This document shows, in pieces, positions 1-64,000 of a stretch of 64,000 nucleotides of DNA. The stretch lies in contig CAKOTX010000002.1 in the NCBI GenBank assembly GCA_934120315.1, positions 19,185 to 83,184 on the forward strand, in the 5' to 3' direction. Source of the stretch: an uncultured Clostridia bacterium. GTDB taxonomy: Bacteria; Bacillota; Clostridia; TANB77; CAG-508. The position numbers were made by a program, and so were the translations under genes. Positions within the stretch are counted from its first letter, which is position 1. The number at the start of each line of letters is the position of its first letter. The notes beneath the pieces are model-generated. The model made no database searches, was not told the DNA's origin, and saw only the letters and a program-made list of their open reading frames with translations.

Positions 1-16
1 GGAATATAATAAAAAA

Positions 17-673
17 ATGCCAAGCCAATGGCAAATAAAATATAAAGAATTAACCTTTAATATAAAACCAATGGGATTTAAGCATACAGGATTATTTCCA
101 GAGCAGGCAGTTAATTGGGATTGGATGATGGATAAAATAAGAAATGCAAAAAGAGATATTAAAGTATTAAACTTATTTGCTTATACAGGTGGTGCAACAG
201 TAGCATGTGCTGCAGCAGGAGCATCAGTTTGTCATGTTGACAGTTCAAAAGGAATGGTTACATGGGCAAAAGAAAATATTGCTTCATCAGGATTAGCTGA
301 AAGACCAGTTAGATATATAGTAGATGATGTTGTAAAATTTGTGAATAGAGAAATTCGTAGAGGAAACAAATATGATGCAATAATAATGGACCCACCATCT
401 TATGGAAGGGGAGCAAATGGCGAAGTTTGGCAATTTGAAGACAATATATATGATTTAGTAGAATTATGTACAAAAGTTCTTTCAGATAATCCATTATTCT
501 TTTTAATAAATTCATATACAACAGGAATATCAAGTAAAGTATTAGAAAATATTTTAAATTTAACTGTTTCAAAAAATTACAAAGGCAAAGTTTCATCAGG
601 AGAAATTGGATTACCAATGGAAGAGTCAAAATTAATATTGCCATGTGGAATTTATGGACGTTGGGAGAATTAA
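17..673 (+). CDS. class I SAM-dependent RNA methyltransferase (RlmI/YwbD-like catalytic domain); possibly 5'-truncated by window edge
   Basis: Track ORF shows a Rossmann SAM-binding motif (VLNLFAYTGGATVACAAAGA) and a DPPSYG motif. The frame stays open back to position 2. The RBS before ATG17 is weak. Confidence 0.72.
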   Translation: MPSQWQIKYKELTFNIKPMGFKHTGLFPEQAVNWDWMMDKIRNAKRDIKVLNLFAYTGGATVACAAAGASVCHVDSSKGMVTWAKENIASSGLAERPVRYIVDDVVKFVNREIRRGNKYDAIIMDPPSYGRGANGEVWQFEDNIYDLVELCTKVLSDNPLFFLINSYTTGISSKVLENILNLTVSKNYKGKVSSGEIGLPMEESKLILPCGIYGRWEN

Positions 674-675
674 GA

Positions 676-1364
676 TGAACAAATTAAATGTAATATATGA
701 AGACAATCATATAATAGTAGTTGAAAAACAACCTAATATTCCATCACAAGCAGACAAAACAGAAGATTTAGATATGCTTACAATTATAAAAGATTATTTA
801 AAAGAAAAATATAATAAACCTGGAAATGTTTATTTGGGACTAGTGCATAGATTAGATAGGCCTGTTGGAGGTGTTATGGTATTTGCAAAAACATCAAAAG
901 CAGCATCAAGATTAAGTGATCAAGTAAGAGAAAAAATATTTAAGAAAAAATATTTAGCTGTTGTAGATGGAAAGTTTGAAACAACACAAGGAACACTAGA
1001 AGATTATTTATATAAAGATGAAAGAAACAACATGAGTAAAGTTGTAAATAAAGACAAGAAAAACGCAAAATTAGCTAAATTGGATTATGAAGTTCTTGCA
1101 TATAATGAAGTTAAAAATTTATCATTAGTGAGAGTGAACTTGCATACAGGAAGACATCATCAAATAAGAGTTCAACTTTCACATGCTGGACATAGCATAT
1201 TTGGTGATCAAAAATATGGGGCTAGGGGTCAAGGAAAGCAAATAGCACTATGGGCATATGAACTTACGATTCAACATCCTATTACAAAGGAAGAAATGAC
1301 ATTTAAATGTTTGCCAGAAAGTAATGGGACTTGGTGTATTTTAAGAGATATAGAAAATATATGA
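676..1364 (+). CDS. RluA-family 23S/tRNA pseudouridine synthase
   Basis: HRLDRPVGGVMVFAKT catalytic-Asp motif. GGGAGAA RBS 5 nt before ATG676. The track start at 645 overlaps the upstream gene, so the downstream ATG is preferred. Confidence 0.85.
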
Positions 1365-1365
1365 A

Positions 1366-1398
1366 AAAAGAGTAATATGAAGTTACTCTTTTTTTTAT
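1366..1398 (+). terminator. rho-independent terminator after rluA-like gene
   Basis: AAGAGTAA-N7-TTACTCTT stem followed by a T8 run. Confidence 0.7.
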
Positions 1399-1529
1399 GA
1401 AAATTGAAAAAATATATATGAAAATCATTAACTCAAGTTTTATAAAATAAAAAGATAATTTTGCAAATAAAATAAGCAAAGAAAAAATTAAAATGGTAAA
1501 TTATATTTGTACACAAGATAAGTTGTGAG

Positions 1530-2150
1530 GTGATAAATGTGATAGATAAGTTCTGTGCATATTTAACCAATAAAATTCGAAAAGAAATGCCTGAAATAGA
1601 TGACGAACGAGCGGAAATAATAATGTATGGACTACAAAACTTAATAGGAGAGTTACCAAAAGGAATAATAATTTTGATAATTGCGTATTTCTTAGGAATA
1701 TTTAAACTAACATTAATATCAATGTTTATAATTGCACCATATAGATGCTTCTCTGGTGGAGTACATATGAAAACACATATGGGATGTATTATATATACAT
1801 TAATTTTGTATAGTGGTTCAGCGTTATTAGGAAAGTATATTGTTTTATCAGGGATGATGAAATATTTGCTTGCGTGTTTAGTTTGGAGTTTTAGCATTAT
1901 AATGATAAAATTATATGCTCCAGCAGATACAGAAAATGTTCCGATTCTTAGCAAAAAAGAAAGAAAACAAAAACAATTATTTTCATATATTGTTTTAACT
2001 CTAGAAATTATTATAGCAATAATGATTAATAATTCAACAATTGCTGGAATAATAATATTTGGAGATTTTATACAAACTTTAACAATAACAAGAATTGCAT
2101 ATAAAATTACGAAAAATAAATATGGACATGAAGTATATGCAAATATTTAA
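1530..2150 (+). CDS. agrB: accessory gene regulator B (AgrB) membrane peptidase that processes the AgrD propeptide
   Basis: About 200-aa polytopic membrane protein with the AgrB catalytic His/Cys region (YRCFSGGVHMKTHMGC). Immediately followed by an agrD-like peptide gene. GTG start per track; an alternative GTG lies at 1539. Confidence 0.85.
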   Translation: MINVIDKFCAYLTNKIRKEMPEIDDERAEIIMYGLQNLIGELPKGIIILIIAYFLGIFKLTLISMFIIAPYRCFSGGVHMKTHMGCIIYTLILYSGSALLGKYIVLSGMMKYLLACLVWSFSIIMIKLYAPADTENVPILSKKERKQKQLFSYIVLTLEIIIAIMINNSTIAGIIIFGDFIQTLTITRIAYKITKNKYGHEVYANI

Positions 2151-2221
2151 TTAGATAATGTAGGAGTTTTTTGCAACTACTCCTGTATTATAATTCTTTA
2201 CAAAAGAAGGGGGAATTAATT

Positions 2222-2341
2222 ATGATGAAATTCTTAGCAAAAATTGCAGAAAAATATGCAAAAGCTACAAATACAGCATGTGCAGCTTTATGGTGGGGAC
2301 ATCAACCCAAAATGCCAGCATCATTAATTAAAAAAGATTAA
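2222..2341 (+). CDS. agrD: AgrD-like autoinducing peptide precursor (39 aa, MMKFLAKIAEKYAKATNTACAALWWGHQPKMPASLIKKD)
   Basis: Not in the ORF track (under 60 aa). AAGGGGG RBS 8 nt upstream. C-x6-HQP-x2-P-x-SL pattern resembles clostridial AgrD. Sits 71 nt downstream of agrB. Confidence 0.75.
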   Translation: MMKFLAKIAEKYAKATNTACAALWWGHQPKMPASLIKKD

Positions 2342-2384
2342 TTCTTGAAGAGAAAATGTTCTTAAACATTAAAATCAATTCAAA

Positions 2385-2415
2385 GAAAAGAACTTCTATA
2401 TGAAGTTCTTTTTTG
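2385..2415. terminator. bidirectional terminator between agrBD and the convergent kinase gene
   Basis: AAAGAACTTC-tatat-GAAGTTCTTT perfect stem with an A-run on one side and a T-run on the other. Confidence 0.7.
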
Positions 2416-2457
2416 CGGGGAAATATAAAGAAAAAGAAGTAGAAAACTACTTCTTAA

Positions 2458-3828
2458 TTATAAATCATATACAGATAATTCTTGTTTGAAGAAATGTTCA
2501 TCTTTACTAGTAAATAAATCTAAGTTATTGCTTTTTCTTACATAATTGCGAATTTCCCATAAGCCAATACCAAAGTGATTTTCTTTACCAGATTCACCTT
2601 TTTGAAATATTTTTTCAATATCAACATTTTTATTTCTATATGTGTTTTTTACAGTTATTACAGCTCTATTATTTTTGTTTTCTCTTAAGAATGATACTTT
2701 TACTATTTTTTCATCACATTTTTCAGCTTCTTCTATAGCATTGTCGAGTAAAATTCCAATTGCTCTAGAAAATTTGTACATATTAACATTTAATGTATCA
2801 AGATTTAGAAAAAATTCTAGATCAAAAGTAATACCAAGGTTGGCGGCTTTAAAATATTTATTGTTTAATAAACTATATATCCCAGGATTATTTATGATAT
2901 GAGGATTTACTAAAGATAAATTATTAGTTATTTTACAATCAGCTTTTATTTCTTTAAAGTAACGTTTTAATCCAGGCATATCATTATTTTCTATAAATCC
3001 ATCTAATGTTGAAACAATATTATCAAAATCATGTTTATAACCTTTTACTTTATCATATAAGATTTCTAGTGATTTTGTATAGTCTTCAGCACATTCTAGA
3101 CTTTTTGTTGTGTTAGCAAGTTTAATTATACGAAAAAAACTATGACAACTTAATGTTAGAAAGGCTACCAGCAGTATGAAATTAAGAATACTAATGGTAA
3201 GAGGAACTATATTTATATAAAATGCTGTTGTTATTAATTGTGTACATATTGTGACAAAACCAGTAAATATATTTATTATTAATAATCGAGATGTACTTTT
3301 ATCTAATGCATCAAGTTGAGATAAATCAAAATTTAATTTTTTGAATTTTTTTAACTGTTTTATTGTAATAATTACTACAAACATGCAAAAGTATAGGATT
3401 GAAAGGTATAAAACTCTATATATAGGAGTGCTTATAAATACATTAGAATTTATATTAAAAATAGTTAAATATGTATTTTGTAATAAAGTATTTAATAACC
3501 CAAATATGAAACTAGGCACAAAAAGCGAAAATAAACTTTTTACAATGTTAAGTTTAAATAATTTGTATATTAATATAAGAATACAAGTATAATTTAAAAT
3601 AACATTAAAAGGAGATTGTATGTAAGCTTGACTAATAATACTTACAATAGAATTTATTACAACATAAATAGATTTTTCTTTAGTAGAAGCATTTACATTA
3701 AATAAATTTAGGAAAACTTGCATAAATAGATAATGCTCAATGAAAGTTGCTGGTATTAGCAATATATTAACAAGTTCTATGTTTTGACTGTTTAAAGCAT
3801 TCCAAATATTACTTAAAAATTGTATCAT
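2458..3828 (-). CDS. AgrC/VirS-type (HPK10) membrane sensor histidine kinase
   Basis: Hydrophobic N-terminal half with several predicted TM helices. C-terminal GHKL ATPase (ILLDNAIEEA N-box, HFGIGLWEI G-box). Forms an operon with a LytTR regulator. Confidence 0.8.
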   Translation of the reverse strand: MIQFLSNIWNALNSQNIELVNILLIPATFIEHYLFMQVFLNLFNVNASTKEKSIYVVINSIVSIISQAYIQSPFNVILNYTCILILIYKLFKLNIVKSLFSLFVPSFIFGLLNTLLQNTYLTIFNINSNVFISTPIYRVLYLSILYFCMFVVIITIKQLKKFKKLNFDLSQLDALDKSTSRLLIINIFTGFVTICTQLITTAFYINIVPLTISILNFILLVAFLTLSCHSFFRIIKLANTTKSLECAEDYTKSLEILYDKVKGYKHDFDNIVSTLDGFIENNDMPGLKRYFKEIKADCKITNNLSLVNPHIINNPGIYSLLNNKYFKAANLGITFDLEFFLNLDTLNVNMYKFSRAIGILLDNAIEEAEKCDEKIVKVSFLRENKNNRAVITVKNTYRNKNVDIEKIFQKGESGKENHFGIGLWEIRNYVRKSNNLDLFTSKDEHFFKQELSVYDL

Positions 3829-4528
3829 AATTAACTACCTCCATAAAGTGATTTTTATATTTTGGACCAATATAGCAAACTTCATTGTTTTTAAATGTTA
3901 TTGAATTATTTGAAAAAGATATATTGACAATATTATCTATATTGGCAATGAATGATTTGTGACATCTTACGAAATTTCGCGGCAAGTTGTTTTCGATTTT
4001 AGAGAATGAACTATAAGTATCAAAATTTCCTCTTGGTGTATGATATATAAGTTTCATTCCATATTTTTCAATAAATTGAATTTCGTTAAAATCAATAAAA
4101 GTTCCTTTACTATCAATTTTAAAAAATTTTTTTGTTGTTCCTGAAACATCTTCAAAAAGCCTTGTTAAAGTATTCGAAAGAGATCCAACGCTTATAGAAT
4201 TCTTGAATAGATATGCAAAAGTTTTACAGTCATAGGCTTCCATTAAGTATTCAAAGTGGCTTGTAATAAAAATAATATAACAGTTTTTATTAACTTTTCG
4301 AATTTCTCTAGCAATGTCTAATCCATTTAAATTAGAATTTTTGAACTCAATATCTAAAACAATTACATCTACAATATTAGAGTCCATAAAAGAGATTACT
4401 TCTTTATAGTCAGAAGTTTTCAAAACGATTTGAGCATCAAAATCATTTTTAACAAAAGTTTTTTCAAACAAAATAGAAAGTTTGTTAAGCATATTGTTTT
4501 CGTCATCACAAAGTACAAAATTCATCAT
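3809..4528 (-). CDS. LytTR-family response regulator (AgrA-like)
   Basis: N-terminal REC domain (VLCDDE...VLDIEF...D) and C-terminal LytTR DNA-binding domain. Its 3' end overlaps the kinase gene by 20 nt. Confidence 0.85.
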   Translation of the reverse strand: MMNFVLCDDENNMLNKLSILFEKTFVKNDFDAQIVLKTSDYKEVISFMDSNIVDVIVLDIEFKNSNLNGLDIAREIRKVNKNCYIIFITSHFEYLMEAYDCKTFAYLFKNSISVGSLSNTLTRLFEDVSGTTKKFFKIDSKGTFIDFNEIQFIEKYGMKLIYHTPRGNFDTYSSFSKIENNLPRNFVRCHKSFIANIDNIVNISFSNNSITFKNNEVCYIGPKYKNHFMEVVNYDTIFK

Positions 4529-4796
4529 ATGTATTCCTCCATTCTACATTAATTTACATTTTTTTCAAAAAACATAGAATTAATATAAATCAAAAATTTG
4601 AACTTGTCAATAGGCTTTATGTAGATATGAAAAAAATTGTATACTATGATATGAGTGCTTTTCCAATTTATTAAATTCAAATGAAAAATATAAGAGAAAA
4701 AATAAAATATCCTAAAAAAAATATACAATTGTAAAAAAATGTATGTAAAATAATGTTACAAAAATATTACTTTTTTATGACATTTATGTTATTTTG

Positions 4797-4825
4797 TTGA
4801 AATGAATACTAGATAAAAGTATAAT
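4797..4825 (+). promoter_or_regulatory. sigma-A type promoter for the protease gene (TTGAAA-17-TATAAT)
   Basis: -35 at 4797-4802, 17-nt spacer, -10 at 4820-4825. Lies about 30 nt upstream of the RBS. Confidence 0.5.
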
Positions 4826-4857
4826 AAAATCGAAGTAGTATATTATAGGAGACACAT

Positions 4858-7800
4858 ATGAAAAGAAAATTAAAAAAAGCATTTCTTCTAATGTTTTTAT
4901 TAATAATGATTTCAATTCCAATATATGCAAAAGAAATAGATGCTGAAGTTGTTGGAGTGGAAAAGTCTAAGGCATTTGAAGAATGGGAAAATTTAGATGA
5001 AAAAGATAGAACAAATAGTATAGAACCATCTTATTATAGTGTTGATATAAAAGACAGTATAAAAAGATCTGTGTATAATAGTTTATTGGATACTAATGAT
5101 ACAATAAGCAAAAGTTATGACTTAAGAAATGAAATAAATAATATAAAAGTTAAGAATCAGAAAAAGGTAGGAGCATGTTGGGCATTTTCTTTTACATCAA
5201 TGCTAGAAACAACTTTGGCACATAAATATAATATTACCCAAAGAGAATATTCACCAATGCACATTGAATATACATGTGCAAGACTTTATAATAGAATTCT
5301 TGGAGGTAATGGAACAAGACTAATGTCACTTGCCTATGCAACAGGAGGATATGGACCAGTCTATGAAAGCGATTTTTCATTTGAAAGTGTATATGATGAA
5401 AAAAATAATGATGCATCACAATATTATTTAACAGATTTAGATAATGTAAATTTAGAACAAAAAGTTAGAGCAAGAGTTACAGATTCTATTATATTTGCTA
5501 ATATAAGTAAAAAATATGATACTAATGGTGAAGTTACATATAACAATTCACAAGATACTTCTAAGACATATTCAAAAGAAGAAGTTGAAGTAATAAGAAA
5601 ATTAATAAAAAATCAAATAAAAGAAAATGGAGCTGTATCTGCAATTTTTTATTCAGATATTGGAGTTACATCTAATAGAGTATATATAAGTGCTAATAAT
5701 TATTATAATTCACAAACAAAAGCTTTTTATTGTGATAATGGTACAATACAAGCCAATCATGCTGTTACAATAGTTGGGTGGGATGACACATATTCGAAAG
5801 AAAATTTTCCGCAAAATCATCAACCAATAAATGATGGGGCATATATTGTATTAAATTCTTGGGGAGAAGAATTTGGAGAAAGTGGATATTTTTATGTATC
5901 ATATGATGATAGTTGTATTGAAAGAGAAATATCAGCAATTAAAGAGATAAAAACATATAATAATGAGATGAATGAAAATGTTTATCAATATGATGAACTT
6001 GGAGTAAGCTATGGAATATCTTTAACTGGGGCTAATGGAAAATATTTAACATCTGTAGAAGCAGCAAATGTTTTTGATAGAAAAGATACTAGTAAAAAAG
6101 AGTATTTAACAGAAGTTGGAATAGGATTAATGTCAACTGAGGGAATAGAAATTTATGTAAATTCACAAGACGGTGATGTTAAAAACGCTAATACATTAGT
6201 TGCGACAGCTACAGGAACAAATGCCTTAGAAAGTGGATATCATTCTTTAAAATTAGCAAATTCAATTGAACTAACAGGAGAAAAATTTGTAATAAAAGTT
6301 AAATATATAAATGAAGAATTCCCAATTATACCACTAGAAATGAATATGGAAGCAAATGGTATAATTACTAAAACATCAAGTTTTTATAATAGTGCAACTT
6401 CAAACAAAGGTGAAAGTTATATATTACGTAAAGGAACGACATGGACTGATATTACAGATATGTCAATGGGTGGTAAAAAAATAAAAAATACTAATGCATG
6501 TATAAAAGGATTTTCAATAGTTCAAGATGAAACACCAACAATTAATGTAGAAGAAATAAGAGTGAATAAAACTAATGAAAAAATATTTGTAGGAGAAAGT
6601 TTTACATTAACAGCAACAGTATTACCAGAGAATGCAACTAACAAAGACATAAAATGGGTAAGCTCAGATGAACAAATTGCAATTGTAGAAAACGGAGTTG
6701 TAAAAGGAATAAAAGCAGGAATAGCTACAATAAAGGCAATATCAAGTGATGAAAATAAAATAGCAGAATGTCAAGTTACAGTAAAAAAACAAGAGGTAAA
6801 TGTTACAGAAATTAAGATAGTACCAGCTTCAGGAAAAATAATAGAAGGAGGAAAATTAAGTTTGTCAGCCAAAATACTTCCTGAAAATACTACAAATAAA
6901 AATATAAAATGGAGTAGTTCTAATATTAATGTTGCAACAGTAAAAGATGGAATTGTAACTGCAATTTCTGCTGGAACTGCAACGATAACAGCAATATCAG
7001 AAGATGGAGCTAAATATGGAACATCAGAAATAACAGTTGAGAAAAAAGAAGAAAATCCTAAAGTAAGTGTAGATAGTGTAAAATTAACATTACAAAAAAC
7101 AAAAATAAAAATTGGAGACAAAACAACACTTCAGGCTGTTGTAGAACCAGAAAATGCAACTAATAAAAAAATAAAATGGATAAGTTCAAATCCAGAGGTA
7201 GCAACAGTAAAAGATGGGATTGTAACTGCAATTTCTGCTGGGACTGCACAGATAAGTGTAACAACAGAAGATGGTAATAAAACTGCAACATGTGAGGTCA
7301 TAGTCGAAAAAGTAATAAATGTATCAGAAATTGAAATTTCTTATAATACTAAAACAATAAATACTGGTGAAAGATTTAATCTAGACGCCAAAATAACTCC
7401 GCAAAATGCAACTAATAAAAAAATAATATGGACAAGTTCAAATATAAGTGTAGCAACGGTAAAAAATGGCGAAGTTATTGGAGTTTCAAACGGAACGGCT
7501 TTAATTACAGCAACAACAGAAGATGGAAACAAAACAGCAACATGTTTAGTAACAGTAAAGAATAGTAATGATGTAAGTGTTAAAGGAATAGAATTAGATA
7601 AAAAAGAAATATCAATGCAAATAAATGATCAGACAAATTTAGTTGCGACAATAAAACCTTATAATGCAACTAATAAAGAAGTGAAATGGGAAAGCTCAGA
7701 TGAAAACATTGCAGTTGTATCAAAAGATGGAATTATAACAGCAGTTTCAGAAGGGACAGCAACAATAAAAGTAACTGCAATAGATGGAAAATATACAGAG

Positions 7801-8037
7801 ACATGTAAGGTTACAGTAAATCCTAAGACAAATACAGCAGATGATATTTATAAAGAGCAAGAATCAGGTTCAGAATTTATAAAAAATGAATCAGGAGTTT
7901 CAAAAGATACTACAGTTTCAAATAAAAATATTCCATATGCTGGAGAGGCAATTAGAATAATAATTAGCATATTTATTGGAGCAATAATTGTAGGAATAAT
8001 ATTAAAGAGGTGTATAGACCTAAAAGATATAAAATAG
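4858..8037 (+). CDS. secreted papain-like (C1 family) cysteine protease with six Big_2 Ig-like repeats and a C-terminal membrane anchor
   Basis: Signal peptide present. Catalytic Cys motif QKKVGACWAFS, His motif NHAVTIVGWDD and the NSWGEEFGESGYFYVSYDD segment. Repeated Big_2-like units of roughly 90 aa (...ATIKAISSDENKIAECQVTV...). Terminal hydrophobic helix followed by KR. Confidence 0.8.
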   Translation: MKRKLKKAFLLMFLLIMISIPIYAKEIDAEVVGVEKSKAFEEWENLDEKDRTNSIEPSYYSVDIKDSIKRSVYNSLLDTNDTISKSYDLRNEINNIKVKNQKKVGACWAFSFTSMLETTLAHKYNITQREYSPMHIEYTCARLYNRILGGNGTRLMSLAYATGGYGPVYESDFSFESVYDEKNNDASQYYLTDLDNVNLEQKVRARVTDSIIFANISKKYDTNGEVTYNNSQDTSKTYSKEEVEVIRKLIKNQIKENGAVSAIFYSDIGVTSNRVYISANNYYNSQTKAFYCDNGTIQANHAVTIVGWDDTYSKENFPQNHQPINDGAYIVLNSWGEEFGESGYFYVSYDDSCIEREISAIKEIKTYNNEMNENVYQYDELGVSYGISLTGANGKYLTSVEAANVFDRKDTSKKEYLTEVGIGLMSTEGIEIYVNSQDGDVKNANTLVATATGTNALESGYHSLKLANSIELTGEKFVIKVKYINEEFPIIPLEMNMEANGIITKTSSFYNSATSNKGESYILRKGTTWTDITDMSMGGKKIKNTNACIKGFSIVQDETPTINVEEIRVNKTNEKIFVGESFTLTATVLPENATNKDIKWVSSDEQIAIVENGVVKGIKAGIATIKAISSDENKIAECQVTVKKQEVNVTEIKIVPASGKIIEGGKLSLSAKILPENTTNKNIKWSSSNINVATVKDGIVTAISAGTATITAISEDGAKYGTSEITVEKKEENPKVSVDSVKLTLQKTKIKIGDKTTLQAVVEPENATNKKIKWISSNPEVATVKDGIVTAISAGTAQISVTTEDGNKTATCEVIVEKVINVSEIEISYNTKTINTGERFNLDAKITPQNATNKKIIWTSSNISVATVKNGEVIGVSNGTALITATTEDGNKTATCLVTVKNSNDVSVKGIELDKKEISMQINDQTNLVATIKPYNATNKEVKWESSDENIAVVSKDGIITAVSEGTATIKVTAIDGKYTETCKVTVNPKTNTADDIYKEQESGSEFIKNESGVSKDTTVSNKNIPYAGEAIRIIISIFIGAIIVGIILKRCIDLKDIK

Positions 8038-8066
8038 AAGCTTTAAATCAAAGCTTCTATTTTTTG
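8035..8066 (+). terminator. rho-independent terminator after protease gene
   Basis: TAGAAGCTTT-aaatc-AAAGCTTCTA perfect 10-bp stem followed by T6. Confidence 0.75.
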
Positions 8067-8128
8067 CATTTATATAAGTAATAATAGTTGGTGTATAAAC
8101 ATAAGATTTAAGAGAAAAGAGGTAGAGA

Positions 8129-8920
8129 ATGAAAGAAAAGAAAACAACGATTATAATATCAGTAATGATAATTGCAATATTTACTATTAGTATATTAGCA
8201 ATGAATGAAAGTGTAATTACTACAAGTGCAAGAGATAGCAAAACAATTGGCTGGGGAATAAAAAGAGCAAATAATAATTTACAACCAGATGTTGGGCAAG
8301 AAAATAGAAAAATGCTAGAAGAAAATGGTGGAATATGTTTAGGAAAAGATACAGAGAAAATAATATATTTGACTTTTGATGAAGGATATGAGGCTGGTTA
8401 TACAGAAAAAATTTTAAATGTATTAAAAGAAAATGAAGTAAAAGCAACTTTCTTTATTACGTCACATTATTTAAATACTGCATCAGAATTAGTTGAAAGA
8501 ATGATAACAGAAGGACATATTGTGGGAAATCATACATGTTCACATCCAAGTTTGCCAAGCAAGACAAATGATGAAATAGAAAGTGAATTAATGAAATTGC
8601 ATAAAGCAGTGTTTGAAAAATTTAATTATGAAATGAAATATATGCGTCCTCCCAAAGGAGAGTTTAATGAGAGGACATTAAAAAAGACACAAGAATTAGG
8701 ATATAAAACTGTTATGTGGAGTTTTGCATATTTTGATTGGGATGAGAAAAAACAACCATCAGTTGAAGAAAGCAAAAAAATAATTATTAATAATTTACAT
8801 TGTGGAGAAATCATGTTATTACATCCAAATTCAAAAACAAATTCACAAGTTTTAGAAGATGTTATAAAAGAAGCAAAAAAACAAGGGTATGAATTTAAAA
8901 CATTAGATGAATTTAAATAG
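8129..8920 (+). CDS. pdaA: polysaccharide deacetylase (NodB domain), PdaA-like sporulation cortex delta-lactam deacetylase
   Basis: NodB motifs TFDEGY (motif 1) and HTCSHP (motif 2). N-terminal TM/signal segment. Located next to yqfCD. Confidence 0.75.
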   Translation: MKEKKTTIIISVMIIAIFTISILAMNESVITTSARDSKTIGWGIKRANNNLQPDVGQENRKMLEENGGICLGKDTEKIIYLTFDEGYEAGYTEKILNVLKENEVKATFFITSHYLNTASELVERMITEGHIVGNHTCSHPSLPSKTNDEIESELMKLHKAVFEKFNYEMKYMRPPKGEFNERTLKKTQELGYKTVMWSFAYFDWDEKKQPSVEESKKIIINNLHCGEIMLLHPNSKTNSQVLEDVIKEAKKQGYEFKTLDEFK

Positions 8921-8932
8921 TGGGAGGAAAAG

Positions 8933-9196
8933 ATGAGAAAAAGAATAGATAAAATATTAGAAATGCCAGCAGAAGTATGTACAAATGCTCCAAAGCTTAC
9001 AATTATTGGCTTTGATGAAGTAATACTTGAAAATTATAAAGGAATATTGGAATATGAAGAATTTTTTGCAAGTATAAGCACATATGCAGGAGTGGTAAAC
9101 ATAAACGGATTTAATTTGAATCTCGAGAAAATGACAAATGATGATATAAAAATTACAGGAAAAATCGAAAATATAGAATTAGAAAGGACACAATAA
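8933..9196 (+). CDS. yqfC: sporulation protein YqfC (YabP family)
   Basis: About 87 aa with the YabP/YqfC-like sequence. Translationally coupled to yqfD. Confidence 0.8.
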   Translation: MRKRIDKILEMPAEVCTNAPKLTIIGFDEVILENYKGILEYEEFFASISTYAGVVNINGFNLNLEKMTNDDIKITGKIENIELERTQ

Positions 9197-10339
9197 ATGT
9201 TCATTAAAGTTATAATGAAATATCTGCTAGGTTATATTAGAATAACAGTAGAAGGTTATTACATAGAGCGATTTATAAATATCTGTACTGCTAATAAAAT
9301 ATTGATATGGAATTTAAAAAGAGAAAAAGGAGTTAAATTACATTTAAATATAGGGATAGAAGACTTTTACAGAGCAGTACCAGTAGCAAAAAAATTAAAA
9401 TGCAGAATAAAAATAGAGAAAAAGAGGGGAATACCATTTATTGTAAACAAGTATCGAAAGAGAAAAGCTTTTATAGTTTCTTTAATAATAATAGCGATTT
9501 TGTTATATGCAAGTTCACTTTTTGTTTGGAACATAGAAATTCAGGTGGAAGATAATTTAAAATTAGATAAAATAGAGGAGGATGTACAAGAAGCAGGATT
9601 AGAAACAGGAATGAAAAAAGACAAAATAAATGTAGAAGAAATAGTAAATAAAATACGTTTAAAAAGAGATGATATTTCATGGATAGGAATTAGTCTAAAA
9701 GGAACAAATGCAATAGTAAAAGTAGTAAAAGCAAAAGAGGCCCCAGAAATAATAGACGAAAAAGAGGCAACTAATATTGTAGCAAAAAAAGCTGGAACAA
9801 TAACAGAAATAATAGCACAAAATGGAATGTCACAAGTTAAAAATGGAGATGAAGTACAAGAAGGTCAAATATTAATTCAAGGAATAATGGAAGGAAAATA
9901 TACAGGACAAAGATATGTGCATAGTTTGGGTGAGATAAAAGCTATAGTTAAATATACTAAAACGGAAAAAATGCAATTAAAAGAAGAACAAAATGTAAAA
10001 ACAGGCAATAAAGAAACGAAATATGGTATAAAATTTAATAATTTTCAAATAAATTTTTACAAAACTCTTTCCAAATTTAAAATTTATGATACAATAGTAG
10101 AAGAAAAAAAGTTTAGGATATTTTCAAACTTATATTTACCAATTTCCGTAAAGAAAATTACGAATGAAGAATTGGAAAAAAATTCAAAAAAATACACAAT
10201 CGAAGAAGCAACTGCAATCTTAACCCAAAAGTTAGAAGAACAACTTGAATCTGAAGTAAATAATAAGCAAGATATACTTCGGAAGAAATGCAGATGTAAC
10301 AAAGGGAGAAGATTTCATAGAAGTAAGTGTAACATATGA
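9197..10339 (+). CDS. yqfD: sporulation protein YqfD (stage IV); C-terminus appears frameshifted, with a more plausible ending in the +1 frame to about 10391
   Basis: Typical yqfC-yqfD pairing. The last 25 aa in the track frame are Arg/Cys-rich nonsense (RKKCRCNKGRRFHRSKCNI). The +1 frame reads GRNADVTKGEDFIEVSVTYEVIENIGMQEKIIDKIN. Confidence 0.75.
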   Translation: MFIKVIMKYLLGYIRITVEGYYIERFINICTANKILIWNLKREKGVKLHLNIGIEDFYRAVPVAKKLKCRIKIEKKRGIPFIVNKYRKRKAFIVSLIIIAILLYASSLFVWNIEIQVEDNLKLDKIEEDVQEAGLETGMKKDKINVEEIVNKIRLKRDDISWIGISLKGTNAIVKVVKAKEAPEIIDEKEATNIVAKKAGTITEIIAQNGMSQVKNGDEVQEGQILIQGIMEGKYTGQRYVHSLGEIKAIVKYTKTEKMQLKEEQNVKTGNKETKYGIKFNNFQINFYKTLSKFKIYDTIVEEKKFRIFSNLYLPISVKKITNEELEKNSKKYTIEEATAILTQKLEEQLESEVNNKQDILRKKCRCNKGRRFHRSKCNI

Positions 10340-10424
10340 AGTGATTGAAAATATAGGAATGCAGGAAAAAATAATAGACAAAATTAACTAACGTAAGAAA
10401 CAAAAGAACCTGCCTACCAATAAC

Positions 10425-11663
10425 TTGGAAAGGGAGAGAAATATGGAAGAGAGAAGTTTAAGAGTAGTAGGAACAGATAAAACATTTATTAATAAATTAA
10501 CAAATACATTGACAAAATTGCTAATACCAACACAAATAGGAATAAATGGAATGCGTATTAGCATGAAAAGAAATGCATTATTAAAGGCATATGAAGCTCA
10601 AGTTGAAGAGACTGATGCAAGCAAAAAAGATATTGTTGAAAAAAAATATGAAGAAGCATATACTGCGTATTTGGAAGCATTAGATAAATATGTTTTAGAT
10701 ACAATATATAAAAAGGTTAAAAATGAAACTGCCACAAAACTAGAAAGTATGGCATTATCTCAATATTATGGAATAGTTCAACTAAAACAAAGTGAATATA
10801 ATGAATATAAGTATAGAAAACAAAAATATTTATTAGAGTTAGATAGAGAAACAGTAATAAATTCTAATAAACAAAAAGTAATAGACAGATATCAAGAATT
10901 TTATATATCAAAACAAGATTCATTATATAAAGGAATCTTAAAAAACTATTCTGTAAAATTAGCTGATAACACAAATGTATATGATTCATCAAAAGAATGG
11001 ATTTATATAAAAATATTTGATACTTTAGAAGATTATATTAAAAATATATTACCACTAAAGATTAAAGATCCGAAATTAGAAAAAGTTGTCAAAGAATATG
11101 AAAAATATGAAAAATTCTCTGTAGGAAAATTAGATGCAAGAGATAATATCGAAAAAAATATGATATTATTAGGAATAAGCAGAAATTTATTTACACATAG
11201 CTTGCCATTAGTAGTAGCAGAACAATGTTACATGAAGCTATTAAAAGATGCAAGATGTTTAGTGCAAGATACAAAAATTGCTGCTAAAAGAGAAAAAGCA
11301 TATACAATGTTATTAAATTTGATAGAAGACTTTAACATAAGACTATTAGCAACAAAAGTATATTGGGATAATCCTAAAGATAGAGAACAATTCAAGAGAT
11401 TTCATGATAAATATAAAGATATTGAAAAATTAAAAGAAATTGATTTTATTGAATATGTAAAACAAAAAGAGATTTTATTCATAAAAGAAGATATGAGTAA
11501 AATAAAAAATGAGAAAACAGATTATACAAGATTGATAAAATATTACAAGAGAAGATTAGTTGATTATGGAGTTATGAAAGAAATTAGAGATTATAAAACT
11601 CAAAACGGAAAATACAAAAGAGATAAAGTAAGTTCTAGAATAAATGAAACAATAAGTGCATAG
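10425..11663 (+). CDS. hypothetical K/E-rich alpha-helical protein (412 aa) of unknown function
   Basis: Long ORF with an RBS (GGAAAGGGAGAG). No recognisable motif. Occupies the slot where phoH and the 7TM-HD gene usually sit between yqfD and ybeY. Confidence 0.6.
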   Translation: MERERNMEERSLRVVGTDKTFINKLTNTLTKLLIPTQIGINGMRISMKRNALLKAYEAQVEETDASKKDIVEKKYEEAYTAYLEALDKYVLDTIYKKVKNETATKLESMALSQYYGIVQLKQSEYNEYKYRKQKYLLELDRETVINSNKQKVIDRYQEFYISKQDSLYKGILKNYSVKLADNTNVYDSSKEWIYIKIFDTLEDYIKNILPLKIKDPKLEKVVKEYEKYEKFSVGKLDARDNIEKNMILLGISRNLFTHSLPLVVAEQCYMKLLKDARCLVQDTKIAAKREKAYTMLLNLIEDFNIRLLATKVYWDNPKDREQFKRFHDKYKDIEKLKEIDFIEYVKQKEILFIKEDMSKIKNEKTDYTRLIKYYKRRLVDYGVMKEIRDYKTQNGKYKRDKVSSRINETISA

Positions 11664-12161
11664 GTGGTAAAAATGTATCAATTAGAATATTTAGATTTAG
11701 AAGAAAATAATAAATATGAAGAAATTATAAAAAAAGTTATAGCTCAATGTTTTAAAGAAGAAAAACTAGAAAATTCAAAACTTTATATAAGTATTACTTT
11801 AACAACACCAGAGCATATTCATGAAATAAATAAACAATATAGGAATGTAGATAGAGCAACTGATGTTCTATCATTTCCTATGTTTGAAAAAGATGAATTA
11901 GATGAAAAAATAGAAACACAAAATTTTGAACATGAAGATGTTCTTGGAGATATTGTAATTTCTATTGAAAAAGTAGAAGAACAAGCAAAAGAATATGGAC
12001 ATAGTTTTGAAAGAGAATTTGCATATATGCTTGTACATGGTTTTTATCATTTAATGGGATATGACCATATAAAAGAAGAGGATAAAGTGAAGATGAGACC
12101 AAAAGAGGAAACAGTCCTAAATAAATTAGGAATAAGAAGGGAAGAAATGAATGAAGAATAA
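11664..12161 (+). CDS. ybeY: endoribonuclease YbeY (16S rRNA 3'-end maturation)
   Basis: HGFYHLMGYDH zinc-binding H-x-x-x-H-x5-H motif. Confidence 0.9.
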   Translation: MVKMYQLEYLDLEENNKYEEIIKKVIAQCFKEEKLENSKLYISITLTTPEHIHEINKQYRNVDRATDVLSFPMFEKDELDEKIETQNFEHEDVLGDIVISIEKVEEQAKEYGHSFEREFAYMLVHGFYHLMGYDHIKEEDKVKMRPKEETVLNKLGIRREEMNEE

Positions 12162-13215
12162 AAAAACATTTATTTTGTTAGCAATCTTAGCTATTTTAGT
12201 AATAGTTGCAGGAGGTCTTGTTATTTATAAGATTCTTACAAGAGAAAAAGTTGCTAATTCAGAGCCTGTATCTAATACTAATGTAGCAGAAGATAAAGGA
12301 CCATTAGTAGTTCAAGAAAAAAAGGTACAAATATTTAGTGGAACAGATAGACCAATTGCGGTAATGATAGACAACCATTCAGGAGCATGGCCACAAGCTA
12401 ATTTAAACAAAGCATATATGGTATATGAAATAATTGTAGAAGGTGGAGAAACTAGGCTAATGGCACTTTTTAAAGGACAAGACTTAGATAAAATTGGACC
12501 AATTAGAAGTTCGAGACACTATTTTCTAGACTATGCTCTAGAAAATGATGCAATATATGTACATCATGGATGGAGTCCACAAGCTCAAAGTGATATTTCA
12601 ACATTAGGAGTAAATAATATTAATGGTATTCAAGAAAGTTCAAAAGATTTCTGGAGAGTAAAAGATAAATCAGCACCACATAACTTATTTACAACTACAG
12701 AAAGTATTTTGAAAATTGCCGAAAGAAAAGGTTATAAAACAGAATCAAACAAAAAAAGTGTATTGAATTATGTGGCAACAGAATTTGATTTGACTGAAAA
12801 ATATAAAGAAGAAAGCATAGAAGCTACAAGTGTGACAATACCACATTCAACACTTCAAACAGTAAAATATGAATATAATGCAGAAACAAAGAAATATATA
12901 AGATATGCAAGAAATAAATTACAATCAGATTATGAAACAGGAGAACCTGTAACCACAAAAAATATAATTATAACTATGTGTGATAATTATACATTAGATG
13001 ATAGTGAAAATAAAGGTAGACAGGGACTTAAAAATATAGGGACATTTGATGGATATTATATTACAGATGGAAAAGCAATTCAAATAAAATGTATTAAAAC
13101 AGCAAGAGATGAACAAACTGTATATAAAGATTTGAATGGCAAAGAAATAGAAATAAATGATGGAAATACATTTGTAAATATTTGTCCAACAGATGCTAAA
13201 TTAGTGATTGAATAA
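12151..13215 (+). CDS. DUF3048-family secreted/lipoprotein (YerB-like)
   Basis: N-terminal TM/signal segment. Recalled sequence features of DUF3048 (IAVMIDNH...ETRLMALF). Confidence 0.6.
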   Translation: MKNKKTFILLAILAILVIVAGGLVIYKILTREKVANSEPVSNTNVAEDKGPLVVQEKKVQIFSGTDRPIAVMIDNHSGAWPQANLNKAYMVYEIIVEGGETRLMALFKGQDLDKIGPIRSSRHYFLDYALENDAIYVHHGWSPQAQSDISTLGVNNINGIQESSKDFWRVKDKSAPHNLFTTTESILKIAERKGYKTESNKKSVLNYVATEFDLTEKYKEESIEATSVTIPHSTLQTVKYEYNAETKKYIRYARNKLQSDYETGEPVTTKNIIITMCDNYTLDDSENKGRQGLKNIGTFDGYYITDGKAIQIKCIKTARDEQTVYKDLNGKEIEINDGNTFVNICPTDAKLVIE

Positions 13216-13246
13216 TATACATAATTTATTAAGGGAGGAATTTATT

Positions 13247-14206
13247 ATGAAATCAAAAAGAAAAGTAGTTTTAGTAGGAGCAGGATTTGTAGGAATGAGT
13301 ATGGCTTACTCATTGTTAAATCAAGGAGGAGTAGAAGAATTAGTATTAATAGATGTTAATAAAGATAAAACTATTGGAGAAGAAATGGATTTATCTGATG
13401 GTTTACCATATGCACCACATAAAATGAAAATAAAAGCAGGAGATTACAGTGAATGTAAAGATGCTAATATTGTAGTAATTACAGCAGGACTAGCACAAAA
13501 GCCAGGACAAACAAGATTAGAATTAGCAGTAGTAAATGCAAAAATTATGAAAGAAATAACACAAAATGTAATGGCAAATGGATTTAGTGGAGTATTTATT
13601 GTTGCAAGTAATCCTGTTGATTTAATGTCATATGTTGTTGCAGAAGTTTCTGGAATGCCAAAATCTAGAGTAATTGGTTCAGGAACAGTATTAGACACTG
13701 CAAGATTAAGATATTTAATTGCAGAATATCTTCAAGTATCAAGTAAAAATGTACATGCTTATATTTTAGGAGAACATGGGGATTCTTCATTGGTTCCATG
13801 GGATCATTGTTATGTTGGATGCAAAAAAATGATAGACATTATGAAAGATAATAATTATCCAATGGATGATTTAAAGAAAATACATGATGGAGTTTGGCAA
13901 GCTGCTTATAAAATAATAGAAAAGAAAAAGGCCACATATTATGGAATTGGTATGGCATTAAATAGATTAGTACATGCAGTACTAAATGATGAAAATGCAA
14001 TTCTAACAGTATCAACATATCAAAATAATGAATATGAACAAGAAGGAATGTATATTGGAGTTCCAGCAATAATTAATAAAGATGGTGTAAAAGAAATTTT
14101 ACAATTAAAGTTAAATGATGAAGATCAAGCTAAATTCAATCATAGTTGTGAAATTATGAAAGAAAATATAGAAAAAGAAATTAGACCAATAATAAATGAA
14201 AATTAG
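13247..14206 (+). CDS. ldh: L-lactate dehydrogenase
   Basis: KVVLVGAGFVG NAD-binding motif and LDH catalytic region (SNPVD, VIGSGTVLDTAR, EHGDS). AAGGGAGGA RBS before ATG13247. The track start at 13208 overlaps the upstream gene. Confidence 0.9.
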   Translation: MKSKRKVVLVGAGFVGMSMAYSLLNQGGVEELVLIDVNKDKTIGEEMDLSDGLPYAPHKMKIKAGDYSECKDANIVVITAGLAQKPGQTRLELAVVNAKIMKEITQNVMANGFSGVFIVASNPVDLMSYVVAEVSGMPKSRVIGSGTVLDTARLRYLIAEYLQVSSKNVHAYILGEHGDSSLVPWDHCYVGCKKMIDIMKDNNYPMDDLKKIHDGVWQAAYKIIEKKKATYYGIGMALNRLVHAVLNDENAILTVSTYQNNEYEQEGMYIGVPAIINKDGVKEILQLKLNDEDQAKFNHSCEIMKENIEKEIRPIINEN

Positions 14207-14293
14207 TAAAAATATAGAATTTCTGTTAACAAATTTTTATATTACAATTAAATTGATAAAATAATAAAAAATAAAACAAAGGAGATATAAAAT

Positions 14294-14431
14294 ATGAAAA
14301 GACTTGTAATCGTTGGGGCTGTACACACACACACACACACCGACACTCTAGAAAATAAAAATGTCAGAAATGACAAGTCTTTTTGCATACCTAAAAATAG
14401 AGGAAGCTTAAAAGAAAAATGTGAAAAATAA
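14294..14431 (+). CDS. small ORF (45 aa, MKRLVIVGAVHTHTHTD...) containing an (AC)9 microsatellite; probably a remnant of an NAD/FAD-binding oxidoreductase 5' end, or a leader peptide
   Basis: Strong RBS AAGGAGATATAAAAT-ATG. The N-terminus MKRLVIVGAV resembles a Rossmann N-terminus. The ORF is too short to be that enzyme. Not in the ORF track. Confidence 0.3.
   Translation: MKRLVIVGAVHTHTHTDTLENKNVRNDKSFCIPKNRGSLKEKCEK
14323..14340. repeat. (AC)9 dinucleotide microsatellite
   Basis: Directly visible ACACACACACACACACAC followed by CGACAC. Such repeats are rare in AT-rich bacterial DNA. Confidence 0.95.
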
Positions 14432-14500
14432 GCTACTTTCTTTTTAGGTCTTTTTTTATACTAAAGATTTTTGGAGATGCTATAAAGGTGGAGAAAAAAT

Positions 14501-17035
14501 ATGAAACTAGTCAAAAATAAAAATATGTTATTATTATTTATATTATTTGTAACTATATTATTAATGTCAGTAGGATATGCATCAATAAATTCAGTAACAG
14601 GAGATATAGAAGGAACTGCAATTGCAGATGCACAAGAAGGAGTGTTTATAACAAATATAGCATATGTGAGTGATGTGAATGCAAGTGCAAGCAATTCAAA
14701 AGTAAATAAATTTCTTGGAACAGTAATGGATAGCACTATGCAATTGTCTGATACGGATGTGAATTCAAGTATAACATATAAAGTAACGGTTTATAATAAA
14801 GGAACAGAAGGAGCGATATTTCAGAAAATAACTTATGCAAATGATTTTTATGACAATAATGATATAATATTTGAGATAAGTGGTTTTACAACAGGAGAAA
14901 CAATTGCTTCAAATGAAAGTAAAGAGATAATTATAAAATTTAAGTATAAAGGAACAACAGTGCCTGATAATAATGTGTTAAATTCATATTTGAATTTTGT
15001 GATAAAAGCACCTAATAGGATGACAGTTGCTAGTAATCCTGGTCCTAATGAGGATGGCGCTTTATATTTTAGTGGGCAAAATTCAGAAATAAGATGTTAT
15101 CAAATAGAAACAATAGCATTTAAAAAGGGAAAAGAGTCAGATATAGCAGAAGAAATAAAATATAAATTTGATGTATCAGAAAAACAAGATGGAAGTATAA
15201 TAGGATATTATACAGATGAAAATAATGATGAAATGTATGATTTAACATTTTTGAGTGAGGATATAATTTATGCAAATAAAAATTCCAGTTATTTATTTGC
15301 GGAATTAATAAATTTAAAAAGTATAAATTTTGAGAATTTTACAATAGATGGTGTTACAGATATGAGTGCAATGTTTTATGATTGTGTCAGATTAGCCAGT
15401 TTAGATGTAGTAAGTCAATTTGACACAAGTAAAGTTACTAATATGGGATTTATGTTTTATAGATGTATTAGTCTGACAAGTTTGGATGTTAGCAATTTTG
15501 ACACAAGTAAAGTTACTGATATGGGAGGAATGTTTTCTGGATGTAGTAGTTTAACAAGTTTGGATATTAGCAATTTTGATACAAGTAAAGTTACTAATAT
15601 GAATTTTATGTTTGGATATTGTGAGAGTTTAACAAGTTTGGATTTAAGTAACTTTGACACGAGTATGGTAACTGATATGAGCACAATGTTTTATAGATGT
15701 TTTGTATTAGCAAAAATAGATTTAAGCAACTTTAATACTAGCAATGTAACTAATATGGGAAGTATGTTTGAGTCTTGTCAACAATTAACAGAATTGAATA
15801 TAAGCAACTTTGATACTAGCAATGTAACGAATATGGGAGGTATGTTTGAGCAATGTGTCAGATTAACAGAATTGGATGTAAGCAACTTTGATACAAGTAA
15901 GGTAACAAATATGAGATATATGTTTCATACGTGTTGGGAGCTAAAAGAATTGAATGTAAGTAACTTTGATACAAGCAAGGTAACGAATATGGCGCTGATG
16001 TTTTATAATATCGGATTGACAGAATTGGAGTTAAGTAATTTTGATACGTACAATGTAACAGATATGGTAAATATGTTTAATTCATGCTACAATTTAACTA
16101 CGATATATGTGAGTGAATACGATTCAACAACAAGGAAAGGATGGACAACAGAAAATGTAACAAGGTCAGAAAAGATGTTTGAAAAAGTTTCGAACTTAGT
16201 AGGAGGAAATGGCACAAAATACAATTCGAGTTATATAGATGTAACTTATGCACGAATAGATACAGCAGATACCCCTGGATATTTAACCAATATTGCAATG
16301 AAAAATCCTAATAGGATGATGGCTAATACTACTTTTAATGTTGGTGGGCATGATAACTATCTGGATGCAAGTGTTGCAAAAGATAAAATAGAATCAATAA
16401 AGTTCAAAAAAGGAGGAATATCTAATATAAAATCTGAAATAAAATCCCAATTTGATGCATCTGAGAAGAAAGATGGAAGCATAATGGGATATTACACAGA
16501 TGAAGATAACAATGGAATGTATGAACTTACATTTTTAAGCGAAAATATAATTTTTTGCAATAAAAATGCAACAGGATTATTTTACAATTTAAAGAATGTA
16601 AAGAATATTGAATTTGACAACTTTAACACATATGGTGTGACAACTATGGACAGAATGTTTTCAGGTTGTAGCTTGTTAACTACATTAGATTTGAGTAAAT
16701 TTGATACTAAATCTGTTGTTAATATGAGTGGAATGTTTGTTGGATGTACTGGATTAGTAATTTTAGATTTAAGTGGATTTGATATGTATAATGTTACAAG
16801 TATAGGAATGTTTTGTTGGGGAACTCAAAAATTAACAACAATATATGCAAAAGAATTTAATTCTGAAACCAAGTCTGGATGGACAATGGAAAATGTTTCA
16901 TCAGACGGAGGAATGTTTACAGGGTGCATAAAATTAGTAGGAGGAAATGGAACGGTGTATAATTCTAATTATGACGATAAAACTTATGCTCGAATAGACA
17001 CAGCAAGTACGCCAGGATATTTAACTAAAAAGTAA
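14501..17035 (+). CDS. BspA-type leucine-rich-repeat surface protein (26-residue 'FDTSxVTxMxxMFxxCxxLxxLDLSN' repeats), two duplicated modules
   Basis: N-terminal signal/TM segment. Ten or more tandem 26-aa repeats matching the Listeria/Treponema BspA 26-residue repeat. Two similar modules, each ending in VGGNGTxYNSxYxDxTYARIDTAxTPGYLT. Confidence 0.8.
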   Translation: MKLVKNKNMLLLFILFVTILLMSVGYASINSVTGDIEGTAIADAQEGVFITNIAYVSDVNASASNSKVNKFLGTVMDSTMQLSDTDVNSSITYKVTVYNKGTEGAIFQKITYANDFYDNNDIIFEISGFTTGETIASNESKEIIIKFKYKGTTVPDNNVLNSYLNFVIKAPNRMTVASNPGPNEDGALYFSGQNSEIRCYQIETIAFKKGKESDIAEEIKYKFDVSEKQDGSIIGYYTDENNDEMYDLTFLSEDIIYANKNSSYLFAELINLKSINFENFTIDGVTDMSAMFYDCVRLASLDVVSQFDTSKVTNMGFMFYRCISLTSLDVSNFDTSKVTDMGGMFSGCSSLTSLDISNFDTSKVTNMNFMFGYCESLTSLDLSNFDTSMVTDMSTMFYRCFVLAKIDLSNFNTSNVTNMGSMFESCQQLTELNISNFDTSNVTNMGGMFEQCVRLTELDVSNFDTSKVTNMRYMFHTCWELKELNVSNFDTSKVTNMALMFYNIGLTELELSNFDTYNVTDMVNMFNSCYNLTTIYVSEYDSTTRKGWTTENVTRSEKMFEKVSNLVGGNGTKYNSSYIDVTYARIDTADTPGYLTNIAMKNPNRMMANTTFNVGGHDNYLDASVAKDKIESIKFKKGGISNIKSEIKSQFDASEKKDGSIMGYYTDEDNNGMYELTFLSENIIFCNKNATGLFYNLKNVKNIEFDNFNTYGVTTMDRMFSGCSLLTTLDLSKFDTKSVVNMSGMFVGCTGLVILDLSGFDMYNVTSIGMFCWGTQKLTTIYAKEFNSETKSGWTMENVSSDGGMFTGCIKLVGGNGTVYNSNYDDKTYARIDTASTPGYLTKK
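15329..16120 (+). repeat. tandem 78-bp coding repeats (about 10 copies) encoding the 26-aa LRR units
   Basis: Repeated ...aattttgacacaagtaaagttactaatatggg... units visible at 78-nt period. Confidence 0.85.
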
Positions 17036-17048
17036 AAAATGAAAAAGA

Positions 17049-17088
17049 AATTTAGAAGAGATTCTAGATTTCTTTTTTGTTATTATAT
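17049..17088 (+). terminator. rho-independent terminator after LRR protein gene
   Basis: GAAATTTAGAA-gag-TTCTAGATTTC stem followed by T6. Confidence 0.65.
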
Positions 17089-17123
17089 GTTAAAGGTGTT
17101 AACCTGTTTTTCATGATTAATAC

Positions 17124-17152
17124 TTGTATTTTTCCTAAAAAAGAGGTATAAT
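17124..17152 (+). promoter_or_regulatory. sigma-A promoter for gatCAB (TTGTAT-17-TATAAT)
   Basis: -35 at 17124-17129 and -10 at 17147-17152, about 38 nt before gatC. Confidence 0.5.
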
Positions 17153-17189
17153 AAGCACATCAATGAAAAGAAGAGAAGAGGAGGCAAAT

Positions 17190-17477
17190 ATGAAAGTTAG
17201 TAAAGAAGAAATTTTGCACATAGCCAATTTAGCACAATTAACATTAGAAGATAGTGAGATAGAAGAATATATGTTGCATTTACAAGATATATTAAATTTT
17301 GCCAATATTGTAAATAATGCACCTGTAGATGGATTAGATGTTACAATAGGAGCGAATGAAGCCAAAAATGTATTTAGAAAAGATGAGGTAAAGAAATTTG
17401 AAGATGTAGATAGTTTATTACAAAATGCTCCGACACAAGATAGACACATGTTCAAAATTCCAAAGGTTTTAAACTAA
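17190..17477 (+). CDS. gatC: Asp-tRNA(Asn)/Glu-tRNA(Gln) amidotransferase subunit C
   Basis: About 95 aa GatC-like, followed by gatA and gatB. AGAGGAGG RBS before ATG17190; the track start at 17163 lies upstream of the RBS. Confidence 0.85.
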   Translation: MKVSKEEILHIANLAQLTLEDSEIEEYMLHLQDILNFANIVNNAPVDGLDVTIGANEAKNVFRKDEVKKFEDVDSLLQNAPTQDRHMFKIPKVLN

Positions 17478-17545
17478 TAAAGATACTCGGTTTCAATTAG
17501 TATGCAAAAAAAGGGACCGACCCCAAATTAGCAAGGAGGAGAAAG

Positions 17546-19024
17546 ATGGATATTACAGAATTAACAGTACATGAGTTACAAGAAAAATTAAAGAACAAAG
17601 AATTAACAGTAACAGAAATAACAAAAGCTTATGTAGATAGAATAAAGGAAAAAGAACCAGAAGTACAAGCGTTTATAACAGAACTTACAACTGAAGGCAT
17701 GAAGCAAGCAGAAGAAATTCAAGCTAAAATTGATAATGGAGAAAAAGTAGGAGAATTAGCTGGAATTCCAATTGGTATTAAAGATATTATTTGTACTAAA
17801 GGAATAAAAACAACTTGTGCATCAAAAATGTTAGAAAACTTTATTTCACCATATGATGCAACAGTAATGAATAAAATTAATGCAGAAGAAATGATAGATT
17901 TAGGAAAATTAAATATGGATGAGTTTGCAATGGGAGGTTCAACAGAATATTCATATTTTAAGAAAACAAGAAATCCATGGGATTTATCAAGAGTACCAGG
18001 TGGTTCTTCAGGTGGTTCTGCAGCAGCAGTTGCAGCAAATATGGTACCATGGGCATTAGGAACAGATACAGGTGGAAGTATTCGTCAACCAGCTTCGCTT
18101 TGCGGTGTTGTAGGGCTAAAACCTACATACGGATTAGTATCAAGATATGGTGTTGTTGCATTTGCATCATCACTTGACCAAGTTGGAGTATTTACAAAAG
18201 ATGTACAAGATTGTGCAACTTTATTAAATGTTATAGCAGGTCATGACGAAATGGATACAACATCAGTAGATGTAGGTCAAAAAGATTATACTAAAGCATT
18301 ACAAAAAGATGTTAAAGGATTAAAAATAGGAGTTCCAAAAGAATTTTATGGAGAAGGAATAAATCCAGAAGTTAAAGCATCATTAGAAAATGCAATTGCA
18401 AAATACAAAGAAATGGGAGCAGAAGTAGAAGAATTTTCATTAGATATTGCACAATATGCATTAGCAACATATTATATAATTGCATGTGCAGAAGCAAGTT
18501 CAAATTTAGGAAGATATGATGGAATAAGATATACTTATAGATCACCAGAAGCTAAGACATTAAAAGAAATTTATAAAAAATCTAGAAGTGAAGGATTTGG
18601 TGCAGAAGTAAAAAGAAGAATTATTCTTGGAACTTATGTATTATCATCAGGATATTATGATGCATATTATAAAAAAGCTCAACAAGTTCGTACACTTGTA
18701 ATGAACGAATTTAATAAAGCATTTGAAAAATATGATGTAATAGTAACACCAACATCTCCAACAACAGCATTTAAAATTGGAGAAAAATCAACAAATCCAA
18801 TGGAAATGTATTTAGCAGATATTTGTACAGTTTCTGTAAATATTGCAGGATTGCCAGGAATGTCAATACCTTGTGGAGTTGATAGTCAAGGACTTCCAAT
18901 TGGTATGCAATTAATTGGTAACAAATTCTGTGAAGAAACAATTATAAAAGCAGCATATGCTTATGAACAAGAAACAAAATTTAGAGAAAAATATAAACCA
19001 ACATTTAAGGGAGGTGTTAATTAA
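17546..19024 (+). CDS. gatA: Glu-tRNA(Gln) amidotransferase subunit A (amidase)
   Basis: Amidase signature [13 protein letters not shown] and the Ser-cisSer-Lys catalytic region. Confidence 0.95.
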
Positions 19025-20463
19025 TGCCAAGACAAGATTATGAAGTAGTAATGGGACTAGAGGTTCATGCAGAATTAGCAACAAAAACAAAAATATTTTG
19101 TAGCTGCCCTACAAAGTTTGGTGCAGAACCAAATACACAAGTATGTCCAATTTGTATGGCAATGCCAGGAACATTACCTAAATTAAATGAAAAAGTAGTA
19201 GAATATGCTGTAAGAGCTGGACTTGCAACAAATTGTACAATATCAAGAGATAGTAAGAACGATAGAAAAAATTATTTTTACCCAGATACACCAAGAGCAT
19301 ATCAGATTTCACAATTTGATAAACCATTGTGCGAACATGGATATATTGAAATAGAAACAAGTCAAGGAAAAAAGAAAATAGGAATAACACGTATTCACAT
19401 AGAAGATGATGCAGGAAAATTAAATCATGATGATTTAGGTGGAGGAGCATTAATAGACCTAAACAGAGCTGGCGTACCATTAATTGAAATTGTATCAGAG
19501 CCTGATTTTCGTTCTATTGAAGAAGTTGATGCATATTTAAGAAAACTAAAATCAATACTTGAATATGTAGAAGTATCTGATTGTAAGATGGAAGAAGGAT
19601 CTTTTAGAGCTGATATTAATACATCAATTCGTCCAATTGGAGCAGAAAAACTTGGAACACGTACAGAAATGAAAAATATGAACTCATTTAGAAGTATAAC
19701 AAGAGCACTTGAATATGAGATAAATAGACAAGTTGAAGTTATAGATAATGGTGGAAAAGTTGACCAAGAAACATTAAGATGGGACGAAGTATCTGGAAAA
19801 ACATTTTCAATGAGAGATAAAGAAGACGCTCAAGATTATAGATATTTCCCAGAACCAGACTTAGTTGCAATAAAACTATCAGAAGAATACATTGAAAATA
19901 TTAGAAAAACATTACCAGAAATGCCAGAAAGCAGAAAAGAGAGATATTTAAGAGATTATAAATTATCTGAAAAAGATGCTGGAATAATAACAGCTTCTAA
20001 ATATTTATCAGATTTGTTTGAAAAAGCTTCTGAAATTTGTGGAAATTATAAAGCAGTAAATAACTGGATAATATCAGATATTTCTAGAATTTTAAATGAA
20101 ACTGAAATGGATCCAATTCAAATACCTTTTGATGCTAAGCAATTAGCTAAATTAGTTGAATTAATTGACAAAGGAACAATTAGTTCAAGTATTGGTAAAA
20201 AAGTATTGGTAGAATTATTTGAAAATCCAAGAGATCCAGAAGATATTATCAAGGAAAAAGGATGGATTCAAATTTCTGATGAAGGTGCAATAAAAGAAGT
20301 TGTACTAAAAATTATTGAAGCAAATCCACAGTCAGTTGCAGACTATAAAGCTGGTAAAGATAGAGCATTAGGATTTTTAGTTGGACAAGCTATGAAAGAA
20401 ACTAAAGGAAAAGCTAATCCACAAATGCTTAATAAAATGTTTGCAGAAGAATTAAAAAAGTAG
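19024..20463 (+). CDS. gatB: Glu-tRNA(Gln) amidotransferase subunit B
   Basis: Typical GatB N-terminus (MGLEVHAEL...) and C-terminal GatB/YqeY domain. Confidence 0.95.
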   Translation: MPRQDYEVVMGLEVHAELATKTKIFCSCPTKFGAEPNTQVCPICMAMPGTLPKLNEKVVEYAVRAGLATNCTISRDSKNDRKNYFYPDTPRAYQISQFDKPLCEHGYIEIETSQGKKKIGITRIHIEDDAGKLNHDDLGGGALIDLNRAGVPLIEIVSEPDFRSIEEVDAYLRKLKSILEYVEVSDCKMEEGSFRADINTSIRPIGAEKLGTRTEMKNMNSFRSITRALEYEINRQVEVIDNGGKVDQETLRWDEVSGKTFSMRDKEDAQDYRYFPEPDLVAIKLSEEYIENIRKTLPEMPESRKERYLRDYKLSEKDAGIITASKYLSDLFEKASEICGNYKAVNNWIISDISRILNETEMDPIQIPFDAKQLAKLVELIDKGTISSSIGKKVLVELFENPRDPEDIIKEKGWIQISDEGAIKEVVLKIIEANPQSVADYKAGKDRALGFLVGQAMKETKGKANPQMLNKMFAEELKK

Positions 20464-20465
20464 TT

Positions 20466-20512
20466 AAACGCTAAGAACAAGTTTGAATAAGGACTTGTTC
20501 TTGGCGTTTAAT
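20466..20512 (+). terminator. terminator hairpin after gatB
   Basis: 17-bp stem AAACGCTAAGAACAAGT / ACTTGTTCTTGGCGTTT with one mismatch. The T-run is weak. Confidence 0.55.
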
Positions 20513-20571
20513 TCATATGTATAAGTGTCGATTTTTGTCGAAGAAAAGTTCGCTAAATTTTTGATAAAGTA

Positions 20572-20600
20572 TTGACAAAAGCTATAAAAGAAAGTATACT
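20572..20600 (+). promoter_or_regulatory. sigma-A promoter (TTGACA-17-TATACT)
   Basis: -35 at 20572-20577 and -10 at 20595-20600, about 130 nt upstream of the 20732 ORF. Confidence 0.45.
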
Positions 20601-20731
20601 TTGGATAAATTATATAATTTCAGTAACAATAATTTTTTCGAAAATTTATATCAGTTACATTATTTCAAAAGTTATAACTTAAAATTTCAGTAAGTCTAAT
20701 AAAGATATAATAGAAAATCTATTATTATTAA

Positions 20732-21313
20732 TTGAGTCAAAAAGGAGGAATAAATATAGAAAATAAAGTTATAAAATTAAAACAGTTAGTGGAGAGCAAT
20801 GAAAATAGCATATTAAAAGATGTGTTGAACAATGTTTTAAAATTAAAAATAAAAAAGATAAGGTATGATAAAAATTTACAGTTAGGTAATATTTCAGAAT
20901 ATGAATTTGAATTGATAAAGGTAAAAGCATTATTAGAAACTGATGAAGAAATTGAAATATATTTAAAGATAATAAAAAATAGTAGAATTAAAGAATCTAT
21001 ATTTTGCTATTGGTGTACTATTTATGAAGAAGAATTGATGCAAACAAAAGATTTAGGTGATGTGGATGTGATAATAAACAAAGTAGCAATATCAGAGCTA
21101 AAAAAGAGTAGATATCAAGAAAGTATATTTTTAACAATAGAAAATAATAGAACTCCTATATTAGAATCAGGTACAGAGGTAAGTTTTATTGAAATAAGAG
21201 ATTATATTGAAGATAAAAAAGATGAATATAATGAATTGGAAAAATTATACGAATATTTTGACAGAGCAAGTAATGATGTATTGTTAGTAGGAATAAAGAT
21301 GAAACAAGAATAA
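20732..21313 (+). CDS. hypothetical protein (about 185-193 aa); start codon uncertain
   Basis: Long ORF. The only good RBS (AAAGGAGGA, 20741-20749) lies inside the track ORF and is followed at 6 nt by an in-frame ATA (20756). The true start is therefore unclear. Confidence 0.55.
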   Translation: MSQKGGINIENKVIKLKQLVESNENSILKDVLNNVLKLKIKKIRYDKNLQLGNISEYEFELIKVKALLETDEEIEIYLKIIKNSRIKESIFCYWCTIYEEELMQTKDLGDVDVIINKVAISELKKSRYQESIFLTIENNRTPILESGTEVSFIEIRDYIEDKKDEYNELEKLYEYFDRASNDVLLVGIKMKQE

Positions 21314-21388
21314 CAAAAGAAGGTGTATTGATTTTTTTTGTCAAATCTTGTATAATAATATAGAAAATTATATAAGGAGTGAGAAAAT

Positions 21389-21643
21389 ATGGAATATAAA
21401 TATACACCAGAAGGCGTTTGTTCAATGCAAATGATATTCGAAATAGAAAATAATATAATAAAAAAATTAAAGATTGTTGGAGGATGCCCAGGAAATACTG
21501 TAGGTGTATCTAAATTAGTAGAAGGCAGAAATATAGATGAAGTTATAGAAATGCTAAAGGGGATACCATGTGGAATAAAAGGAACATCTTGTCCAGATCA
21601 AGTAGCTAGGGCATTAGAAGAATATAAAAAAGAGATGCACTAA
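21389..21643 (+). CDS. TSCPD-domain protein (TIGR03905 family)
   Basis: GTSCPDQVARAL motif and conserved Cys pattern (GGCPGN...CG...GTSCPD). Confidence 0.75.
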   Translation: MEYKYTPEGVCSMQMIFEIENNIIKKLKIVGGCPGNTVGVSKLVEGRNIDEVIEMLKGIPCGIKGTSCPDQVARALEEYKKEMH

Positions 21644-21656
21644 TATGTGCATCTTT

Positions 21657-23582
21657 TTAATATAATTCATTTTCAGAAATATTTGTATTATTTCCAGTAT
21701 CTTTGTTTCCATTGTTAATTCCCATATATGGTAAAATCTCAGAAAGCATTTTTCCAGCAGTTGGTGCTGCAATTTGTCCACCATTGTGGTTAACACCTTC
21801 ACCAGGTGATTTTAAAATTACAAGTAAAACAATTTGTGTATTTTCAACAGGAGATATTGCTAAGAATGAAGCAGTATATCCATCTTTTGAACCATTTATA
21901 GGTTCTGAAGTTCCTGTTTTACCACCAATAGAATATCCAGACATTTTTGCAGTAAATTCTGCATCATCTTTGTTATATTTTACTTTATATCCAGTACCAT
22001 TTTCTACAACAGATTCCATCATAGTAGCTACTTTATCAGCAGTACTTTTTGAAATTACTTGACGAACTTCTTGAGTTGAGAAAGTTGTAACTTCTCCAGT
22101 ATCAGTATTAGTAATTTTATCTACAATTTGTGGTTGAACTAAAACACCATCATTAGCTATTGCAGATGCAGCTGTTATCATTTGAAGAGGTGTAATAGTG
22201 AAACGTTGTCCGAAAGACATTGTTCCAAGTTCGTGGTCATTTATTTTATTTATATCATAGAAAATTCCTGATGATGGTTCTCCAGAAATTGAGATTCCAG
22301 TTTTTCCGAAAAATCCATATGCTTCATAATATTTGTAAGTAATATTTTTTCCGATTTTGATACCTAATTCAACAAAAACAGGGTTACAAGAATTTTCTAA
22401 GGCATTTGTTAAACTTTGTGCACCATGAGAATTTGGATATTTAAAACATTTTATAGGTCTTGATTCGCCAGGAACTGTTATAGAACCATTACAATTATAT
22501 ACAACAGAGCTTGTATCTGCGAACTTTTCTTCTAATGCTATAGAAGATGTAATTATTTTAAATACAGATCCAGGTTCATAAGTATCTGTAATAGCTTTAG
22601 GTGTCCACATTTTGTATAATTCTTTGTTTTTATCTTCACTTGATAGGCTATCCCATATTTGAGATAGATGTGAATTTGGAGTATTTTTATCATTGCAATC
22701 AAAGCTTGGATAATCTGCCATTGCTAATATTTTTCCATTAGTTGGATTCATAGCAATTGTAATTCCGCTTTCACATTTATATTCTTCTACAGCTTCTGAA
22801 AGATATTTTTCTACAATGCTTTGAATATTTGAATCTATTGTTAAAGTTAAATCATAACCATTTTCAGCAGCAATATAAGATTTGTTAGAATTTGCAATTT
22901 CAGATTGACTTGCATCTTTTAAACTAACAGATTTTCCTGCAGTACCACTAAGAAATGAATTCCAAGAACGTTCAATTCCCATAGAACCTTGATTGTCTGC
23001 ACCGACAAAACCAATAACAGTAGAAGCTAAAGTTTTATTTGGATAAGAACGAGAAGTAGTTTCTTCAAAAGTGATTCCAGTTTTCATTTTTAAATCTTTA
23101 TTACAAGTTTCTATCCATTTATTTATAGTATCAACTTTTTCTTGATTTACATCAGAAGCTATAAGAACTCTACTTGATGAAGAATTTAGTTTTTCTAAAA
23201 GTTCATTATAATCTAATTCAAGAGTAGTGGCTAAATATTGAGCAATATAAGATTTATTTTCAGCTTTAATATCTTTTGGAGTAATATAAACTTTATCTGT
23301 TTCATAGCTAATAGCAAGTGTTTTTCCCTTGGCATCATAAATTGTACCACGTTTAGCAGAAATTGTTTCTGTTAAAGTTTGTTGAGATGTAGCTAGATTT
23401 TGTAATCTACTTCCATCAATAAATTGAATGTATCCAACTCTAAAAATAAGGACAAGCATTATAACAATTATAAAGCATGTTACAACAACAAGTCTTATAG
23501 GTTTTATTGTATTTGGAACATTTATATCATTTGTTATATTAACTGATTTTCTTTTTGTTTTTCTATTTTTTTTCTTATTCAT
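21657..23582 (-). CDS. class B penicillin-binding protein / peptidoglycan D,D-transpeptidase (FtsI/SpoVD family)
   Basis: N-terminal TM anchor. Transpeptidase motifs SVFK (SxxK), SCN (SxN) and KTGT. Confidence 0.88.
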   Translation of the reverse strand: MNKKKNRKTKRKSVNITNDINVPNTIKPIRLVVVTCFIIVIMLVLIFRVGYIQFIDGSRLQNLATSQQTLTETISAKRGTIYDAKGKTLAISYETDKVYITPKDIKAENKSYIAQYLATTLELDYNELLEKLNSSSSRVLIASDVNQEKVDTINKWIETCNKDLKMKTGITFEETTSRSYPNKTLASTVIGFVGADNQGSMGIERSWNSFLSGTAGKSVSLKDASQSEIANSNKSYIAAENGYDLTLTIDSNIQSIVEKYLSEAVEEYKCESGITIAMNPTNGKILAMADYPSFDCNDKNTPNSHLSQIWDSLSSEDKNKELYKMWTPKAITDTYEPGSVFKIITSSIALEEKFADTSSVVYNCNGSITVPGESRPIKCFKYPNSHGAQSLTNALENSCNPVFVELGIKIGKNITYKYYEAYGFFGKTGISISGEPSSGIFYDINKINDHELGTMSFGQRFTITPLQMITAASAIANDGVLVQPQIVDKITNTDTGEVTTFSTQEVRQVISKSTADKVATMMESVVENGTGYKVKYNKDDAEFTAKMSGYSIGGKTGTSEPINGSKDGYTASFLAISPVENTQIVLLVILKSPGEGVNHNGGQIAAPTAGKMLSEILPYMGINNGNKDTGNNTNISENELY

Positions 23583-23691
23583 AAATTCACCATTCTTTTG
23601 TTAAAATTTAAATATATTTTATAATAAAAGGTTATAAAAATCAATAAAAAAATTAAATAATCTAAATGAGATTAATAGAGGAGGATAAAAC

Positions 23692-25218
23692 ATGTTATCA
23701 AAAGTAAAATCAATAACTTTGAGTGGTCTTGATGGAAACTTAGTTGAAATTCAAACAGATATAAGTAATGGTATACCAGAATTTGATATAGTTGGTTTAC
23801 CAGATACAACTGTTAAAGAAGCTAAAAAAAGAATAAAATCAGCAATAAATAATTCGGGTATAGAATTTCCAAATAAAAAAATATTGATAAACTTGGCACC
23901 TGCCAATATAAAAAAAGAAGGAAGTAGTTTTGATTTAGCAATGGCAATTGGAATACTAATTGCAAAAGATTGCATTCCAAATATAGATGTAAATAAATTA
24001 GTTAATACAATATTCATAGGTGAACTTTCTTTAGATGGAAAAATAAATAGAACTAATGGAGTATTACCAATGTGTATTGAAGCAAAAGAGCTTGGAATAA
24101 AAACTGTAATATTACCAGTTTCTAATGCAAATGAAGCTGCAATTATTTCTGAACTTAATATTATTCCAGTTTCTGATTTAAAAGAAGTTATTTATTATTT
24201 AAACAGAGAAAAAATAATAGAAAGTTTTATTGCCAAACGCAATTGTGTTAAAGAAAAATATCAAGTTGATTTTTCAGATGTAAAAGGACAAGAAAATGTA
24301 AAGAGAGCATTAGAAATAGCAGCTGCTGGAGGACACAACTGTTTGATGGTTGGTGGGCCTGGAGCAGGCAAAACAATGCTCGCAAAAAGGTTAACAACTA
24401 TTTTGCCAGAGTTAACAAAAGAAGAGGCAATGGAAGTTACTAAAATTCATAGTATAGCAGGGGAGTTAAAAAGGGATGGTTTGATTACAAATAGACCATT
24501 TAGAATGCCACATCATACAGTACCAATTAGTACAATGATAGGTGGTGGAAAAACTCCTAAGCCAGGCGAAATAAGTTTGGCACATTGTGGAATTTTGTTT
24601 TTAGATGAATTGCCCGAATTTAATAGAAATATTTTAGAATCTTTAAGAGAACCACTAGAAAATCGAGAGATTATAATAAATAGGTTAAGTGGAAATTATA
24701 GATATCCATGTAATTTTATGTTTGTTGCTAGTATGAATCCATGTCCATGTGGAAATTATGGTGATGAAGAAAAAGAATGTAAATGTACAGAAAAAGAAAT
24801 ACATAGATATTTAAATAAAATTAGTGGACCATTATTAGACAGAATTGATATTCAGGTTGAAGTAAAAAGATCAAAAATAGAAAATATTAGTTCAAAAAGT
24901 AAAGTTGAAACTTCAGAAGAAGTTCGTGTAAGAGTTGACAAAGCTAGACAGATTCAATTAGAAAGATATAAAAAATATGGGATTTATTCTAATTCTGAAT
25001 TAAATTCCAATATGATTAGTGAATTTTGTCAAATAGATGAAGAGGGAGAAAAGCTGTTAAAAAGTGCTTTTCAAAAACTAAAATTAAGTATGAGAGCATA
25101 TCAAAGAATTTTAAAAGTAGCTAGAACAATTGCGGATTTAGAAGAAAGCAAAAAAATAAAAATTCAACATTTGGCTGAAGCAATACAATATAGAAGTTTA
25201 GATAAATTTATTAAATAG
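23692..25218 (+). CDS. YifB/ComM family Mg-chelatase-like AAA+ ATPase
   Basis: Lon-like N-domain. Walker A GGPGAGKT. Cys cluster C-x2-C-x-C...C. ChlI-like C-terminus. Confidence 0.9.
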   Translation: MLSKVKSITLSGLDGNLVEIQTDISNGIPEFDIVGLPDTTVKEAKKRIKSAINNSGIEFPNKKILINLAPANIKKEGSSFDLAMAIGILIAKDCIPNIDVNKLVNTIFIGELSLDGKINRTNGVLPMCIEAKELGIKTVILPVSNANEAAIISELNIIPVSDLKEVIYYLNREKIIESFIAKRNCVKEKYQVDFSDVKGQENVKRALEIAAAGGHNCLMVGGPGAGKTMLAKRLTTILPELTKEEAMEVTKIHSIAGELKRDGLITNRPFRMPHHTVPISTMIGGGKTPKPGEISLAHCGILFLDELPEFNRNILESLREPLENREIIINRLSGNYRYPCNFMFVASMNPCPCGNYGDEEKECKCTEKEIHRYLNKISGPLLDRIDIQVEVKRSKIENISSKSKVETSEEVRVRVDKARQIQLERYKKYGIYSNSELNSNMISEFCQIDEEGEKLLKSAFQKLKLSMRAYQRILKVARTIADLEESKKIKIQHLAEAIQYRSLDKFIK

Positions 25219-25224
25219 AAAGGA

Positions 25225-26112
25225 TTGAAAAATACGGAAACAATTGCAATAGAATATTTTGATAGTAGATATCCAGAACAATTAAGAGAACTGAAAAAAC
25301 CGCCTTCAAGATTATATGCAAAAGGTGATGTACAGCTTTTAAATGAGTTTGGAATTGCGGTTATTGGATCTAGAAAAAATACACAATATGGTGAAAGAAT
25401 GTGTAAAATGTTTGTGAAAAATTTGGTTGATTTTAATATAAATATTATTAGTGGACTTGCTGAAGGCATTGATAGTATAGCTCATACAACATGTTTAAAA
25501 AACTCTGGAAAAACAATAGCAATTTTACCATCAGGACTGGAAAATATATATCCGTCTAAAAATAGAAAATTGGCAAATGAGATAATTGAAGGAGGAGGAC
25601 TGTTATTATCTGAATATGAAAGTAATGTTAAAGCTGATTCAGATAAATTTTTAGAAAGAAATAGAATTGTTGCAGGATTAGCCAAAGGAACATTGGTTGT
25701 AGAAGGTGGAATAAGAAGCGGGACAAGTGTTACAGCAAGATATACATTACAAGCTAAAAAGCCGGTATTTTGTATTCCTAGTAGCATTGAAAATATTAAA
25801 GGAATTACACCAAATGAATTAATAAAAAAAGGTGGAAAACTTGTAACACAAGTAAAAGATATTTTGGATTTTTTTTCAGACATAAAATTTGTATGTCAAA
25901 AAAAGAAACAAGTAGATATATATATCGATATTCCTGAAAATTTAATTGATGTATATAAAGTTATAACAAATACTCCAAAAGATGCAAATGAAATTGCAAA
26001 ATTATTAGAAAAATCCGTAAGTGAAGTCAATTACAAATTAACATTATTACAACTAGAAGATAGAATAATACAAATTTCAGGCAAAGGATATATTAGAAAA
26101 AATGATGATTAG
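25225..26112 (+). CDS. dprA: DNA processing protein DprA (Smf)
   Basis: DprA Rossmann-like fold signature (GIAVIGSRKNTQYGE...ISGLAEGIDS...VVEGGIRSG). Confidence 0.9.
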   Translation: MKNTETIAIEYFDSRYPEQLRELKKPPSRLYAKGDVQLLNEFGIAVIGSRKNTQYGERMCKMFVKNLVDFNINIISGLAEGIDSIAHTTCLKNSGKTIAILPSGLENIYPSKNRKLANEIIEGGGLLLSEYESNVKADSDKFLERNRIVAGLAKGTLVVEGGIRSGTSVTARYTLQAKKPVFCIPSSIENIKGITPNELIKKGGKLVTQVKDILDFFSDIKFVCQKKKQVDIYIDIPENLIDVYKVITNTPKDANEIAKLLEKSVSEVNYKLTLLQLEDRIIQISGKGYIRKNDD

Positions 26113-26121
26113 GAGGATTAC

Positions 26122-26472
26122 ATGAATAAGAGAAAATTTGGAATGATAGGAGAAAAAATAGCACAAGGATATTTAAAAGATAATGGATATGAAATTATAG
26201 ATACTAATTTTTATACAAAAATGGGAGAAATAGATATAATATGTAAGAAGGGTAATAGTATTGTTTTTGTTGAGGTGAAAACTAGAACTACATTAGAATA
26301 TGGAACTCCTGCTATAGCTGTAAATACTAACAAAAAGAAACATATTAAGCAAACAGCTAAAGTATATATTCATTTAAATAGATTATATAATTATAATGTG
26401 GAATTTGATGTTATAGAAGTAATTATAATGCATGGAAAATGCAAGATAAATCATTTGAAGCAAACAATGTAA
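26122..26472 (+). CDS. YraN-family (UPF0102) putative endonuclease
   Basis: 116 aa with the conserved KGE/ELD/VEVK pattern (GEIDII...VFVEVKTR). Confidence 0.8.
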   Translation: MNKRKFGMIGEKIAQGYLKDNGYEIIDTNFYTKMGEIDIICKKGNSIVFVEVKTRTTLEYGTPAIAVNTNKKKHIKQTAKVYIHLNRLYNYNVEFDVIEVIIMHGKCKINHLKQTM

Positions 26473-26476
26473 ATTC

Positions 26477-26506
26477 TTGACAAAACAGCATAAAATTGGG
26501 TATAAT
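26477..26506 (+). promoter_or_regulatory. sigma-A promoter for rsmA (TTGACA-17-TATAAT)
   Basis: -35 at 26477-26482 and -10 at 26501-26506. The first ATG in the track ORF (26506) falls in the -10, so the real start is 26539. Confidence 0.5.
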
Positions 26507-26538
26507 TGACATGTGATTGTATTAGAAAGGATACTAAA

Positions 26539-27408
26539 ATGGAAAATATATTAGAAGAAACTAAATTTATTATGAAAAAATATAATATTAGAGCAAATAA
26601 GAGTTTAGGACAAAATTTTTTGATTAATAGTGAAGTTGTAGAAAATATTGTAAATAGTAGTGAAATAAATAAAGAAGATATGGTAATAGAAGTTGGTCCT
26701 GGATTAGGAACTCTTACAAAATATCTTCTAGAAAAAGCAGGAAAAGTATTATGTATCGAATTAGATACAAAGATGATAAAAATATTAAATGATAGATTTT
26801 CAGAATATGATAATTTTGAAATAATTAATGCAGATGTATTGAAAGTGAATTTAAACGAAATAATAGAAGAAAATAAGAAAAATGAAACTATAAAAAATGT
26901 AAAAGTAGTTGCAAATTTACCATATTATATTACAACACCAATTATTATGAAACTCTTAGAAGATAAACTTGATATAGAAAGCATTACAGTTATGATTCAA
27001 AAAGAAGTTGCAGACAGGCTTATAGAAATTCCAGGAGGAAAAAATACAGGTGCAATAACACATACAGTATATTATTATTGTGAATCTGAAAAAATAATGG
27101 AGGTCCCAAATAGTTCATTTATACCTGAACCAGAAGTAACATCAGAAGTAATAAAAATGAATTTGAGAAAAGAGCCTGGAGTAAAAATAGATAATCCTAA
27201 AGTAATGTTTATGATTATAAAAAGTGCTTTTATGCAAAGAAGAAAAACTTTATTAAATTCGTTAACAAATACTAAAGTATTTATAAATAAAGAAGAGGGA
27301 TTAAATATTTTAAAAAAATTAAATCTTAATGAAAACATTAGAGCAGAAGAATTGTCACTTCAAGATTTTGCTAATATAGCTCAAGAAATTACAGGAAAGG
27401 AAGAGTAA
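26539..27408 (+). CDS. rsmA: 16S rRNA (adenine1518/1519-N6)-dimethyltransferase RsmA/KsgA
   Basis: LGQNFLIN motif and SAM-binding VIEVGPGLGTLT. RBS GAAAGGA before ATG26539. Confidence 0.9.
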   Translation: MENILEETKFIMKKYNIRANKSLGQNFLINSEVVENIVNSSEINKEDMVIEVGPGLGTLTKYLLEKAGKVLCIELDTKMIKILNDRFSEYDNFEIINADVLKVNLNEIIEENKKNETIKNVKVVANLPYYITTPIIMKLLEDKLDIESITVMIQKEVADRLIEIPGGKNTGAITHTVYYYCESEKIMEVPNSSFIPEPEVTSEVIKMNLRKEPGVKIDNPKVMFMIIKSAFMQRRKTLLNSLTNTKVFINKEEGLNILKKLNLNENIRAEELSLQDFANIAQEITGKEE

Positions 27409-27410
27409 AA

Positions 27411-28349
27411 ATGAAGATAGTTTTTATGGGAACACCAGATTTTGCAGAAAAGTCATTAGAAGGAGTTTATAATGCAGGACACGAAATTTTAGCAGTAGTA
27501 ACTAACCCAGATAGACCAAAGGGAAGAGGAATGAAAATGGTTGCTTCTCCAGTAAAAGAATTTGCGGTTTCTAAAAATTTAAAAATATATCAACCAGAAA
27601 AAGTTAGAAATAATGTTGAATTTATTGAAGAAATAAAAGCTTTACAACCAGATGTGATTTGTGTAGTTGCATATGGAAAAATTCTTCCAAAAGAAATTTT
27701 GGATATTCCAAGATTAGGTTGTATCAATGTTCATGGTTCATTGTTGCCTAAATATAGAGGTGCAGCTCCAATTCAATGGGCGGTAATAAATGGTGAAAAA
27801 GTAACAGGTGTTACAACAATGTATATGGATGTTGGAATGGATACTGGAGATATGATTCTTAAAGAAGAAGTAAATATTGGAGAAGATGAAACAACTGGAG
27901 AATTATGGGATAAACTATCTGAAGTGGGTGCAAAATTATTAGTTAAAACTTTAAGTCAGATAGAAGATGGAAATGCCCCAAGACTTCCACAAGGCGAAGA
28001 TTTTACAATGGCTCCTATGTTAAATAAAGATATGTCAAAAATTGATTGGAATTCAAAAACTGCTAAAGAAATTAAAAATCTTGTAAGAGGGCTAAACCCA
28101 ATAATGGGAACCTATTCTTATTTAGATGATAAAAAAATAAAATTCTGGAAAGTTGATGTGTTACCACTTGAAAATGAAAATGTAGAAAATGGTACAATTT
28201 TGAAATCTAATAGTAAAGATGGATTATATATAAAAGCTAAAGATGGAGTGATAAAAGTTTTAGAAATTCAAGGTGAAAATTCTAAAAGAATGCCTATCCA
28301 AGATTTTTTAAGAGGAAATGAATTAGAAGAAGGAAAAAGATTTGAATAA
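27411..28349 (+). CDS. fmt: methionyl-tRNA formyltransferase
   Basis: MKIVFMGTPDFA N-terminus. Formyltransferase core (HGSLLPKYRGAAPIQWA). Confidence 0.95.
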   Translation: MKIVFMGTPDFAEKSLEGVYNAGHEILAVVTNPDRPKGRGMKMVASPVKEFAVSKNLKIYQPEKVRNNVEFIEEIKALQPDVICVVAYGKILPKEILDIPRLGCINVHGSLLPKYRGAAPIQWAVINGEKVTGVTTMYMDVGMDTGDMILKEEVNIGEDETTGELWDKLSEVGAKLLVKTLSQIEDGNAPRLPQGEDFTMAPMLNKDMSKIDWNSKTAKEIKNLVRGLNPIMGTYSYLDDKKIKFWKVDVLPLENENVENGTILKSNSKDGLYIKAKDGVIKVLEIQGENSKRMPIQDFLRGNELEEGKRFE

Positions 28350-28385
28350 ATAACAAATATGAAAAAAATTTATTTATAGTCAAAA

Positions 28386-28414
28386 TTGACATAATATCAA
28401 AAAAGTGATATAAT
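28386..28414 (+). promoter_or_regulatory. perfect consensus sigma-A promoter TTGACA-17-TATAAT driving the GC-rich gene; about 92-nt leader with two small hairpins
   Basis: -35 at 28386-28391, 17-nt spacer, -10 at 28409-28414. The leader (28415-28506) has TGTAATGgttCATTACA and ATAGC...GCTAT inverted repeats. RBS AAGGAGGAATAGT-ATG. Confidence 0.6.
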
Positions 28415-28506
28415 TTGCATGTAATGGTTCATTACACAATTTAATGATAGCTTATAATAGGGCTATTATGAATTATCCTTAAAACATTATTACAAGGAGG
28501 AATAGT

Positions 28507-29148
28507 ATGCCAGGAATTTTGTATCATCTTAGTTTTGCAGAGGAGGTATATCGGAAATTAGCACCAGTCATGCCTTTGGATAAGGTTTCTTTTATGGCTG
28601 GCAACCTGATTCCTGATTTGGCCACCGACAAGAAAAAGTCTCATTATCGCAAGAAAGCGTCTGTCGACGGTTTCTTTGTTCCTGAAATGGAATTGGTAAA
28701 AAGAGACCTATTCGTGCCTGAGGACTCAGTTAAGTTCGGAATGTTCTGTCACCTGTATCTGGATTATTATTTCATCGAGGAGTTCTTGATTCCTGAATTT
28801 ATTTGGGATGTTGATAAGATGAGAGTAATCAATCCTAGAAACCACAAAGAGTGGGATGTAAAGACTTTCTTCTCTCATTCTGGTATGTATGGTGCATACA
28901 CCGAAATCAACCAGCTGATGGTGAGAGATGGTCATGTATCACTCAGCACTGTTGAAGAAATTCCGGAAATTCTGCCCAACACAGGCTTGACCGTGTTTGA
29001 TACAAGACGCGAAAAGACCTGGAAGGCAGAGCTGGAGGAGTATTTGGCACAGAAAAAAGAATATACCGGAGAAATTTTTGATTATAATAGGTTGTGGAGC
29101 TGTATCGAAAGAATCGCAACCCAATTTGTAGAAGAAATTTCTAAATAA
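28507..29148 (+). CDS. GC-rich (about 42%) hypothetical protein, possibly a zinc-dependent phospholipase C-like / metal-dependent hydrolase (weak call)
   Basis: His/Asp spacing recalls the Zn-PLC family (H7, D37, H46, HLYLD with H+4 D). Codon usage is unlike the host: ctg, gcc, gac and ggc are used. Confidence 0.5.
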   Translation: MPGILYHLSFAEEVYRKLAPVMPLDKVSFMAGNLIPDLATDKKKSHYRKKASVDGFFVPEMELVKRDLFVPEDSVKFGMFCHLYLDYYFIEEFLIPEFIWDVDKMRVINPRNHKEWDVKTFFSHSGMYGAYTEINQLMVRDGHVSLSTVEEIPEILPNTGLTVFDTRREKTWKAELEEYLAQKKEYTGEIFDYNRLWSCIERIATQFVEEISK

Positions 29149-29166
29149 GTTATACAAAATGGCAAA

Positions 29167-29208
29167 GAGCCACTGAACTGCAAAGTTTGGTGGCTCCATT
29201 CTTTTTTA
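29167..29208 (+). terminator. terminator after GC-rich gene 1
   Basis: GAGCCAC...GTGGCTC stem followed by CATTCTTTTTT. Confidence 0.55.
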
Positions 29209-29216
29209 TAGGAAAT

Positions 29217-29242
29217 CCCCCCAAGACGTTAGTCTTGGGGGG
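29217..29242. other. perfect 11-bp G/C-rich stem-loop CCCCCCAAGAC-gtta-GTCTTGGGGGG between convergent genes
   Basis: Seen directly. No flanking T-run on either strand. Confidence 0.8.
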
Positions 29243-29276
29243 ATAGATTAGAGCTTGAAACTATCGGTTTTGTCGA

Positions 29277-30830
29277 TTATTCGGCAGGGTTGACAGCAGG
29301 AGCCTGAGTAGGCTGCTGAGCCTTCTCGTCCTTTTTCTTGTCGAACATATCGAGCATCAGGTATCCCATGACAGGGTTGTTGGCTCCGGTCATATTGCCA
29401 CCCATCATGGAAGACATGAGAAACACCTTCATCATGTCGTCATCGCCGCCGTCCTTCTCCTTCAGGAGCATGAGCGGAAGCAGCTGGTTCATAGTGGCAT
29501 TCTGATCGCCATCTTCTGCCGGAGCAGACATAATGGAAGACATGAGCATCATCTTCATCATGTCGTCATCGCCACCGAGCTTGTCCTTGAAAAGCATCAA
29601 CGGAAGCAGCTGGTTCATCTGACCGCCGTCTTCGCCGGACTGGCCACACATTGCAGACATGATAGCCAGCTTCTCGACATCAAAGTCATCGCCCATGTTG
29701 AAGGAATCGCTGAGAGCGATAATCTTGGAATAGCAGCTGAAGCCCAGAACATTCTTGATAGGAATGACAGTCTTCATCTCGCCGGTCTTGGCACACAGGG
29801 TCTGGGTGCTTCCCTTTGCAACCTTCATTACGAAGTAGTATTCGCCGGAGTCCTTGATGAGGTCGCCCTCGTTCAGCTTGGTAGTAGGCAGAATGAAGAT
29901 AGGAAGATTGCCAAGCTGCATGTCGCCGACATCGGTGATTTCTTTCTTCTTCTTGTCGTAGATCCGCCAGTTGTCGCCGTTCTTGACAGCAACACCCATC
30001 AGGGTACTCGCGATGTTTTCGTCTTTGTTGGGACCGAACTCCATGTTCATGTTAAAAATGTTGTTTGCCATAGTAGTATCCTCCTTGATTTCTTGTTGTG
30101 TGGATTGTTCCGCTTGTCGTTGTTGTTGTTCGAGTTCTCTGGTTCTCAGTGCACTTTCGCGTTCTTGCAAAGATTGTTCCTTGTCTTTTAAAGCATTTTC
30201 ACGCTCTTGCAAAGATTGTTCATTGCTTTTTAAAGCATGTTCACGTTCTTGCAGTTCACGCGCTTTGCACATCAATTTACCAGCTTTTGCGAATTTTTCA
30301 TAGTCGGACTGTTCGAATTCAAAGCCCAATGTAATGGCCATAAGAAGCGTATTACCTTTGTCACCCAATTTGACACAATTACAATGGTCTACGTATTCAC
30401 AAGTCCAGCATATGTTGCTTCCTACTTGACTATCTGCGGTAAATGGAACACTGAAAGTAACAATGGGTTTATCCGAATGTTCAATGATAGAATCAATCGG
30501 AAATTTCCCACTCATATTCTGCTTAGCTCTTACACAAATTTTTTTTGTCGAATAGTTAAGGGAGTTGCCATAGAAATAAATTTTATAGCAACCTCGATTA
30601 TGATTAGACGGGATATTAGGACATTCGAAATTAGTTTGGAAATCGTAAGAATCGTAATCTCCTAATTTGTGGTAGCTGTTCCAGTCGTGCCATTCTCCGC
30701 AATAGGGACATAGAAAGCGTTTCGGGGTCAAGTCCAAGAGTCCTTTTTCCACGAAGGCATCCTCCTTGTCTATACTGCTAGGTTGATAGTTTCTAACTCC
30801 TTTCTTAATAGTGTATTTGTGCATATACAC
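29277..30830 (-). CDS. GC-rich (about 48-50%) hypothetical 517-aa protein: Cys-rich N-terminal domain, 14-aa coiled-coil repeats, central globular domain, duplicated Met/Asp-rich C-terminal repeat
   Basis: CPYCGEWHDW...CPNIPSNHNRGC...CWTCEYVDHCNC Cys clusters. (R-E-x-A-L-K-x-x-E-Q-S-L-Q-E)x3 repeats. The unit GGQMNQLLPLML(F/L)K(D/E)K-GGDDDMMK occurs twice. Confidence 0.7.
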   Translation of the reverse strand: MYMHKYTIKKGVRNYQPSSIDKEDAFVEKGLLDLTPKRFLCPYCGEWHDWNSYHKLGDYDSYDFQTNFECPNIPSNHNRGCYKIYFYGNSLNYSTKKICVRAKQNMSGKFPIDSIIEHSDKPIVTFSVPFTADSQVGSNICWTCEYVDHCNCVKLGDKGNTLLMAITLGFEFEQSDYEKFAKAGKLMCKARELQEREHALKSNEQSLQERENALKDKEQSLQERESALRTRELEQQQRQAEQSTQQEIKEDTTMANNIFNMNMEFGPNKDENIASTLMGVAVKNGDNWRIYDKKKKEITDVGDMQLGNLPIFILPTTKLNEGDLIKDSGEYYFVMKVAKGSTQTLCAKTGEMKTVIPIKNVLGFSCYSKIIALSDSFNMGDDFDVEKLAIMSAMCGQSGEDGGQMNQLLPLMLFKDKLGGDDDMMKMMLMSSIMSAPAEDGDQNATMNQLLPLMLLKEKDGGDDDMMKVFLMSSMMGGNMTGANNPVMGYLMLDMFDKKKDEKAQQPTQAPAVNPAE

Positions 30831-30886
30831 TTTAGGCTACCAAAGTCAATTTGCCTTTGATATAAGCACATAAAATACCAACATCT

Positions 30887-30915
30887 ATTATACTGCGACT
30901 TTACATAAAAGTCAA
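30887..30915 (-). promoter_or_regulatory. consensus sigma-A promoter (TTGACT-17-TATAAT) for GC-rich gene 2
   Basis: On the minus strand, -35 at 30915-30910 and -10 at 30892-30887. About 55-nt leader. Confidence 0.55.
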
Positions 30916-30982
30916 TATATTTCTGTTTTATTCACATTTTGTACGCTAAAATGGTGGATAGGAACTCAATATCATTAACTTA

Positions 30983-31026
30983 ATGAAAAAAAGAGAAAAC
31001 CTACAAAAATTTGTAAGTTTTCTCTT
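30983..31026 (-). terminator. terminator of the 31061-31465 gene
   Basis: AAGAGAAAAC...GTTTTCTCTT stem with a T-run in minus orientation. Confidence 0.65.
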
Positions 31027-31060
31027 AAGTTAATGACATTGCTCATTAGAGAACTTTTTG

Positions 31061-31465
31061 TTATTTTGTTGCTTCTATAAAAAGTTGCTTATTTTCAAGC
31101 AGAGGTGTAATTTCTTCTTGCATTTGTAAAAGCTGTTCATAATTACTCCGAGTACTTGAATCCCATATAGGAAGTAATTCAAGTAGATTAAGATTAGAAG
31201 TAATTTGCTTTAGAATAACTTTTGCAATGTCAGAAATTTTTGCCCCTTTTTTTATAGAAATCAAATTTTCAAGTTGGATATAGTCATATTGATTCATGTC
31301 GCCAAACTCTTTGAATTCTTTTTTACGTAAATCTTTGTCATTTAAGAGAGGATATAATTTATTGAACAGACTAAAAGTTTTTCTTATAATAAGGTAACTG
31401 ATAGTTGTTGGAATAAGGTAAATCCAACAAATGCCTAATAGAAGAACGATAAGCAAGAAATTCAT
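31061..31465 (-). CDS. hypothetical small membrane protein (134 aa)
   Basis: Start chosen at the Met preceding the TM helix MNFLLIVLLLGICWIYLI. An AGGGGG-like RBS is present. The track ORF extends into the promoter region. Confidence 0.5.
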   Translation of the reverse strand: MNFLLIVLLLGICWIYLIPTTISYLIIRKTFSLFNKLYPLLNDKDLRKKEFKEFGDMNQYDYIQLENLISIKKGAKISDIAKVILKQITSNLNLLELLPIWDSSTRSNYEQLLQMQEEITPLLENKQLFIEATK

Positions 31466-31608
31466 TTTTGTGCCCCCTATAAAAATTATTTTTGCTAGAG
31501 TATAGAAAATTTTATTAAAATTATAGCATATATCCATAAAATAAGCAAGATATAAGCGAATAAAATAATTGAATTTGTACATAATGTATTTGAAAGTGAG
31601 GAAGTATT

Positions 31609-32037
31609 ATGGAAGAAAGATTAAACCAATTATTATGTGATTTAGAAGTTTTTTCAGTTAAGTTGCAAAATTATCATTGGAATGTAACTGGAAAAGGATT
31701 TTTTTTAACTCATGAAAAATTAGAAGAGTATTATGAAGAAATAAGAGAACAATTAGATGAAGTAGCAGAACATATTGCAATAAAAGGTTCAGAACCATTT
31801 GGCAGAATGGAAGACTTTTTGAAGAATGCTAGGATAATGGAAGCTAAAAATGAAAAAATAAAAAGTTTAGATATTATAAAAAATGTTGTTAAAGATTTAG
31901 AAATTCTGAAAAATGATGTAGAGTTAATAAAAAAGGAAGCGGAAGAAGAGAATGACTATGCGACATCTACACTAATGGATGAATATTTACAAGATTATTC
32001 AAAAAGAATATGGATGCTAAATGAAACAATCAAATAA
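31609..32037 (+). CDS. Dps-family DNA-binding ferritin-like protein
   Basis: Ferritin-like di-iron motif (NYHWNV...HE...E...). 142 aa. Confidence 0.85.
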   Translation: MEERLNQLLCDLEVFSVKLQNYHWNVTGKGFFLTHEKLEEYYEEIREQLDEVAEHIAIKGSEPFGRMEDFLKNARIMEAKNEKIKSLDIIKNVVKDLEILKNDVELIKKEAEEENDYATSTLMDEYLQDYSKRIWMLNETIK

Positions 32038-32044
32038 TCATAAA

Positions 32045-32086
32045 ACAAAAAATCACTTAATAAAATTTATTAAGTGATTTTTTTTG
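32045..32086. terminator. strong bidirectional terminator (14-bp perfect palindrome AATCACTTAATAAA/TTTATTAAGTGATT)
   Basis: A6 run upstream and T8 run downstream. Confidence 0.8.
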
Positions 32087-32201
32087 GAATTTACTATACA
32101 AATTAAAAAATTAGTTATATAATGTATGCGATAATGGGAAAAATGGCAATTGACATTTTCCTTTATATTAAAGCCTATAGAATAGGCAAAAGGAGATAAT
32201 T

Positions 32202-33665
32202 ATGGAATTAAAAAAAATATTAGTAGGATTAGATGGATTAAAAGCAAAAGGAAGTCTAGATGTTGATGTAAAACATTTAGATAGTAATTCAAAGAATATA
32301 AAAGAAGGAGATATGTTTGTTGCAATAAAAGGATTTAGTGTAGATGGACATCAATATATAAATGATGCTATAAAAGCTGGGGCAAAAGTTGTAATGGTAC
32401 AAGAAGGATGTGACTTAAAAGCAATAAGTTTACCAGAAGATGTTACATTAATAATGGCAAAGGATACAAGAGAAGCATTAGCGATATGCAGTTGTAATTT
32501 TTATGATAATCCATCAAGAAAATTTAAATTGATAGGAGTAACAGGTACAAAAGGAAAAACAACTACAACATTTATGATAAAAGAAATCTTAGAAAAAGCT
32601 GGACATAAAGTAGGATTAATAGGAACAATAGCAACATATATTAATGGAAAGATGATTTCTGAAAGTAGTAGAACAACACCAGAAAGTTTGGAACTTCAAA
32701 AAACATTTGCAGATATGGCTGAGGCTGGAATTGAATATGCTGTTATGGAAGTATCTTCACAAAGTTTAAAATTACATAGAGTAGATGGATGTAATTTTGA
32801 TATAGTAGTTTTCACAAACTTTTCAGAAGATCATATTAGTGAAAAAGAACATCCAAATATGGAAGATTATTTTAATTCAAAATTAAAATTATTTGAAATG
32901 TGTGATAATGGAATAATTAATGTTGACGATTTGCAAGTAGCAAAAGTTCCAAAACTATTTCCAAATAGTACAATAATGACATATGGAATTGATAACTATT
33001 GTGAAATTTTGGCAAAAGATATAACAATAACAAATTCATATGTAGATTTTAGAGTAAAAGTATCTGATAGAAATGAAAGAGTAAAAGTTGATATACCAGG
33101 AAGATTTAGTGTGTATAATGCACTTGCAGCAATATGTGTTGCAAAAAAGATTGGAGTTCCATCAGATAAAGTAATAGAAGCATTAGCAGATATCAAGGTT
33201 CCAGGAAGATCAGAAATGGTACCAAATAAAAAAGAGATACCAATTATGATAGATTATGCACATTCTCCAGAAAGTTTGCAAAATATATTATCAGCAGTAA
33301 AAAGTTATACAAGAGGAAGAGTAATATCTGTATTTGGATGTGGAGGAGATAGAGATAAAACTAAGAGACCAATAATGGGAGAAATATCTGGAAGAATTGC
33401 AGATTTTACATTCATAACATCAGATAATCCACGTACAGAAGAACCAGAAGAAATTGTTAGAGAAATAGAAGAAGGAATTAAAAAGACAAAAGGAAATTAT
33501 AAAGTAGTAGTTGATAGAACAGAAGCAATAAAAGAAGCAATAAATATGGCTACAAAATTAGATATAATAGTTCTTGCAGGAAAAGGGCATGAACCATATC
33601 AAGAAATAAATGGAAAAAAATATCCATTTGATGAAAGAATAATTGTAAAAGAAATCATAGGATAA
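32202..33665 (+). CDS. murE: UDP-N-acetylmuramoyl-L-alanyl-D-glutamate--2,6-diaminopimelate ligase
   Basis: Mur ligase P-loop GVTGTKGKTTTT. DAP-type DNPR motif (ITSDNPR). Confidence 0.93.
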   Translation: MELKKILVGLDGLKAKGSLDVDVKHLDSNSKNIKEGDMFVAIKGFSVDGHQYINDAIKAGAKVVMVQEGCDLKAISLPEDVTLIMAKDTREALAICSCNFYDNPSRKFKLIGVTGTKGKTTTTFMIKEILEKAGHKVGLIGTIATYINGKMISESSRTTPESLELQKTFADMAEAGIEYAVMEVSSQSLKLHRVDGCNFDIVVFTNFSEDHISEKEHPNMEDYFNSKLKLFEMCDNGIINVDDLQVAKVPKLFPNSTIMTYGIDNYCEILAKDITITNSYVDFRVKVSDRNERVKVDIPGRFSVYNALAAICVAKKIGVPSDKVIEALADIKVPGRSEMVPNKKEIPIMIDYAHSPESLQNILSAVKSYTRGRVISVFGCGGDRDKTKRPIMGEISGRIADFTFITSDNPRTEEPEEIVREIEEGIKKTKGNYKVVVDRTEAIKEAINMATKLDIIVLAGKGHEPYQEINGKKYPFDERIIVKEIIG

Positions 33666-33678
33666 AATATAAGAAAGG

Positions 33679-34665
33679 TTGATAAAATTGGAATTTCAAA
33701 TAAATATATTATTATTATCATTTGCCATAACAGTAATTTTAGGATTTATGATAGTGCCAATATTAAGAAAATTAAAAGTTGGGCAAATAGAAAGAAGTGA
33801 CGGACCAGAATCTCATTTAAAAAAACAAGGAACACCAACAATGGGTGGAATTATTATGATGCTTGGAATAATTATTATAACTATTGGAGCATATATATAT
33901 TATAAATCAAGAGATTTAACATTAGCTAAAAATTTGTTACCTATATTAGGATTGACAATAGGATTTGGAGTTATAGGATTTATAGATGACTTTAAAAAAT
34001 TAGTATTAAAAAATACAAAAGGATTAAGTCCAAGTTTGAAAATGTTAGGATTATTGATTATATCAGTAATTTATGTATTGTATTTAATTAATGGACTAAA
34101 TTTAGGAACAGAAATGTATTTACCTATAGTAAAACAATATGTTACTTTACCAATTTATTTTTATATACCATTTGCTATTGTTGTAATACTTGCAACTACA
34201 AATGCAGTAAATTTAACAGATGGAATAGACGGACTATCATCAAGCGTATGTACTATTATAATTACTTGTTTGACAATTATTGCAACAATATTTGAGGTAA
34301 AAGAAATAGTAGTCTTTGGAGCAATAGTTATAGGAGCAGTTTTAGGATTTTTAATGTTTAACATACACCCTGCAAAAGTGTTTATGGGAGATACAGGTTC
34401 ACTATTTTTAGGAGGAGTAATTTCAGGAATTGCGTTATATTTAAAAATGCCACTAATATTATTAGTAATAGCAATTATTCCGGTAATAGAAACACTTTCT
34501 GTAATTATACAAGTAACATATTTCAAGAAAACAGGAAAAAGAGTGTTCAAAATGGCACCAATACATCATCATTTTGAGCTATCAGGATGGAAAGAAAATC
34601 AAGTAGTTATTCTATTTAGTATAATTACTTTAGTAGTAAGTGTGATAGGACTACAAATAGTATAA
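33679..34665 (+). CDS. mraY: phospho-N-acetylmuramoyl-pentapeptide transferase
   Basis: Polytopic membrane protein with MraY motifs (GTPTMGG, NLTDGIDGL, FMGDTGSL). Confidence 0.95.
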   Translation: MIKLEFQINILLLSFAITVILGFMIVPILRKLKVGQIERSDGPESHLKKQGTPTMGGIIMMLGIIIITIGAYIYYKSRDLTLAKNLLPILGLTIGFGVIGFIDDFKKLVLKNTKGLSPSLKMLGLLIISVIYVLYLINGLNLGTEMYLPIVKQYVTLPIYFYIPFAIVVILATTNAVNLTDGIDGLSSSVCTIIITCLTIIATIFEVKEIVVFGAIVIGAVLGFLMFNIHPAKVFMGDTGSLFLGGVISGIALYLKMPLILLVIAIIPVIETLSVIIQVTYFKKTGKRVFKMAPIHHHFELSGWKENQVVILFSIITLVVSVIGLQIV

Positions 34666-34682
34666 AAGTAAAGGAGATAGAA

Positions 34683-35852
34683 ATGGCAAAGAAAAAGAAT
34701 AAAATGGAAGGATTTTCTAGCTTTTTAAATAACTCAGTAGATTTTACTTTACTAATAACAGTACTATTGTTGTTGGCATTAGGATTAATAATGGTGCTAT
34801 CAGCGAGTGCACCAACTGCAGCTGCAAAAAATAATAATAATAGCTATTATTATTTTATAAGACAATTAATTTTTGCAGTTATAGGATTATTTTTAATGTA
34901 TATTATATCAAGAATAGATTATAGAATATACCAAAGATTTTATAAACATGCATGGTGGCTATCTATTATATTATTAGTTGCAGTATTTGCTTTTGGTAGT
35001 GATAGCCATGGTGCTAAAAGATGGATTGATTTAGGAATTATCACATTTCAACCATCAGAAATAGTAAAAATACTAATGATTATTTTTTATGCAGGAATAC
35101 TTGTTAAAGATAGAGAAGAATTAGGAAGCTTTTGGAAAGGTATAGTAAAACATTTATTGTACTTAGTTCCGATTGCAGCTTTGCTTGTAATGGAACCACA
35201 CGTAAGTACAACAATGGTTATAACGATTGTTGTATGTATTATGATGATAATGGCAGGATGCAAATTTTGGCAATTTATATTGTCAGGTATTATTGCTTTA
35301 ACAGCAGCAGGAGGAGTAGCAACTGTATTGTATTATGCAAGCAGTTGGTTCCAAAAAAAGTTCCAATACATAGTAACTAGATTTATTACATTTACAGATC
35401 CTTGGCAAGATGCGACAGGAAAAGGCTGGCAGATTATTCAAAGTTTATATGCAATAGGTTCAGGTGGATTGTTTGGAGTTGGATTAGGAGAAAGTAAGCA
35501 AAAATATTTATATTTATCAGAACCATACAATGACTTTATTTTTTCTGTATTAGCAGAAGAATTAGGTTTTGTTGGGTGTTTATTAGTTTTTGTGTTATTT
35601 GCTTTCTTTATTTGGAGAGGAGTTTTAATTGCAATGAGAGCTCCAGATATGTTTGGAAGCTTAGTAGCAATTGGAATAACAGCATTAGTTGGAGTGCAAG
35701 TAATAATAAATGTAGCAGTAGTTACATCATCAATGCCAGTTACAGGTATGCAATTACCATTCTTTAGTTATGGTGGTACAGCATTAGCTCTGTTACTGTG
35801 TGAAGTTGGAATTCTGCTTAGTATATCAAGGGCAGGAAATAAGGCTAATTAG
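34683..35852 (+). CDS. ftsW: SEDS-family peptidoglycan polymerase FtsW/SpoVE
   Basis: Ten-TM SEDS protein located between mraY and murG. Confidence 0.9.
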   Translation: MAKKKNKMEGFSSFLNNSVDFTLLITVLLLLALGLIMVLSASAPTAAAKNNNNSYYYFIRQLIFAVIGLFLMYIISRIDYRIYQRFYKHAWWLSIILLVAVFAFGSDSHGAKRWIDLGIITFQPSEIVKILMIIFYAGILVKDREELGSFWKGIVKHLLYLVPIAALLVMEPHVSTTMVITIVVCIMMIMAGCKFWQFILSGIIALTAAGGVATVLYYASSWFQKKFQYIVTRFITFTDPWQDATGKGWQIIQSLYAIGSGGLFGVGLGESKQKYLYLSEPYNDFIFSVLAEELGFVGCLLVFVLFAFFIWRGVLIAMRAPDMFGSLVAIGITALVGVQVIINVAVVTSSMPVTGMQLPFFSYGGTALALLLCEVGILLSISRAGNKAN

Positions 35853-35864
35853 AAAGGAACAAAA

Positions 35865-36986
35865 ATGAGAGTTATTATAGCAGCGGCAGGAACTGGTGGA
35901 CATATAAATCCAGGTCTTGCAATAGCAAATAAAATAAAAGAAGAAGAACCAGATTCAGAAATAATATTTATAGGAACACCAAGAGGACTAGAAAATGATT
36001 TAGTTCCAAGAGCTGGATATGGATTAAAAAAGATAAATGCATATGGATTAAGTAAAAAAATATCAATAGACAACTTGAAAAAAATATGTTCAACAATATC
36101 TGCAACAGGTGATGCAAAAAAAATAATAAAAGAATTTAAGCCAGATGTTGTAGTTGGAGCTGGAGGATATATTTGTGGACCAGTAGTTTGGGCTGCAAAG
36201 AAAATGAAAGTTCCAGTAGTATTGCATGAAAGTAATGCATTTCCTGGAAAAGCAGTAAAAGTATTATCCAAAAAGGCAGACACTGTTTTAATATCTTTTG
36301 AAGAAGCACGTTCTAGAATACCAAATGCTAAAAATATAGTATTTACAGGTACACCAGTAAAAATAGAAAAAAGAGAATATTCAGCAGAAGAAAAAAACAA
36401 AATATTACAAACAGTTAATTTAGATTCTAAGTTTCCTATTGTTCTAGTGTTTGGCGGAAGTCAAGGAGCTCAAAAGATTAATGAAGCAATAATAGGAATT
36501 ATAGAAAATAAAATGAACAAAGATTATCAAATAATGTGGGCAACAGGTCCAAAACAATATGAGATAATAAAAAATGAACTAGCACAAAAAAACATAGATA
36601 TTGAAAAAATAGACAATGCCAAAATTGTGCCATATATATATAATATGGAAGAAATAATGAATGTTTCTAATATTATAGTAGCAAGAAGTGGAGCGATGAC
36701 AATAACAGAAATATCAAATTTAGGAAAGCCATCAATATTAATTCCACTTCCAAATGTAAGCCAAGACCATCAAACATATAATGCAAAAGTTTTAGAAAAT
36801 GTTGGAGCAGCAAAAATAATAAAAAATGATGAATTAAAAAAGGAAAATTTAAATGAAGAAATAGAAAAAATAATAAAAAATCCAGAATTGATGCATAAAA
36901 TGGAAGAAAAAGCTATTTCTAAATCAGTAAAAAATGTACAAGACAAAATATATAAAGAAATAAAAAAAGTAGTTAAGGCTAAATAA
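35865..36986 (+). CDS. murG: UDP-N-acetylglucosamine--N-acetylmuramyl-(pentapeptide) pyrophosphoryl-undecaprenol N-acetylglucosamine transferase
   Basis: GT28 N- and C-domain motifs (AAGTGGHINP, GGSQGA). Confidence 0.93.
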   Translation: MRVIIAAAGTGGHINPGLAIANKIKEEEPDSEIIFIGTPRGLENDLVPRAGYGLKKINAYGLSKKISIDNLKKICSTISATGDAKKIIKEFKPDVVVGAGGYICGPVVWAAKKMKVPVVLHESNAFPGKAVKVLSKKADTVLISFEEARSRIPNAKNIVFTGTPVKIEKREYSAEEKNKILQTVNLDSKFPIVLVFGGSQGAQKINEAIIGIIENKMNKDYQIMWATGPKQYEIIKNELAQKNIDIEKIDNAKIVPYIYNMEEIMNVSNIIVARSGAMTITEISNLGKPSILIPLPNVSQDHQTYNAKVLENVGAAKIIKNDELKKENLNEEIEKIIKNPELMHKMEEKAISKSVKNVQDKIYKEIKKVVKAK

Positions 36987-37004
36987 AAAGAAAGAGGTAA
37001 TAAT

Positions 37005-38192
37005 ATGCAATTAACAGGAATTCAAATAGCAATGATAATAATTGTAGTAGATTTTATAATATTGTTAATTAGCGAAATACTAATGAAAAAGCACTTGACC
37101 AAAAAAATAATGTTTCCAAAAACAAGATTAATAAAAGGGTCTGGAGTAACAAATGATGATTTAGACATAAACAATAGTGTGTTTTTACATATGACAGATG
37201 GAATTATAGCATTTGATAGAGATGGAAAAATAATATTAATAAATCCAGCTGCTCAAAAATTAATGAATGTATTACCAGAACATACTAATTTTGAAGATAT
37301 TTTTGGAAGACTACATTTAAATATAAACTTAGAGAAAATAATATATCTTGAAAACTGGACAAAAACAGAAGAAAGATTTCAAATTGAAGATAGATTTGTA
37401 AATGTATATTTTGCACCATTCAAAAAAGAAAATGATAGAACAGTTGGTGTTATAGCAGTTATACAAGATATAACAGAACATGTAAAATTAGATAACATGA
37501 GAAAAGAATTTATTGCAGATGTATCACATGAATTAAAAACACCGATTACATCTATTATGGGATATGCAGACACATTATTAGAAGAAGAGTATGACAAAGA
37601 AACTCAAAGCAAGTTTTTAAATGTTATTGCATCAGAAGCAAGAAGAATGGCTAAATTGGTAACAGATTTATTAACACTTTCTAGAAATGATAGTAATAGA
37701 AATGTGGTAAGACCTGAACAATTTGACTTAGGGGAATTAGTAAAAAAATGCCAGGACAAGCTTGCAATTGAAATAAAAAAGAAGAATCATGAAGTAAAAA
37801 GCTTTGTAACAGCTGATGTTCCACTAGTTTATGCAGACAAAGATGATATAGAAAGAGTAGTTTTAAATATATTAACAAATAGCATAAAATATACAAAAGA
37901 AGGTGGAGAAATCAAGATATATGTAGGATTTGTATATAATGATGCATATATAAAAGTTTTTGATAATGGTATAGGAATTCCAGAAGAAGACTTAAACAGA
38001 ATATTTGAAAGATTTTATAGAGTGGACAAGGCTCGTAGTAGAGAAATGGGTGGAACTGGTTTAGGACTTTCAATAGCAAAAGACCTTCTTGATAGAAATG
38101 GTGGAAGTATTGATATAAAGAGTGAAGTTGGAAAAGGAACAGAAGTAGTAATAAAAGTTCCAACCAAAGCAAAACAAGAAAAAGTGAACTAG
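37005..38192 (+). CDS. orphan PAS-domain sensor histidine kinase (HisKA + HATPase_c)
   Basis: N-terminal TM segment. PAS (MTDGIIAFDRDGKII). H-box HELKTPITSI. N/G boxes (NSIKYT, GGTGLGLSI). No adjacent response regulator. Confidence 0.85.
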   Translation: MQLTGIQIAMIIIVVDFIILLISEILMKKHLTKKIMFPKTRLIKGSGVTNDDLDINNSVFLHMTDGIIAFDRDGKIILINPAAQKLMNVLPEHTNFEDIFGRLHLNINLEKIIYLENWTKTEERFQIEDRFVNVYFAPFKKENDRTVGVIAVIQDITEHVKLDNMRKEFIADVSHELKTPITSIMGYADTLLEEEYDKETQSKFLNVIASEARRMAKLVTDLLTLSRNDSNRNVVRPEQFDLGELVKKCQDKLAIEIKKKNHEVKSFVTADVPLVYADKDDIERVVLNILTNSIKYTKEGGEIKIYVGFVYNDAYIKVFDNGIGIPEEDLNRIFERFYRVDKARSREMGGTGLGLSIAKDLLDRNGGSIDIKSEVGKGTEVVIKVPTKAKQEKVN

Positions 38193-38284
38193 TTTTATAT
38201 AGAATAGTTGAAAAAAAGTTTGAAATAATGTATAATATGAAAAGTTAAAAAACAAAAGATTAATTATAAGAAAAGGAGTAGATA

Positions 38285-38938
38285 ATGAAATCAACTTTAA
38301 GAGAAATAATAGAATGGCTAGTATGCATTATAGTTGCTGTAGCACTAGCTCTAGTAGTAAGATATTATATAGGAACTCCAACAATTGTACAACAAAGATC
38401 AATGTTTCCTACATTAAAAGAAAATGAAAGACTATGGTTAAACAGATGGGGAAGAACCACAAAAAAACTTCCAGAAAAAGGAGACATTATTACATTTGAA
38501 GCACCAAGTGTAACAAAAGTAGCAAAAGAAGATATAGATTTAAATAATCCTGTAGCTATTTACAAAAATGAACCACAAACACTTTTAGGAAAATTCTCTT
38601 ATTATGTATTAGAAAGTGGAAAGAAAAGCTATATAAAAAGAGTAATAGCAGTGCCAGGAGATTATGTAGAAATAAAAAATGGCGGAGTATATATTAATGG
38701 TGAAAAATTACAAGAAGATTATTTACAACCAGGAGTAGTTACAGACATGGTTCAAGGAAATAGTGATGAAAGTTATTTTAACAATTTTACAGTACCAGAT
38801 AATTGTGTATTTGCAATGGGAGATAATAGACCAGGAAGTACAGATTGTAGATCATTTGGATGTATACCATTAGAAAAAATTGAAGGAAAAGTATTATTTA
38901 GATTTTGGCCATTTTCAAAATTTGGAGGAGTAAAGTAA
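38285..38938 (+). CDS. lepB: signal peptidase I (S26)
   Basis: SMFPTL catalytic Ser box. GDNRPGSTDCRSFG box. Confidence 0.9.
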   Translation: MKSTLREIIEWLVCIIVAVALALVVRYYIGTPTIVQQRSMFPTLKENERLWLNRWGRTTKKLPEKGDIITFEAPSVTKVAKEDIDLNNPVAIYKNEPQTLLGKFSYYVLESGKKSYIKRVIAVPGDYVEIKNGGVYINGEKLQEDYLQPGVVTDMVQGNSDESYFNNFTVPDNCVFAMGDNRPGSTDCRSFGCIPLEKIEGKVLFRFWPFSKFGGVK

Positions 38939-38941
38939 ACT

Positions 38942-39835
38942 TTGTTTGAGAACATATTAGGTAATGAAAAAAATAAAGAAATATTAAAAAAATCAATAGA
39001 ATTAAATAAAACATCACATAGCTATTTATTTTGGGGAACAGAAGGAATTGGAAAAAAACTAATAGCTAAAGAAGTTGCTAAGAGAATATTATGTTTAGAG
39101 AAAAATATGAAAGATTGCAAATGTAAATCTTGTATAGAATTTGACTCTGATAATAATCCTGACTTCCAGTTGATAGAAGCTACAGATGGAAAAATAAAAA
39201 TTGATCAAATCAGAGAAATGCAAAGAAAAATAGCAGAAAAACCAATAATATCAACACAAAAAGTCTATATAATAGATGATGCAGACACAATGACAACAGA
39301 GGCACAAAATTGTTTATTAAAAACATTAGAGGAGCCACCAGAGTATATTACAATTATTTTAGTTTGTTCAAATGAAGACACAATGCTAAGTACTATAAAA
39401 TCAAGATGTACAAGAATGCATTTTGAGGCAATAGAAAATAGTGAGGTAAAAAAATTCATAAATACAAATTATCCAGATATTGAAATGAGTGATAAAATAA
39501 TTGAATTGGCTCAAGGGAGTATTGGAAAAGCAATAAAATTAAATGGAAATAAGGAAGTATATGAAAATATAGAAAAAATCTTATTGAGTATGCAAACCAA
39601 AGATATAATAGATGTAATACAAATGTCAGAAGGAATATACAAATCTAAAGAAGATATAAAATCAATATTAGAATATATGAATGTAATGCTTTTAGAACTA
39701 AGCAGACAAAATAAAAAATATATAAATTGTATAGAAATTGTAGAAGATACAAAGAAAAGGCTAAAAGCAAACAGTAATTATGATATGTGCATTGATAATT
39801 TATTATTTAATATGAAATCTATCATAGCAAATTAG
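38942..39835 (+). CDS. holB: DNA polymerase III subunit delta'
   Basis: AAA+ clamp-loader fold with a Zn-module Cys cluster (CKCKSC) and an SRC motif. TTG start. Followed by yaaT as in Bacillus. Confidence 0.85.
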   Translation: MFENILGNEKNKEILKKSIELNKTSHSYLFWGTEGIGKKLIAKEVAKRILCLEKNMKDCKCKSCIEFDSDNNPDFQLIEATDGKIKIDQIREMQRKIAEKPIISTQKVYIIDDADTMTTEAQNCLLKTLEEPPEYITIILVCSNEDTMLSTIKSRCTRMHFEAIENSEVKKFINTNYPDIEMSDKIIELAQGSIGKAIKLNGNKEVYENIEKILLSMQTKDIIDVIQMSEGIYKSKEDIKSILEYMNVMLLELSRQNKKYINCIEIVEDTKKRLKANSNYDMCIDNLLFNMKSIIAN

Positions 39836-39848
39836 AAAGGACAATTAA

Positions 39849-40763
39849 ATGAAAAGAATAATAGGGGTTAGATTTAAGAGATTAGGAAAAATATATTTTT
39901 TTGATCCAAAATGGTTAGAAGTAAAAAAAGGCGAAAGCGTAATAGTTGAAACAGCTCAAGGCGAAGAAATAGCAGAAGTAGTGGTACCAAATAGAATGAT
40001 AGAAGAAGAAAAAGTAGTAGCACCTTTGAAAAAAGTGCTTAGACTTGCATCTCCTAGAGATATAAAACATGCAGAAGAATGTAAGAAAAAAGAAAAAGAA
40101 GCATTTGAGTTATGCAACAAGAAAATTAAAGAACATAATTTACAAATGACATTAACAGATGTTGAATATAAATTTGACAATAGTAAGATTTTATTTTACT
40201 TTACAGCAGATGGAAGAGTAGATTTTAGAGATTTAGTAAAAGATTTAGCTGCAATTTATAAAACAAGAATAGAATTAAGACAAATAGGTGTAAGAGATGA
40301 AGTAAAAAGAATTGGTGGAAATGGAGTATGTGGTAGAGAATTATGCTGTTGCTCATTTTTAAGTGATTTTGAAACTGTATCAATAAAAATGGCAAAAGAA
40401 CAAAATATATCATTAAATCCATCAAAAATTTCAGGAAATTGTGGAAGATTAATGTGTTGCTTGAAATATGAACAAGAAGTTTATGAAGAAAAACTAAAAA
40501 AATTACCTAATATTGGAGCAATTGTAAAAACACCAGATGGCAAAGGCGAAGTAGAGGGACTTGAAACTTTAAAAGAAACAGTAAAAGTAAGAATAAAAGA
40601 TGGCGAAATATTTAAAATAAAGAAATATGATGCTAAAGATATTACTGTATTAAAAGATGTTGCAAAAGAACAATCTGATACAGAAGAAAAAGAATATCAA
40701 AAAGAACTTAAAGAATTAGAAAATTTAGAAAAAGAAGATTCGAAAATAAAGAATAATAATTAA
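39849..40763 (+). CDS. yaaT: PSP1-domain stage 0 sporulation protein YaaT/RicT
   Basis: PSP1 C-terminal domain with Cys clusters (CGRELCCCSF, CGRLMCC). Confidence 0.85.
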   Translation: MKRIIGVRFKRLGKIYFFDPKWLEVKKGESVIVETAQGEEIAEVVVPNRMIEEEKVVAPLKKVLRLASPRDIKHAEECKKKEKEAFELCNKKIKEHNLQMTLTDVEYKFDNSKILFYFTADGRVDFRDLVKDLAAIYKTRIELRQIGVRDEVKRIGGNGVCGRELCCCSFLSDFETVSIKMAKEQNISLNPSKISGNCGRLMCCLKYEQEVYEEKLKKLPNIGAIVKTPDGKGEVEGLETLKETVKVRIKDGEIFKIKKYDAKDITVLKDVAKEQSDTEEKEYQKELKELENLEKEDSKIKNNN

Positions 40764-40786
40764 GTTGGCGAAGGGTGGTGAGATAA

Positions 40787-40966
40787 ATGGCATATAGAAT
40801 TCAATGCGATAAATGTATAAGCTGTGGGGCTTGTGCAGCAGCATGTCCAGTAGGATGCATATCACAAGGTGAAACTTGTTTTGTAATAGACGAATCAGCT
40901 TGTATTGAGTGTGGAACATGTGCAGGCGTTTGCCCAGTAGAAGCACCAGAACTTGCTAATGATTAA
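40787..40966 (+). CDS. 2x[4Fe-4S] ferredoxin (59 aa)
   Basis: Two CxxCxxCxxxCP motifs (CISCGACAAACP, CIECGTCAGVCP). RBS GGGTGGTGAG. Not in the ORF track (under 60 aa). Confidence 0.8.
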   Translation: MAYRIQCDKCISCGACAAACPVGCISQGETCFVIDESACIECGTCAGVCPVEAPELAND

Positions 40967-41074
40967 TGTAAATTTTGTATCGGAGATTTTTTTGACAATA
41001 GTGTCAAAGGAATCTCTGTTTTTTATTTATCACAAACCTTTAATATAAATAATAAAATATTAAGGGGGATAAAA

Positions 41075-41392
41075 ATGTTTTGTAGAAGATGCTGTAGAGG
41101 CTTACAAAAGTGGGATATAACATCAAATGAATTAAATACTAAAATACAACAAGGAGCAATTGTTTTAGATGTACGAAGTCCTCAAGAATATAGAGAAGAG
41201 CATATTCCAGGGGCAATAAATATACCTGAATATGAAATAAGAAAAAGAGTTTTTAATGAAATACCTAAGTTAAATCAATTAATAGTAACATATTGTGAAT
41301 ATGGTGGAAGAAGTAGAAATGTATGTTATGAATTAAGACGAATGGGATATTCAAATGTATTTAATTTATATGGTGGCTTAAATGAAATGTAA
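41075..41392 (+). CDS. single-domain rhodanese-like sulfurtransferase
   Basis: Active-site loop CEYGGRS (CxxGxR). AAGGGGGA RBS. Confidence 0.8.
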   Translation: MFCRRCCRGLQKWDITSNELNTKIQQGAIVLDVRSPQEYREEHIPGAINIPEYEIRKRVFNEIPKLNQLIVTYCEYGGRSRNVCYELRRMGYSNVFNLYGGLNEM

Positions 41393-41447
41393 AAAAATGT
41401 TATAAAAATACAATAATTGAATATAAATAAAAAGGGAGGGATACTAT

Positions 41448-41798
41448 ATGAACATATTAAAAGGAGTGATTATTTCACTTATATTTACAATTGTTTTTTT
41501 ATTTATATTCTCTATTGTATTAACATATACAGATATAAGTGAAAAATTTATAACACCAGTTATTATTGTTATAACAGCAATTAGTATATTATTAGGAAGT
41601 TCAATTGGAAACTTTAAAGCAAATAGAAATGGCTTATTAAATGGAGCTATAATAGGTGGAATATATATTTTGGGGATATATTTACTATCAGGAATTATTA
41701 ATAATTCATTTGCATTATCAGTGCCATCTATAATAGTAATAGTTACAGGAATGATATGTGGAATGTTTGGAGGCGTTATAGGAGTAAATAAGGCGTAA
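41448..41798 (+). CDS. small polytopic membrane protein (TIGR04086-like)
   Basis: Four predicted TM helices with Gly-rich motifs (GAIIGGIYIL, GMFGGVIG). Confidence 0.55.
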   Translation: MNILKGVIISLIFTIVFLFIFSIVLTYTDISEKFITPVIIVITAISILLGSSIGNFKANRNGLLNGAIIGGIYILGIYLLSGIINNSFALSVPSIIVIVTGMICGMFGGVIGVNKA

Positions 41799-41868
41799 AA
41801 AAATATAAAAAAGTGTTGATATTTTTGGAAAAATAGGGTAAAATCTATACAGGCAAAAGGAGGCAGGT

Positions 41869-42528
41869 ATGATAACATTAGAAGATGTAAAGAAAAATGA
41901 AGAAGTAGAATCATTTATTAAAGCTTCTCAAAAACAGTTAAATGCACTAGGCTATACAGAACATTCATATAGACATATAGGAATTGTCTCAAAAAGAACA
42001 GAAGAAATTCTAAGAAAATTGGGATATGATGAAAGAACAATAGAACTAGGAAAAATTGCAGGATATTTGCATGACATAGGAAATTGTGTTAATAGAGTTG
42101 ACCATGCCCATACAGGAGCAATATTGGCATATAACATATTAAAAGAGATGGGAATGCCAGCAAATGAGAGAACAGAAATTATGATGGCAATAGGCAATCA
42201 TGATGAAAATACTGGTACAGCAGTAAGTGATATATCAGCTGCATTAATATTGGCAGATAAGTCAGATGTTCATAGAGATAGAGTAGTAAATACTAACATG
42301 TCAACATTTGATATACATGATAGAGTTAACTATGCAGTAACTGATGCTCAGTTAGAAGTTGATGAAAAAACTAGAACAGTAACTTTAAACTTAACAATAG
42401 ATACTCAAATTTGTCCTGTATTAGATTATTTTCAAATCTTTATGGATAGAACAATGATGAGTAAATATGCAGCAAAATTTTTGCATATATGGTTCGAATT
42501 AGTAATAAATGGAACTAAATTATTATAA
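41869..42528 (+). CDS. HD-domain phosphohydrolase
   Basis: H...HD motif (YLHDIGN) plus downstream His/Asp residues. Confidence 0.75.
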   Translation: MITLEDVKKNEEVESFIKASQKQLNALGYTEHSYRHIGIVSKRTEEILRKLGYDERTIELGKIAGYLHDIGNCVNRVDHAHTGAILAYNILKEMGMPANERTEIMMAIGNHDENTGTAVSDISAALILADKSDVHRDRVVNTNMSTFDIHDRVNYAVTDAQLEVDEKTRTVTLNLTIDTQICPVLDYFQIFMDRTMMSKYAAKFLHIWFELVINGTKLL

Positions 42529-42552
42529 ACGAGGAAGGAAAGGTAACAAAAA

Positions 42553-43911
42553 ATGAAAAAGACAAAAATAATAACTATAATATTAGCAATTGTATTAATT
42601 TCATTAGTGGCATTTGGAGGAGTATATCTAAAAACACAAAATAGAATGGAAGATAAAGTTAAGGAATATGCTTTGGGTAGAGAATTAAAAGGAGAAAGAG
42701 TAATAGAATTAAAAGTTTCTGATGGAACTACAGATGGAAAATCAAAACCAGCAGATGAAGACTTAACAGTAGAAAATTATGAAATAGTTAAAAAAACAAT
42801 TGAAAAGAGATTAGAAAATCTTGGAGCACAAGATTATACAATTTCTTTAAATAAGGAAAACGGAACAATAAGAGTAGAACTTGCGGAAAATGATAATACA
42901 GACACATATGCATATTATTTAACAACATCAGGAAAAGTTGAAATGAAAGAAAAAGATACTGAAAATGTATTATTAAGTGATTCTATGATAAAAAAAGCAC
43001 AATATACTTATACATCTGATTCAGAAAATTCATATCAATCATATTTAATATTAACATTAACACAAGAAGGACAAGCTAAATTAGATGAAATACGAAATGA
43101 TTATGCAGTTTTAGCAACAGAAGTTAGTGAAGAAGAAGCTAAAACTAAAGATACAAATACAACAGAAAATACAACAACAGATACTTCAACAGAGGAAAAT
43201 ACTGAAACAACTGAAAGTATTTCAGAAGATGCAAAGAAAATTGCTTCTTTAACAGTAGCAGGAACATCATATGATATAGAAAAATATGAAAAAGGTAAAT
43301 TGACAGTAAAAATTGGTTCAAAAACAAGTAATACAACAACAGCAAACAATTATGTTGCAAAAGCAGCAGAGTTAGCAATGTTAGTAAATTCAGGAAAATT
43401 CCCAATAGATTATGAAGTAGACACAAATAGATATGTAATATCAGATATATCAGAACAACAATTACTTTACTTTGTAGCAGGAGTTGCAATAGTATTATTA
43501 GTAATATTTGTTATAAGCATAGTAAAATATAAAGGAAGAGGATTACTTGCAGACATATCATTCATAGGATTTGTAGCTATATTATCTTTATTATTGAGAT
43601 ATACAAATGTTAGCATATCAATAGAAGGAATCGGAGCAATATTGTTAACATTAATAATCAATTTAAGATTAAATCAGATGATACTAGACAAAACCAAAAC
43701 AATGAATGTAGTATCAGAAGCAGTAAAAACATCATATAAAGAATTATTTTTAAGAATAATTCCAATAATGATAATTACAGTTGTATTCTGTTTCTCAGGA
43801 TGGGTAAACTTAAGTAGTTTCGGAATGATAATGTTCTGGGGATTAGCATTAATCGCAGCATATAATGTAATTGTAACAAAAACATTGTTGAAATTGAAAG
43901 AAAGCAAATAG
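42553..43911 (+). CDS. SecD-like membrane protein (divergent/degenerate paralogue) with a Thr/Glu/Asp-rich low-complexity linker
   Basis: N-terminal TM segment, large extracytoplasmic domain and a C-terminal multi-TM block. The block resembles SecD/F TM4-6 but lacks the conserved Asp (ISIEGIGAILLTLIINLRLNQ). Confidence 0.5.
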   Translation: MKKTKIITIILAIVLISLVAFGGVYLKTQNRMEDKVKEYALGRELKGERVIELKVSDGTTDGKSKPADEDLTVENYEIVKKTIEKRLENLGAQDYTISLNKENGTIRVELAENDNTDTYAYYLTTSGKVEMKEKDTENVLLSDSMIKKAQYTYTSDSENSYQSYLILTLTQEGQAKLDEIRNDYAVLATEVSEEEAKTKDTNTTENTTTDTSTEENTETTESISEDAKKIASLTVAGTSYDIEKYEKGKLTVKIGSKTSNTTTANNYVAKAAELAMLVNSGKFPIDYEVDTNRYVISDISEQQLLYFVAGVAIVLLVIFVISIVKYKGRGLLADISFIGFVAILSLLLRYTNVSISIEGIGAILLTLIINLRLNQMILDKTKTMNVVSEAVKTSYKELFLRIIPIMIITVVFCFSGWVNLSSFGMIMFWGLALIAAYNVIVTKTLLKLKESK

Positions 43912-43921
43912 GAGGCAGCAA

Positions 43922-44545
43922 ATGAAACAAAGAAATATAAAAATTATAGTTATTGCTATAGAAGCACTAGTTATTCTTGCTGGAATAGTAATTATCAATA
44001 TTATGGGATTTAATAAAGAACTAAGATTTTCACAAAGTGAAAGAATAGATGTATATATTGAAAATGAAGCAGATAAAGCTAAAGTAAAAAGTATTGTAAA
44101 TGAGGTACTAGGAAACCAAAACAATATGGTACAAACAGTAGAAATTTATCAAGATATGGTAACAATTAGAGCAAAAGAAATAACAGATGATCAAAAAAAT
44201 GATATTGTAAATAAATTAAAAGAAAATTATGAATTTAAACAAACAGCAGAAGAAACGACAATAAAAACAGTACCAGCTACAAGAATTGTGGATATGTACA
44301 AAAAATATATTGTTCCATTTGTAGTTTCAGGAGCACTAGTTTTAATATATATGGCAATAAGATATTATAAAAAAGATATATGGAAAGTTCTAGCTAGAAC
44401 AATATGTATGCCGGTATTAGCAGAATTATTCTTACTAGCAGTTATTGCAATAGTAAGAATACCACTTGGAAGATTCACACCAGTTCTTGTAATAGCAATG
44501 TATATTGCAAGCATAACAGGTGTAGTAATAGAAAATGAAAAATAA
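43922..44545 (+). CDS. SecF-like small membrane protein (truncated/divergent)
   Basis: N-terminal TM segment, ferredoxin-like periplasmic segment and two or three C-terminal TM helices. Adjacent to the SecD-like gene. Confidence 0.45.
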   Translation: MKQRNIKIIVIAIEALVILAGIVIINIMGFNKELRFSQSERIDVYIENEADKAKVKSIVNEVLGNQNNMVQTVEIYQDMVTIRAKEITDDQKNDIVNKLKENYEFKQTAEETTIKTVPATRIVDMYKKYIVPFVVSGALVLIYMAIRYYKKDIWKVLARTICMPVLAELFLLAVIAIVRIPLGRFTPVLVIAMYIASITGVVIENEK

Positions 44546-44605
44546 ACAAAAGAGGCTATTTTAGGGAGACTTAAGATAGCTTTTCTTAGTAAAAGGAGAA
44601 AAAAT

Positions 44606-45097
44606 ATGGAAAAAAGAAAAGATTATATTAGTTGGGATGAATATTTTATGGCAATAGCAAAACTTTCTGCAATGAGAAGTAAAGATCCAAGTACACAGGT
44701 TGGAGCATGTATTGTAAGTAATGATAATAGAATTTTATCAATAGGATATAATGGGGCTCCAAATGGATATGATGATGAGAAATTTCCTTGGGGAAGAGAA
44801 GGAGATAATTTAGATACTAAATATCCATATGTATGTCATTCAGAAATGAATGCAATATTAAATTATAGAGGAAGTAAAAAAGATTTAGAACATGCCAAAA
44901 TATATGTGGATTTATTTCCATGTAATGAGTGTGCAAAAATTATTATCCAATCTGGAATAAAAGAGGTTATTTATTTGGATGATAAATATAGAGATAGTGA
45001 GAATAATATTGCTTCTCGTAGACTTTTTGATGAGTGTGGCGTTACATATAAAAAGTTGGATTTAGGAGAGAAAAAAGAGATAAAGATTGAATTGTAA
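44606..45097 (+). CDS. dCMP/CMP-type deaminase (ComEB-like)
   Basis: Zinc-binding HSEMNAI...PCNECAK motifs. Confidence 0.9.
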
Positions 45098-45102
45098 AGA
45101 AA

Positions 45103-45142
45103 AAGGTAAAGTGTAGCAGTCCAAGCACACTTTGCCTTTTTT
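45103..45142 (+). terminator. rho-independent terminator after deaminase gene
   Basis: GGTAAAGTGT...ACACTTTGCC stem followed by T6. Confidence 0.7.
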
Positions 45143-45162
45143 AACTTTTTATGGCAAAAGTA

Positions 45163-45191
45163 TTGACTTTATGTAAAAAACATTATATAAT
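45163..45191 (+). promoter_or_regulatory. consensus sigma-A promoter (TTGACT-17-TATAAT) of the S10 operon
   Basis: -35 at 45163-45168 and -10 at 45186-45191. Confidence 0.6.
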
Positions 45192-45197
45192 AGATGA

Positions 45198-45453
45198 GCA
45201 TGAAATATAGCGTTGAAGCTGAATGTGGCTACATCCTTACGGAATAGTGGGATGGAGGGAACTTCAGTGGAGTATGTCTTGGCTAGACCAGGCGGTAAGT
45301 TTAATTTTAATAATTATATTAGAGCACTTATCCCAGAATCATCATGCGAATTTTTGGGATTTTAAAATGGGTAAAAACAAAACACCCGGATGTGTTATAA
45401 CTTGCCAACGCGTAATTTAAATTATATTATTATTTTAAGGAGGGAAAATTACA
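45198..45453 (+). promoter_or_regulatory. about 255-nt structured, GC-enriched 5' leader of rpsJ (candidate r-protein autoregulatory leader / ncRNA)
   Basis: Lies between the consensus promoter and the rpsJ RBS. Several hairpins (ATCCCAGAAT...ATTTTGGGAT). The 65-aa track ORF here has no RBS. Confidence 0.4.
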
Positions 45454-45777
45454 ATGGCAAATTCAATTGTAGCAAGTGAAAAAATTAGAATAAGACTAAA
45501 AGCTTATGACCATGTAGTTTTAGATCAGTCTGCTGAAAAGATAGTAGATACTGCTAAGAAAACAGGAGCAAAAGTATCAGGTCCTATTCCACTACCAACA
45601 CAAAAAGAAATCGTAACAATCTTACGTTCTCCACACAAACACAAAGATTCAAGAGAACAATTCGAAATGAGAACACATAAAAGAGTTATAGACATTCTTT
45701 ACCCAACATCAAAAACAATGGATAGTTTAATGAAACTAGAACTACCAGCTGGTGTTGACATCGAAATCAAAAACTAG
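45454..45777 (+). CDS. rpsJ: 30S ribosomal protein S10
   Basis: [11 protein letters not shown] signature. Confidence 0.95.
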
Positions 45778-45839
45778 TTTTAAATAATAAAAATCAAACC
45801 AAGCTGGCAAAAGTCAGCCAATAGTAGGAGGAAATTATA

Positions 45840-46472
45840 ATGAAAAAAGCATTAATAGGAAAAAAAGTTGGAATGACACAAATATTTGACGAAAACGGAT
45901 CAGTTATTCCAGTAACAGTTATAGAAGCAGGTCCATGTGTAGTTGCTCAAGTTAAAACATCTGAAAAAGATGGATATGAAGCAGTACAATTAGGATTTGG
46001 AGAAGTTAAAGAAAACAAATTAAACAAACCAGAAAAAGGACATTTTGCAAAAGCAAATGTTACAGCAAAAAAACATTTAAGAGAATTCAGATTAGATTCA
46101 ATAGAAGAAATCAAAGTTGGAGACGAATTAAAAGCAGATGTATTTGCTGCTGGAGATAAAATAGATGTTCAAGGTACATCAAAAGGAAAAGGATTCCAAG
46201 GTGTAATCAAAAGACATGGACAATCAAGAGGACCAATGGGACATGGTTCAATGTATCACAGAAGACCAGGTTCAATGGGACCAACATCAACACCAGGTAG
46301 AGTATTTAAAGGTAAAAAATTACCAGGACATATGGGAAGAGTTACAGTTACAATACAAAACTTAGATGTTGTAAAAGTAGATTTAGATAAAAACGTAATC
46401 TTAGTAAAAGGTAGTGTTCCAGGAGCTAAAGGAGCTATCTTAAAAATAAAATCAGCTGTAAAAGCTATGTAA
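45840..46472 (+). CDS. rplC: 50S ribosomal protein L3
   Basis: Conserved L3 sequence (GMTQIF...GKGFQGV). Confidence 0.95.
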
Positions 46473-46502
46473 TGAAAGTTTTAGAAAAGGAGGAAATACG
46501 AA

Positions 46503-47126
46503 ATGCCAAAAGTAGATGTATATAACATGCAAGGTAAAAAAGTTAGCGATGTAGAATTAAACGAAGCTGTATTTGGAATTGAACCAAATGAAACTATCGT
46601 TCACAGTGTATTAGTAAACTACTTAGCTAATCAAAGACAAGGTACACAAAGTACTAAAACAAGAGCAGAAGTTCGTGGTGGTGGTAAAAAACCATGGAGA
46701 CAAAAAGGAACAGGTAGAGCAAGACAAGGTAGTATACGTGCTCCACAATGGATTAAAGGTGGTATAGCTTTAGGTCCAAAACCACGTTCATATTCATATA
46801 GAATAAATAAGAAAGAAAAACAATTAGCAATTAGATCATTATTAAGTGCAAAAGTATTAGATAATGAATTAACAGTTGTTGATAAATTAGAAGTTAAAGA
46901 ACCAAAAACAAAAGTTATGGCACAAGCTTTAACAGATTTAAAAGTAGAAGGAAAAACATTAATTATCTTAGCTGATAAAAATGAAAATGTTTACCTATCA
47001 AGCAGAAATATAGAAGGTGTTAAAACTATCCAATTAAATATGATCAATGTATTTGATTTATTAAATTGCAGTAAATTAGTTTTACCTCTAGATACTGTTA
47101 AAAAATTAGAGGAGGTGTATGCTTAA
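46503..47126 (+). CDS. rplD: 50S ribosomal protein L4
   Basis: L4 family sequence (KPWRQKGTGRARQGS). Confidence 0.95.
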   Translation: MPKVDVYNMQGKKVSDVELNEAVFGIEPNETIVHSVLVNYLANQRQGTQSTKTRAEVRGGGKKPWRQKGTGRARQGSIRAPQWIKGGIALGPKPRSYSYRINKKEKQLAIRSLLSAKVLDNELTVVDKLEVKEPKTKVMAQALTDLKVEGKTLIILADKNENVYLSSRNIEGVKTIQLNMINVFDLLNCSKLVLPLDTVKKLEEVYA

Positions 47127-47473
47127 TGTTACCAGAAGAAATCATAATAAGACCAGTAATAACAGAAAAAAGTAATGATGAAATGCAAGCAGGAAAATAC
47201 ACTTTCGAAGTTAACAAAAAAGCAACAAAAGTTGATATAGCAAGAGCTGTAGAAAAACTTTTTGAAGTAAAAGTATTAAATGTTAATACAATGATTGTTA
47301 AAGGAAAAACAAAAAGAGTTAGATATGTAGAAGGAAAAACACCAGATTGGAAAAAAGCTATTGTAACAATAGATATAAACCCAGCTGACAAAACATATCT
47401 TGGAAAAGGTGGAAAAGCAGTTAAAGTTTCTAAAAAATACAAAGATTCAATTGATGAATTTATGGGAGCTTAG
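47126..47473 (+). CDS. rplW: 50S ribosomal protein L23 (with about 20-aa C-terminal extension)
   Basis: RPVITEKS...KYTFEV core. TAATG overlap with rplD. Confidence 0.9.
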   Translation: MLPEEIIIRPVITEKSNDEMQAGKYTFEVNKKATKVDIARAVEKLFEVKVLNVNTMIVKGKTKRVRYVEGKTPDWKKAIVTIDINPADKTYLGKGGKAVKVSKKYKDSIDEFMGA

Positions 47474-47532
47474 TGCTTAAACAATATCGAGAAATAACTC
47501 GGAAAATAAATAATTAAAGGAGAGAATTAAAA

Positions 47533-48360
47533 ATGGGAATGAAACATTTCAAAGCATATACACCATCAAGAAGAAATATGACTGTTTCTGATTATTCAGA
47601 AGTAACAAAGTCTACTCCTGAGAAATCTTTATTAGAAAAGAAAAAGAAAAATGCAGGAAGAAACTCATATGGTAGAATAACAGTTAGACATCAAGGTGGA
47701 GGAAACAGACAAAAATATAGAAAAATAGATTTTAAGAGATTAAAAGATAATATGGAAGCAACAGTTGTTGGAATCGAATATGATCCAAACAGAAGTGCTA
47801 ACATAGCATTAGTAAAATATGAAGATGGAACATTAAGTTACATCATAGCACCACAAGGATTAACAGATGGAGATAAAGTAATATCTGGAGAAAACGTTGA
47901 TATCAAAGCAGGAAACTGCCTACCAATCGCAAATATCCCAGTTGGTACATTAATTCACAACATCGAATTAAACCCAGGTCAAGGTGCAAAATTAGTAAGA
48001 GTTGCTGGACAAAGCGCACAATTAATGGCTAAAGAAGGAAAATATGCTCATGTAAGATTACCTTCTGGAGAAATGAGATTAATATTAGCTAAATGTAGAG
48101 CAACAATCGGAGTTGTAGGAAATGCAGATCATGAAAACGTTAAATTAGGTAAAGCTGGTAAAACAAGACACTTAGGTGTAAGACCAACAGTTAGAGGATC
48201 TGTAATGAACCCAGTAGATCACCCTCATGGTGGTGGTGAAGGTAAAGCTCCAGTTGGACATTCAGGACCAATGACACCTTGGGGTAAACCAGCATTAGGA
48301 TACAAGACAAGAGATTCTAAAAAGAAAACAAATAAATTTATCGTAAAGAGAAGAAAGTAG
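47533..48360 (+). CDS. rplB: 50S ribosomal protein L2
   Basis: L2 signature ([25 protein letters not shown]). Confidence 0.95.
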
Positions 48361-48377
48361 AATAGGAGGAAAATCAT

Positions 48378-48656
48378 ATGTCAAGATCAAGTAAGAAAAA
48401 ACCTTTCGTAGCACCAGAATTACTTAAAAGAGTAGAAGCTATGAATGAAAGTGGAAACAAAGAAGTAATCAAGACATGGTCAAGAGCTTCTACAATTTAT
48501 CCACAAATGATTGGACACACAATTGCTGTTCATGACGGTAGAAAACATGTACCAGTATATATTACAGAAGAAATGATAGGTCATAAATTAGGTGAATTTG
48601 CTCCTACAAGAACATTCAAAGGTCATGCAGGAGAAAAAACAACTACAAATAAATAA
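48378..48656 (+). CDS. rpsS: 30S ribosomal protein S19
   Basis: S19 signature ([14 protein letters not shown]). Confidence 0.95.
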
Positions 48657-48676
48657 TTAATAAGGAGGGAATTGTA

Positions 48677-49030
48677 GTGGAAGAAACAGCAGTAATGGAA
48701 GCAAAAGCAACATTAAAATATGCAAGAATTTCTGCTAGAAAAGTAAAAATCGTTGCAGATTTAATTAGAGGAAAAAATGTTGATGAAGCTTTAGCAATAG
48801 TAAAATTTACACCAAAAGCATCTTCAGACATTATAGAAAAATTATTAAAATCAGCAATCGCAAATGCTGAAAATAATCATGGAATGAAACATGAAAATTT
48901 ATATGTAGCTGAAATATATGCAAATCAAGGTCCAACTCTAAAGAGAATTAGACCAGCTGCAAAAGGTTCAGCAGTTAGAATTAGAAAAAGAACAAGTCAT
49001 ATAACTATCGTAGTTAGAGAAGCAGAATAG
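48677..49030 (+). CDS. rplV: 50S ribosomal protein L22
   Basis: L22 sequence. GTG start 6 nt after AAGGAGGG. Confidence 0.93.
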
Positions 49031-49050
49031 GAAAGGAGGATAATTACAAA

Positions 49051-49707
49051 ATGGGACAAAAAGTACATCCAACAGGTGTGAGAGTTGGAATAATCAAAGA
49101 TTGGAATGCTAAATGGTATGCAGATTCTAAGAACTTTGCAGATTACTTAGTAGAAGATCAAAAAATCCGTAAATTTTTAAAGAAAAAATTATATACAGCT
49201 GGAGTTTCAAAAATCGAAATTGAAAGAACAGCAAAATTAATCAAAGTTAATGTTTATGCAGCTAAGCCAGGAATTATAATCGGAAAAGGTGGAGCTGGAG
49301 CTGAAACATTAAAAGCAGAATTAACAAAATTAATTGGTAAAGATGTAAATATCAATATAGTTGAGGTAAAAGCAATAGATACAGATGCACAATTAGTTGC
49401 TGAAAATATCGCTGGACAACTAGAAAGAAGAATTTCATTTAGAAAAGCTATGAAACAATGTATGCAAAAAGCTATGAAATCAGGTGCTTTAGGAATCAAA
49501 ACTTCAGTATCTGGAAGATTAGGTGGAGCTGATATGGCTAGAACAGAATTTTATAAAGAGGGAACAATTCCTCTACAAACTTTAAGAGCTGATATTGACT
49601 ATGGATTTGCAGAAGCAGATACAACATACGGAAAAATCGGTGTTAAAGTATGGATTTATAAAGGTGAAGTTCTTCCAGCTAGAAAAGTGGAAGGAGGAGA
49701 CAAATAA
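49051..49707 (+). CDS. rpsC: 30S ribosomal protein S3
   Basis: KH domain and S3 C-terminus. Confidence 0.95.
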
Positions 49708-50153
49708 TGCCATTAATGCCAAAAAAATCTAAATATAGAAAAATGCAAAAAGGTAGAAATAGAGGAAAAGCAACAAGAGGAAACAAAGTAACAGACGGAG
49801 AATACGGAATACAAGCTGTAGAAGCTGGTTTAATTAAAGGAAACCAAATTGAAGCAGCACGTATCGCAATGACACGTTATACAAAAAGAGGTGGAAAGGT
49901 TTGGATTAAAATATTTCCAGACAAACCAATAACACAAAAACCAGCCGGAACTCGTGGTGGTAAAGGTAAAGGTAATGTTGAATATTGGGTAGCTGCTGTA
50001 AAACCAGGTAGAGTTATGTTTGAAATTGCAGGAATCCCTGAAGAGACAGCTAAAGAAGCCTTGAGATTAGCTATGAACAAATTACCAATCAAATGTAAGT
50101 TCGTAGTAAAAGAAACTGAGAACAAGGTGGGTGATAGTGATGAAGATAAATAA
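49707..50153 (+). CDS. rplP: 50S ribosomal protein L16
   Basis: [15 protein letters not shown]-terminus. Confidence 0.95.
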
Positions 50154-50346
50154 GATTAGAGAAATGTCTTCACCAGAATTAGAAAAAGAATTAGGTGAAC
50201 TAAAAACAGAATTATTCAAATTAAAATTTAGTTTAGCTACAAACGGATTAGATAACCCAATGAAAATCAAAGAGGTTAAAAAAGATATAGCTAAAATAAA
50301 TACTGTATTAACAGAAAGAAAAATAGCAAGTAAAAAGGAGGATTAA
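50140..50346 (+). CDS. rpmC: 50S ribosomal protein L29
   Basis: L29 sequence. ATG50140 after AAGGTGGG is preferred to the track start 50131. Confidence 0.9.
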
Positions 50347-50349
50347 TCT

Positions 50350-50607
50350 ATGGAAAGAAATCTTCGTAAAGTTATGGTTGGTACTGTAACATCTGACAAA
50401 ATGGATAAAACAGTAGTTGTTTCAGTTGAAACAAGTGTAAGCCATAAAATGTATGGAAAAACAGTTAAAAGAACATATAAATTAAAAGCTCATGACGAAA
50501 ATAATAGCTGTGAAATAGGAGATAAAGTAAAAGTAATGGAAACAAGACCACTTTCTAAAGATAAGAGATGGAGAGTAGTTGAGATTCTTGAAAAAGGAGG
50601 AAAATAG
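50350..50607 (+). CDS. rpsQ: 30S ribosomal protein S17
   Basis: S17 OB-fold sequence. Confidence 0.95.
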
Positions 50608-50610
50608 ATC

Positions 50611-50979
50611 ATGATACAACAACAAACAATATTAAAAGTTGCTGACAATACTGGAGCTAAAGAAATCATGTGTATCAGATGTATGGGTGGTTCATATATG
50701 AAAACAGCTAACATCGGTGATGTTATAGTTGCCTCTGTTAAAACAGCAACACCAGGTGGCGTTGTTAAGAAAGGTGATGTAGTTAAAGCTGTTATCGTAA
50801 GAAGCAAAAGAGGTTTAAGAAGACCAGATGGTTCTTATGTAAAATTTGATGAAAATGCAGCAGTATTAATTAAAGATGATAAAACACCAAGAGGAACACG
50901 TATATTTGGCCCAGTTGCTAGAGAATTAAGAGAAAAGGATTATATGAAAATATTATCATTAGCACCAGAAGTTTTATAA
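50611..50979 (+). CDS. rplN: 50S ribosomal protein L14
   Basis: [18 protein letters not shown]-terminus. Confidence 0.97.
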
Positions 50980-51007
50980 TAAGTAGTAAAGAAGGAGGTT
51001 AAACTCA

Positions 51008-51316
51008 ATGAGAATAAAAAAAGGAGATACAGTCCAAGTTTTATCTGGAAATGATAAGGGTAAAAAAGGAGAAGTATTAGAAGTTATGCCTAAAGACTCA
51101 AAAGTAGTTGTTAAAGGTGTAAACGTTAGAAAAAAACACATCAAACCTAGAAAACAAGGTGAAGAGGGTGGAATAATCCCAGTTGAATGTGCAATTGACA
51201 GCTCAATAGTAAATGTAGTATGCCCAAAATGTGGAAAATCTACAAGAGTAGAATATAAAGTTGAAAATGATAAAAAAGTTCGTGTTTGCAAAAAATGTGG
51301 AGCTAATATCAAATAG
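51008..51316 (+). CDS. rplX: 50S ribosomal protein L24 (C-terminal CxxC...CxxC zinc-ribbon variant)
   Basis: KOW motif region plus C-terminal CPKCGKS...CKKCGA. Confidence 0.92.
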   Translation: MRIKKGDTVQVLSGNDKGKKGEVLEVMPKDSKVVVKGVNVRKKHIKPRKQGEEGGIIPVECAIDSSIVNVVCPKCGKSTRVEYKVENDKKVRVCKKCGANIK

Positions 51317-51337
51317 TGAAAGGAGGATTAACTGAAC

Positions 51338-51877
51338 ATGGAAAAACTAAGAGAACAATATCAAAATGAAGTAATTCCAGCATTAATGAAAAAATTTGGA
51401 TATAAATCAACTATGCAAGTTCCAAAGCTTGAAAAAATAGTTATAAATATAGGTTTAGGAGATACAAAAGAAAATCCTAAATCATTAGAAAATGCAGTAA
51501 ATGATTTAATGCAAATCACAGGTCAAAGACCAATGATAACAAAAGCAAAAAAATCAATAGCAGCATTTAAATTAAGAGAAGGAGCTAACGTTGGATGTAA
51601 AGTAACATTAAGATCAGACAAAATGTATGATTTTGCTTACAAACTATTCAATGTTGCATTACCAAGAGTAAGAGACTTTAGAGGTGTTTCTGAAAACTCA
51701 TTTGATGGAAGAGGAAACTACTCAATGGGTATTAAAGAACAATTAATATTCCCAGAAATCGAATATGATAAAGTAGACAAATTAAGAGGTATGGATATCA
51801 TATTTGTAACAACAGCTGAAACAGACGAAGAGGCAAAAGAGCTATTAAAACTATTAGGAATGCCTTTCAAAGCATAA
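51338..51877 (+). CDS. rplE: 50S ribosomal protein L5
   Basis: L5 family sequence. Confidence 0.95.
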
Positions 51878-51897
51878 ATTAAGGAGGAGAATAAATA

Positions 51898-52083
51898 ATG
51901 GCTAAAAAATCATTAAAAATAAAACAAGCTAGACCACAAAAATATGCTACTAGAGAATATAATAGATGCAGAATTTGTGGAAGACCACATGCTTATATCA
52001 GAAAATATGGAATTTGCCGTGTATGTTTCAGAGAATTAGCACACAAAGGTGAAATTCCAGGTGTTAAAAAAGCAAGTTGGTAA
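51898..52083 (+). CDS. rpsN: 30S ribosomal protein S14 type Z (zinc-binding, 61 aa)
   Basis: C-x2-C...C-x2-C motif (CRICGRP...CRVC). Confidence 0.95.
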
Positions 52084-52108
52084 AATTAAAAAAAGGAGGT
52101 AAAGTGAA

Positions 52109-52507
52109 TTGAATACTACAGATCCAATAGCAGATATGTTAACAAGAATAAGAAATGCTAACAGTGCTAAACACAAGACAGTTGATGTACCAAACTCTAA
52201 AATGAAAACAGCAATAGCTGAAATCTTATTTAAAGAAGGATATATCAAATCATTTGAATTAATCAATAACGAAAATCAAGGAATCATCAGAATTACATTA
52301 AAATATGATGAAAAAGGAGCTAGAGTTATTGACGGAATAAAAAGAATCAGTAAACCAGGATTAAGAGTATATGCTGGTAAAGAAGAATTACCAAGAGTAT
52401 TAAACGGATTAGGAACAGCAATAATTTCTACATCTAAAGGTCTAAAAACAGACAAAGAAGCTAGAGAAGCTGGAATTGGTGGAGAAGTTTTAGCATACAT
52501 CTGGTAA
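52109..52507 (+). CDS. rpsH: 30S ribosomal protein S8
   Basis: [15 protein letters not shown]-terminus. TTG start 8 nt after AAAGGAGGT. Confidence 0.95.
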
Positions 52508-52615
52508 TCAGATTTATATAAAAGATGGGAAAAATCAACCTAATCGTGAAAATGCAGAAATGTAAAAATGAAATGTTAGGCGAACGCCCAATATAATAAG
52601 AAAGGTGAAAATAAA

Positions 52616-53152
52616 ATGTCAAGAATAGGAAATAAACACATTGTAATACCTGAAGGTGTTGAAGTTAAATTAGACGGACAAAAAATAACTGTAAAAGGAC
52701 CTAAAGGTACATTAGAAAGAGAAATACATAAAAATATTTCTGTATCTATTGAAAACAATACAATTATAGTAAAAAGACCAAATGATGAAGCTTTAAACAG
52801 AAGCTTACATGGTTTAACAAGAACATTAATCAATAATATGATAAATGGTGTTGAAAAAGAATATACAAGAGAATTACAAATAAATGGTGTTGGTTACAGA
52901 GTTGCAAAACAAGGTAACAACTTAAATTTAACATTAGGATATTCTCATCCAGTAATATTTGAAGCACCAGCTGGAATTTCATTTGACGTTCCAAACGCTA
53001 ATACAATCATAGTTAGAGGTGTTGACAAAGAATTAGTTGGTCAAACAGCAGCTAACATCAGAACAAAGAGACCACCTGAAGTATATAGAGGTAAAGGTAT
53101 CAAATATGCTGAAGAAGTTATTAGACGTAAGGAAGGTAAGACAGGTAAATAA
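52616..53152 (+). CDS. rplF: 50S ribosomal protein L6
   Basis: L6 tandem-domain sequence. Confidence 0.95.
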
Positions 53153-53169
53153 TTGAAAGGAGATTAAAA

Positions 53170-53529
53170 ATGGTTAGTAAAACAGATAGAAAATTAGAAA
53201 GAACTAGAAGACATGCTAGAGTTAGAACTAAAGTATCTGGAACAGCAGAAAGACCAAGACTATGTGTATATAGAAGCAATACAAATATCTATGCTCAAAT
53301 CATAGATGATGTTGCTGGAAATACATTAGTATCTGCTTCAACATTAGATAAAGAAGTTAAAACTAAAAATTCTAATGTAGAAGCTGCTAAAGAAGTTGGA
53401 GCTTTAATCGCAAAAAGAGCATCAGCTAAGAAAATCAAAACTGTAGTATATGATCGTAGTGGATATATATACCATGGTGTTGTAAAAGCATTAGCTGAAG
53501 CCGCAAGAGAAGGAGGCTTAGAATTCTAA
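53170..53529 (+). CDS. rplR: 50S ribosomal protein L18
   Basis: L18 sequence. Confidence 0.95.
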
Positions 53530-54020
53530 TGGAAGAAAATAAAATGCCAGAATTAAAAGAAAAAGTAGTAGCTATTAATAGAGTTGCAAAAGTAGTAAAA
53601 GGTGGTAGAACATTTAGATTCAGTGCTGTAGTTATCGTTGGAGATGGTGCAGGACATGTTGGAATCGGAAATGGTAAAGCTGCTGAAGTACCAGATGCTA
53701 TCAAAAAAGCTATTCAAGAAGCTAAGAAAAACTTAGTTGAAGTTCCAATTGTTGGAACAACAGTACCTCATGAATTTATAGGAGAATTTGGTAGTGCAAA
53801 AGTTATGTTAAAACCAGCTAAGGTTGGTACAGGACTTATTACTGGAGGAAGTGTAAGACCAGTACTTGAATTAGCAGGATACAGAGATGTACGTACAAAA
53901 GTTATTGGAACAAACAATCCAAGAAACGTTGTATATGCAACTATCGAAGGTTTAAAGAACATGAGAACAATTGAACAAGTAGCTAAAAAGAGAAATAAAA
54001 AAGTTGACGAAATAATGTAA
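53529..54020 (+). CDS. rpsE: 30S ribosomal protein S5
   Basis: S5 dsRBD and C-domain. Overlap with rplR. Confidence 0.95.
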
Positions 54021-54059
54021 TTAATAAGGATAAATAAAAAATAAGGAGGTGCGAACAGA

Positions 54060-54494
54060 ATGAAGTTAGGAGAATTAAAACCAGCTGTTGAAAAGAAAAC
54101 AAGAAGAAGAGTTGGACGTGGTATTGGTTCTGGATTAGGAAAAACATCAGGAAAAGGACATAAAGGACAAAAAGCAAGAAGCGGCGGTGGAGTAAGAAGA
54201 GGATTCGAAGGAGGTCAAACACCATTATATAGACGTTTACCAAAAAGAGGATTCACAAATATCCATGCAAATAACTATACAGAAGTAACATTAACTATGT
54301 TAAACAAATCTAAAGCAACAGATGTAACAGCAGAAAGCTTAGTAGAAGAAGGAATAATCGGAAAAGTAAATGATGGAATCGTAGTTTTAGGAACAGGAAA
54401 ATTAGAGAAAAAATTAAATGTTAAAGCTACAAGATTTACTGCATCTGCTAAGGAAAAAATTGAAGCTCTAGGCGGAAAGGCAGAGGTGATTTAG
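54060..54494 (+). CDS. rplO: 50S ribosomal protein L15
   Basis: MKLGELKPA...[21 protein letters not shown]-terminus. Sits directly after rpsE with no rpmD between them. Confidence 0.95.
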
Positions 54495-55814
54495 TTGTTT
54501 AAAACGATAAAAAACGCTTTAAAAACACCCGATGTAAGAAAAAGACTTATATACACATTAATACTTATTGTTTTGTTTAGATTAGGATGTTACATTACAG
54601 TGCCTGGTGTAAATACAATAGTATTAAATGAAGCAATGACTTCATCAAATGGAATCGCAGGATTTATAGATATAATTTCAGGAGGAGCTTTTTCAAGATT
54701 TTCAATTTTTGCAATGTCAATAAGTCCATACATAACAGCATCAATTGTTGTTCAATTATTGGCAATGGTAATACCTTCATTAGAAAGAATGGCTAAAGAA
54801 GGTGGAGAAGAAGGTAGAAAAGTAATGAATAGATGGACTAAGATTATTACATTAATCTTAGCTCTAATCGAAGCAATTGGAATTTATCTATCATATAGAA
54901 ATGCTGGAGTATTCATTAATCCAGGATGGCTAACAGGAATTTTAATTGTTGCATCTTTAGTTGCAGGAACATCTTTGTTAATGTGGCTTGGAGAACAAAT
55001 TACAAGTAAAGGAATTGGAAATGGTATATCAATTATAATCTTTATTGGTATTATATCTGGTTTACCATCAGGAGTAACAACTATTTGGAATTTGATATTC
55101 ACATCTTCAGGATTTAACACAATAGGACTATTAACTGCTTTAGGAATTATAATAGGAGCACTTATCTTAGTTGCTGGAGTTGTATTTGTACAAGAAGCAG
55201 AAAGAAGAGTACCTGTTCAATACTCAAAGAGAGTACAAGGAAGAAAAATGGTTGGTGCACAAAGCACACATATACCATTAAAATTAGCAATGGCTGGAGT
55301 TATGCCAGTAATATTCGCATCATCATTCATGACATTCCCAGCAATGGTAATATCAATGTTTGTAAAAGATATCTCAACATTAAATGGATTTTGGGCAGGA
55401 GTTTATAAGTTCTCTATTGCTACATCATCATCAAGTGTTGGATGGGGATATTCATTAGCTAATGCAATAGTATATTTAATATTAATTATGGGATTCACAT
55501 TCTTCTATACTTATGCTACATTTAATCCAGCAGAAGTATCAAACAATATCAAGAAAAATGGTGGATTCATACCAGGAATTAGAGCTGGTAAGCCAACAAC
55601 AGATTATTTATCATCTGTAATATCTAAATTAACAATATTCGGAGGATTATTCTTAGCTGTTATAGCAATCATCCCAATGTTATTAAGATTTACAAGCTTG
55701 AATGTTTCATTTGGTGGAACTTCAATATTAATCGTTGTAGGTGTTGCACTTGAAACAGTACAACAATTAGAATCTCAATTAGTAATGAGACATTATAAAG
55801 GATTCTTAGAATAG
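54495..55814 (+). CDS. secY: preprotein translocase subunit SecY
   Basis: Ten-TM SecY sequence. TTG start. Confidence 0.95.
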   Translation: MFKTIKNALKTPDVRKRLIYTLILIVLFRLGCYITVPGVNTIVLNEAMTSSNGIAGFIDIISGGAFSRFSIFAMSISPYITASIVVQLLAMVIPSLERMAKEGGEEGRKVMNRWTKIITLILALIEAIGIYLSYRNAGVFINPGWLTGILIVASLVAGTSLLMWLGEQITSKGIGNGISIIIFIGIISGLPSGVTTIWNLIFTSSGFNTIGLLTALGIIIGALILVAGVVFVQEAERRVPVQYSKRVQGRKMVGAQSTHIPLKLAMAGVMPVIFASSFMTFPAMVISMFVKDISTLNGFWAGVYKFSIATSSSSVGWGYSLANAIVYLILIMGFTFFYTYATFNPAEVSNNIKKNGGFIPGIRAGKPTTDYLSSVISKLTIFGGLFLAVIAIIPMLLRFTSLNVSFGGTSILIVVGVALETVQQLESQLVMRHYKGFLE

Positions 55815-55823
55815 AATAAAGAT

Positions 55824-55856
55824 AGCACTTATCAAAAGATAAGTGTTATTTTTTTG
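55824..55856 (+). terminator. terminator/attenuator hairpin between secY and adk
   Basis: AGCACTTATC-aaaa-GATAAGTGTT stem followed by T7. Confidence 0.6.
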
Positions 55857-55978
55857 ATTAAATTGTTGACAAAATGGGTAAAATAGGCTAAAATAAGATT
55901 GCAAAAATACGAAAGAAAAGCCTCTAAGAAATTAGGGGCATATATTTTTTCGAGGGAAAAGAGAAAGGAAGAATAAAT

Positions 55979-56644
55979 ATGAATATTATTATGTTAGGTG
56001 CACAAGGCACAGGAAAAGGAACTGTTGCAGGATTAATTAGTGAGCAAACAGGATTACCACAAATATCAACAGGAGATATATTCAGAAAAAATATAAGTGA
56101 AAAAACACCATTAGGAGTAGAAGCAGACAAATATATATCAAAAGGAAACTTAGTACCAGATGAAATTACAGTACCAATGGTAGAAGATAGATTAACATGG
56201 GATGATGCAAAAAATGGTGTAATATTAGATGGATTCCCAAGAACAATTGAACAAGCAGAAAAATTAGACAAAATGTTAGAAGCAAAAGGAGAAAAAATAG
56301 ATTTAGTAATAAATTTAGTAACACCAAAAGAAGAAATTATAGATAGAATGTTAACAAGAAGAGTTTGCACAAACCCTGATTGTAAAGCAACATACAACAT
56401 CAAACTACATCCACCTGTAAAAGAAGGAATCTGTGATAAATGTGGTGCTCCACTAAAACAAAGAGCAGATGATTCTGATCCAGAAGCAATAAAAAGAAGA
56501 TTAGAGATATACGAAGAAAAAACAAGCCCATTAGTAGAATATTACAAAAATAAAGGTGTATTAATAACAGAAACAGTAAGTATCTCAATAAATAGAATGG
56601 GTAAAGATGTAGCAGAAGATGTTGTAAGAGATATAAAAAAATAG
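55979..56644 (+). CDS. adk: adenylate kinase (zinc-binding LID type)
   Basis: P-loop GAQGTGKGT. LID Cys4 (C-x2-C...C-x2-C). Confidence 0.95.
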   Translation: MNIIMLGAQGTGKGTVAGLISEQTGLPQISTGDIFRKNISEKTPLGVEADKYISKGNLVPDEITVPMVEDRLTWDDAKNGVILDGFPRTIEQAEKLDKMLEAKGEKIDLVINLVTPKEEIIDRMLTRRVCTNPDCKATYNIKLHPPVKEGICDKCGAPLKQRADDSDPEAIKRRLEIYEEKTSPLVEYYKNKGVLITETVSISINRMGKDVAEDVVRDIKK

Positions 56645-56675
56645 TTGTTTTAAATAGAAAGGAAGCGTAGAAACA

Positions 56676-57446
56676 ATGGTTACAATAAAATCAAAAAGAG
56701 AAATTGAACTAATGAGAGAAGCAGGACGTGTAACAGCGCTAACACATAAAGCAATAGAAGATGCAATAAAGCCAGGAATGACAACAGCAGACATTGATAG
56801 AATAGCAGAAGAAACAATGAAAAAATATGGTGCAGTTTCTGCAGAAAAAGGATATGATCCAGGAATAAGGGGAGTTCCTCCTTATCCTGCTGCAACATGT
56901 ATTTCAATTAATGATGAAGTAATACATGGAGTTCCATCATCAAAAAGAGTTATTAAAGATGGTGATATTGTAAGTGTAGATTTAGTAGCATTAAAAAATG
57001 GATATAATGGAGATGCTGCAAGAACATTTTTAGTAGGAAATGTTTCAAAAGAGGCAAGAAGACTTGTAGAAGTTACAAAACAAGCATTTTTTGAAGGAAT
57101 AAAATATGCTAAAAAAGGAAACAGAATTGGAGATGTTTCACACGCAATTGGTGAATATGTAAAATCACAAGGATATTCAGTTGTAAGAGAATTTGAAGGA
57201 CATGGAATTGGAAAAGAAATGCATGAAGAACCAGAAATACCAAATTACGGAAAAGCTGGTAGAGGAATTAGACTAGAACCAGGCATGACATTGGCAATTG
57301 AACCAATGGTTATAGCAGGAAAACCAGACATCTGGGAATTAGAAGATGGATGGACAATTGTAACACAAGATGGAAGTTGGGCTGCACATTATGAAAATAC
57401 AATTTTAATTACAGAAAATGAGCCAGAAGTATTGACAATGCTATAA
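56676..57446 (+). CDS. map: type I methionine aminopeptidase
   Basis: Pita-bread fold metal ligands (D...D...H...E...E). Confidence 0.95.
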   Translation: MVTIKSKREIELMREAGRVTALTHKAIEDAIKPGMTTADIDRIAEETMKKYGAVSAEKGYDPGIRGVPPYPAATCISINDEVIHGVPSSKRVIKDGDIVSVDLVALKNGYNGDAARTFLVGNVSKEARRLVEVTKQAFFEGIKYAKKGNRIGDVSHAIGEYVKSQGYSVVREFEGHGIGKEMHEEPEIPNYGKAGRGIRLEPGMTLAIEPMVIAGKPDIWELEDGWTIVTQDGSWAAHYENTILITENEPEVLTML

Positions 57447-57551
57447 AAATATTATATAATGTATGAGTTAATACTGAAAAAAATGGAAAAAAGTATTTTT
57501 ATTCATGGATTTTCCATGATAAAAAGCTCTTTAAGAAGGAGGTAAGAAGAC

Positions 57552-57770
57552 TTGGCAAAGGAAGATGTTATAGAAGTAGAAGGAACAGTAGTTGAAACAC
57601 TACCAAATACTAATTTCAAAGTAGAACTTGAAAATGGACATCAAATTTTAGCACATATCTCAGGAAAATTGAGAATGAATTATATCAAAATTTTACCAGG
57701 AGATAAAGTTAAAGTTGAATTATCACCATATGATTTGACAAGAGGAAGAATCACTTGGAGAGCAAAATAA
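57552..57770 (+). CDS. infA: translation initiation factor IF-1
   Basis: IF-1 OB-fold sequence. TTG start after GGAGG. Confidence 0.95.
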
Positions 57771-57822
57771 TAGTCAATTAATTAACCCAAAAATATAAAT
57801 ACTATTAAAGGAGGGAAATCTA

Positions 57823-57936
57823 ATGAAAGTAAGACCATCAGTAAAGAAAATGTGTGACAAATGCAAAGTAATAAAAAGAAAAGGTGTAATTAGAGTTATA
57901 TGTGAAAACCCTAAACACAAACAAAGACAAGGATAA
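57823..57936 (+). CDS. rpmJ: 50S ribosomal protein L36 (37 aa, [37 protein letters not shown])
   Basis: Not in the ORF track. C-x2-C...C...H zinc ribbon. RBS AAGGAGGG. Confidence 0.95.
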
Positions 57937-58136
57937 TTTTAGCTTATAACACAAATTAGGTAGCGGCTGTTAAACTTAAATGTTTACATATCGAATTTGT
58001 GTTTATATATATGTCCAAAATAAAACTTAAAGATCTATTAATTTAGATGCATTTCACCTTTAAGCAAAATTAGGACAACACTACAACGAACATAAAAGTT
58101 CAAATTAAAAAAGAAAAAATTTGGAGGTGCAAAAAC

Positions 58137-58511
58137 ATGGCTCGTATAGCAGGAGTAGACTTACCTAAAGAAAAAAGAGTTGAAATAGGACTTACATATA
58201 TCTATGGTATAGGAGTTGCTAGTTCAAATAAAATATTAGCAAAAGCTGGAGTTAATCCAGATACAAGAGTTAAAGACTTAACTGATGACGAAGTTAATAG
58301 CATAAGAAAAGTTATTGACGAATCATACAAAGTTGAAGGTGATTTAAGAAGAGAAGTAGCTCTTAATATAAAAAGACTAACAGAAATTGGATGTTATAGA
58401 GGATTAAGACATAGAAGAAGTCTTCCAGTAAGAGGACAAAGAACAAAAACTAATGCTCGTACAAGAAAAGGTCCAAGAAAATTAGTAAGCAGATCTAAAA
58501 AAGCTGTATAA
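58137..58511 (+). CDS. rpsM: 30S ribosomal protein S13
   Basis: [11 protein letters not shown]-terminus. Confidence 0.95.
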
Positions 58512-58561
58512 AACAAAAATAATTAACGTAATGTTATTTTTGAAGGAGGGAAATAAAGGAA

Positions 58562-58960
58562 ATGGCTAACAAAAATGTAGCGAAAAAACCAGTAGCTAGA
58601 AGAAATAGAAAAAACATTGATAAAGGTGAAGCTCATATTCACTCTAGCTTTAACAATACAATAGTTACAATAACAGATACAAACGGAAATACAATATCAT
58701 GGGGAAGTGCTGGAGGATTAGGATTCAAAGGTTCTAGAAAAAGCACACCATTCGCAGCTGGAGAAGTTGCTGAAACAGCAGCTAAAGCAGCAATGGAACA
58801 CGGATTAAAAACAGTTGAAGTATATGTTAAAGGTCCAGGAGCAGGAAGAGAAGCTGCAATAAGAGCACTTCAATCTGCAGGTCTAGAATTAACAAGTATT
58901 AAAGACGTAACACCAATCCCACACAATGGTTGTAGACCACCAAAAAGAAGAAGAGTATAA
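58562..58960 (+). CDS. rpsK: 30S ribosomal protein S11
   Basis: S11 sequence. Confidence 0.95.
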
Positions 58961-59074
58961 TAATAAAATTCCTATGGGGACATATTTTGTCCGTCGAGGA
59001 ATATTAAGGGGAAAAATGTGTCCCCTTGCAAAACAAAAATAAGGTAGAAATATAGAAAGAGGTGTAAATAAAAG

Positions 59075-59701
59075 ATGGCACGTTATACAGACGAACAATG
59101 TCGTATTTGCCGTAGAGAAGGACAAAAATTGTTCTTAAAAGGTTCAAGATGTTATTCTGATAAATGTAGTATCTCTAGAAGAAACTATGCTCCAGGACAA
59201 CACGGACAAAAAAGAGCAAAACTTTCTGAATACGGAACACAATTAAGAGAAAAACAAAAAACAAAATCATACTATGGAGTTGGAGAAAAACAATTTAGAG
59301 GATATTTCGAAATGGCATCTAATAAAAAAGGAGTAACAGGTGAAAACTTATTACAAATATTAGAAAGCAGATTAGACAATGTTGTTTACAGATTAGGATT
59401 TGGAGCATCAAGAGCTCAAGCAAGACAATTAGTAAACCATGGACAATTCGAAGTAAATGGAAGAAGAGTTGATATCCCTTCATACTTAGTAAAAGCTGGA
59501 GATGTTATAACAGTTAGAGAAATCAAAAAAGACAATGGAGCAATAAAAGCTAATATAGAAGCAAATGCAGCAAGACCAGTTCCAGCATGGTTAGAATTAA
59601 ATAACGAAACTTTAAGTGGTAAAGTAGTAAGATTAGCATCTAGAGAAGATGTTGATATTCCAGTTGAAGAGCATTTAATAGTAGAGCTTTACTCTAAATA
59701 G
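59075..59701 (+). CDS. rpsD: 30S ribosomal protein S4 (zinc-ribbon type)
   Basis: [16 protein letters not shown]...CYSDKC motif. Placed in the alpha operon. Confidence 0.95.
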
Positions 59702-59725
59702 TTTTTAAAATATTAGGAGGTAGAA

Positions 59726-60673
59726 ATGATAGAATTTGAAAAGCCAAATATTGAATGTCTAGAGGTTGATGACACAAATAATTATGCAAAATTTGTATGC
59801 GAACCATTAGAAAGAGGATATGGTGTAACAATAGGAAATTCATTAAGACGTATATTACTATCATCTTTAACAGGATGTGCAATTACAAGTGTTAAAATTG
59901 AGGGTGTATTACATGAATTTTCAAGCATACCAAATGTTGTAGAAGATGTACCAGAAATTATAGTTAACTTGAAAAATGTTAGACTAAAATTTGCTGAAAA
60001 CGAAGAAAAAGTCATGAGAATTAACTTTAAAGGTGAAGGAGAAGTAACTGCAGGAGATATCATTACAGATGGAACTGTAGAAATATTAAATCCAGACTTA
60101 CATATAGCAACTGTATCAGAAGGTGGACAGTTGATAATGGAATTGACAGCAGATATGGGAAGAGGATATTCCCCTTCAGAAAAGAATAAAAAACCTAACC
60201 AAGACATATCTGTGCTTCCAATAGATTCAATTTATACACCAGTAAAAAAAGTAAATTATCAAGTAAAAAACACTAGAGTAGGCCAAATGGTTGACTATGA
60301 TAAGCTAATTATCGAAGTTTGGACAGATGGTAGTTTAAAAGCTCATGAAGCTTTAAGCTTAGCTGCTAAAGTTATGACAGGACATTTAGAATTATTCATA
60401 GATTTATCTGAAGCAACAAGAAATACACAAGTAATGATAGAAAAAGAAGAATCTAAAAAAGAGAAAGTTTTAGAAACATCAATCGAAGAACTAGAATTAT
60501 CTGTACGTTCATTCAACTGCTTAAAGAGAGCAGGAATAGCTACAGTAGAGGATTTAACAAACAGATCTGAAAGTGATATGATGAAAGTTAGAAATTTAGG
60601 AAAGAAATCATTAGATGAAGTAATTGCAAAATTACATTCATTAGGCTTAAATTTCGCTGAAGAAGACGAATAA
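59726..60673 (+). CDS. rpoA: DNA-directed RNA polymerase subunit alpha
   Basis: Alpha NTD and CTD ([15 protein letters not shown]). Confidence 0.95.
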
Positions 60674-60679
60674 AGGAAG

Positions 60680-61198
60680 GTGAAAAAATTGGCAACAAAC
60701 AGAAAATTAGGTAGAACTACTGATATAAGAAATGCAATGTTAAAAACATTAACAACAGATTTAATATTACACGGAAAAGTTGAAACAACAGAAGCTAGAG
60801 CAAAAGAAGTAAAAGCAATCGCTGATAGTTTAATAGCTTTAGCAATCAAAGAAAAAGACAACTTCGAAACTGTAGATGTAAAAGTAGTAAAAGCAAAACT
60901 AGATTCTAAAGGTAATAAAGTTACAGAATTAGTAAAAAGCAAAAATGGTAATGAATATCTAAAAGTTGTTAAAGAAGAGAAAACAGAAAAAAGACAAAAA
61001 GATATGCCATCAAGATTAAATGCAAGAAGAAAAATGATGACAAAATTAAATAAAGTAAAAGATACAGATGTAATAGGAAAATTATTTAACGAAATCGCTC
61101 CTAAATACGAAGGTAGAGTTGGAGGATATACAAGAATCGTTAAAGCTGGACCACGTAAAGGTGATGCAGCAGAAGTTGCTATATTACAACTAGTTTAA
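60680..61198 (+). CDS. rplQ: 50S ribosomal protein L17 (with about 45-aa internal insertion). The alternative TTG start at 60689 has better RBS spacing.
   Basis: N-terminal (RKLGRTTDIRNAMLK) and C-terminal (GGYTRIVKAGPRKGDAAEVAILQLV) L17 blocks. Confidence 0.9.
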   Translation: MKKLATNRKLGRTTDIRNAMLKTLTTDLILHGKVETTEARAKEVKAIADSLIALAIKEKDNFETVDVKVVKAKLDSKGNKVTELVKSKNGNEYLKVVKEEKTEKRQKDMPSRLNARRKMMTKLNKVKDTDVIGKLFNEIAPKYEGRVGGYTRIVKAGPRKGDAAEVAILQLV

Positions 61199-61204
61199 TT
61201 GAAT

Positions 61205-61360
61205 ATAAATTATCAAGAGTGGAGTAGAGAACGGCTCGTTAATCCCACAGCAACCTATCGATAGACAAGGTGCTAAAACCGGCAAAGCATTGGCTTTGAG
61301 TGATGATTGAATAAAAGTGAACTCTTAGCATATGCTGGGGGTTTATTTTTATTATATAGG
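61205..61360 (+). promoter_or_regulatory. SAM-I (S-box) riboswitch leader of metK
   Basis: P1 5'-AAUUAUC...GAUGAUU-3'. S-box-like AUCAAGAG-UGGAG...GCAACC and AAGGUGCUAAAACC elements. T-rich tract before the RBS. Confidence 0.6.
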
Positions 61361-61371
61361 AGGAAACAAAA

Positions 61372-62484
61372 ATGAAAAAATATTATTTTACATCTGAAAG
61401 TGTAACTGAAGGACATCCAGATAAATTATGTGATTATATTTCGGATACAATATTAGATGAAGCATTAAAACAAGACAGATATTCAAGAGTGGCAGTAGAA
61501 ACATTTGCATCTGCAAATCAAATAACAATTGCAGGACAATTAACAACAAATGCTAAATTAGATATAGAAAAAATAGTTAGAAATAGAATTAAAGAAATTG
61601 GTTATGATGATGCCAAATTAGATATAGATTATAGAACTTGCAAAATAGATATTAATATAACAAAACAGAGTTCAGATATAGCACAAGGTGTAGATATTGG
61701 AGGTGCTGGAGATCAAGGAATTATGTTCGGATATGCTTCTGACGAAACAGAAGAATATATGCCTTTTGCAATATCAATGGCACATAAGTTAGCTAGAAGA
61801 TTAACAGTTGTGCGTAAAATGGGAATATTACCATATCTAAGACCAGATGGAAAGACACAAGTAACTGTTGAATATGAAGGAGATAAAGTAAAAAGAATTG
61901 ATACTATATTGATTTCTACACAACATAATGCAAATGTTGATATGGATGCATTAATTACAGATATTAAAGATAAAGTAATAAATGCAGTAATACCTGAAAA
62001 ATATTTGGATGAAAATACAAAATATTATATTAATCCAACAGGAAGATTTGTAATTGGAGGACCTTTAGGGGATACAGGATTAACTGGAAGAAAAATTATA
62101 GTAGACACATATGGTGGCTATGCACGTCATGGCGGAGGAGCTTTTTCTGGAAAAGATGCTACAAAAGTAGATAGGAGTGCTGCATATATGTTACGTCATA
62201 TTGCTAAAAACGTTGTAGCAAATGGATATGCAAAAAAATGTGAATTACAAGTTGCATATGCAATTGGTGTAGAACAACCAATGTCAATATTTGTAGATAC
62301 ATTTGGAACAAATACAATTCCAGAAGACGAGATAGAAGAAATCATTAAAAGAAATTTTGATTTGACACCAAAAGGAATTATAGAATATTTAGGTTTACGT
62401 GAACCAATATTTACAAAAACAACAAATTATGGACATTTTGGAAAGCCAGAATTACCATGGGAAAAAATTATCGAATTAAAGTAA
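61372..62484 (+). CDS. metK: S-adenosylmethionine synthetase
   Basis: GHPDKLCD and GAGDQG signatures. Confidence 0.95.
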
Positions 62485-62531
62485 CAAAAAAATATTAAAT
62501 TCATAGAATAGCCATAAGGAGGAAAATAGGT

Positions 62532-62888
62532 ATGGAGAATTTTATTATAAATTCTATACTTTGGGTACTTGCTCTTTATGGCTTATTTGAATTGATTAGA
62601 CAAATTATATATATGATTACATATACAAATATGAAAGCAGACGGAATTTATATTATTATAGCAGTTAAGAATCAAGAAGAAAGAATTGAAGGATTTTTGC
62701 GTTCAGTATTATTTAAGATATTATATGGAAAGGAAGAAAATATTAAAGATATTATTGTAACAGACTTGAATTCAACTGATAAAACTAAAGAGATAATTAA
62801 TAAAATGTCAACAGATTATGAGTGTGTAAAAATTATAAATTGGAAAGAATGTAAACAGCTTATAGACAATATAGATGAAACCGATTGA
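62532..62888 (+). CDS. hypothetical protein (118 aa) with N-terminal TM helix
   Basis: ORF with RBS AAGGAGGAAAATAGGT. No recognisable motif. Confidence 0.5.
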   Translation: MENFIINSILWVLALYGLFELIRQIIYMITYTNMKADGIYIIIAVKNQEERIEGFLRSVLFKILYGKEENIKDIIVTDLNSTDKTKEIINKMSTDYECVKIINWKECKQLIDNIDETD

Positions 62889-62939
62889 TTTATGGGGCGT
62901 ATTGTATTATAATAATATACATAATGAAAGGAAATAGAA

Positions 62940-63825
62940 ATGGAAGAACTAATAAGATGTGAAATTTGTCCTCATAAATGTGGAATAGATAGAACTAAAT
63001 ATCCAGGAAGATGTAAATCAACAGATAAAATAAAAATTGCATTATATTCTACACACAATTTTGAAGAACCTTGCATTTCAGGTGAGAATCGGTTCTGGGA
63101 CGATATTCTTCTCTAACTGTAATATGAACTGCATATTTTGTCAAAATTATGAAATAAGCCAACTTGGAAAGGGAAAAGAGATAACAATAGAAGAGCTTGC
63201 AGATATAATGATAAAACAACAAGAAAAAGGAGTAGAAAATATTAATCTAGTAACTCCAACAAGTTATGCATTACATATAATAGAAGCAATAAAAATAGCA
63301 AGAAAAAAAGGATTATATATTCCAATTGTTTATAATACAAATGGTTATGAAAATGTAGAGACTTTAAAAATGCTTGAAGGTTATATAGATATATATTTGC
63401 CAGATTTAAAATATTTTTATGATGAATTAGGAAAAGAATATTCTAAGGTTAATAACTATTTTGAAGTTGCAACAAAAGCAATAAAAGAAATGTATAGACA
63501 AGTTGGAATCCCAAAATTAGATGATAACGGAATAATGAAAAAGGGATTAATGATAAGACATTTAATTTTACCAAATCAAGTAGAAAATAGTAAACAAGTT
63601 TTGAAGTGGATAAAAGAAAATATAGACAATAATGTTTTTGTAAGTGTTATGGCACAATATTTTCCAACATATAAAGCAAAAGAAATTGAAGGATTAAATA
63701 GAAAGCTAACTAAAGGAGAATATGAAGAAGTAGAAAATTATTTATATGACTTAGATCTTGAAAATGGCTATATTCAGGAACTTGGAGAACATGAGGAAGA
63801 ATATGTGCCAAAGTGGGAAATTTAG
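62940..63825 (+). pseudogene. PflX-like (COG1313) radical SAM protein, disrupted by a +1 frameshift near 63088-63092
   Basis: N-terminal Cys-rich segment CEICPHKCGI...GRC...EEPCISGEN in frame 0 stops at 63116. The radical-SAM CxxxCxxC motif (GSGTIFFSNCNMNCIFCQNYEIS) continues in frame +1 (track ORF 63037-63825). Confidence 0.65.
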
Positions 63826-63916
63826 CTAGACAATGAAAAAAAGATGTGTTATACTTTCATCAAGTTGTAAATAGTTACAGCCAAGCATAAATATGTGTGA
63901 AAGGAGTACAACACAA

Positions 63917-64000
63917 ATGAAAATCGAAGTAATAGCATCAACAAAAGTAGGGTATGCATTACCAAAAGAAGAGGCCTTAGATTTTTCTGGAAAATCAGCA
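63917..64000 (+). CDS. partial ORF (5' end only; MKIEVIASTKVGYALPKEEALDFSGKSA...)
   Basis: RBS GAAAGGAG 8 nt before the ATG. Runs off the window end. Confidence 0.4.
   Translation, partial: MKIEVIASTKVGYALPKEEALDFSGKSA

Follow-up and report, generated by a model that had tools for sequence, protein, structure and literature searches.

Signalling by agr systems is well understood in pathogens and has hardly been studied in uncultured gut commensals. The AgrD precursors of C. difficile and C. perfringens have longer and more hydrophobic leaders than the one described here. In C. perfringens AgrD, HQP directly follows the macrocycle, and the C. acetobutylicum AgrD follower is YEPKMPEEL-like, close to HQPKMPASL. 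Known autoinducing peptides (AIPs) have rings of 5, 6 or 9 residues, the 6- and 9-membered rings being exceptions (PMC12312760). C. difficile AgrD1 reads ...ANSTCPWIIHQPK (PMC8534292) and its macrocycle [CPWII] ends immediately before HQPK (PMC12312760, PMC8534292). Tail-free, rearranging AIPs and 6-membered rings occur in Clostridia (PMC8251862, PMC10301443, PMC12312760), and RNAIII equivalents are absent from clostridia (PMC12312760).

The locus examined here lies in a 64-kb window, the whole stretch of DNA that was analysed. It resembles S. aureus agrBDCA in its four protein families, in the R/H/C catalytic residues of AgrB, in a LytTR regulator associated with direct repeats at ∼21-bp spacing (the boxes here being predicted), and in the hypervariability of the AgrD core and of the AgrC sensor, which gives rise to pherotypes. 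Unlike S. aureus, it lacks RNAIII and a single P2 operon, its receptor genes are not driven by the box-containing promoter and its hypervariable stretches are separated on the DNA. As in C. acetobutylicum, agrBD and the two-component genes form separate transcription units, and the C. acetobutylicum AIP R6T0, [CVLVTL], also has a ring of more than five residues and is probably tail-free (PMC10301443, PMC8251862, PMC12312760). Here, however, the units are convergent, the regulator gene is ahead of the kinase gene, the Cys is followed by six residues rather than five, no gene for a LanM-like effector lies downstream, and the host, a gut bacterium that is uncultured, has a small genome. With C. 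difficile AgrD1 and C. perfringens AgrD the likeness is in the follower, which starts H-Q-P-K/E with a second Pro three residues on, and in the hydrophobic, Trp-containing core ([CPWII] and [CLWFT], respectively). Those precursors have four residues from Cys to HQP and a 5-membered ring whereas the family here has six, rarely five, and the C. difficile agr1 and C. perfringens loci lack the linked kinase and regulator genes which are present here. E. faecalis fsrBDCA, which makes GBAP, is likewise agr-type, with a secreted protease gene adjoining the locus and a ring of more than five residues, as predicted here; the nine residues of GBAP make the largest ring described (PMC12312760). GBAP is a lactone formed by Ser where Cys is found here, and the protease gene of the present locus lacks canonical boxes and is an insertion specific to the species. 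The present locus is otherwise typical of well-known agr systems, the odd point being that the ring of its signal peptide probably has seven residues instead of the usual five.

Organisation of the locus

A sequence-only reading had taken the locus to be agr-like and complete, with a true AgrD. Family matches for AgrB, kinase and regulator, and an AgrD profile score above its cut-off, agree with this. The set of four genes is complete, with agrB and agrD on the forward strand and the agrA-like and agrC-like genes on the reverse strand, where that reading had placed them. The comparison set comprised 80 related loci from uncultured gut genomes, some counts being made on 81 loci, and at least 65 related species-level genomes retain the convergent layout agrB-agrD // agrC-agrA. 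The region is probably a functional four-component agr-type autoinducing-peptide circuit of an uncultured, low-GC lineage of gut Clostridia. The lineage occurs in humans (including Hadza and Nepali cohorts), rabbits, goats and chickens, and its genome is small with a GC content of ∼29%.

The agrB product, a membrane cysteine peptidase/cyclase, matched Pfam AgrB (PF04647) with an E-value of 6.4e-40 over 176 residues. It shows hydrophobic segments and the catalytic motif R72-x3-GG-x-H79-x6-C86, for which the reference residues in S. aureus AgrB are R70, H77 and C84 (PMC10196373). A search of solved structures by sequence gave no match for AgrB. The gene had been read as 1530–2150, and the gene itself and its end stand. 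Its start is most likely GTG 1539 (1539–2150, forward strand) because the GTG at 1530 falls within the ribosome-binding site GAGGTG (1527–1532). The start at 1539 is common to relatives and is also used in public gene calls, giving 203 amino acids instead of the 206 obtained from 1530.

Upstream, an intrinsic terminator of the pseudouridine synthase gene is predicted at 1363–1395 on the forward strand (a hairpin of −13 kcal/mol with z −5.1 and a T run behind it), thus agrBD would be its own transcription unit. Between the convergent operons a single shared bidirectional terminator had been suggested. Terminators are indeed predicted there but as two hairpins. The first, at 2384–2414 with an A run on one side and a T run on the other (z −3.5 on the forward strand, −5.9 on the reverse), could act both ways, ending agrBD and backing up termination of the reverse-strand operon. 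The second, at 2434–2455, serves the reverse-strand operon only and lies directly past the agrC stop codon (−10 kcal/mol, z −4.2, then UUUUUCUUU). Across the 64-kb window the only Rfam family found at gathering score was a SAM riboswitch, with no RNAIII or other regulatory RNA.

The AgrD precursor

The agrD gene (2222–2341, forward strand) begins 71 nt after agrB, is preceded by the ribosome-binding site AAGGGGGA at 2207 and encodes the 39 amino acids MMKFLAKIAEKYAKATNTACAALWWGHQPKMPASLIKKD. These comprise an amphipathic leader (residues 1–19), Cys20, a hypervariable core (21–26, AALWWG) and a follower (27–39, HQPKMPASLIKKD). The identification of this short ORF as AgrD was upheld by alignment to TIGR04223, where residues 2–37 matched profile positions 4–38 with 27.1 bits (cut-off 19, E 3.4e-6); the precursor gave no match in Pfam. 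A homologous gene of 38 or 39 codons lies 55–95 nt past agrB in all 80 related loci, so that chance is no plausible source of the small ORF. Codon-position entropy in the leader and follower is 0.74–0.80 at position 3 and 0.13–0.14 at position 2, a pattern typical of coding sequence which shows both segments to be under purifying selection. The hydrophobic moment of the leader, 0.59, was attained by 0.6% of shuffles. All 66 unique 39-codon genes read from the loci have Cys20, and Ser replaces it in 3 of 155 distinct pooled cores.

The gene had been called unannotated. This is true only of the ORF track used for that reading, for the exact 39-residue peptide is already present in public protein collections including NCBI (55 contigs) and JGI labels its relatives ‘cyclic lactone autoinducer peptide’. 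A protein search with the 56-residue TTG-extended ORF as query gave a family of 1825 protein clusters. The expectation of a new AIP variant fared better, as the core sequence was not found in the searchable literature, nor was any mention of the follower motif HQPKMP.

Kinase and regulator

The LytTR regulator and AgrC-type multi-TM kinase reported on the other strand, convergent with agrBD, were confirmed in position and domains, with the correction that the kinase gene comes after the regulator gene. The agrA-like gene (3809–4528, reverse strand) is the first of its operon and overlaps the start of agrC by 20 nt. Its product has REC and LytTR domains (Response_reg E 1.1e-11, LytTR E 1.7e-19), and its best solved relative is the DNA-binding (LytTR) domain of S. 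aureus AgrA (E 4e-8). The agrC-like gene (2458–3828, reverse strand) encodes a sensor histidine kinase with a multi-TM sensor at about residues 1–225 (at least five hydrophobic segments), an H-box KGYKH266DFDN and a GHKL ATPase domain. It matched HATPase_c_5 in Pfam (E 4.4e-15), and its best NCBIfam match was AgrC (E 6.3e-33). At 114.6 bits the kinase falls far below the 500-bit equivalog cut-off of NF046015 (staphylococcal AgrC ortholog), as does the regulator, at 66.7 bits, below the 400-bit AgrA equivalog cut-off. Judged by these profile scores, the two proteins are family-level relatives of staphylococcal AgrC and AgrA, not orthologs.

Promoters and predicted regulator boxes

A search for LytTR direct repeats ahead of both operons had been proposed. 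They are present in the agrBD promoter (1394–1469) and absent from the intergenic region 4529–4857. Using cross-species alignment and a mismatch-tolerant scan, four predicted AgrA (LytTR) boxes were found ahead of agrBD, spaced 21, 23 and 21 bp apart, in a block conserved in ∼78 related loci. R1 (TTTATGAAAAT, 1394–1404) and R2 (TATATGAAAAT, 1415–1425), both on the forward strand and 21 bp apart, contain the exact 9-mer TATGAAAAT twice. Scored with a position weight matrix built without the window's own sequence, R1 is the best single site in the 64-kb window (13.1 bits) and R1 with R2 the best pair (21.5 bits). R3 (TTTTATAAAAT, 1438–1448) and R4 (TTTTGCAAATA, 1459–1469), on the reverse strand and 21 bp apart, form the second-best pair in the window (21.0 bits). 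R3 lies in a conserved block and matches the family consensus TTTYRTAAAA, the reverse complement of the R1/R2 consensus TTTTAYRAAA. R4 ends just upstream of the expected −35 site. The boxes fit the pattern expected for AgrA-type regulators, pairs of ∼9-bp direct repeats with a spacer of 12–13 bp. Under a strict box-pair test 35 of 81 loci were positive, mostly at −142 from the start codon, compared with 10.7 on average and at most 20 for shuffled sequences, though the motif is AT-rich in a genome of ∼29% GC and only these 35 loci pass. A generic repeat finder applied to both promoters reported no direct repeats; an inverted repeat at 1365–1393 falls within the upstream terminator.

An extended −10 element, TGgTAAATT, is predicted at 1494–1502 (forward strand), and the most conserved columns of the upstream alignment, (A/G)TGATAAAT, fall at this −10. 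The −35 position reads AAGCAA and no −35 element is recognisable. The combination of a good extended −10 with no −35 fits an activator-dependent agrBD promoter. The agrA-agrC operon, by contrast with signal production, would be constitutively expressed: its predicted sigma-A promoter is near-consensus (4582–4610, reverse strand, TTGACA-17 bp-TATATT), its 11 of 12 matches being the top score in the scanned region, shared with one other site. The sequence (GCC)TATTGACA...TATATT is conserved in related loci, and no box pair was found close to this promoter. In 4529–4857 only single sites at 4739, 4754 and 4773 were found, at 15- and 19-bp spacing, with no canonical pair.

Control of the adjacent cysteine-protease gene by agr had also been raised. 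The protease as an agr target was dropped, given only these lone sites, and no claim of its regulation is made because 4529–4857 holds no canonical box pair; moreover, none of the 80 related loci has a protease homolog beside agr. The LRR gene lies 10 kb from the agr locus.

Signal recognition and ring size

Some clostridia have agrBD without agrCA and sense the peptide by unlinked systems (PMC12312760), and two related loci (L027 and L030) showed neither an agrC nor an agrA homolog in the vicinity of agrBD. The kinase and regulator might thus answer a different signal, the peptide from the adjacent agrBD acting elsewhere or being a decaying remnant. However, all the genes are intact and under purifying selection, the convergent layout is widely kept, and conserved LytTR-type boxes are predicted in the agrBD promoter. 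The peptide core also covaries with the sensor domain. Among relatives, conservation is ∼0.5 in the sensor and 0.65–0.8 in the kinase part. AgrD core similarity is correlated with sensor identity when the kinase is controlled for (partial rho 0.25, reached by 0 of 300 permutations) but not with kinase-domain identity when the sensor is controlled for (rho 0.035). When the kinase domains of a pair are at least 90% identical, the sensors have an identity of 0.82 where cores are similar and 0.51 where they are dissimilar. This covariation is present even though agrD adjoins the kinase-coding end of agrC. A different signal appears very improbable in the face of this evidence, and the covariation is indirect evidence that the sensor domain is matched to its cognate peptide.

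The size of the peptide ring is less clear-cut. The match to clostridial AgrD propeptides had been seen both in the follower and in the spacing of Cys to HQP. The resemblance in the follower, HQPKMPASL, stands but the spacing does not, as the canonical four residues of 5-ring precursors are replaced by six between the Cys or Ser and the follower in 152 of the 155 distinct cores and by five in the other three. In these 152 cores, charged or polar residues occupy only 8 of 912 variable positions. The leader and follower are almost invariant among related AgrDs and the hypervariable stretch is exactly the residues from Cys to His: entropy climbs exactly at Cys+1, is 1.6–2.9 bits over residues 21–26 and drops to 0 at His27. 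With the follower starting at His27, a seven-membered macrocycle, C-A-A-L-W-W-G (calculated [M+H]+ 788.355 when cyclic), would on balance be the likeliest product. As no description of a seven-membered AIP macrocycle was found in the searchable literature, this ring size is drawn solely from follower homology and conservation patterns. The CAALW-type thiolactone first suggested would require AgrB to cut after Trp24, W-G being discarded with the follower. Five-membered rings are by far the commonest (PMC12312760, PMC10301443), the L. plantarum ring [CVGIW] also has a C-terminal Trp (PMC12312760), and Trp stands at Cys+4 in 126 of the 152 seven-residue cores, which would suit a CxxxW ring. Nevertheless Cys+5 and Cys+6, at 2.1 and 2.9 bits, match the rest of the core in variability (each follower position has at most 0.9 and HQP 0) while still being confined to hydrophobic or small residues. 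In the three shorter cores (CMLWVL, CIFWVL and CFLWLL) Trp is at Cys+3 and remains at −3 from His, and in C. difficile AgrD1 HQP comes directly after the listed macrocycle. Given six hypervariable hydrophobic residues and a Trp whose register follows HQP rather than Cys, CAALWWG is likelier than the five-membered CAALW, which is rated unlikely. A six-membered CAALWW ring, with Gly26 left in the follower, would have parallels in C. acetobutylicum and R. cellulolyticum, the tail-free clostridial AIPs CVLVTL and CWFWSY having been detected experimentally (PMC8251862, PMC10301443, PMC12312760), and Gly, the commonest residue at Cys+6 (52 of 152 cores), could serve as a linker. But Cys+6 varies more than any other position (2.9 bits, with 11 residue types among the 152 pooled cores) and frequently holds a bulky residue (F33, L20, M12, W9), which is unexpected for a linker, and the length variants trim the core and not the junction, making this ring quite improbable.

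Discussion

The following circuit is proposed. Transcription of agrB and agrD would start from the extended −10 promoter lacking a −35 element, behind two pairs of 21-bp-spaced TTTTAYRAAA boxes. The amphipathic leader of AgrD would take the precursor to the membrane, where AgrB, with its catalytic His and Cys, would cut off the follower and join the new C-terminus to Cys20. The invariant TNTA ahead of the Cys is the probable site of leader cleavage. The resulting tail-free thiolactone may undergo an S-to-N acyl shift to a homodetic cyclopeptide as in other Clostridia. The polytopic sensor of the AgrC-like kinase would sense the peptide and the kinase phosphorylate the LytTR regulator, a function suggested by the core-sensor covariation. 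The regulator would then bind the four predicted boxes and raise agrBD transcription. As the regulator and kinase operon would be driven by its own near-consensus, constitutive promoter, positive feedback would act on signal production only.

Within this lineage, joint diversification of the peptide core and the sensor domain has produced many pherotypes. It can be suggested, though only tentatively, that the agr signal of this gut lineage is an AIP of a ring size new to AIPs, seven-membered and maybe rearranging to a homodetic form, in well over 100 pherotypes whose non-contiguous core and sensor co-diversify, with autoinduction of signal production and not of the receptor. The locus leaves the concept of how agr works unchanged. 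If the seven-membered ring is true, it would extend the range of known AIP ring sizes. The locus shows that an agr module, complete and syntenic, is maintained throughout an uncultured gut lineage and that its peptide has a great many variants, which hints at strong signal interference between strains or species in the gut. Since peptides such as cyclo(CAALWWG) can be synthesised and the promoter has defined boxes, the specificity of the receptors would be open to experiment without culturing the organisms.

Organisation of the locus

The peptidase/cyclase gene agrB ends at position 2150 on the + strand (Pfam AgrB, E 6.4e-40) and its product carries the motif R72-x3-GG-x-H79-x6-C86, the counterpart residues in S. 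aureus AgrB being R70/H77/C84 (PMC10196373). The sequence-only reading gave this gene as 1530-2150. The gene itself was confirmed but its start was not, as GTG 1530 lies inside the Shine-Dalgarno sequence GAGGTG (1527-1532); GTG 1539 is the start codon kept among relatives and chosen by public gene calls (203 aa). A terminator at 1363-1395 closes the upstream pseudouridine synthase gene, thus agrBD is expected to have its own promoter. Downstream of agrB is a 39-codon ORF at 2222-2341 (+), preceded by AAGGGGGA and encoding MMKFLAKIAEKYAKATNTACAALWWGHQPKMPASLIKKD.

On the - strand, the gene for a 239-aa response regulator with REC and LytTR domains (3809-4528) precedes that for a 456-aa histidine kinase (2458-3828) and overlaps its start by 20 nt, which gives the operon order agrA-agrC. 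Among solved structures, the regulator is nearest to the DNA-binding domain of S. aureus AgrA. Residues 1-225 of the kinase include at least five hydrophobic segments, and the protein also has the H-box KGYKH266DFDN and a HATPase_c_5 domain. In NCBIfam it matches staphylococcal AgrC best (E 6.3e-33), at a score far under the equivalog cut-off. A single shared bidirectional terminator had been proposed between the convergent units. Two hairpins were found there; that at 2384-2414, with an A run and a T run on its flanks, could indeed terminate both ways, and the second, at 2434-2455, comes immediately after the agrC stop.

The + strand of the window is strongly skewed in composition (A 42%, T 28%, G 18%, C 11%; GC about 29%). 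The long ORFs of the window are almost all on the + strand, and the agrA-agrC operon is among the few minus-strand units. No tRNA genes were found in the window. Of the Rfam families, one alone reached its gathering score there, a SAM riboswitch (RF00162, 72.4 bits) at 61207-61309 (+), upstream of ORF 61372-62484.

The small ORF is a real gene

The 39-codon ORF has no Pfam match but scores 27.1 bits with the AgrD model TIGR04223 (cut-off 19). An AgrB-based scan, taking one genome per species, gave 80 related loci, all from genomes assembled from metagenomes of uncultured gut Clostridia (human, including Hadza, Nepal and Brazil, rabbit, goat, buffalo and chicken). The set includes Clostridium sp. 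CAG:440 as well as one closed chromosome of 1.55 Mb, and the highest AgrB identity in it is 83%. Every one of the 80 loci has a homolog of 38 or 39 codons located 55-95 nt past agrB. Codon position 3 of agrD has an entropy of 0.80 in the leader (residues 1-19) and 0.74 in the follower (residues 27-39), the values for position 2 being 0.14 and 0.13. These entropies show both segments to be under purifying selection. The leader is also amphipathic, its hydrophobic moment of 0.59 being attained by 0.6% of shuffles. The family match, the homologs and the codon-position entropies together bear out the earlier proposal that 2222-2341 is a gene. The description of it as unannotated applies only to the ORF track used in that reading, since the exact 39-aa peptide is already in a public protein collection that includes NCBI, on 55 contigs, and is called as a gene on same-species contigs from the Hadza and other cohorts. 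At 90% identity its family falls into 1825 clusters, some carrying the JGI name 'cyclic lactone autoinducer peptide'. One listed member of the 90%-identity cluster of the peptide (P0001) is P0003, a helicase-like protein of 1031 aa with no relation to it, presumably an artefact of how the collection was clustered.

The AgrD core and the size of the ring

Across all follower positions the entropy is 0 to 0.9 bits, with 0 for HQP, and leader positions are near 0 but for residues 2, 6, 8 and 15 (1.1-2.3 bits). Values of 1.6-2.9 bits are found at precisely the six residues separating Cys20 from His27. When loci and protein matches were pooled, 155 distinct cores (Cys20 up to His27) were obtained, of which 152 consist of Cys or Ser plus six residues and three of Cys plus five; Ser replaces Cys in 3/155. 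The six variable positions are nearly all hydrophobic or small, charged or polar residues occurring 8 times in 912 and each time as K/R at Cys+1. Of the 152 seven-residue cores, 126 have Trp at Cys+4, and the three shorter ones (CMLWVL, CIFWVL, CFLWLL) have it at Cys+3, therefore the Trp register is fixed to HQP and not to Cys. Cores of near relatives include CMALWWG, CAILWWG and CYAFWWG. Some members have a second Cys at Cys+4 replacing the usual Trp, e.g. CAIWCVV and CFMWCVL (related loci L031, L035, L037, L039, L043, L049, L054, L059, L060 and L076), and in these either Cys might cyclise, or the two might form a disulfide.

The AIP macrocycles described so far contain 5, 6 or 9 residues, 5 being the commonest; rings of six are found in C. 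acetobutylicum [CVLVTL] and R. cellulolyticum CWFWSY, and one of nine in E. faecalis GBAP (PMC12312760, PMC8251862, PMC10301443). In C. difficile AgrD1, HQPK immediately follows the listed macrocycle [CPWII]. This follower homology and the conservation boundary make the bond before His27 the most likely site of AgrB cleavage. Such a cut would yield a seven-membered ring, C-A-A-L-W-W-G, with a cyclic [M+H]+ of 788.355, and a ring of this size is judged somewhat probable. With a tail of A, TA or NTA, the values expected for it are 859.392, 960.440 and 1074.483. The main rival is the CAALW-type thiolactone of the sequence-only reading, a five-residue ring (545.254) in which, on the model of L. 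plantarum [CVGIW], the conserved Trp would act as acyl donor. The boundary and the follower homology favour CAALWWG over it, and it is considered unlikely; a six-residue ring, CAALWW (731.333), is more doubtful still. The invariant TNTA ahead of Cys looks like a processing site and not a specificity-bearing tail. A product without a tail should rearrange to a homodetic cyclopeptide, a reaction demonstrated in other Clostridia (PMC8251862). No mention of HQPKMP or of a seven-membered AIP was found in the searchable literature.

The kinase as probable cognate receptor

Most loci share the order methyltransferase, pseudouridine synthase, agrB, agrD, convergent agrC and agrA, polysaccharide deacetylase. 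In a few relatives among L016, L018, L023, L044, L027 and L030, agrC/agrA lie 2-4 kb farther from agrD with inserted genes between, and the 5-kb flanks of L027 and L030 yielded neither gene. The flanking housekeeping proteins are conserved at 0.91 and 0.83 as against 0.74 for AgrB, 0.67 for AgrA and 0.62 for AgrC, and within AgrC the sensor half is at about 0.5 and the kinase half at 0.65-0.8. Over 1830 locus pairs, core similarity correlated with sensor identity when kinase-domain identity was controlled (partial rho 0.25, reached by 0/300 label permutations), while with the sensor controlled there was no correlation with the kinase domain (rho 0.035). For pairs with a kinase identity of at least 90%, sensor identity was 0.82 with similar cores and 0.51 with dissimilar ones. 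Because the genes are convergent, agrD adjoins the kinase-coding end of agrC, therefore mere linkage would give the reverse of the pattern observed. The covariation gives indirect but specific support for a match between peptide and sensor and for pherotype diversification.

Promoters and predicted AgrA boxes

Cross-species alignment upstream of agrB revealed four conserved blocks with the consensus TTTTAYRAAA, taken as predicted AgrA boxes. R1 (1394-1404) and R2 (1415-1425) share an orientation and the exact 9-mer TATGAAAAT, R3 (1438-1448) and R4 (1459-1469) are reverse-complement matches, and the start-to-start spacings are 21, 23 and 21 bp. Downstream of them is a highly conserved extended -10, TGgTAAATT (1494-1502), with no -35, and transcription is predicted to start near 1509. 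Under a strict test box pairs were found in 35 of 81 loci, mostly at one fixed position (shuffles: mean 10.7, maximum 20). With a PWM trained without the window's own sequence, R1 was the top single site and the two agrBD pairs were the top two pairs in the 64-kb window. This classical LytTR arrangement at predicted boxes implies that agrBD would be autoinduced. The agrA-agrC promoter, TTGACA-17-TATATT (4610-4582, -), is near-consensus, kept in relatives and devoid of boxes, and its predicted start site is near 4575. A search for LytTR direct repeats had been proposed for the agrBD promoter region and for 4529-4857; they are present in the former and absent from the latter. The receptor would then be expressed constitutively, with feedback on signal production only.

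A perfect palindrome, TTGACA-N5/6-TGTCAA, lies right downstream of the agrA-agrC -10 in many relatives (upstream of agrA in L003, L004, L007, L008, L011, L015 and L025) and is degenerate in the window at about 4540-4575 (-), TTTGAAAAAAATGTAAA; possible roles are those of an operator or of a hairpin in the 5' UTR. Three further box-like sites (23574, 23595, 23616; 23574-23629, +), each exactly 21 bp from the next, occur in a 110-bp gap between genes for a penicillin-binding protein (21657-23582, -) and a Mg-chelatase/ComM-like protein (23692-25218, +). One pair of them is the fourth distinct pair locus of the window scan, ranking after both pairs at agrBD and one inside a gene at 40230. These sites may be a secondary target of the regulator or chance matches in AT-rich DNA.

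Neighbouring genes

The adjacent cysteine protease gene, 4858-8037 (+), encodes 1059 aa with a Peptidase_C1 domain, five Big_2 domains and a C-terminal TM segment, and the product is secreted or anchored. The insertion, which separates agrA from the polysaccharide deacetylase gene, is specific to this species: same-species contigs carry it, but none of the 80 related loci does, and there agrA is followed directly by the deacetylase gene. The protease gene has its own near-consensus promoter (4797-4825). Upstream of the -35 there are three single box-like sites, 4739(-), 4754(+) and 4773(+), with a non-canonical 15/19-bp spacing. Regulation of this gene by agr, for which the sequence-only reading had proposed a check, is possible but unsupported. 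The LRR gene named with it as adjacent, an LRR/DUF285 gene, is 10 kb off. Directly downstream of the locus, at 8129-10339 (+), are the polysaccharide deacetylase gene, yabP and yqfD (stage IV sporulation). With these genes there, the organism is probably a spore former. Sporulation is under agr control in several Clostridia.

Comparison with known systems

By all four protein families the system is a member of the agr/AIP family, also in its mode of working. Unlike the staphylococcal agr system, the window system has no RNAIII, and its genes are not an ortholog set of the staphylococcal ones as judged by their scores against equivalog cut-offs. In organisation the system comes closest to the C. 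acetobutylicum type, in which agrBD and the two-component genes form separate units, the ring has more than 5 residues and a tail is probably lacking, while the closest follower sequence is that of the C. difficile/C. perfringens type. Two features are new to the literature, the macrocycle with its predicted seven residues and the wide range of pherotypes into which an uncultured gut lineage has diversified.

Follow-up and report, generated by a model that had tools for sequence, protein, structure and literature searches.

The window analysed here, a 64,000-nucleotide stretch from an uncultured Clostridia bacterium with a GC content of 29.3%, contains a gene for an 844-aa DUF285/BspA-type LRR protein at 14501–17035 (coordinates are those of the window, and all features described lie on the + strand). 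The protein matches Pfam DUF285 (PF03382) in five stretches (E = 1.9e-76), with weaker matches to LRR_4 and LRR_8, and its N-terminus carries a hydrophobic signal or anchor segment. TRF reports a 78-nt periodicity at 15419–16047 within the gene. The Shine-Dalgarno sequence of this surface-protein gene, AAAGGTGGAG, was read directly at 14484–14493, and a terminator-like hairpin, AAGAAATTTAGAA...TTCTAGATTTCTT followed by a T-run, was read downstream at 17045–17080. Between the upstream ldh gene and this putative regulated gene lies a short leader that contains a dinucleotide repeat.

The leader, the DUF285/LRR gene and its terminator make up a cassette of ~2.87 kb (14224–17103), identified by locus comparison and bounded by a direct repeat, TGTTAAC, at 14224–14230 and 17097–17103. 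The ldh gene is followed directly by gatC, with no insert, in the sister species L009–L013 and also in strains L092, L097, L100, L102 and L104, which share identical ybeY or gatC products with the window. The insert-free strains and the sister species have an intact ldh hairpin, AGAAUAGGUUUUCUGU...ACAGAGAACCUAUUUUU (−21.3 kcal/mol). Only its left arm, GAATTTCTG at 14217–14225, remains in the window as a remnant of the ldh terminator split by the cassette, and homology to a paralogous cassette in L124 begins at 14228. Searches of the ldh loci of 80 genomes of related species, by blastn and with an nhmmer profile over 1.1 Mb, did not find the leader, which shows that the cassette is an insertion and not ancestral to the locus. 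Judged by these comparisons, it entered the ldh terminator recently. A −10-like hexamer, TACAAT (14243–14248), aligns with the TATAAT of paralogous leaders and marks a putative promoter; the −35 of the paralogues (TAGACA) is replaced in the window copy by ldh-terminator sequence. A consensus promoter scan also gives TTAACA-17-TAAATT at 14226–14254. Because the ldh terminator is split and the −35 is lost, transcription in the window may rely on read-through from ldh.

The leader ORF occupies 14294–14431 and is preceded by a Shine-Dalgarno sequence, AAAGGAGA, at 14278–14285 (direct reading), with the end of its GGAG 9 nt before the ATG. Other leaders read as DNA mostly have GAGGAGG, GGGGAGG or GGGGAGA at this place, with weaker variants in L111 and L113 (GAGAAGG) and in L124 (GAGGATG). 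The ORF contains a perfect (AC)9 tract at 14323–14340, found both by direct reading and by TRF, which encodes His-Thr repeats. This is the sole period-2 array among 90 TRF rows of the window, and the 18-mer, allowing up to two mismatches, occurs at a single site in the window as compared to 0.00 expected from 100 dinucleotide-preserving shuffles. The sequence-only reading of this DNA had described the (AC)9 tract, the 45-codon ORF and the ribosome-binding site, and direct reading, TRF and the shuffles confirmed every one of these descriptive elements. In the n = 9 phase the ORF has 45 codons and the product is MKRLVIVGAVHTHTHTDTLENKNVRNDKSFCIPKNRGSLKEKCEK. An exact look-up of this 45-aa product returned no record, and the mini-ORF search found an identical cluster representative (P0001). 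The TAA stop of this long frame (14429–14431) sits 69 nt 5′ of the LRR-gene ATG at 14501. The other two phases stop at TAG (14349–14351) and TAA (14356–14358), yielding peptides of 19 and 22 residues when computed with 10 and 11 repeats.

RNA folding predicts an attenuator at 14389–14459, in which a 19-bp hairpin (5′ arm 14389–14410, 18-nt loop 14411–14428, 3′ arm 14429–14449) is followed by CUUUUUUUAU at 14450–14459. This hairpin and U-run, placed between the mini-ORF and the LRR gene, had been absent from the sequence-only reading. The long-frame TAA forms the first three bases of the hairpin 3′ arm, and the stops of the two short phases lie 37 and 30 nt upstream of the hairpin. The window hairpin has a predicted energy of −15.7 kcal/mol (z = −2.1 relative to shuffles) and, with its 18-nt loop, belongs to the weakest class of the family. 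Seven of the 10 other leaders have hairpins of −18 to −28.5 kcal/mol (z −3.2 to −7.2). The weaker ones are those of the window subfamily at −15 to −17.5 kcal/mol (z −2.1 to −2.6; z −2.6 for L091, and −15.0 kcal/mol with z −2.3 for L124) and of L111, the weakest, at −11 kcal/mol (z −1.0). A U-run lies directly 3′ of the hairpin in 11/11 leaders. The alignment of leaders contains a compensatory change in only one hairpin pair, and comparative support for the predicted structure comes mainly from conservation and from helix replacement between subfamilies. A simple terminator scan of 13900–14800 detected nothing, since the loop exceeds 8 nt and the stem has few G-C pairs. Rfam, applied to the window at gathering thresholds and to 14200–14520 in a permissive scan, returned only chance miRNA/snoRNA matches. 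From the U-run to the LRR ATG there are only 41 nt, and the sole −10-like hexamer in this interval overlaps the Shine-Dalgarno sequence. We count the lack of room for an independent promoter between U-run and ATG in favour of regulation from the leader. A promoter at 14478–14486 (TGcTATAAA) was judged unlikely, as it overlaps the Shine-Dalgarno sequence and would yield a near-leaderless mRNA.

Two further elements surround the repeat. The most conserved block of the leader family, TGTCAGAAATGACAAGTCTTTT at 14362–14383, has 20 of its 22 columns invariant in the leader alignment and consists of a mini hairpin, GUCA-GAAA-UGAC (14363–14374), followed by a U-rich run; the RNAalifold consensus has five invariant pairs in this block, which may be a candidate RNA polymerase pause signal. 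The tract is enclosed by an 11-bp inverted repeat with its 5′ arm, AAAAGACTTGT, at 14297–14307 and its partner at 14373–14383. The 3′ arm is invariant in 11 leaders and substitutions in the 5′ arm either preserve pairing through wobble or leave one mismatch, and a covariation test of the repeat across these 11 leaders found no compensatory changes. In the MFE fold of the leader (261 nt), 14346–14354 pair with 14471–14479, near the ribosome-binding region of the LRR gene.

The repeat number differs widely between copies of this locus. In human-gut metagenome contigs from other samples, n at the ldh locus was 4, 7, 7, 9, 11, 12, 13, 13, 16 and 17. The flanks of these variants are identical or near-identical and the alleles come from independent gut metagenomes. 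Contigs L002 and L090 carry 13 and 17 repeats, with 0 mismatches over the 2,700 nt downstream, and contigs L004 and L115 carry 7 and 12, again with 0 mismatches over 2,700 nt. Hypermutability of the (AC)n tract is shown by such near-identical genomes, and we infer that tract length affects expression of the downstream gene. Both the slipped-strand hypervariable site upstream of a surface-protein gene that the sequence-only reading had predicted and the comparison it had proposed, of (AC)n length among related strains, were borne out, with n = 4 to 17 on near-identical flanks. Length variation inside one population is hinted at only by contigs L008 and L105, which break off within the tract. 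The LRR alleles themselves differ by 3–5% in nucleotides and the flanks by <1%. Among ldh-locus copies with an intact gene the phases are 3 long to 7 short, close to the neutral 1:2 and no different from that expectation, so that selection and neutrality are not separable from phase counts at this locus. In the n = 4 lineage, where the tract has collapsed (five samples), the LRR gene is decayed by an A6 to A7 frameshift and a 220-bp deletion. We count the coincidence of the collapsed tract with the decayed gene in favour of a switch. An (AG)13 repeat in L088 was considered as an analogue and set aside; it is flanked by the clpC stop and a terminator, and the next gene has its own promoter, an architecture of another kind.

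The leader belongs to a large family. A single-sequence search recovered 18 mini-ORF clusters and a profile search at least 84, extending to ~40% identity, and ∼73 of the 84 retain two or more His-Thr units. We count the persistence of the His-Thr run across clusters as support for selection on the tract. Leader copies precede DUF285 genes at three loci (ldh, AA-kinase/GH77 and peptidase M50), and others precede operons of predicted lipoprotein and membrane-protein genes, the lipoproteins being predicted by eye from N-terminal LTGCG/LSGCG lipobox-like motifs. One contig (L132) carries two leader copies 2.7 kb apart. Scans with DNA patterns of the conserved core matched one JGI metagenome contig, and the same scans of viral contigs gave no match. 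We compared the architecture of 11 distinct leaders read as DNA. In 11/11 the repeat lies within a leader ORF that has its own ribosome-binding site and ATG, early stops occur at +3 to +15 past the repeat, and the long phase ends +88 (or +73) past the repeat, within the hairpin. In 9 of the 11 family members the long frame has 0 stops in 28 post-repeat codons, as compared to 2–5 in the other frames; the two L132 copies have one earlier long-frame stop, inside the hairpin 5′ arm. Most family members came from ORF calls, which biases the set towards an open long frame, but this frame is likewise open in 3/3 of the copies free of that bias (L091, L113 and the first L132 leader). The comparison of leaders shows that the ORF and the geometry of its stop and the predicted hairpin are conserved across the family before surface-protein genes. 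The variable columns of the long frame fall 16/14/6 on the three codon positions (dN/dS ~1.5), and the long peptides are 42–49 aa in length by way of different stops within the hairpin. An open long frame without peptide conservation fits a role in which translation would matter and the peptide product would not.

Taken with the length variation, this architecture makes it probable that (AC)n is a slipped-strand contingency switch within a leader-peptide ORF that gates transcription of the surface gene via a terminator. The gain or loss of an AC unit would move the leader ORF among three phases. At n = 9, 12, 15 and so on, the state of the window, ribosomes would translate at least 45 codons, through the hairpin 5′ arm, and stop at the UAA that forms the first triplet of the 3′ arm. 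The terminator would then be unable to fold, transcription would continue into the LRR gene and the gene would be ON. In the other two phases the ribosome would halt 30–37 nt upstream and the hairpin would form, so that most transcripts would end at the U-run and the LRR gene would be OFF or low. Here we infer that the ORF is translated, that transcription terminates at the hairpin and that the long phase is the ON phase. Transcription and translation are reported to be only loosely coupled in Bacillus subtilis, and such looseness could weaken the race of ribosome against hairpin in Bacillota. The lost −35 and the weak hairpin of the window copy are points that we count against the switch.

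The sequence-only reading had also proposed a phase switch of the downstream gene, acting through translational coupling or transcript stability. The hypervariability that it required is present, but the route appears less likely than translation-dependent antitermination, which we favour because the long frame ends inside the conserved hairpin and U-run and because the other two frames stop 30–37 nt before the hairpin. Coupling is less likely because ~60 nt to >150 nt separate the long-frame stop from the next ATG in the different leaders, a spacing too long and too inconstant for it, and we rejected coupling on this ground. Rho-dependent polarity was judged unlikely, as the leader is C-poor outside the tract and a predicted intrinsic terminator is present. 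The related alternative, that the tract phase-varies the leader ORF with a post-transcriptional effect on mRNA stability, or on structure affecting translation of the LRR gene, is in our view unlikely. The long-range pairing in the MFE fold, near the LRR ribosome-binding region, and the only moderate stability of the window hairpin would suit such an effect, whereas the conserved U-run right after the hairpin in 11/11 leaders argues against it and the stop-to-ATG distances exclude classic coupling. Moreover, the post-terminator spacers of the other leaders vary in length and sequence, and the long-range pairing is known from the window leader alone. We hold it quite improbable that the tract acts without translation, its length tuning RNA or DNA structure or protein binding in a graded manner. 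The inverted repeat that encloses the tract, with its invariant 3′ arm, and the unstructured nature of CA-rich tracts speak for such control, but the inverted repeat has no compensatory changes, and control of this kind leaves unexplained the Shine-Dalgarno sequence and ATG in every copy, the 28-codon open frame without peptide conservation, and the early stops in two frames with the long-frame stop always in the hairpin.

A neutral relic, whether a decayed gene start or an insertion scar, in which the repeat simply slips and has no regulatory role, seems to us a very improbable account of the ORF. The recent insertion of the cassette into the ldh terminator and the near-neutral phases at the locus agree with a relic. 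However, a microsatellite in a relic should decay, and a clear His-Thr run is kept in ~3/4 of the 84 diverged clusters, while DNA-verified copies at unrelated loci have a conserved ribosome-binding site, stop geometry and hairpin, and the shrinkage of the tract to n = 4 coincides exactly with decay of the downstream gene to a pseudogene. The membership of the mini-ORF in a family of at least 84 clusters with a shared architecture likewise speaks against the gene remnant or deletion scar that the sequence-only reading had entertained. Its more specific suggestion of a Rossmann oxidoreductase remnant fails as well, since the mini-ORF resembles no protein family in Pfam (no match at E up to 10) and has no meaningful match in PDB, the motif is VGAV and not GxGxxG, and this site varies across the family (G/V/A/E/L/M). 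Least credible is the idea that the long peptide is itself a functional phase-variable product, such as a small regulator or signalling peptide, to which we assign a very small chance. Many assemblies annotate the ORF as a gene, and conservation is seen at a few residues (N, K, D, K, F, I, L), yet these coincide with the conserved RNA block at 14362–14383. The variation falls mostly at codon positions 1 and 2 with the dN/dS given above, single sites undergo radical replacements (C/Y/R/N/G/S), and the peptide length varies with differing stops within the hairpin.

Translation-dependent antitermination by a phase-variable leader-peptide attenuator has been shown experimentally for pil1 and pil3 of Streptococcus gallolyticus, and that switch also operates in Lactococcus lactis (Danne et al. 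2014, PLoS Pathog, PMC3894217). There, leader peptides that end at least 28–39 nt before the hairpin correspond to OFF and those that end within or after it to ON, and the terminator stem-loops have energies of −18.7 and −28.2 kcal/mol (PMC3894217). The window leader family shares with pil1/pil3 a simple-sequence repeat in a short leader ORF that has its own ribosome-binding site and precedes surface-structure genes. At the place of the pil1/pil3 stem-loop, between the leader and the first structural gene, a hairpin of −15.7 to −28.5 kcal/mol (L124, −15.0, and L111, −11, excepted) is predicted here. In both systems the repeat number varies between isolates (here metagenome contigs), the short peptides end at a similar distance before the hairpin (~28–39 nt there, 30–37 nt here), the long peptides end within or after it (here with the stop as the first triplet of the 3′ arm), and there is more than one such leader per genome. 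We count this experimental precedent, with its matching layout and distances, in favour of the switch. The repeat unit differs, being the dinucleotide AC here and the pentanucleotide GCAGA in pil1/pil3, and the long peptide is made from one of three phases here and from two out-of-frame states there. Unlike pil1/pil3, the leaders described here make up a large and diverged family, with at least 84 clusters, and stand in front of many unrelated surface-protein genes of uncultured gut Clostridia. They also have an extra block, the invariant mini-hairpin with its U-rich run, and an inverted repeat that encloses the tract. The window leader does not resemble the pil1 GCAGA-repeat leader, as compared by the description in the paper (PMC3894217). 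We read the window element as a mechanistic analogue of pil1/pil3, probably non-homologous and not an evolutionary member of that group. In the literature searched, a repeat in a leader peptide that gates a terminator was found for one organism only, S. gallolyticus.

Classical ribosome-mediated attenuation is represented by E. coli pyrBI, in which the leader ORF overlaps the terminator, and by the trp and his leaders. As in the pyrBI type, the leader ORF described here runs into the terminator, where a closely following ribosome would prevent termination. Unlike in pyrBI, trp and his, the input would be a heritable, reversible DNA frameshift and not charged tRNA or UTP, and, unlike in classical attenuators, no alternative antiterminator helix was identified in the window leader. 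Helicobacter pylori outer-membrane protein genes are phase-variable through CT repeats in their signal-peptide regions. The AC tract is likewise a dinucleotide repeat near the 5′ end of an ORF whose frame would be shifted by slipped-strand mispairing to switch a surface protein, but in H. pylori the tract lies in the structural gene and truncates the protein, whereas here it lies in a separate upstream leader ORF and would act via a terminator.

These observations suggest that the same switch logic has evolved independently with a dinucleotide repeat. Wide use in this uncultured Clostridia lineage, with several loci per genome, is suggested by the at least 84 leader clusters. The lineage that carries the leaders occurs in human gut samples, those of the Hadza included. 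The best-known cases of random surface-protein switching come from pathogens, and the switches described in gut commensals are mostly invertible promoters. For annotation, such mini-ORFs and the contig breaks within their tracts would be regulatory features and not hypothetical proteins or assembly noise. The state of the switch would be legible from sequence as n modulo 3, so that metagenomes could be mined for whether each surface gene is ON or OFF in a given host and how this changes with time, and the mechanism could be tested in paired metatranscriptomes, with no need for culture. As a tentative proposal, to which we give somewhat less than even credence, the leader may be part of a portable plug-in module (promoter, AC-repeat leader ORF, pause-like mini-hairpin and terminator) that duplication or insertion has carried to dozens of surface-protein, predicted-lipoprotein and membrane-protein operons in a clade of uncultured Clostridia with small genomes from human and animal guts. 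The invariant GUCA-GNRA-UGAC hairpin and U-rich block would synchronize RNA polymerase with the leader ribosome, and each cell would draw a random, combinatorial surface repertoire, or phasome. The switch would control BspA-like adhesin candidates and predicted lipoproteins.

A perfect (AC)9 tract is present at window positions 14323–14340, identified both by direct reading and in the tandem-repeat listing, where it is the sole period-2 array among 90 rows for the 64 kb. Dinucleotide-preserving shuffles gave 0.00 matches to this 18-mer at ≤2 mismatches (window GC, 29.3%). The tract lies in frame inside a 45-codon leader ORF (14294–14431, MKRLVIVGAVHTHTHTDTLENKNVRNDKSFCIPKNRGSLKEKCEK) that has AAAGGAGA on its 5′ side (14278–14285), and the ORF stop is 69 nt from the ATG of a BspA-type LRR gene (14501–17035; 844 aa; Pfam DUF285, E 1.9e-76). 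The L-lactate dehydrogenase gene, ldh (13247–14206), is the upstream neighbor, and gatC, gatA and gatB lie downstream. The repeat, ORF, spacing and DUF285 match, as read in the window, show that the sequence-only reading had described this setting accurately. Another long dinucleotide tract of this low-GC lineage, an (AG)13 in a related species (contig L088, 3275–3300), has a different layout: it occupies the intergenic region separating clpC from a gene whose product is prepilin-like with RCC1 repeats, a terminator-like hairpin comes after the tract, and that second gene is served by a separate promoter (TTGATA-N-TATAAT).

Contigs whose Ldh, GatC and YbeY are exactly identical to those of the window gave us the locus in numerous independent metagenome assemblies of the human gut, Hadza samples among them. 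The flanks of the tract are ∼100% identical among same-locus contigs, and the number of AC units (n) differs: 17 (ERZ4561101), 16 (ERZ4561419), 13 (ERZ27287106, ERZ28618678), 12 (ERZ4567746), 11 (ERZ27287122), 9 (ERZ28618570 and the window), 7 (ERZ27287133, ERZ27287143) and 4 (five samples). Contigs L002 and L090 have n = 13 and 17, yet 0 mismatches over 2,700 nt downstream; the same holds for L004 and L115 (n = 7 and 12), and L001 and L003 (n = 16 and 11) have 1 mismatch in 2,700 nt. Tract length thus mutates much faster than point substitutions arise, and the length differences among related strains that the sequence-only reading had proposed to look for are present at the between-sample level (n = 4–17 on near-identical flanks). 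Two contigs, L008 and the 56-kb L105, terminate exactly within the tract. Because the tract is far below the assembly k-mer, these breaks suggest unresolved length heterogeneity within the two samples. In practical terms, the breaks indicate that tracts of this kind interrupt metagenome assembly, and they may mark within-sample heterogeneity.

Across 11 distinct leaders, only one repeat phase yields the long ORF (in the window n = 9, 12, 15), which ends 88 nt (or 73 nt) past the repeat, and the other two phases meet stops 3 to 15 nt past it. In the window these short-frame stops, TAG at 14349–14351 and TAA at 14356–14358, are 37 and 30 nt 5′ of a predicted 19-bp hairpin (14389–14449; −15.7 kcal/mol, z = −2.1), after which comes CUUUUUUUAU. 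A predicted hairpin and U-run lie downstream of the tract in the compared leaders, and the long-frame stop is always inside the hairpin, in the window as the first triplet of its 3′ arm. In 7 of the 10 other leaders the hairpin reaches −18 to −28.5 kcal/mol (z −3.2 to −7.2); compared with these seven it is weaker in the window's close relatives L091 (z −2.6) and L124 (z −2.3) and in L111 (−11 kcal/mol, z −1.0). Its inner helix is AGCUUA/UAAGCU in the window subfamily and AAAACUG/CAGUUUU in the remaining leaders, indicating preservation by helix replacement; few changes are strictly compensatory (one pair, which is G-C in some leaders and U-A in others). After the repeat the long frame has 0 stops in 28 codons, as compared to 2–5 in the other frames. 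Variable columns number 16, 14 and 6 at codon positions 1, 2 and 3 (mean dN/dS ∼1.5), so that the long frame is held open without conservation of the peptide. An open long frame is also present in L091, L113 and the first copy on L132, three leaders whose discovery did not depend on ORF calls; this partly answers the concern of ascertainment.

In the family's most conserved block, TGTCAGAAATGACAAGTCTTTT (14362–14383), 20 of the 22 columns do not vary. The block consists of a GUCA-GNRA-UGAC mini-hairpin with a U-rich run after it, and it shares bases with the 3′ arm of an inverted repeat of 11 bp; the 5′ arm of this repeat spans leader codons 2–5. With low confidence, we propose that the block acts as a pause signal, which would give the ribosome time to close in on RNA polymerase.

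Neither Pfam nor PDB gives a match to the 45-aa product. By sequence search it has 18 clusters of homologues, 42–69 aa long; a profile search raised this to 84 clusters, down to ∼40% identity, of which ∼73 have at least two His-Thr units in runs of varying length. The mini-ORF, lacking a Pfam or PDB match and belonging to this family, is therefore not the remnant of a Rossmann oxidoreductase gene that its N-terminus had been taken to suggest. In four clusters (P0044, P0051, P0055, P0065) Tyr-Ile runs (VYIYIYT) replace the His-Thr run, implying that the AC tract mutated to a TA-type tract or decayed. In all contexts examined, the gene that starts ∼55–150 nt 3′ of the leader encodes an exported or membrane protein. 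At two further loci (an AA-kinase/GH77 interval, and after a peptidase M50 gene) this is a DUF285 protein with the N-terminal domain of the window protein, and other leaders precede operons of membrane-protein genes and predicted lipoprotein genes (LTGCG/LSGCG, lipobox-like by eye). Several copies per genome are likely, since two leaders on L132 are separated by 2.7 kb and the three samples with the M50-locus copy also contain the ldh-locus copy, with similar contig coverage in one of them (5.4 vs 6.2). Most paralogues have a clear promoter 5′ of the mini-ORF (TAGACA-17-TATAAT or an extended −10, TGnTATAAT). Some (protein clusters P0009, P0037, P0060–P0062 and P0064; contigs L109 and L130–L132, GGTATGAATTATGAAAAG) have a second, out-of-frame ATG 8 nt upstream, absent from the window leader, with products beginning MNYEKTCNRWGC. 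If used, this ATG could let a different repeat phase reach the long frame; it is probably inefficient, being only 1–2 nt past the Shine-Dalgarno sequence.

The geometry of leader, stops and hairpin matches that of a switch in Streptococcus gallolyticus, in which GCAGA repeats alter the length of a leader-peptide ORF (Danne et al. 2014, PMC3894217). There, pilus transcription is low if the peptide stops 39 nt short of the terminator hairpin of −18.7 kcal/mol (at least 28 nt in other isolates) and high if it stops in the hairpin or past it, and the effect was shown experimentally to need the leader ATG and the terminator (PMC3894217). By analogy, a ribosome in the long frame would run into the hairpin and cause antitermination, and in the short frames it would stop early and allow termination at the U-run. 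The window (n = 9) is predicted to be ON, and n + 1 or n − 1 OFF. We infer that transcription terminates at the U-run, that the leader is translated and which phases are ON and OFF, and we hold this antitermination mechanism of phase variation with moderate confidence. Two observations support it. The U-run is 41 nt from the LRR ATG, and the only −10-like hexamer in this gap overlaps the Shine-Dalgarno sequence. In the n = 4 lineage the LRR gene is decayed in all five samples by an A6 to A7 frameshift (window 16406–16411; L091 3035–3041) and a 220-bp deletion, so that collapsed repeat and dead gene go together. This lineage is phase-locked, its tract too short for ready slippage.

The sequence-only reading had proposed phase variation through translational coupling or transcript stability. 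That interpretation holds in part: phase variation stands, and antitermination is a more likely mechanism than coupling. A post-transcriptional effect, on mRNA stability or by opening of a structure, is possible, but leaves the conserved U-run unexplained. Were the tract a spacer acting independently of translation, the ribosome-binding site, the open frame and the stop geometry would have no explanation. The dN/dS of ∼1.5 contradicts a function of the peptide itself, and retention of the tract in most of the 84 diverged clusters contradicts a neutral scar.

Among species-level genomes, the closest are MAGs of uncultured Clostridia (UMGS1852, Ldh identity 97%); Clostridium sp. CAG:575, CAG:492 and Candidatus Merdicola are among the remoter relatives. 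In sister species, and in several strains with YbeY or GatC identical to the window's, ldh directly adjoins gatC and the ldh terminator is intact (−21.3 kcal/mol). In the window a ∼2.87-kb cassette (leader, LRR gene and LRR-gene terminator) is inserted in the loop of this terminator (14224–17103), bounded by the direct repeat TGTTAAC (14224–14230 and 17097–17103); homology to the paralogous cassette on L124 starts at 14228. The cassette is a presence/absence polymorphism, with empty sites on L092, L097, L100, L102 and L104, and in strains without it the terminator is intact and Ldh (318 aa) differs at its C-terminus. Alignment with paralogues reveals that the cassette has kept its −10, as TACAAT (14243–14248), and that ldh-terminator sequence stands in place of the paralogues' −35 (TAGACA), so transcription of the window leader may rely partly on read-through from ldh. 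The LRR alleles (14501–17035 vs L001, L004 and L115) differ by 3–5% (88–125 mismatches per 2,700 nt, plus small indels) as compared to <1% in the flanking housekeeping genes, making this gene a local diversity hotspot, whose source is recombination among repeats or diversifying selection.

Elsewhere in the window, ∼2.5 kb at 28500–31000 has 40–50% GC (genome, 29%) and looks horizontally acquired. Its ORFs are 28507–29148 (+, 213 aa) and 29277–30830 (−, 517 aa), the latter containing tandem repeats of 126 bp and 42 bp that are translated as Gln/Glu-rich and Met-rich repeats. A SAM riboswitch (RF00162) is found at 61207–61309 (+; 72.4 bits, E 5e-15).

Full-text literature searches found a leader-peptide repeat combined with attenuation described only for S. 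gallolyticus, and nothing on these Clostridia. In sequence the window leader does not resemble the published pil1 leader, and its repeat unit is a dinucleotide rather than GCAGA. The long peptide comes from one of three phases, the S. gallolyticus model has no counterpart of the mini-hairpin and U-rich block, and the leader family is large and multi-copy, serving many surface-protein operons. We regard the window element as an independently evolved member of the S. gallolyticus type of switch, not as categorically new. Its interest is that a mechanism described in one organism would extend to a widespread uncultured gut lineage, and that the ON/OFF state of the switch would become readable from metagenomes.

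Follow-up and report, generated by a model that had tools for sequence, protein, structure and literature searches.

An acquired two-gene cassette encoding a putative zinc hydrolase and a mosaic partner protein between fmt and dps of an uncultured Clostridia bacterium

A GC-rich cassette between fmt and dps

Within the 64,000-nt stretch of DNA that was analyzed (hereafter the window), a two-gene cassette is flanked directly by fmt/rsmA on one side and by a host ORF, dps and murE on the other. GC content, calculated per 300 nt, rises from 0.23-0.31 to 0.40-0.52 across approximately positions 28500-30850 and then returns to 0.25-0.30, while GC3 is 0.441 in a 213-aa ORF and 0.540 in a 517-aa ORF, compared to a mean of 0.132 (sd 0.032, maximum 0.225) in the 50 other long ORFs of the window. 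Both open frames, the sharp rise in GC and a preference for GC-ending codons in both CDSs had been described in an earlier reading made from the DNA alone (the sequence-only reading), and all three are confirmed here, with CTG, GGC, CAG and GAC being 5-25 times more common inside the cassette. A uniform GC3 across the window, which that reading had named as speaking against it, is excluded by these values. Three GC3 strata can be distinguished, comprising the 213-aa gene (0.44), the N-domain and coiled coil of the partner gene (0.35) and the partner C-domain (0.71). DNA homology with cassette copies in unrelated contexts begins at 28361-28384 and stops at 30944-30966, and these borders coincide with the jump in GC and GC3. 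The features of the locus are as follows.

28363..30966 (borders approximate), no strand assigned: whole acquired cassette (about 2.6 kb), between the 3' ends of fmt (+) and of a 134/173-aa host ORF (-)
28386..28414, + strand: predicted promoter of the 213-aa gene, TTGACA-17-TATAAT with TG extension, consensus match 12/12
28420..28506, + strand: 5' leader of the 213-aa gene, with two hairpins (28420-28436 and 28440-28483) and the SD AAGGAGG (28494-28500)
28507..29148, + strand: gene for the 213-aa predicted Zn-dependent hydrolase of PLC / P1-nuclease fold, cytoplasmic
29167..29206, + strand: predicted intrinsic terminator of the 213-aa gene, a 13-bp stem followed by a T run
29215..29244, - strand: predicted terminator of the partner gene, a GC-rich perfect 13-bp hairpin (100% complementary) followed by a T-rich tract
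29251..29265, no strand assigned: 3'-side inverted-repeat arm, GAGCTTGAAACTATC, between the partner stop codon and the partner terminator
29277..30752, - strand: partner gene; the likely real CDS (491 aa) encodes a Cys-rich N-domain, a coiled coil and a phage-type C-domain
29277..30071, - strand: nested in-frame ORF of 264 aa, the phage-type C-domain, with its own SD AAGGAGGAT (30086-30078) and ATG at 30071
30134..30259, - strand: coiled-coil tandem repeats of 42 nt (14 aa), differing in copy number among strains
30303..30752, - strand: hypervariable Cys-rich N-domain (CPxCGxWH...), part of the partner
30785..30799, no strand assigned: 5'-side inverted-repeat arm, GAGTTAGAAACTATC on the minus strand, in the partner leader just past the SD-like AAAGGAG
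30790..30880, - strand: 5' leader of the partner gene, near-invariant, containing TATATCAAAGGCAAATTGACTTTGGTAGCCTAAAGTGTATATGCACAAATACAC
30887..30915, - strand: predicted promoter of the partner gene, TTGACT-17-TATAAT, consensus match 11/12

As first noted, each gene is preceded by a consensus sigma-A promoter, and these two promoters are the top-scoring two sites in the region. Both hexamers of the 213-aa gene promoter are near-invariant across nine cassette variants from different hosts, and the partner promoter is kept in all cassettes compared. Promoters and leaders had been regarded as host-like in the sequence-only reading; instead, both are conserved as components of the cassette where the surrounding host DNA is unrelated, so that the predicted promoters and AT-rich leaders belong to the cassette rather than to the host. 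With high confidence, the cassette carries two constitutive sigma-A promoters (predicted), leaders and terminators of its own.

The first hairpin of the 213-aa leader sits at the predicted transcript start, and this leader, with a fold of -18 kcal/mol (z = -1.6), contains an inverted repeat and is conserved in other cassettes. The partner leader is approximately 95% identical even between cassettes that are only 73-75% identical overall, and always precedes an N-domain gene in 23 metagenome loci; its RNA fold showed no unusual stability (z = -0.24). Rfam 15 covariance models gave no match to either leader, only sub-threshold ones to the neighboring terminator. A candidate small ORF inside the partner leader was dropped because it is not conserved among cassettes. 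At the other end of the gene, the partner terminator hairpin is preserved in all alleles.

The two inverted-repeat arms, of 15 nt each, match at 13 of 15 positions, and their core AACTAT is kept in 14 distinct allele combinations. The 3'-side arm coincides with a breakpoint of the hypervariable segment, and an apparent signal of covariation between the arms was lost in an own-versus-cross permutation test. The arms flank the segment as an invertible DNA segment (inverton/shufflon) would require, but this possibility was rejected, since the segment has a single orientation in all of about 20 non-redundant contexts with no inverted copy. No recombinase gene lies next to the window copy of the cassette.

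The 213-aa protein and its mosaic partner

Neither cassette gene is annotated anywhere (all members at NCBI and JGI are hypothetical), in agreement with the function having been left unassigned at first. Searches of Pfam, PHROGs, NCBIfam and PADLOC returned nothing above threshold for either protein or for the neighboring 173-aa ORF. The sequence-only reading found no assignable motif in either protein, which stands for the partner and fails for the 213-aa protein, where a Zn PLC / P1 nuclease signature was detected. The window protein scores 21.3 bits against PF00882 over residues 7-87 (cut-off 26.8; E 2.9e-4), and 26 of 45 relatives match this family at E <= 0.01 (best 9.7e-10). Moreover, its all-alpha fold superposes on solved members of the Zn PLC / P1 nuclease superfamily, with phospholipases C among the best structural neighbors, although a Foldseek search of the PDB with the model returned nothing at E <= 0.001 and sequence-profile searches of the PDB gave no match. 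Its fold places the gene 1 product, a cytoplasmic protein, in the zinc phospholipase C / P1-nuclease superfamily as a divergent member. The 213-aa family is small, forming 144 clusters (50% identity) in a set of 1.84 billion proteins.

Residues M1, P2, G3, H7, P36, D37, H46, G78, H82 and D86 are invariant in the 213-aa family. Together with M1-P2-G3, the residues H7, D37, H46 and H82-x3-D86 agree in their order with the Zn1/Zn3 ligands of B. cereus PLC, and we tentatively take these five to be equivalent to those ligands; of the nine ligands that presumably make up the classical trinuclear zinc site, five would then have an invariant counterpart in the 213-aa protein, with none for Zn2. An hhalign comparison of the family with an approximate B. 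cereus PLC sequence did not confirm this mapping, as the SH(Y/F) segment alone was aligned, with a probability of 0.4%. The five ligand-type residues may form a metal site equivalent to Zn1/Zn3, the invariant Met-Pro-Gly N-terminus may replace the N-terminal Trp ligand, and the protein is predicted to be a metallo-phosphodiesterase, its activity and substrate likewise being predictions. Compared to B. cereus PLC (1ah7), Listeria PLC (8cqm) and S1 nuclease (5fb9), the 213-aa protein is much smaller and cytoplasmic, and no signal peptide was seen in it. As judged from sequence comparison, its gene is under strong purifying selection; dN/dS is 0.05-0.23 for this gene and for the partner C-domain, as expected of functional genes.

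The partner had been read as a 517-aa protein, which over-extends it by 26 codons. Since an SD (AAGGAGGAT) lies at 30767-30759, homologues begin at this point (MEKxLL) and the 5' extension of the ORF (to 30830) is interrupted by stop codons in other alleles, translation most likely starts at GTG 30752 to give 491 aa; strain variants have 491, 505 or 519 aa. AF2 modeled the N-domain with a pLDDT of about 90, a helix at residues 148-216 and the C-terminal part at below 50, and searches of Pfam, PHROGs, NCBIfam and the PDB with the partner found no domain match outside the coiled coil. The N-domain, which we predict to be zinc-ribbon-like, has a dN/dS of approximately 1-2.5 (e.g., Nd 22 versus Sd 2), and whole N-domain alleles are replaced between conserved flanks. 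At the opposite end, the partner has alternative tails at two loci: at L009 (532 aa) the tail is a TM-rich segment adjoining TraG, and at L050 it is a cell-wall hydrolase domain of the NlpC/P60 type (E 1.5e-20).

The C-domain contains Met-rich repeats (NQLLPLML...GGDDDMMK), and its coding region has a 126-nt DNA repeat. At least 80 IMG/VR contigs (60-400 kb) from large phages carry members of its family, the genes occupying non-structural regions with tRNA islands, homing endonucleases, T4-type RNA ligases, a kinase and RNA-repair genes. IMG/VR held no copy of the cassette proteins themselves, the distant C-domain family alone being present, and Pfam searches with the conserved phage neighbors of the C-domain gene gave mostly nothing, with matches to RlaP-like, Metallophos and DUF5052. 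The internal SD and ATG are kept among the cassette alleles and also among the phage homologues, where the residues differ, and in both they are placed exactly at the domain boundary. Gene 2 would accordingly have two products, the long form and the C-domain alone, read in a single frame. In-frame nested genes giving a long and a short product with a common C-terminus are known from phages, for example lambda C/Nu3 and T7 gene 4A/4B; the partner resembles these in having its internal SD and ATG at a domain boundary and differs from them in lacking sequence or functional kinship and in that its short product is a prediction.

Mobility and pairing of the two genes

The view of the sequence-only reading that the segment is foreign is backed by cassette copies in distant hosts, by their varied contexts and by a contrast in dS. 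Promoters included, the cassette is 88-92% identical at the DNA level in hosts whose neighboring housekeeping proteins share 38-49% (L020), and elsewhere it is found in Mob_Pre/serine-recombinase elements, with a TraG remnant and at a site adjoining rpoB. When the window is compared with a sister species, dS amounts to 0.04 in the 213-aa gene and 0.31-0.79 in fmt, murE, dps and rsmA. A mobile backbone accompanies the cassette at L042, L019 and L021, consisting of Mob_Pre (E 6.6e-46), DUF6076, an HTH_36/DnaD-like protein and a serine recombinase, and TraG/VirD4 is its neighbor at L009-L018. A search of the literature for DUF6076 or PF00882 in such a context found nothing relevant, and a plasmid collection contained no match to either cassette protein. 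All carriers found are low-GC Clostridia, leaving the suggested occurrence in Bacteroidales without a link, and the cassette is common in human-gut metagenomes (hundreds of protein clusters), with samples including those from Hadza and Nepali people.

Elements of the Tn4451/Tn4453 type in Clostridia encode the large serine recombinase TnpX and the MobV relaxase TnpZ along with cargo such as catP (PMC5704250), and some elements that carry a serine recombinase and a MobV relaxase insert in traG (PMC5704250). The cassette copies at L042, L019 and L021 occupy the corresponding cargo position in small Mob_Pre and large-serine-recombinase elements with few other genes, although this cargo is not a resistance gene and the likeness is one of gene content rather than of sequence comparison. 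Since the recombinase, relaxase and DUF6076 genes present in related copies are absent beside the cassette in the window, the window holds a promoter-to-promoter fragment of a Tn4451-like element and not an element. The cassette is very probably an acquired accessory piece, cut from or left by Tn4451-like mobilizable elements or ICE remnants of gut Clostridia.

All 12 contigs with an identical fmt, as well as the sister species, carry the cassette intact, and no empty fmt/dps site was found among them. Presence at the same locus in relatives, which the sequence-only reading had listed as a point against acquisition, is thus real, and would be expected of an old, vertically inherited locus with a higher GC arising from constraint or expression. 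The composition-driven part of that objection does not hold, as the dS contrast and the other contexts show mobility. An old locus is highly improbable given the low dS of the 213-aa gene relative to its flanks, the occurrence of the same DNA in mobilizable elements and, in distant hosts, at different loci, and a C-domain GC3 that is without parallel in the 50 other genes (genome GC3 0.13).

The expectation that the two genes recur as a neighborhood was borne out, as the convergent pair occurs in about 20 non-redundant contexts, including some without the rest of the element (the window, L009, L031 and L034). All 213-aa homologues that are at least 82% identical have the partner adjacent. Nevertheless, pairing is not obligatory: the 213-aa gene is intact with the partner missing or truncated at L020 and L023-L029 (solo homologues at L023-L029), solo or truncated partners occur at L039, L043 and L060, and an intact partner lies beside a dead 213-aa gene at L030 and L031. 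These occurrences of either gene without the other, the separate and convergent transcription units and the three differing GC3 values, which point to separate origins, are what would be seen if two unrelated cargo genes shared one mobile backbone without a joint function. We consider this unlikely, because the convergent arrangement with its shared terminator region recurs across contexts, some lacking the element remainder, and because close 213-aa homologues always have their partner.

The same loci bear on a toxin-antitoxin-like addiction module, in which the zinc hydrolase would be the toxin and the partner its antidote. The potentially harmful enzyme and the persistence of the pair without mobility genes, which addiction would explain, are consistent with such a module, yet intact 213-aa genes with a missing or truncated partner, and intact partners beside a dead 213-aa gene, are not. 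In addition, convergent genes with a 491-aa "antitoxin" are unlike known TA loci, the PADLOC TA models give no match, and a co-transcribed pair in which the toxin never occurs without its antitoxin, as defines type II TA, is not what the cassette presents. An addiction module is therefore very unlikely.

Possible roles of the pair

Phospholipases C among the best structural neighbors and the TM-rich and NlpC/P60 partner tails would fit an accessory function at the envelope or in conjugation (entry exclusion or mating-pore modulation), in which the PLC-like enzyme would act on membrane lipid from inside and the partner would be targeted to the transfer machinery. However, no signal peptide or TM segment was seen in the window protein, transfer genes are absent near the window cassette and the tail swaps, found on short contigs, may be recombination accidents, making this role improbable.

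A counter-defence or establishment module is a somewhat less remote alternative, albeit still a doubtful one. Both genes would be expressed early, from strong promoters, once the element has entered a new cell. The phage-type domain and the zinc phosphodiesterase would then neutralize host immunity, for example through breakdown of nucleotide second messengers, a reaction that nuclease P1 carries out in vitro, and the variable N-domain would track host defence proteins. The abundance of the C-domain family in non-structural regions of large virulent-type phages, the position of the cassette next to a relaxase gene in mobilizable elements, the diversifying selection on the N-domain and the strong consensus match of the promoters are all consistent with such a function. 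On the other hand, no known anti-defence family was matched, and the cassette is intact and under purifying selection in chromosomes that have lost all mobility genes, in all sampled strains of two sister species, a retention that would be unexpected if it were useful in transfer alone.

Our tentative preference is for a phage/mobile-element conflict module of the defence type, combining a variable sensor with a zinc phosphodiesterase effector. The effector would be the conserved zinc hydrolase, cutting phosphodiester bonds of nucleic acid, nucleotides or phospholipids. The partner would be the specificity or sensor component, because diversifying selection acts on its N-domain, which is exchanged as whole alleles, and the captured phage-type C-domain could engage the homologous phage protein or the target of that protein. 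Like two-component anti-phage systems, the pair is cargo of mobile elements, joins a conserved enzyme to a diversifying partner and is kept in chromosomes. It differs from them in that no PADLOC model was matched, the genes are convergent and not operonic and the pairing is loose. Indeed, neither protein matches any defence family of PADLOC-DB 2.0 at E <= 1. Among neighbors in other contexts, PADLOC yielded weak SMC-like matches and one Fic-like PDC-S04, a candidate defence gene adjoining a solo gene 1 homologue, and no convincing defence island.

More tentatively still, the defence-type pair may be an undescribed two-component immune or exclusion system of gut Clostridia, in which a sensor encoded by the nested gene would control a minimal cytoplasmic P1-nuclease/PLC-like zinc phosphodiesterase, and the leader and inverted repeat would allow elements to exchange sensor alleles. 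Such a sensor would join a rapidly diversifying zinc-ribbon domain to a domain captured from large phages, and the near-invariant leader and the inverted repeat around its gene would be regulatory or recombination signals.

Several parts of the cassette are undescribed so far. Its enzyme represents a compact cytoplasmic branch within the zinc PLC / P1-nuclease superfamily, and its phage-type domain belongs to a family, with a conserved in-frame internal start, that mobilizable elements have in common with at least 80 large phage genomes. The others are a Cys-rich domain with a dN/dS of at least 1 and a non-coding leader more conserved than coding sequence. If a role in defence or counter-defence is true, the pair would represent a new effector chemistry and the re-use of a phage domain by a mobile element, and it would offer a starting point for studying phage-host conflict among low-GC Clostridia that are uncultured. 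Even with a mundane function, the cassette would be a clean case of a promoter-to-promoter fragment of a mobilizable element that has gone to fixation in a chromosome, with one of its domains still undergoing replacement.

Composition and expression signals of the island

The cassette forms a sharp compositional island, as the sequence-only reading had claimed: in 300-nt windows, GC content was 0.23-0.31 up to 28500, 0.40-0.52 within 28500-30850 and 0.25-0.30 beyond. Rather than being uniform across the window, GC3 reached 0.441 in the 213-aa ORF and 0.540 in the 517-aa ORF, against a mean of 0.132 (sd 0.032, maximum 0.225) for the remaining 50 long ORFs. The claimed enrichment of GC-ending codons held for CTG, GGC and CAG, which occur 25.6, 28.4 and 19.9 times per thousand codons in the cassette versus 1.0, 2.4 and 1.8 times in the rest. 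Inside the island there are three GC3 strata rather than a single one, corresponding to the 213-aa gene (0.44), the first 227 codons of its convergent partner (0.35) and the partner's remaining 264 codons (0.71). Both ORFs described from the sequence are present, and their sigma-A-type promoters are indeed the region's best two matches to TTGACA-17-TATAAT (12/12 and 11/12).

Features of the cassette
28507-29148, plus strand, 213-aa gene with canonical SD
29167-29196, terminator hairpin of the 213-aa gene
29215-29244, minus strand, partner terminator, a perfect 13-bp hairpin
29277-30830, minus strand, partner ORF as listed, GTG start
29403-29618, 126-nt repeats in the partner C-domain
30069-30086, minus strand, in-frame SD and ATG (ATG 30071) exactly where the C-domain begins
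30134-30259, 42-nt tandem repeats in the partner
30303-30752, partner N-domain
30790-30880, minus strand, partner leader, about 90 nt

The partner ORF as listed is over-extended, because a strong SD (AAGGAGGAT) lies just before the GTG at 30752, called homologues begin at the equivalent of this GTG (MEKxLL...) and stop codons interrupt the stretch upstream of it in other alleles. The product is therefore likely to be 491 aa rather than 517 aa. The cassette's right edge is directly bordered by the terminator (30991-31026) of a host-composition ORF (31061-31582, minus strand; 173 aa as listed, 134 aa as called in metagenomes), whose N-terminal part is hydrophobic and for which no family match was found. 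Elsewhere in the window, a SAM (S-box) riboswitch (61207-61309, 72 bits) upstream of ORF 61372-62484 has no relation to the cassette.

Origin of the cassette from mobile elements

The exact 213-aa protein is encoded at the same fmt/dps site on many gut-metagenome contigs (L001-L008), and no empty site was found among contigs with identical fmt, 12 of 12 of which carry the cassette, or in the sister species L034 (95% identity for fmt and murE), which carries it at the identical site. Presence at the same locus in relatives, which the sequence-only reading had named as a mark of an old feature, was therefore observed, but dS between the window and L034 differs widely from gene to gene, at 0.04 for the 213-aa gene against 0.31-0.79 for the flanks.

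dS between the window and L034
213-aa gene, 0.04
fmt, 0.31
murE, 0.41
dps, 0.55
rsmA, 0.79

Likewise, the cassette DNA of locus L020 is 88% identical, whereas the adjoining YraN and DprA proteins share no more than 49% and 38% identity, respectively. Together with the mobile-element contexts described below, these contrasts uphold foreign acquisition, with exchange in recent times, and effectively exclude an old, vertically inherited locus. Within 27000-32200, the flanks form an identity mosaic between the window and L034, ranging from 79% to 98% between adjacent 150-nt windows, which suggests that homologous recombination is frequent around the fmt/dps locus.

A 96% identical copy of the 213-aa protein is encoded in another setting (L009-L018), next to an HTH gene, small ORFs, an IS and a TraG/VirD4 coupling-protein gene. 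At the DNA level, the window shares two homologous stretches with these other contexts, 28365-29265 (promoter, leader, 213-aa gene and terminators) and 30786-30966 (partner leader and promoter); therefore, the AT-rich promoters and leaders, which had been called host-like, belong to the cassette (alignments A4 and A5 of the cassette variants). At three loci (L042, L019 and L021) the pair lies inside small elements encoding a Mob_Pre relaxase (E 6.6e-46), a DUF6076 protein, an HTH_36/DnaD-like protein and a large serine recombinase, a gene make-up shared with Tn4451-type integrative mobilizable elements. Insertion into traG of ICEs is known for some serine-recombinase elements of Tn4451-like kind (PMC5704250), which fits the L009 context, where the TraG/VirD4 gene adjoins. 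In L037, from the sister species, the whole cassette occurs twice in tandem with an rve-type IS between the copies, hinting at movement or amplification of the unit by IS elements, and in L031 the pair adjoins rpoB and an integrase fragment, and its 213-aa gene is decayed. Carriers are all of low GC (26-32%), and the 12 GTDB species representatives with the 213-aa gene are uncultured Clostridia. Neither protein had a match in the plasmid collection, and neither was found as such in IMG/VR. The cassette is foreign and mobile-element-derived, with its own promoters.

The two genes recur as a convergent pair. Remoter homologues of the 213-aa gene (73-80% identity) occur solo at unrelated chromosomal sites (L023-L029). 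It is possible that the paired genes are unrelated cargo that is simply linked. About 400 nt upstream of the solo homologue in L029 lies a gene (8990-9583) for a Fic-like protein with a strong match to the PADLOC candidate PDC-S04 (E 9e-69).

The 213-aa protein and its modular partner

The 213-aa product is a conserved zinc-hydrolase-fold protein of a small family, for which an exhaustive search of 1.84 billion representatives gave 144 clusters at 50% identity, with members mostly of 200-240 aa. Of 45 family members, 26 match PF00882 (Zn-dependent phospholipase C; best E 9.7e-10); the window protein itself scores 21.3 bits against this model, under the 26.8 cut-off. The AlphaFold model is confident (pLDDT 96.6); Foldseek and PDB sequence profiles returned no match. 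Invariant columns are M1, H7, P36, D37, H46, G78, H82 and D86, with P2 and G3 nearly invariant. By comparison with the PLC structure, H7, D37, H46 and H82-x3-D86 are putative counterparts of the Zn1/Zn3 ligands; hhalign gave no confirmation of this mapping. We infer that the invariant Met-Pro-Gly N-terminus takes the place of the Trp that serves as N-terminal ligand in PLC, and that this protein lacks the Zn2 ligands. No signal peptide was seen by eye. Purifying selection on the gene is strong (dN/dS 0.05-0.18).

Homologue alignment and the structure model divide the partner into a mosaic of three parts. A long helix is modelled at residues 148-216 of the 491-aa form, which we read as a coiled coil; it consists of 14-aa units encoded by the 42-nt repeats, whose strain-dependent copy number yields partners of 491, 505 or 519 aa. 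The C-domain has Met-rich repeats, the 126-nt units encoding an LPLML...GGDDDMMK motif that some homologues carry as many as four times. Alleles of the N-domain fall into several types that are far apart in sequence (about 28-57% identity) and are swapped between otherwise near-identical cassettes. Between the window and L034, for example, the N-domain is wholly replaced by another allele (30106-30786 is unalignable), yet the flanks align. Whole-N-domain dN/dS is about 0.7-2.5 among closely related alleles, with 22 non-synonymous and 2 synonymous differences between loci L049 and L056 and 10 and 0 between L046 and L059, compared with 0.12-0.23 for the C-domain, a large and consistent contrast among pairs that are not independent. 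The N-domain is under diversifying selection.

Among 23 metagenome loci found via the conserved partner leader, all 23 have the leader followed by the N-domain gene, and the tail is variable.

Partner tails
Met-rich C-domain, the commonest among the 23 loci
TM-rich, 532-aa form adjoining TraG, L009-L018
NlpC/P60 cell-wall hydrolase domain (E 1.5e-20), L050
none past the coiled coil, L039, L043, L044 and L060

Leader, N-domain and coiled coil are the same in L050 and L009-L018, only fused to other tails. Both of these tails resemble proteins of conjugation apparatuses, and an envelope or conjugation role is possible.

Phage-type domain, conserved leader and candidate roles

A tblastn search of phage records picked out a 4-kb 'Bacteriophage sp.' scaffold that carries no annotation, whose 392-aa ORF led to a C-domain family of 280 proteins with conserved FGK, MPV..GD.I.H, FGF.FYTKV and NPFGNMLPF.LM motifs and neither a Pfam nor a PHROG model. 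In IMG/VR, at least 80 viral contigs, 60-400 kb long, carry members; others lie on contigs of 130-166 kb that bear the hallmarks of phages (co-directional small ORFs, GIY-YIG and HNH endonucleases, T4-type RNA ligases and tRNA islands, one with 23 tRNAs in 14 kb). In the latter case, the 131-kb phage-like contig L067, GIY-YIG and HNH endonuclease genes lie between the 23 tRNA genes of the island (716-13294), within which the C-domain homologue also sits. The internal SD and ATG are kept in cassette alleles (AAGGAGGATACTACTATG) and in the distant phage homologues L070 (AGGAGGAAATAATATG) and L067 (AAGGAGAAAAAGGTTATG) although the encoded residues differ, and because of this conservation we infer that the partner is probably a nested gene yielding a full-length protein as well as the C-domain on its own.

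The partner leader is about 95% identical across cassettes that are 73-75% identical overall, exceeding every coding part in conservation across variants; it has no Rfam match, no unusual predicted fold stability (z = -0.24) and no conserved small ORF to account for its conservation. A 15-nt inverted repeat (GAG-N4-AAACTATC) flanks the partner gene at 29251-29265 (3' UTR) and 30785-30799 (5' UTR), its arms falling at the breakpoints that bound the hypervariable segment; the AACTAT core is present in 14 of 14 allele combinations. A permutation test gave no support for covariation of the arms, and no inverted copies were found in about 20 contexts.

The partner thus joins an N-domain that is diversifying, a coiled coil of variable repeat number and a phage-type domain whose internal start is conserved. 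The pairing of a conserved enzyme with a fast-diversifying, allele-swapping partner, carriage on mobilizable elements and intact maintenance in chromosomes from which all mobility genes have been lost make it probable that the pair acts in conflict with phages or with other mobile elements. Of the specific roles, we tentatively favor a defence-type system in which the two proteins would act as sensor plus effector; known defence models do not match the cassette proteins, and support from neighbor genes in other contexts is anecdotal. Ranked next, at a lower probability, is a counter-defence or establishment role, because the domain architecture shared with lytic phages fits it equally well; an addiction module is also possible.

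All cassette copies are annotated as hypothetical, and the partner and its phage-type domain belong to no family in the libraries searched, while the 213-aa enzyme represents a minimal, uncharacterised branch within its superfamily. In kind the cassette is familiar, an accessory unit that a mobilizable element left behind, but its content is not.

Follow-up and report, generated by a model that had tools for sequence, protein, structure and literature searches.

Background

The locus considered here raises the question of what a repeat-rich protein, assignable to no characterised family, is doing between the housekeeping genes of an uncultured Clostridia bacterium. The window, i.e., the whole stretch of 64,000 nucleotides of contig CAKOTX010000002.1 that was analysed, carries on its minus strand an open reading frame of 517 codons at 29277-30830, which a preliminary description made from the letters alone had divided into four regions. 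We confirmed the frame and found all four regions. The evidence presented below establishes that the gene is genuine and that its product, widespread though unnamed, is encoded on mobile DNA of gut Clostridia. As read from its sequence, the protein joins a fast-changing, predicted zinc-binding N-terminal module (N-module) to a strongly conserved C-terminal module (C-module) by means of a charged-helix linker.

Results and discussion

A large family outside the domain libraries

Searches of Pfam, NCBIfam and PHROGs with the window protein returned only coiled-coil noise (RNase_Y_N at E=0.0065, FlbB and similar), and those with the target, its convergent partner, the neighbouring gene and 20 diverse relatives, extended to PADLOC, recovered nothing beyond coiled-coil and zinc-ribbon-array noise. 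PADLOC-DB 2.0 has no family for the target, the partner or the neighbour at E≤1. For ten diverse members of the family, nothing was obtained for either the N- or the C-module, and their accessory zinc-ribbon arrays alone were recognised. With the PDB sequence-profile searches and Foldseek comparisons against the PDB likewise non-significant, the initial statement that the protein belongs to no recognisable family stands; literature searches on the domain combination and the accompanying DUFs also brought up nothing relevant. The accompanying remark that the combination is unusual has to be abandoned, as the family is large and of consistent architecture: of the representatives of clusters formed at 50% identity, 250 are relatives at E≤1e-10, close homologs number 323 or more, and relatives overall roughly 1,000. 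In a set of 150 representatives, the N-module is joined to the C-module in 35 and to a different C-terminal region in 21, a different N-terminal region precedes the C-module in 44, and the C-module and the N-module occur alone in 24 and 26, respectively.

Extent of the gene, its leader and its signals

The product is most likely a protein of 491 aa translated from GTG 30752 (29277..30752, minus strand) rather than one of 517 aa, because the additional 26 N-terminal codons fall within a non-coding leader conserved at the nucleotide level and their frame is broken by stop codons in two homologous loci (L004 and L008 in our numbering of the loci). Further, a strong ribosome-binding site, AAGGAGG, lies at 30767-30761, 8 nt ahead of this in-frame GTG, and the homologs mostly start with MEK or MNQ at the matching position. 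No signal peptide is discernible in the sequence.

A promoter scan placed a promoter (TTGACT-17-TATAAT, 11 of 12 positions) at 30887..30915 on the minus strand. In 14 loci conservation extends over the -35 box and what follows downstream, most of them having unrelated sequence on the upstream side. Alignment of the 14 loci delimits the near-invariant non-coding leader of about 125 nt (30753..30880, minus strand), which contains two inverted repeats, at 30838-30862 and 30810-30831, and a second promoter-like site. We rejected the interpretation of the leader as a riboswitch or other structured RNA: it has no match in Rfam, its folding z-score is 0.14, and covariation is essentially lacking, with a compensatory change in one of 15 predicted pairs and a covariation term of -0.13. 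At the other end of the gene, 33 nt past the stop codon, a GC-rich hairpin (CCCCCCAAGAC...GTCTTGGGGGG; 29219..29244, minus strand), also conserved in L004, is the probable terminator.

The N-module: a swappable Cys/His-rich head

The N-module spans approximately residues 27-185 (30276..30752, minus strand) and is Cys/His-rich, β-rich and hypervariable. The AF2 model of the full-length protein is good for this domain only, with a pLDDT of about 90. The preliminary description had pointed to three Cys clusters as suggestive of zinc ribbons. The clusters are present, but across 69 diverse N-modules two of the cysteines, C81 and C152, are not conserved, and a conserved one, C99, had been missed. 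In the same set C41, C44, H48, C70, C99, C141, C144 and C150 are conserved in at least 94% of sequences, and two CxxC knuckles emerge (C41 and C44 at 96%; C141 at 100% and C144 at 94%). It is thus plausible from the sequence that the N-module binds zinc, eight ligands being enough for two sites. These knuckles, C41-x2-C44 and C141-x2-C144, together with H48, C70, C99 and C150, recall zinc-ribbon and treble-clef domains. The ribbon itself, however, could not be matched either as a profile, none of the Pfam zinc-ribbon models hitting the window protein, or as a fold, the confident model of about 150 aa retrieving nothing from the PDB by Foldseek at E≤0.001.

The N-module diverges rapidly, with pairwise identities of 32-47% and, for close pairs, a dN/dS of 0.4-0.85 in the domain. 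In blastn comparisons, DNA homology to many loci is lost over 30107..30650 (minus strand), the replaceable core of the module, and kept on both flanks; against L004, L016 and L018 the loss reaches 30785. The N-module is evidently swapped as a whole between loci that are otherwise nearly identical, which would be explained by recombination in the conserved leader and first codons on one side and in the conserved junction and C-module on the other. Concordantly, the window and L004 form a recombination mosaic, with dS at 0.09 in the Met-rich part and saturated in the N-domain. The rapid evolution of the N-domain could reflect relaxed constraint instead of an arms race.

The helical linker

The N-module is followed by three 14-aa (42-nt) repeats, for which both TRF and a repeat search gave three copies at 30134-30259 (minus strand), as originally described. 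Homologs have from 0 to about 5 copies, suggestive of a stalk or spacer of variable length, and AF2 models residues 174-242 as one long helix. Although the helical repeat region is real, its designation as a coiled coil is less secure: the unit REHALKSNEQSLQE offers a single Leu per heptad amid abundant E, R, K and Q, and for this reason the linker may be a single charged helix or a weak coiled coil rather than a classic coiled coil.

The C-module: β-core, Met-rich repeats and a codon dialect opposite to the host's

The C-module corresponds to a 264-aa ORF nested in frame and opening at Met254 (29277..30071, minus strand) and comprises an all-β core, the Met-rich repeats and a Gln/Pro/Ala-rich tail. 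Its pairwise identities of 83-93%, together with a dN/dS of about 0.05-0.15 in the core at dS values of up to 1.3, indicate that it is under strong purifying selection. When the C-module is modelled alone by AF2, only the β-core (approximately residues 254-375; 29706..30071, minus strand) is well modelled, with about 10 strands and a pLDDT of 72-88; the model suggests that it is probably composed of tandem small SH3-like barrels. Foldseek searches of the PDB returned only weak KOW-KOW, tandem-Tudor and eIF5A-like matches to the core (E≥0.04) and nothing for the C-module model at E≤0.001, and the corresponding PDB sequence-profile search gave only NHL/Pizza noise. The alignment of the C-module is shallow because a profile of distant C-cores, in the final homolog search, yielded just five proteins.

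Beyond the core lies the Met-rich duplication, which the preliminary description had recognised but assigned a period of about 117 nt (39 aa). TRF and the repeat search instead give a period of 126 nt (42 aa) and 1.9 copies at 29403..29636 (minus strand), with the motif NQLLPLML[FL]K[DE]K-GGDDD-MMK..LMSS.M. The 90-nt cores of the two copies, 29403-29492 and 29529-29618, are 86% identical, and homologs have 0-4 copies. Assembly artefact, the eventuality named at the outset as one that would undo the repeats, is contradicted by more than 120 independent assemblies that share the architecture, in which copy-number differences are in-frame and involve whole units.

The C-module also stands apart in its codon usage. 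Its GC3 is 0.71 against 0.13 in the host, a codon dialect opposite to that of the latter, and in genomes whose GC3 is about 0.13 the module retains one of 0.5-0.7, even though synonymous sites have diverged almost to saturation. We discarded translational selection as the cause, since the ribosomal-protein genes of the host have a GC3 of 0.13 and opposite codon choices. A conserved antisense gene fared no better: L012 and L042 have long antisense ORFs and the window short ones, so that these are not conserved. Hence, neither of the two explanations tried accounts for the GC-rich dialect.

A probable internal start, conserved at the module boundary

Exactly at the boundary between the N- and C-modules the gene contains an internal Shine-Dalgarno sequence, AAGGAGG (30080..30086, minus strand), 8 nt before the in-frame ATG of Met254 (30071-30069). 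The arrangement AAGGAGG-8-9 nt-ATG recurs in all 12 loci with a located junction, despite variation at adjacent third-codon positions; a phage homolog (L029) has AAGGAG 9 nt ahead of its ATG, and a junction peptide of the form K-E/K-G ... M is found across the superfamily. Elsewhere, the target-type N-module, helix and junction are fused to a membrane module with five transmembrane segments (5-TM), beside the same 213-aa partner gene and DUF4236, and in L041 the AAGGAGG-ATG signal precedes this 5-TM module too. These observations suggest that the C-module probably has its own translation start at Met254. The Shine-Dalgarno-like sequence could also owe its conservation partly to that of the K-E-[DE] residues, or be left over from a gene fusion.

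Genes with in-frame nested products made from an internal ribosome-binding site are known, among them those for MobA/RepB' of RSF1010, the long and short forms of CheA, and C/Nu3 of phage lambda. The target resembles these in having a perfect Shine-Dalgarno sequence and in-frame ATG at a domain boundary, here conserved throughout the family and ahead of alternative downstream modules, but differs in that its shorter product is predicted from sequence alone and the signal could be a fusion relic. The C-modules of 257-266 aa that appear as stand-alone genes had to be dismissed as assembly truncations, since their starts lie 16-22 nt from contig ends. Because metagenome assemblies break at the junction, gene callers report spurious stand-alone C-modules, which matters for the annotation of the family.

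The cassette and its carriers

In its full form the gene is the middle member of a compact, self-promoted, GC-rich cassette, in which a gene for a 62-aa DUF4236 protein is followed by the target and then by the convergent gene for a 213-aa phospholipase C-like (PLC-like) partner. In the window the cassette is a GC-rich island of about 2.6 kb (GC of 0.40-0.52 in a background of 0.27) flanked by fmt on one side and, on the other, by a small gene unassigned to any family and located ahead of dps and murE. This copy is an orphan that lacks DUF4236 and has no recombinase or relaxase nearby. Its left boundary is marked by the partner promoter (TTGACA-17-TATAAT with TG, 12 of 12; 28386..28414, plus strand), homology to other loci beginning at about 28340-28385. 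On the right, motif analysis and tblastn identified the 3' arm (30948..30965, minus strand) that is left of the hairpin terminating a DUF4236 gene, once located upstream and now lost. A candidate for the terminal inverted repeats of a mini-transposon was rejected, as one arm proved to be an arm of this DUF4236 terminator and the left 'arm' is part of the coding sequence of fmt.

The partner gene (28507..29148, plus strand) ends in a terminator consisting of a hairpin and T-run (29167..29196, plus strand), and is present in nine of 18 loci. It is 78-99% identical in L040, L041, L042, L043 and L044, including where it lies beside the 5-TM variant. Its product has a weak Zn-dependent phospholipase C-like signal (Pfam Zn_dep_PLPC, PF00882; E=2.9e-4, 21.3 bits, below the curated cut-off of 26.8), and the copy in L012 has the same weak match at 19.8 bits against that cut-off. 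The likeness to the Zn-dependent phospholipase C/P1-S1 nuclease superfamily thus consists of a weak match of residues 7-87 in two copies and a roughly right His/Asp spacing with an HxxxD motif. Conversely, the partner is shorter than the characterised members, falls below threshold and has no match among PDB sequences.

Target genes occur in at least eight unrelated chromosomal contexts, with clpC, a cation-efflux gene, argS, uvrAB, tig, a VanW-like gene, fmt, dps and murE among the neighbours of the various loci. In most loci these are housekeeping genes, not defence islands, and a Schlafen/AlbA_2 gene lies within 5 kb in L018 only. Two loci, L012 and L042, are complete elements in which genes for a YhcG nuclease, HTH_36, Mob_Pre, DUF6076 and a large serine recombinase occur in the same order. 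The joint presence of a large serine recombinase and a Mob_Pre relaxase on one element is thus seen in these two and not in the window. Partial carriers have either Mob_Pre (L008-10 and L018) or the recombinase (L035-39), a minimal element of four genes carries a target-type gene and a large serine recombinase, and in L007 an IS lies between tandem duplicates of a target-type gene. Further relatives are found in gut phages of 125-132 kb, in an accessory region full of homing endonucleases and not in a structural module; plasmid records searched by tblastn gave no match.

Transposons of the Tn4451/Tn4453 type are mobilizable transposons of Clostridia and belong to the integrative mobilizable elements. 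L012 and L042 are like them in combining a DUF4368 large serine recombinase, Mob_Pre and a few small accessory genes in about 10-12 kb. The cargo of the carriers differs, being DUF4236, the target and the partner in place of an antibiotic-resistance gene, and the window differs in holding only a two-gene orphan remnant devoid of recombinase and relaxase. These gene contents indicate that the cassette is carried by Tn4451-like mobilizable transposons of low-GC gut Clostridia and that the target is the principal gene of an accessory cassette of Clostridial mobile elements. The window copy is intact and under purifying selection with no mobility gene nearby, which implies a function independent of the transfer of the element.

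What the protein might do

We tentatively posit, as the likeliest of the readings considered though one that falls somewhat short of being probable, that the target unites specificity and effector functions and takes part in conflicts of mobile elements, phages and hosts. Under this proposal the N-module would set specificity by recognising a partner that varies and that belongs to a phage, to another mobile element or to the host, and the charged helix would act as a spacer or oligomeriser. The C-module would be an interchangeable output acting at the membrane or on a hydrophobic partner, and would also be made alone from the internal start, setting the ratio of output to sensor; because the Met-rich tail is not captured by the AF2 models, binding to a membrane or hydrophobic partner is offered as conjecture. 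The PLC-like partner would supply or modulate an enzymatic activity, the two invariant leader palindromes would be operators keeping the gene tightly controlled, and the role of the whole might be defence, exclusion or counter-defence between mobile elements. Modular conflict proteins, a general anti-phage pattern, couple a variable sensor or specificity domain to interchangeable effectors, which are often membrane-spanning. The target shares with them a hypervariable N-domain, a conserved output with two unrelated versions, one of them 5-TM, and carriage by transposons and phages. Nevertheless, it has no PADLOC match and lies outside defence islands, and known effector domains such as NTPase, nuclease, TIR or SIR2 are absent from it; nor is any part of the cassette linked by homology to an established function in defence, exclusion or anti-defence. 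A more specific version, namely that DUF4236, the zinc-head/β-core protein and the PLC-like partner make up a previously undescribed conflict system of gut Clostridia and their large phages, with a new zinc fold for recognition that recombination between the invariant leader and junction would swap, and with an interchangeable output (Met-rich β-module or 5-TM protein) that would also be made separately, is more doubtful.

Two other accounts start from the same mobile setting. The target could be an accessory for maintenance or transfer of the element, its N-module binding DNA, the relaxosome or a helper component and the C- or 5-TM module tethering it to the membrane or coupling machinery, in which case the diversity of the N-module would match different helper elements. 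Its adjacency to Mob_Pre, HTH_36 and large serine recombinase genes in L008, L012, L018 and L042, its place as one of four genes in the minimal recombinase-bearing element and the integral membrane nature of the alternative C-module are all consistent with this. Yet orphans with neither relaxase nor recombinase (the window, L004, L011, L017, L020 and L021) remain intact and under purifying selection, the phages of 125-132 kb whose accessory regions house relatives do not conjugate, and no DNA-binding family was detected, making this account unlikely. We consider still less likely an addiction pair akin to toxin-antitoxin systems, in which toxicity, for instance to the membrane, would come from the target or its C-module and neutralisation from the partner or the full-length protein, the integrated element thereby being stabilised. 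Such a pair would fit the tight conservation of a two-gene unit in which each gene has its own strong promoter; the nested products could serve as toxin and inhibitor, and expression of the C-module could be kept low by its codons, which are rare in the host. Known type II pairs nevertheless do not resemble convergent genes for 491 and 213 aa, the partner is missing from half of the loci, and neither PADLOC nor Pfam detects a toxin or antitoxin domain.

The preliminary description had raised the idea of metal, with the Met-rich repeats coordinating copper or zinc, and as an account of the protein as a metal-binding or -handling factor this appears highly improbable. Tails throughout the superfamily are indeed Met-enriched (median 11%), the N-module has its eight conserved Cys/His residues, and the ferritin-like dps lies nearby (31609-32037). 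However, the tails have essentially no His or Cys (His 0%), and across the superfamily their Met trades off against Leu, Phe and Ile (r = -0.68) with total hydrophobicity steady at 29-35%. The target lacks a signal peptide, the cassette is not accompanied by cop, cus or czc genes (about 20 contexts are without copper genes), dps is part of the host flank conserved around the insertion, no metal-binding family is matched, and the conserved Cys/His residues are more simply read as structural zinc sites. Met-rich segments are known both from the Mets motifs of Ctr1, CopC, PcoE and CueO and from the 'methionine bristle' groove of the SRP54 M-domain. The tail is like both in its high Met content in short helices and matches neither in sequence or fold. 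It differs from the copper proteins in having no His/Cys, periplasmic targeting or cop/cus context and in its exchange of Met for Leu, Phe and Ile, and is closer to a flexible hydrophobic surface as in SRP54 than to a metal site. It is scarcely probable at all that we are dealing with a decayed phage gene for a structural or scaffolding protein, or with an artefact of assembly with collapsed or expanded repeats. Phage scaffolds are commonly repeat-rich and helix-rich with nested starts, and BFVD yields one weak match, to Gp39 of Bacillus phage G (E=3e-5), but the BFVD matches have TM-scores of 0.10-0.15 and are untrustworthy. PHROGs gave no matches, the phage relatives lie in accessory and not structural regions, and the gene is intact, under purifying selection and present in hundreds of independent assemblies, its repeats varying in-frame by whole units.

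Conclusions

If the proposed role in conflict holds, a widespread unannotated family would join the mobile-element conflict genes of gut Clostridia, among which few such systems have been characterised. The family is, in addition, a clear natural example of the exchange of domain cassettes within a single gene, of a conserved nested start common to alternative downstream modules, and of a module that keeps a GC-rich codon dialect in low-GC3 genomes.

Sequence and family relationships of the target protein

The minus-strand ORF at 29277-30830, preliminarily described as encoding a 517-aa protein, is present in the window, and both of its repeats are real and visible in the DNA, with minor corrections only. 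It lies within a GC-rich island with sharp limits (0.40-0.52 GC; window mean about 0.27-0.30), and nearly all other genes of the window are on the plus strand. Its true start is probably the GTG at 30752, giving a 491-aa product: AAGGAGG lies 8 nt upstream of this codon, most homologs start at the equivalent position, and the first 26 codons of the longer version fall within a leader conserved as nucleotides, with stops breaking their frame in other loci. The 42-nt helical repeat is present in three copies (30134-30259, minus strand). The Met-rich repeat comprises 90-nt cores at 29403-29492 and 29529-29618 (minus strand, 86% identical) with a period of 126 nt, so that the unit measures 42 aa rather than the 39 aa first reported. 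Homologs carry 0 to about 5 helical and 0-4 Met-rich units, and this variation by whole units rules out an assembly artefact as the source of the repeats.

The original impression that the protein has no recognisable family stands: searches of Pfam, NCBIfam, PHROGs and PADLOC returned only coiled-coil noise for the window protein and likewise no family match for ten relatives of alternative architecture and ten diverse relatives of its C-terminal part, and a profile of the latter run against PDB sequences found nothing real. A word-indexed search, with 8,000 candidates scored, recovered 323 homologs, every one unnamed, and an exhaustive search of 50%-identity representatives gave 1,063 relatives at E≤1e-3 and 250 at E≤1e-10.

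A two-module architecture with an exchangeable head

The protein consists of a Cys/His-rich N-module (30276-30752) joined by a charged helix to a C-module that begins at Met254 (29277-30071). AlphaFold predicts a β-rich N-domain (residues about 30-180, pLDDT about 90), a single long helix (residues 174-242) and, when the C-module is run alone, an all-β core (pLDDT 72-88); the Met-rich tail lies outside the modelled part of the target. Among the 150 best representatives we found N+C (35), another N-terminus with C (44), C alone (24), N alone (26) and N with another C-terminus (21). This other C-terminus measures about 330 aa and has roughly five hydrophobic segments (the 5-TM module); like the C-module, it is attached through the long helix and the shared K-E-x-x-x-M junction. 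In 69 diverse N-modules C41, C44, H48, C70, C99, C141, C144 and C150 are kept at ≥94%, enough for two putative zinc sites; C81 and C152, which belong to the Cys clusters noted at the outset, are not conserved.

The modules have evolved very differently, with pairwise identities of 83-93% over residues about 260-420 versus 32-47% over residues 60-160. The C-core shows a dN/dS of about 0.05-0.15 with dS up to 1.0-1.3, and the N-domain 0.4-0.85 in close pairs, other pairs being saturated. The comparison with the syntenic locus L004 is a mosaic: dS is 0.09 for the Met-rich part and 0.40 for the C-core, and the N-domain is saturated. At the DNA level the flanks align at 87% and 92%, with no alignment over 30107-30785. 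DNA comparison reveals replacement of the N-core in many other loci, with retention of the leader, the first 30-60 codons and the C-module. Homologous recombination in these conserved flanks would be the simplest mechanism.

A change of codon dialect falls exactly at the module junction. GC3 is 0.13 in host genes including ribosomal proteins, 0.35 in the N-module (30072-30752), 0.29 in the 5-TM module, 0.44 in the convergent partner gene and 0.71 in the C-module, which uses AAG (0.88), CAG (1.00) and CTG+CTC (0.75), the host using AAA (0.89), CAA (1.00) and TTA (0.80). The C-modules of eleven further loci retain a GC3 of 0.42-0.73 within flanks of 0.24-0.32 GC despite a dS of about 1, and in phages the C-part has 0.40-0.45 versus 0.25-0.31 for the N-part. 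Translational selection is excluded by the low GC3 of host ribosomal proteins; the high values may reflect repeated re-import from GC-richer donors or selection for host-rare codons. In two loci (L012, 6598-7503, and L042, 5359-6264, both minus) the C-module is spanned in antisense by an ORF of 301 aa; as only short ORFs occur in the window, it is probably a by-product of stop-poor GC-rich sequence.

A probable internal start at the junction

A second AAGGAGG (30086-30080, minus strand) precedes the invariant, in-frame ATG of Met254 (30071) by 8 nt. This signal occurs in 12/12 loci with a locatable junction, although neighbouring third-codon positions vary; it precedes the 5-TM module in L041, and in the phage homolog L029 the ATG is preceded by AAGGAG at a distance of 9 nt. 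Throughout the superfamily, and even where the N-terminus is unrelated, the C-module follows a Met that has K-E or K-G 3-5 residues before it. These features speak for a separate translation of the C-module but fall short of proof. Close "stand-alone" C-modules (257-266 aa) proved to be assembly truncations with starts at contig ends: three contigs (L026 1-819, L027 1-792, L040 1-735) stop 16-22 nt short of the internal ATG, on its upstream side. The junction appears to interrupt assemblies, presumably through co-existing strains with common C-modules but different N-modules, and gene callers consequently report false stand-alone proteins.

Leader, partner and genomic context

The stretch of about 125 nt between the -35 box and the start codon hardly varies among 14 loci, most of which have unrelated sequence further upstream; the leader (30753-30880, minus strand) surpasses the coding sequence in conservation. 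It holds two invariant minus-strand inverted repeats, TATCAAAG-N9-CTTTGGTA (30838-30862) and AGTGTAT-N8-ATACACT (30810-30831), both overlapping a second promoter-like site, TTGACT-N16/17-TATATG. As the leader RNA matches nothing in Rfam, is not unusually stable (z = 0.14) and shows virtually no covariation, protein-binding operators are likelier than a structured RNA, and the palindromes are probably operators for a regulator.

A convergent 213-aa partner (28507-29148, plus strand) accompanies the target in 9/18 loci and is 78-99% identical wherever present, including beside the 5-TM variant; it has sub-threshold matches to Zn-dependent phospholipase C. Target and partner each possess a separate promoter close to consensus and a separate terminator. 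A gene for a 62-aa basic DUF4236 protein directly precedes the target in at least 14 loci (78-87% identical; L035 8592-8780 and the corresponding place in L013, L015, L017, L018, L020, L021, L022, L041 and L042). It is pseudogenised in four (L008-L010, L014) and missing from the window, which retains only its terminator's 3' arm (30948-30965). The conserved unit of the window extends from about 28340-28385 to about 30915-30965. Upstream, a 173-aa ORF of host-like GC (31061-31582, minus) has no family match; its counterpart in syntenic loci is a conserved 134-aa ORF, and the longest-ORF start of the window version may be over-extended.

The target occurs at many unrelated sites: between fmt and dps/murE in the window and L004-L007, near rpoBC beside an integrase fragment in L001-L002, after pyk in L035-L039, and near clpC, argS, uvrAB or tig in other loci. 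All organism-labelled carriers are MAGs of uncultured gut Clostridia. The complete carriers L012 and L042 encode, in the same order, a YhcG-type nuclease, HTH_36, a Mob_Pre relaxase, the target, the partner, DUF6076 and a large serine recombinase, which is the gene content of Tn4451-like mobilizable transposons; no relative was found in plasmid records. In L007 the target-partner unit is tandemly duplicated (4350-5768 and 8001-9419), the two copies being separated by an rve-family IS transposase gene. Gut phages of 125-132 kb encode a distant C-module relative within an accessory region dense in homing endonucleases of the GIY-YIG and HNH types (in L029 at 6459-7277, 10462-11127, 12239-12859 and 13621-14181); many small unknown ORFs also surround it. 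The sole defence-like neighbour seen is a Schlafen/AlbA_2 + HATPase_c_4 gene in L018 (8146-9666), about 4 kb downstream of the cassette; prokaryotic Schlafen proteins have been proposed as antiphage (PMC13552941).

Functional considerations

We tentatively favour a model in which a zinc-binding N-module would give specificity, the charged helix would act as spacer or oligomeriser, and the C-module, or the 5-TM module in its place, would be the output, and the C-module would also be made alone from the internal start; together with the PLC-like partner, the system would serve in the conflicts that mobile elements, phages and hosts wage with one another. Two results speak against this model: PADLOC gives no match, and the gene's surroundings are not defence islands. 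That the target is instead an accessory for transfer or maintenance seems rather unlikely, and that it forms an addiction pair less likely again.

The preliminary suggestion that the Met-rich repeats bind metal is weak and now looks highly improbable, given that the tails have essentially no His or Cys and that Met can be exchanged for Leu, Phe or Ile with hydrophobicity unchanged. Least probable of all is a phage-structural relic or an artefact. The target itself is real and widespread, an uncharacterised two-module protein at the heart of a small accessory cassette carried by Clostridial mobile elements, of which the window has an orphan copy. It represents a family of mobile-element genes that is unannotated and mechanistically suggestive.
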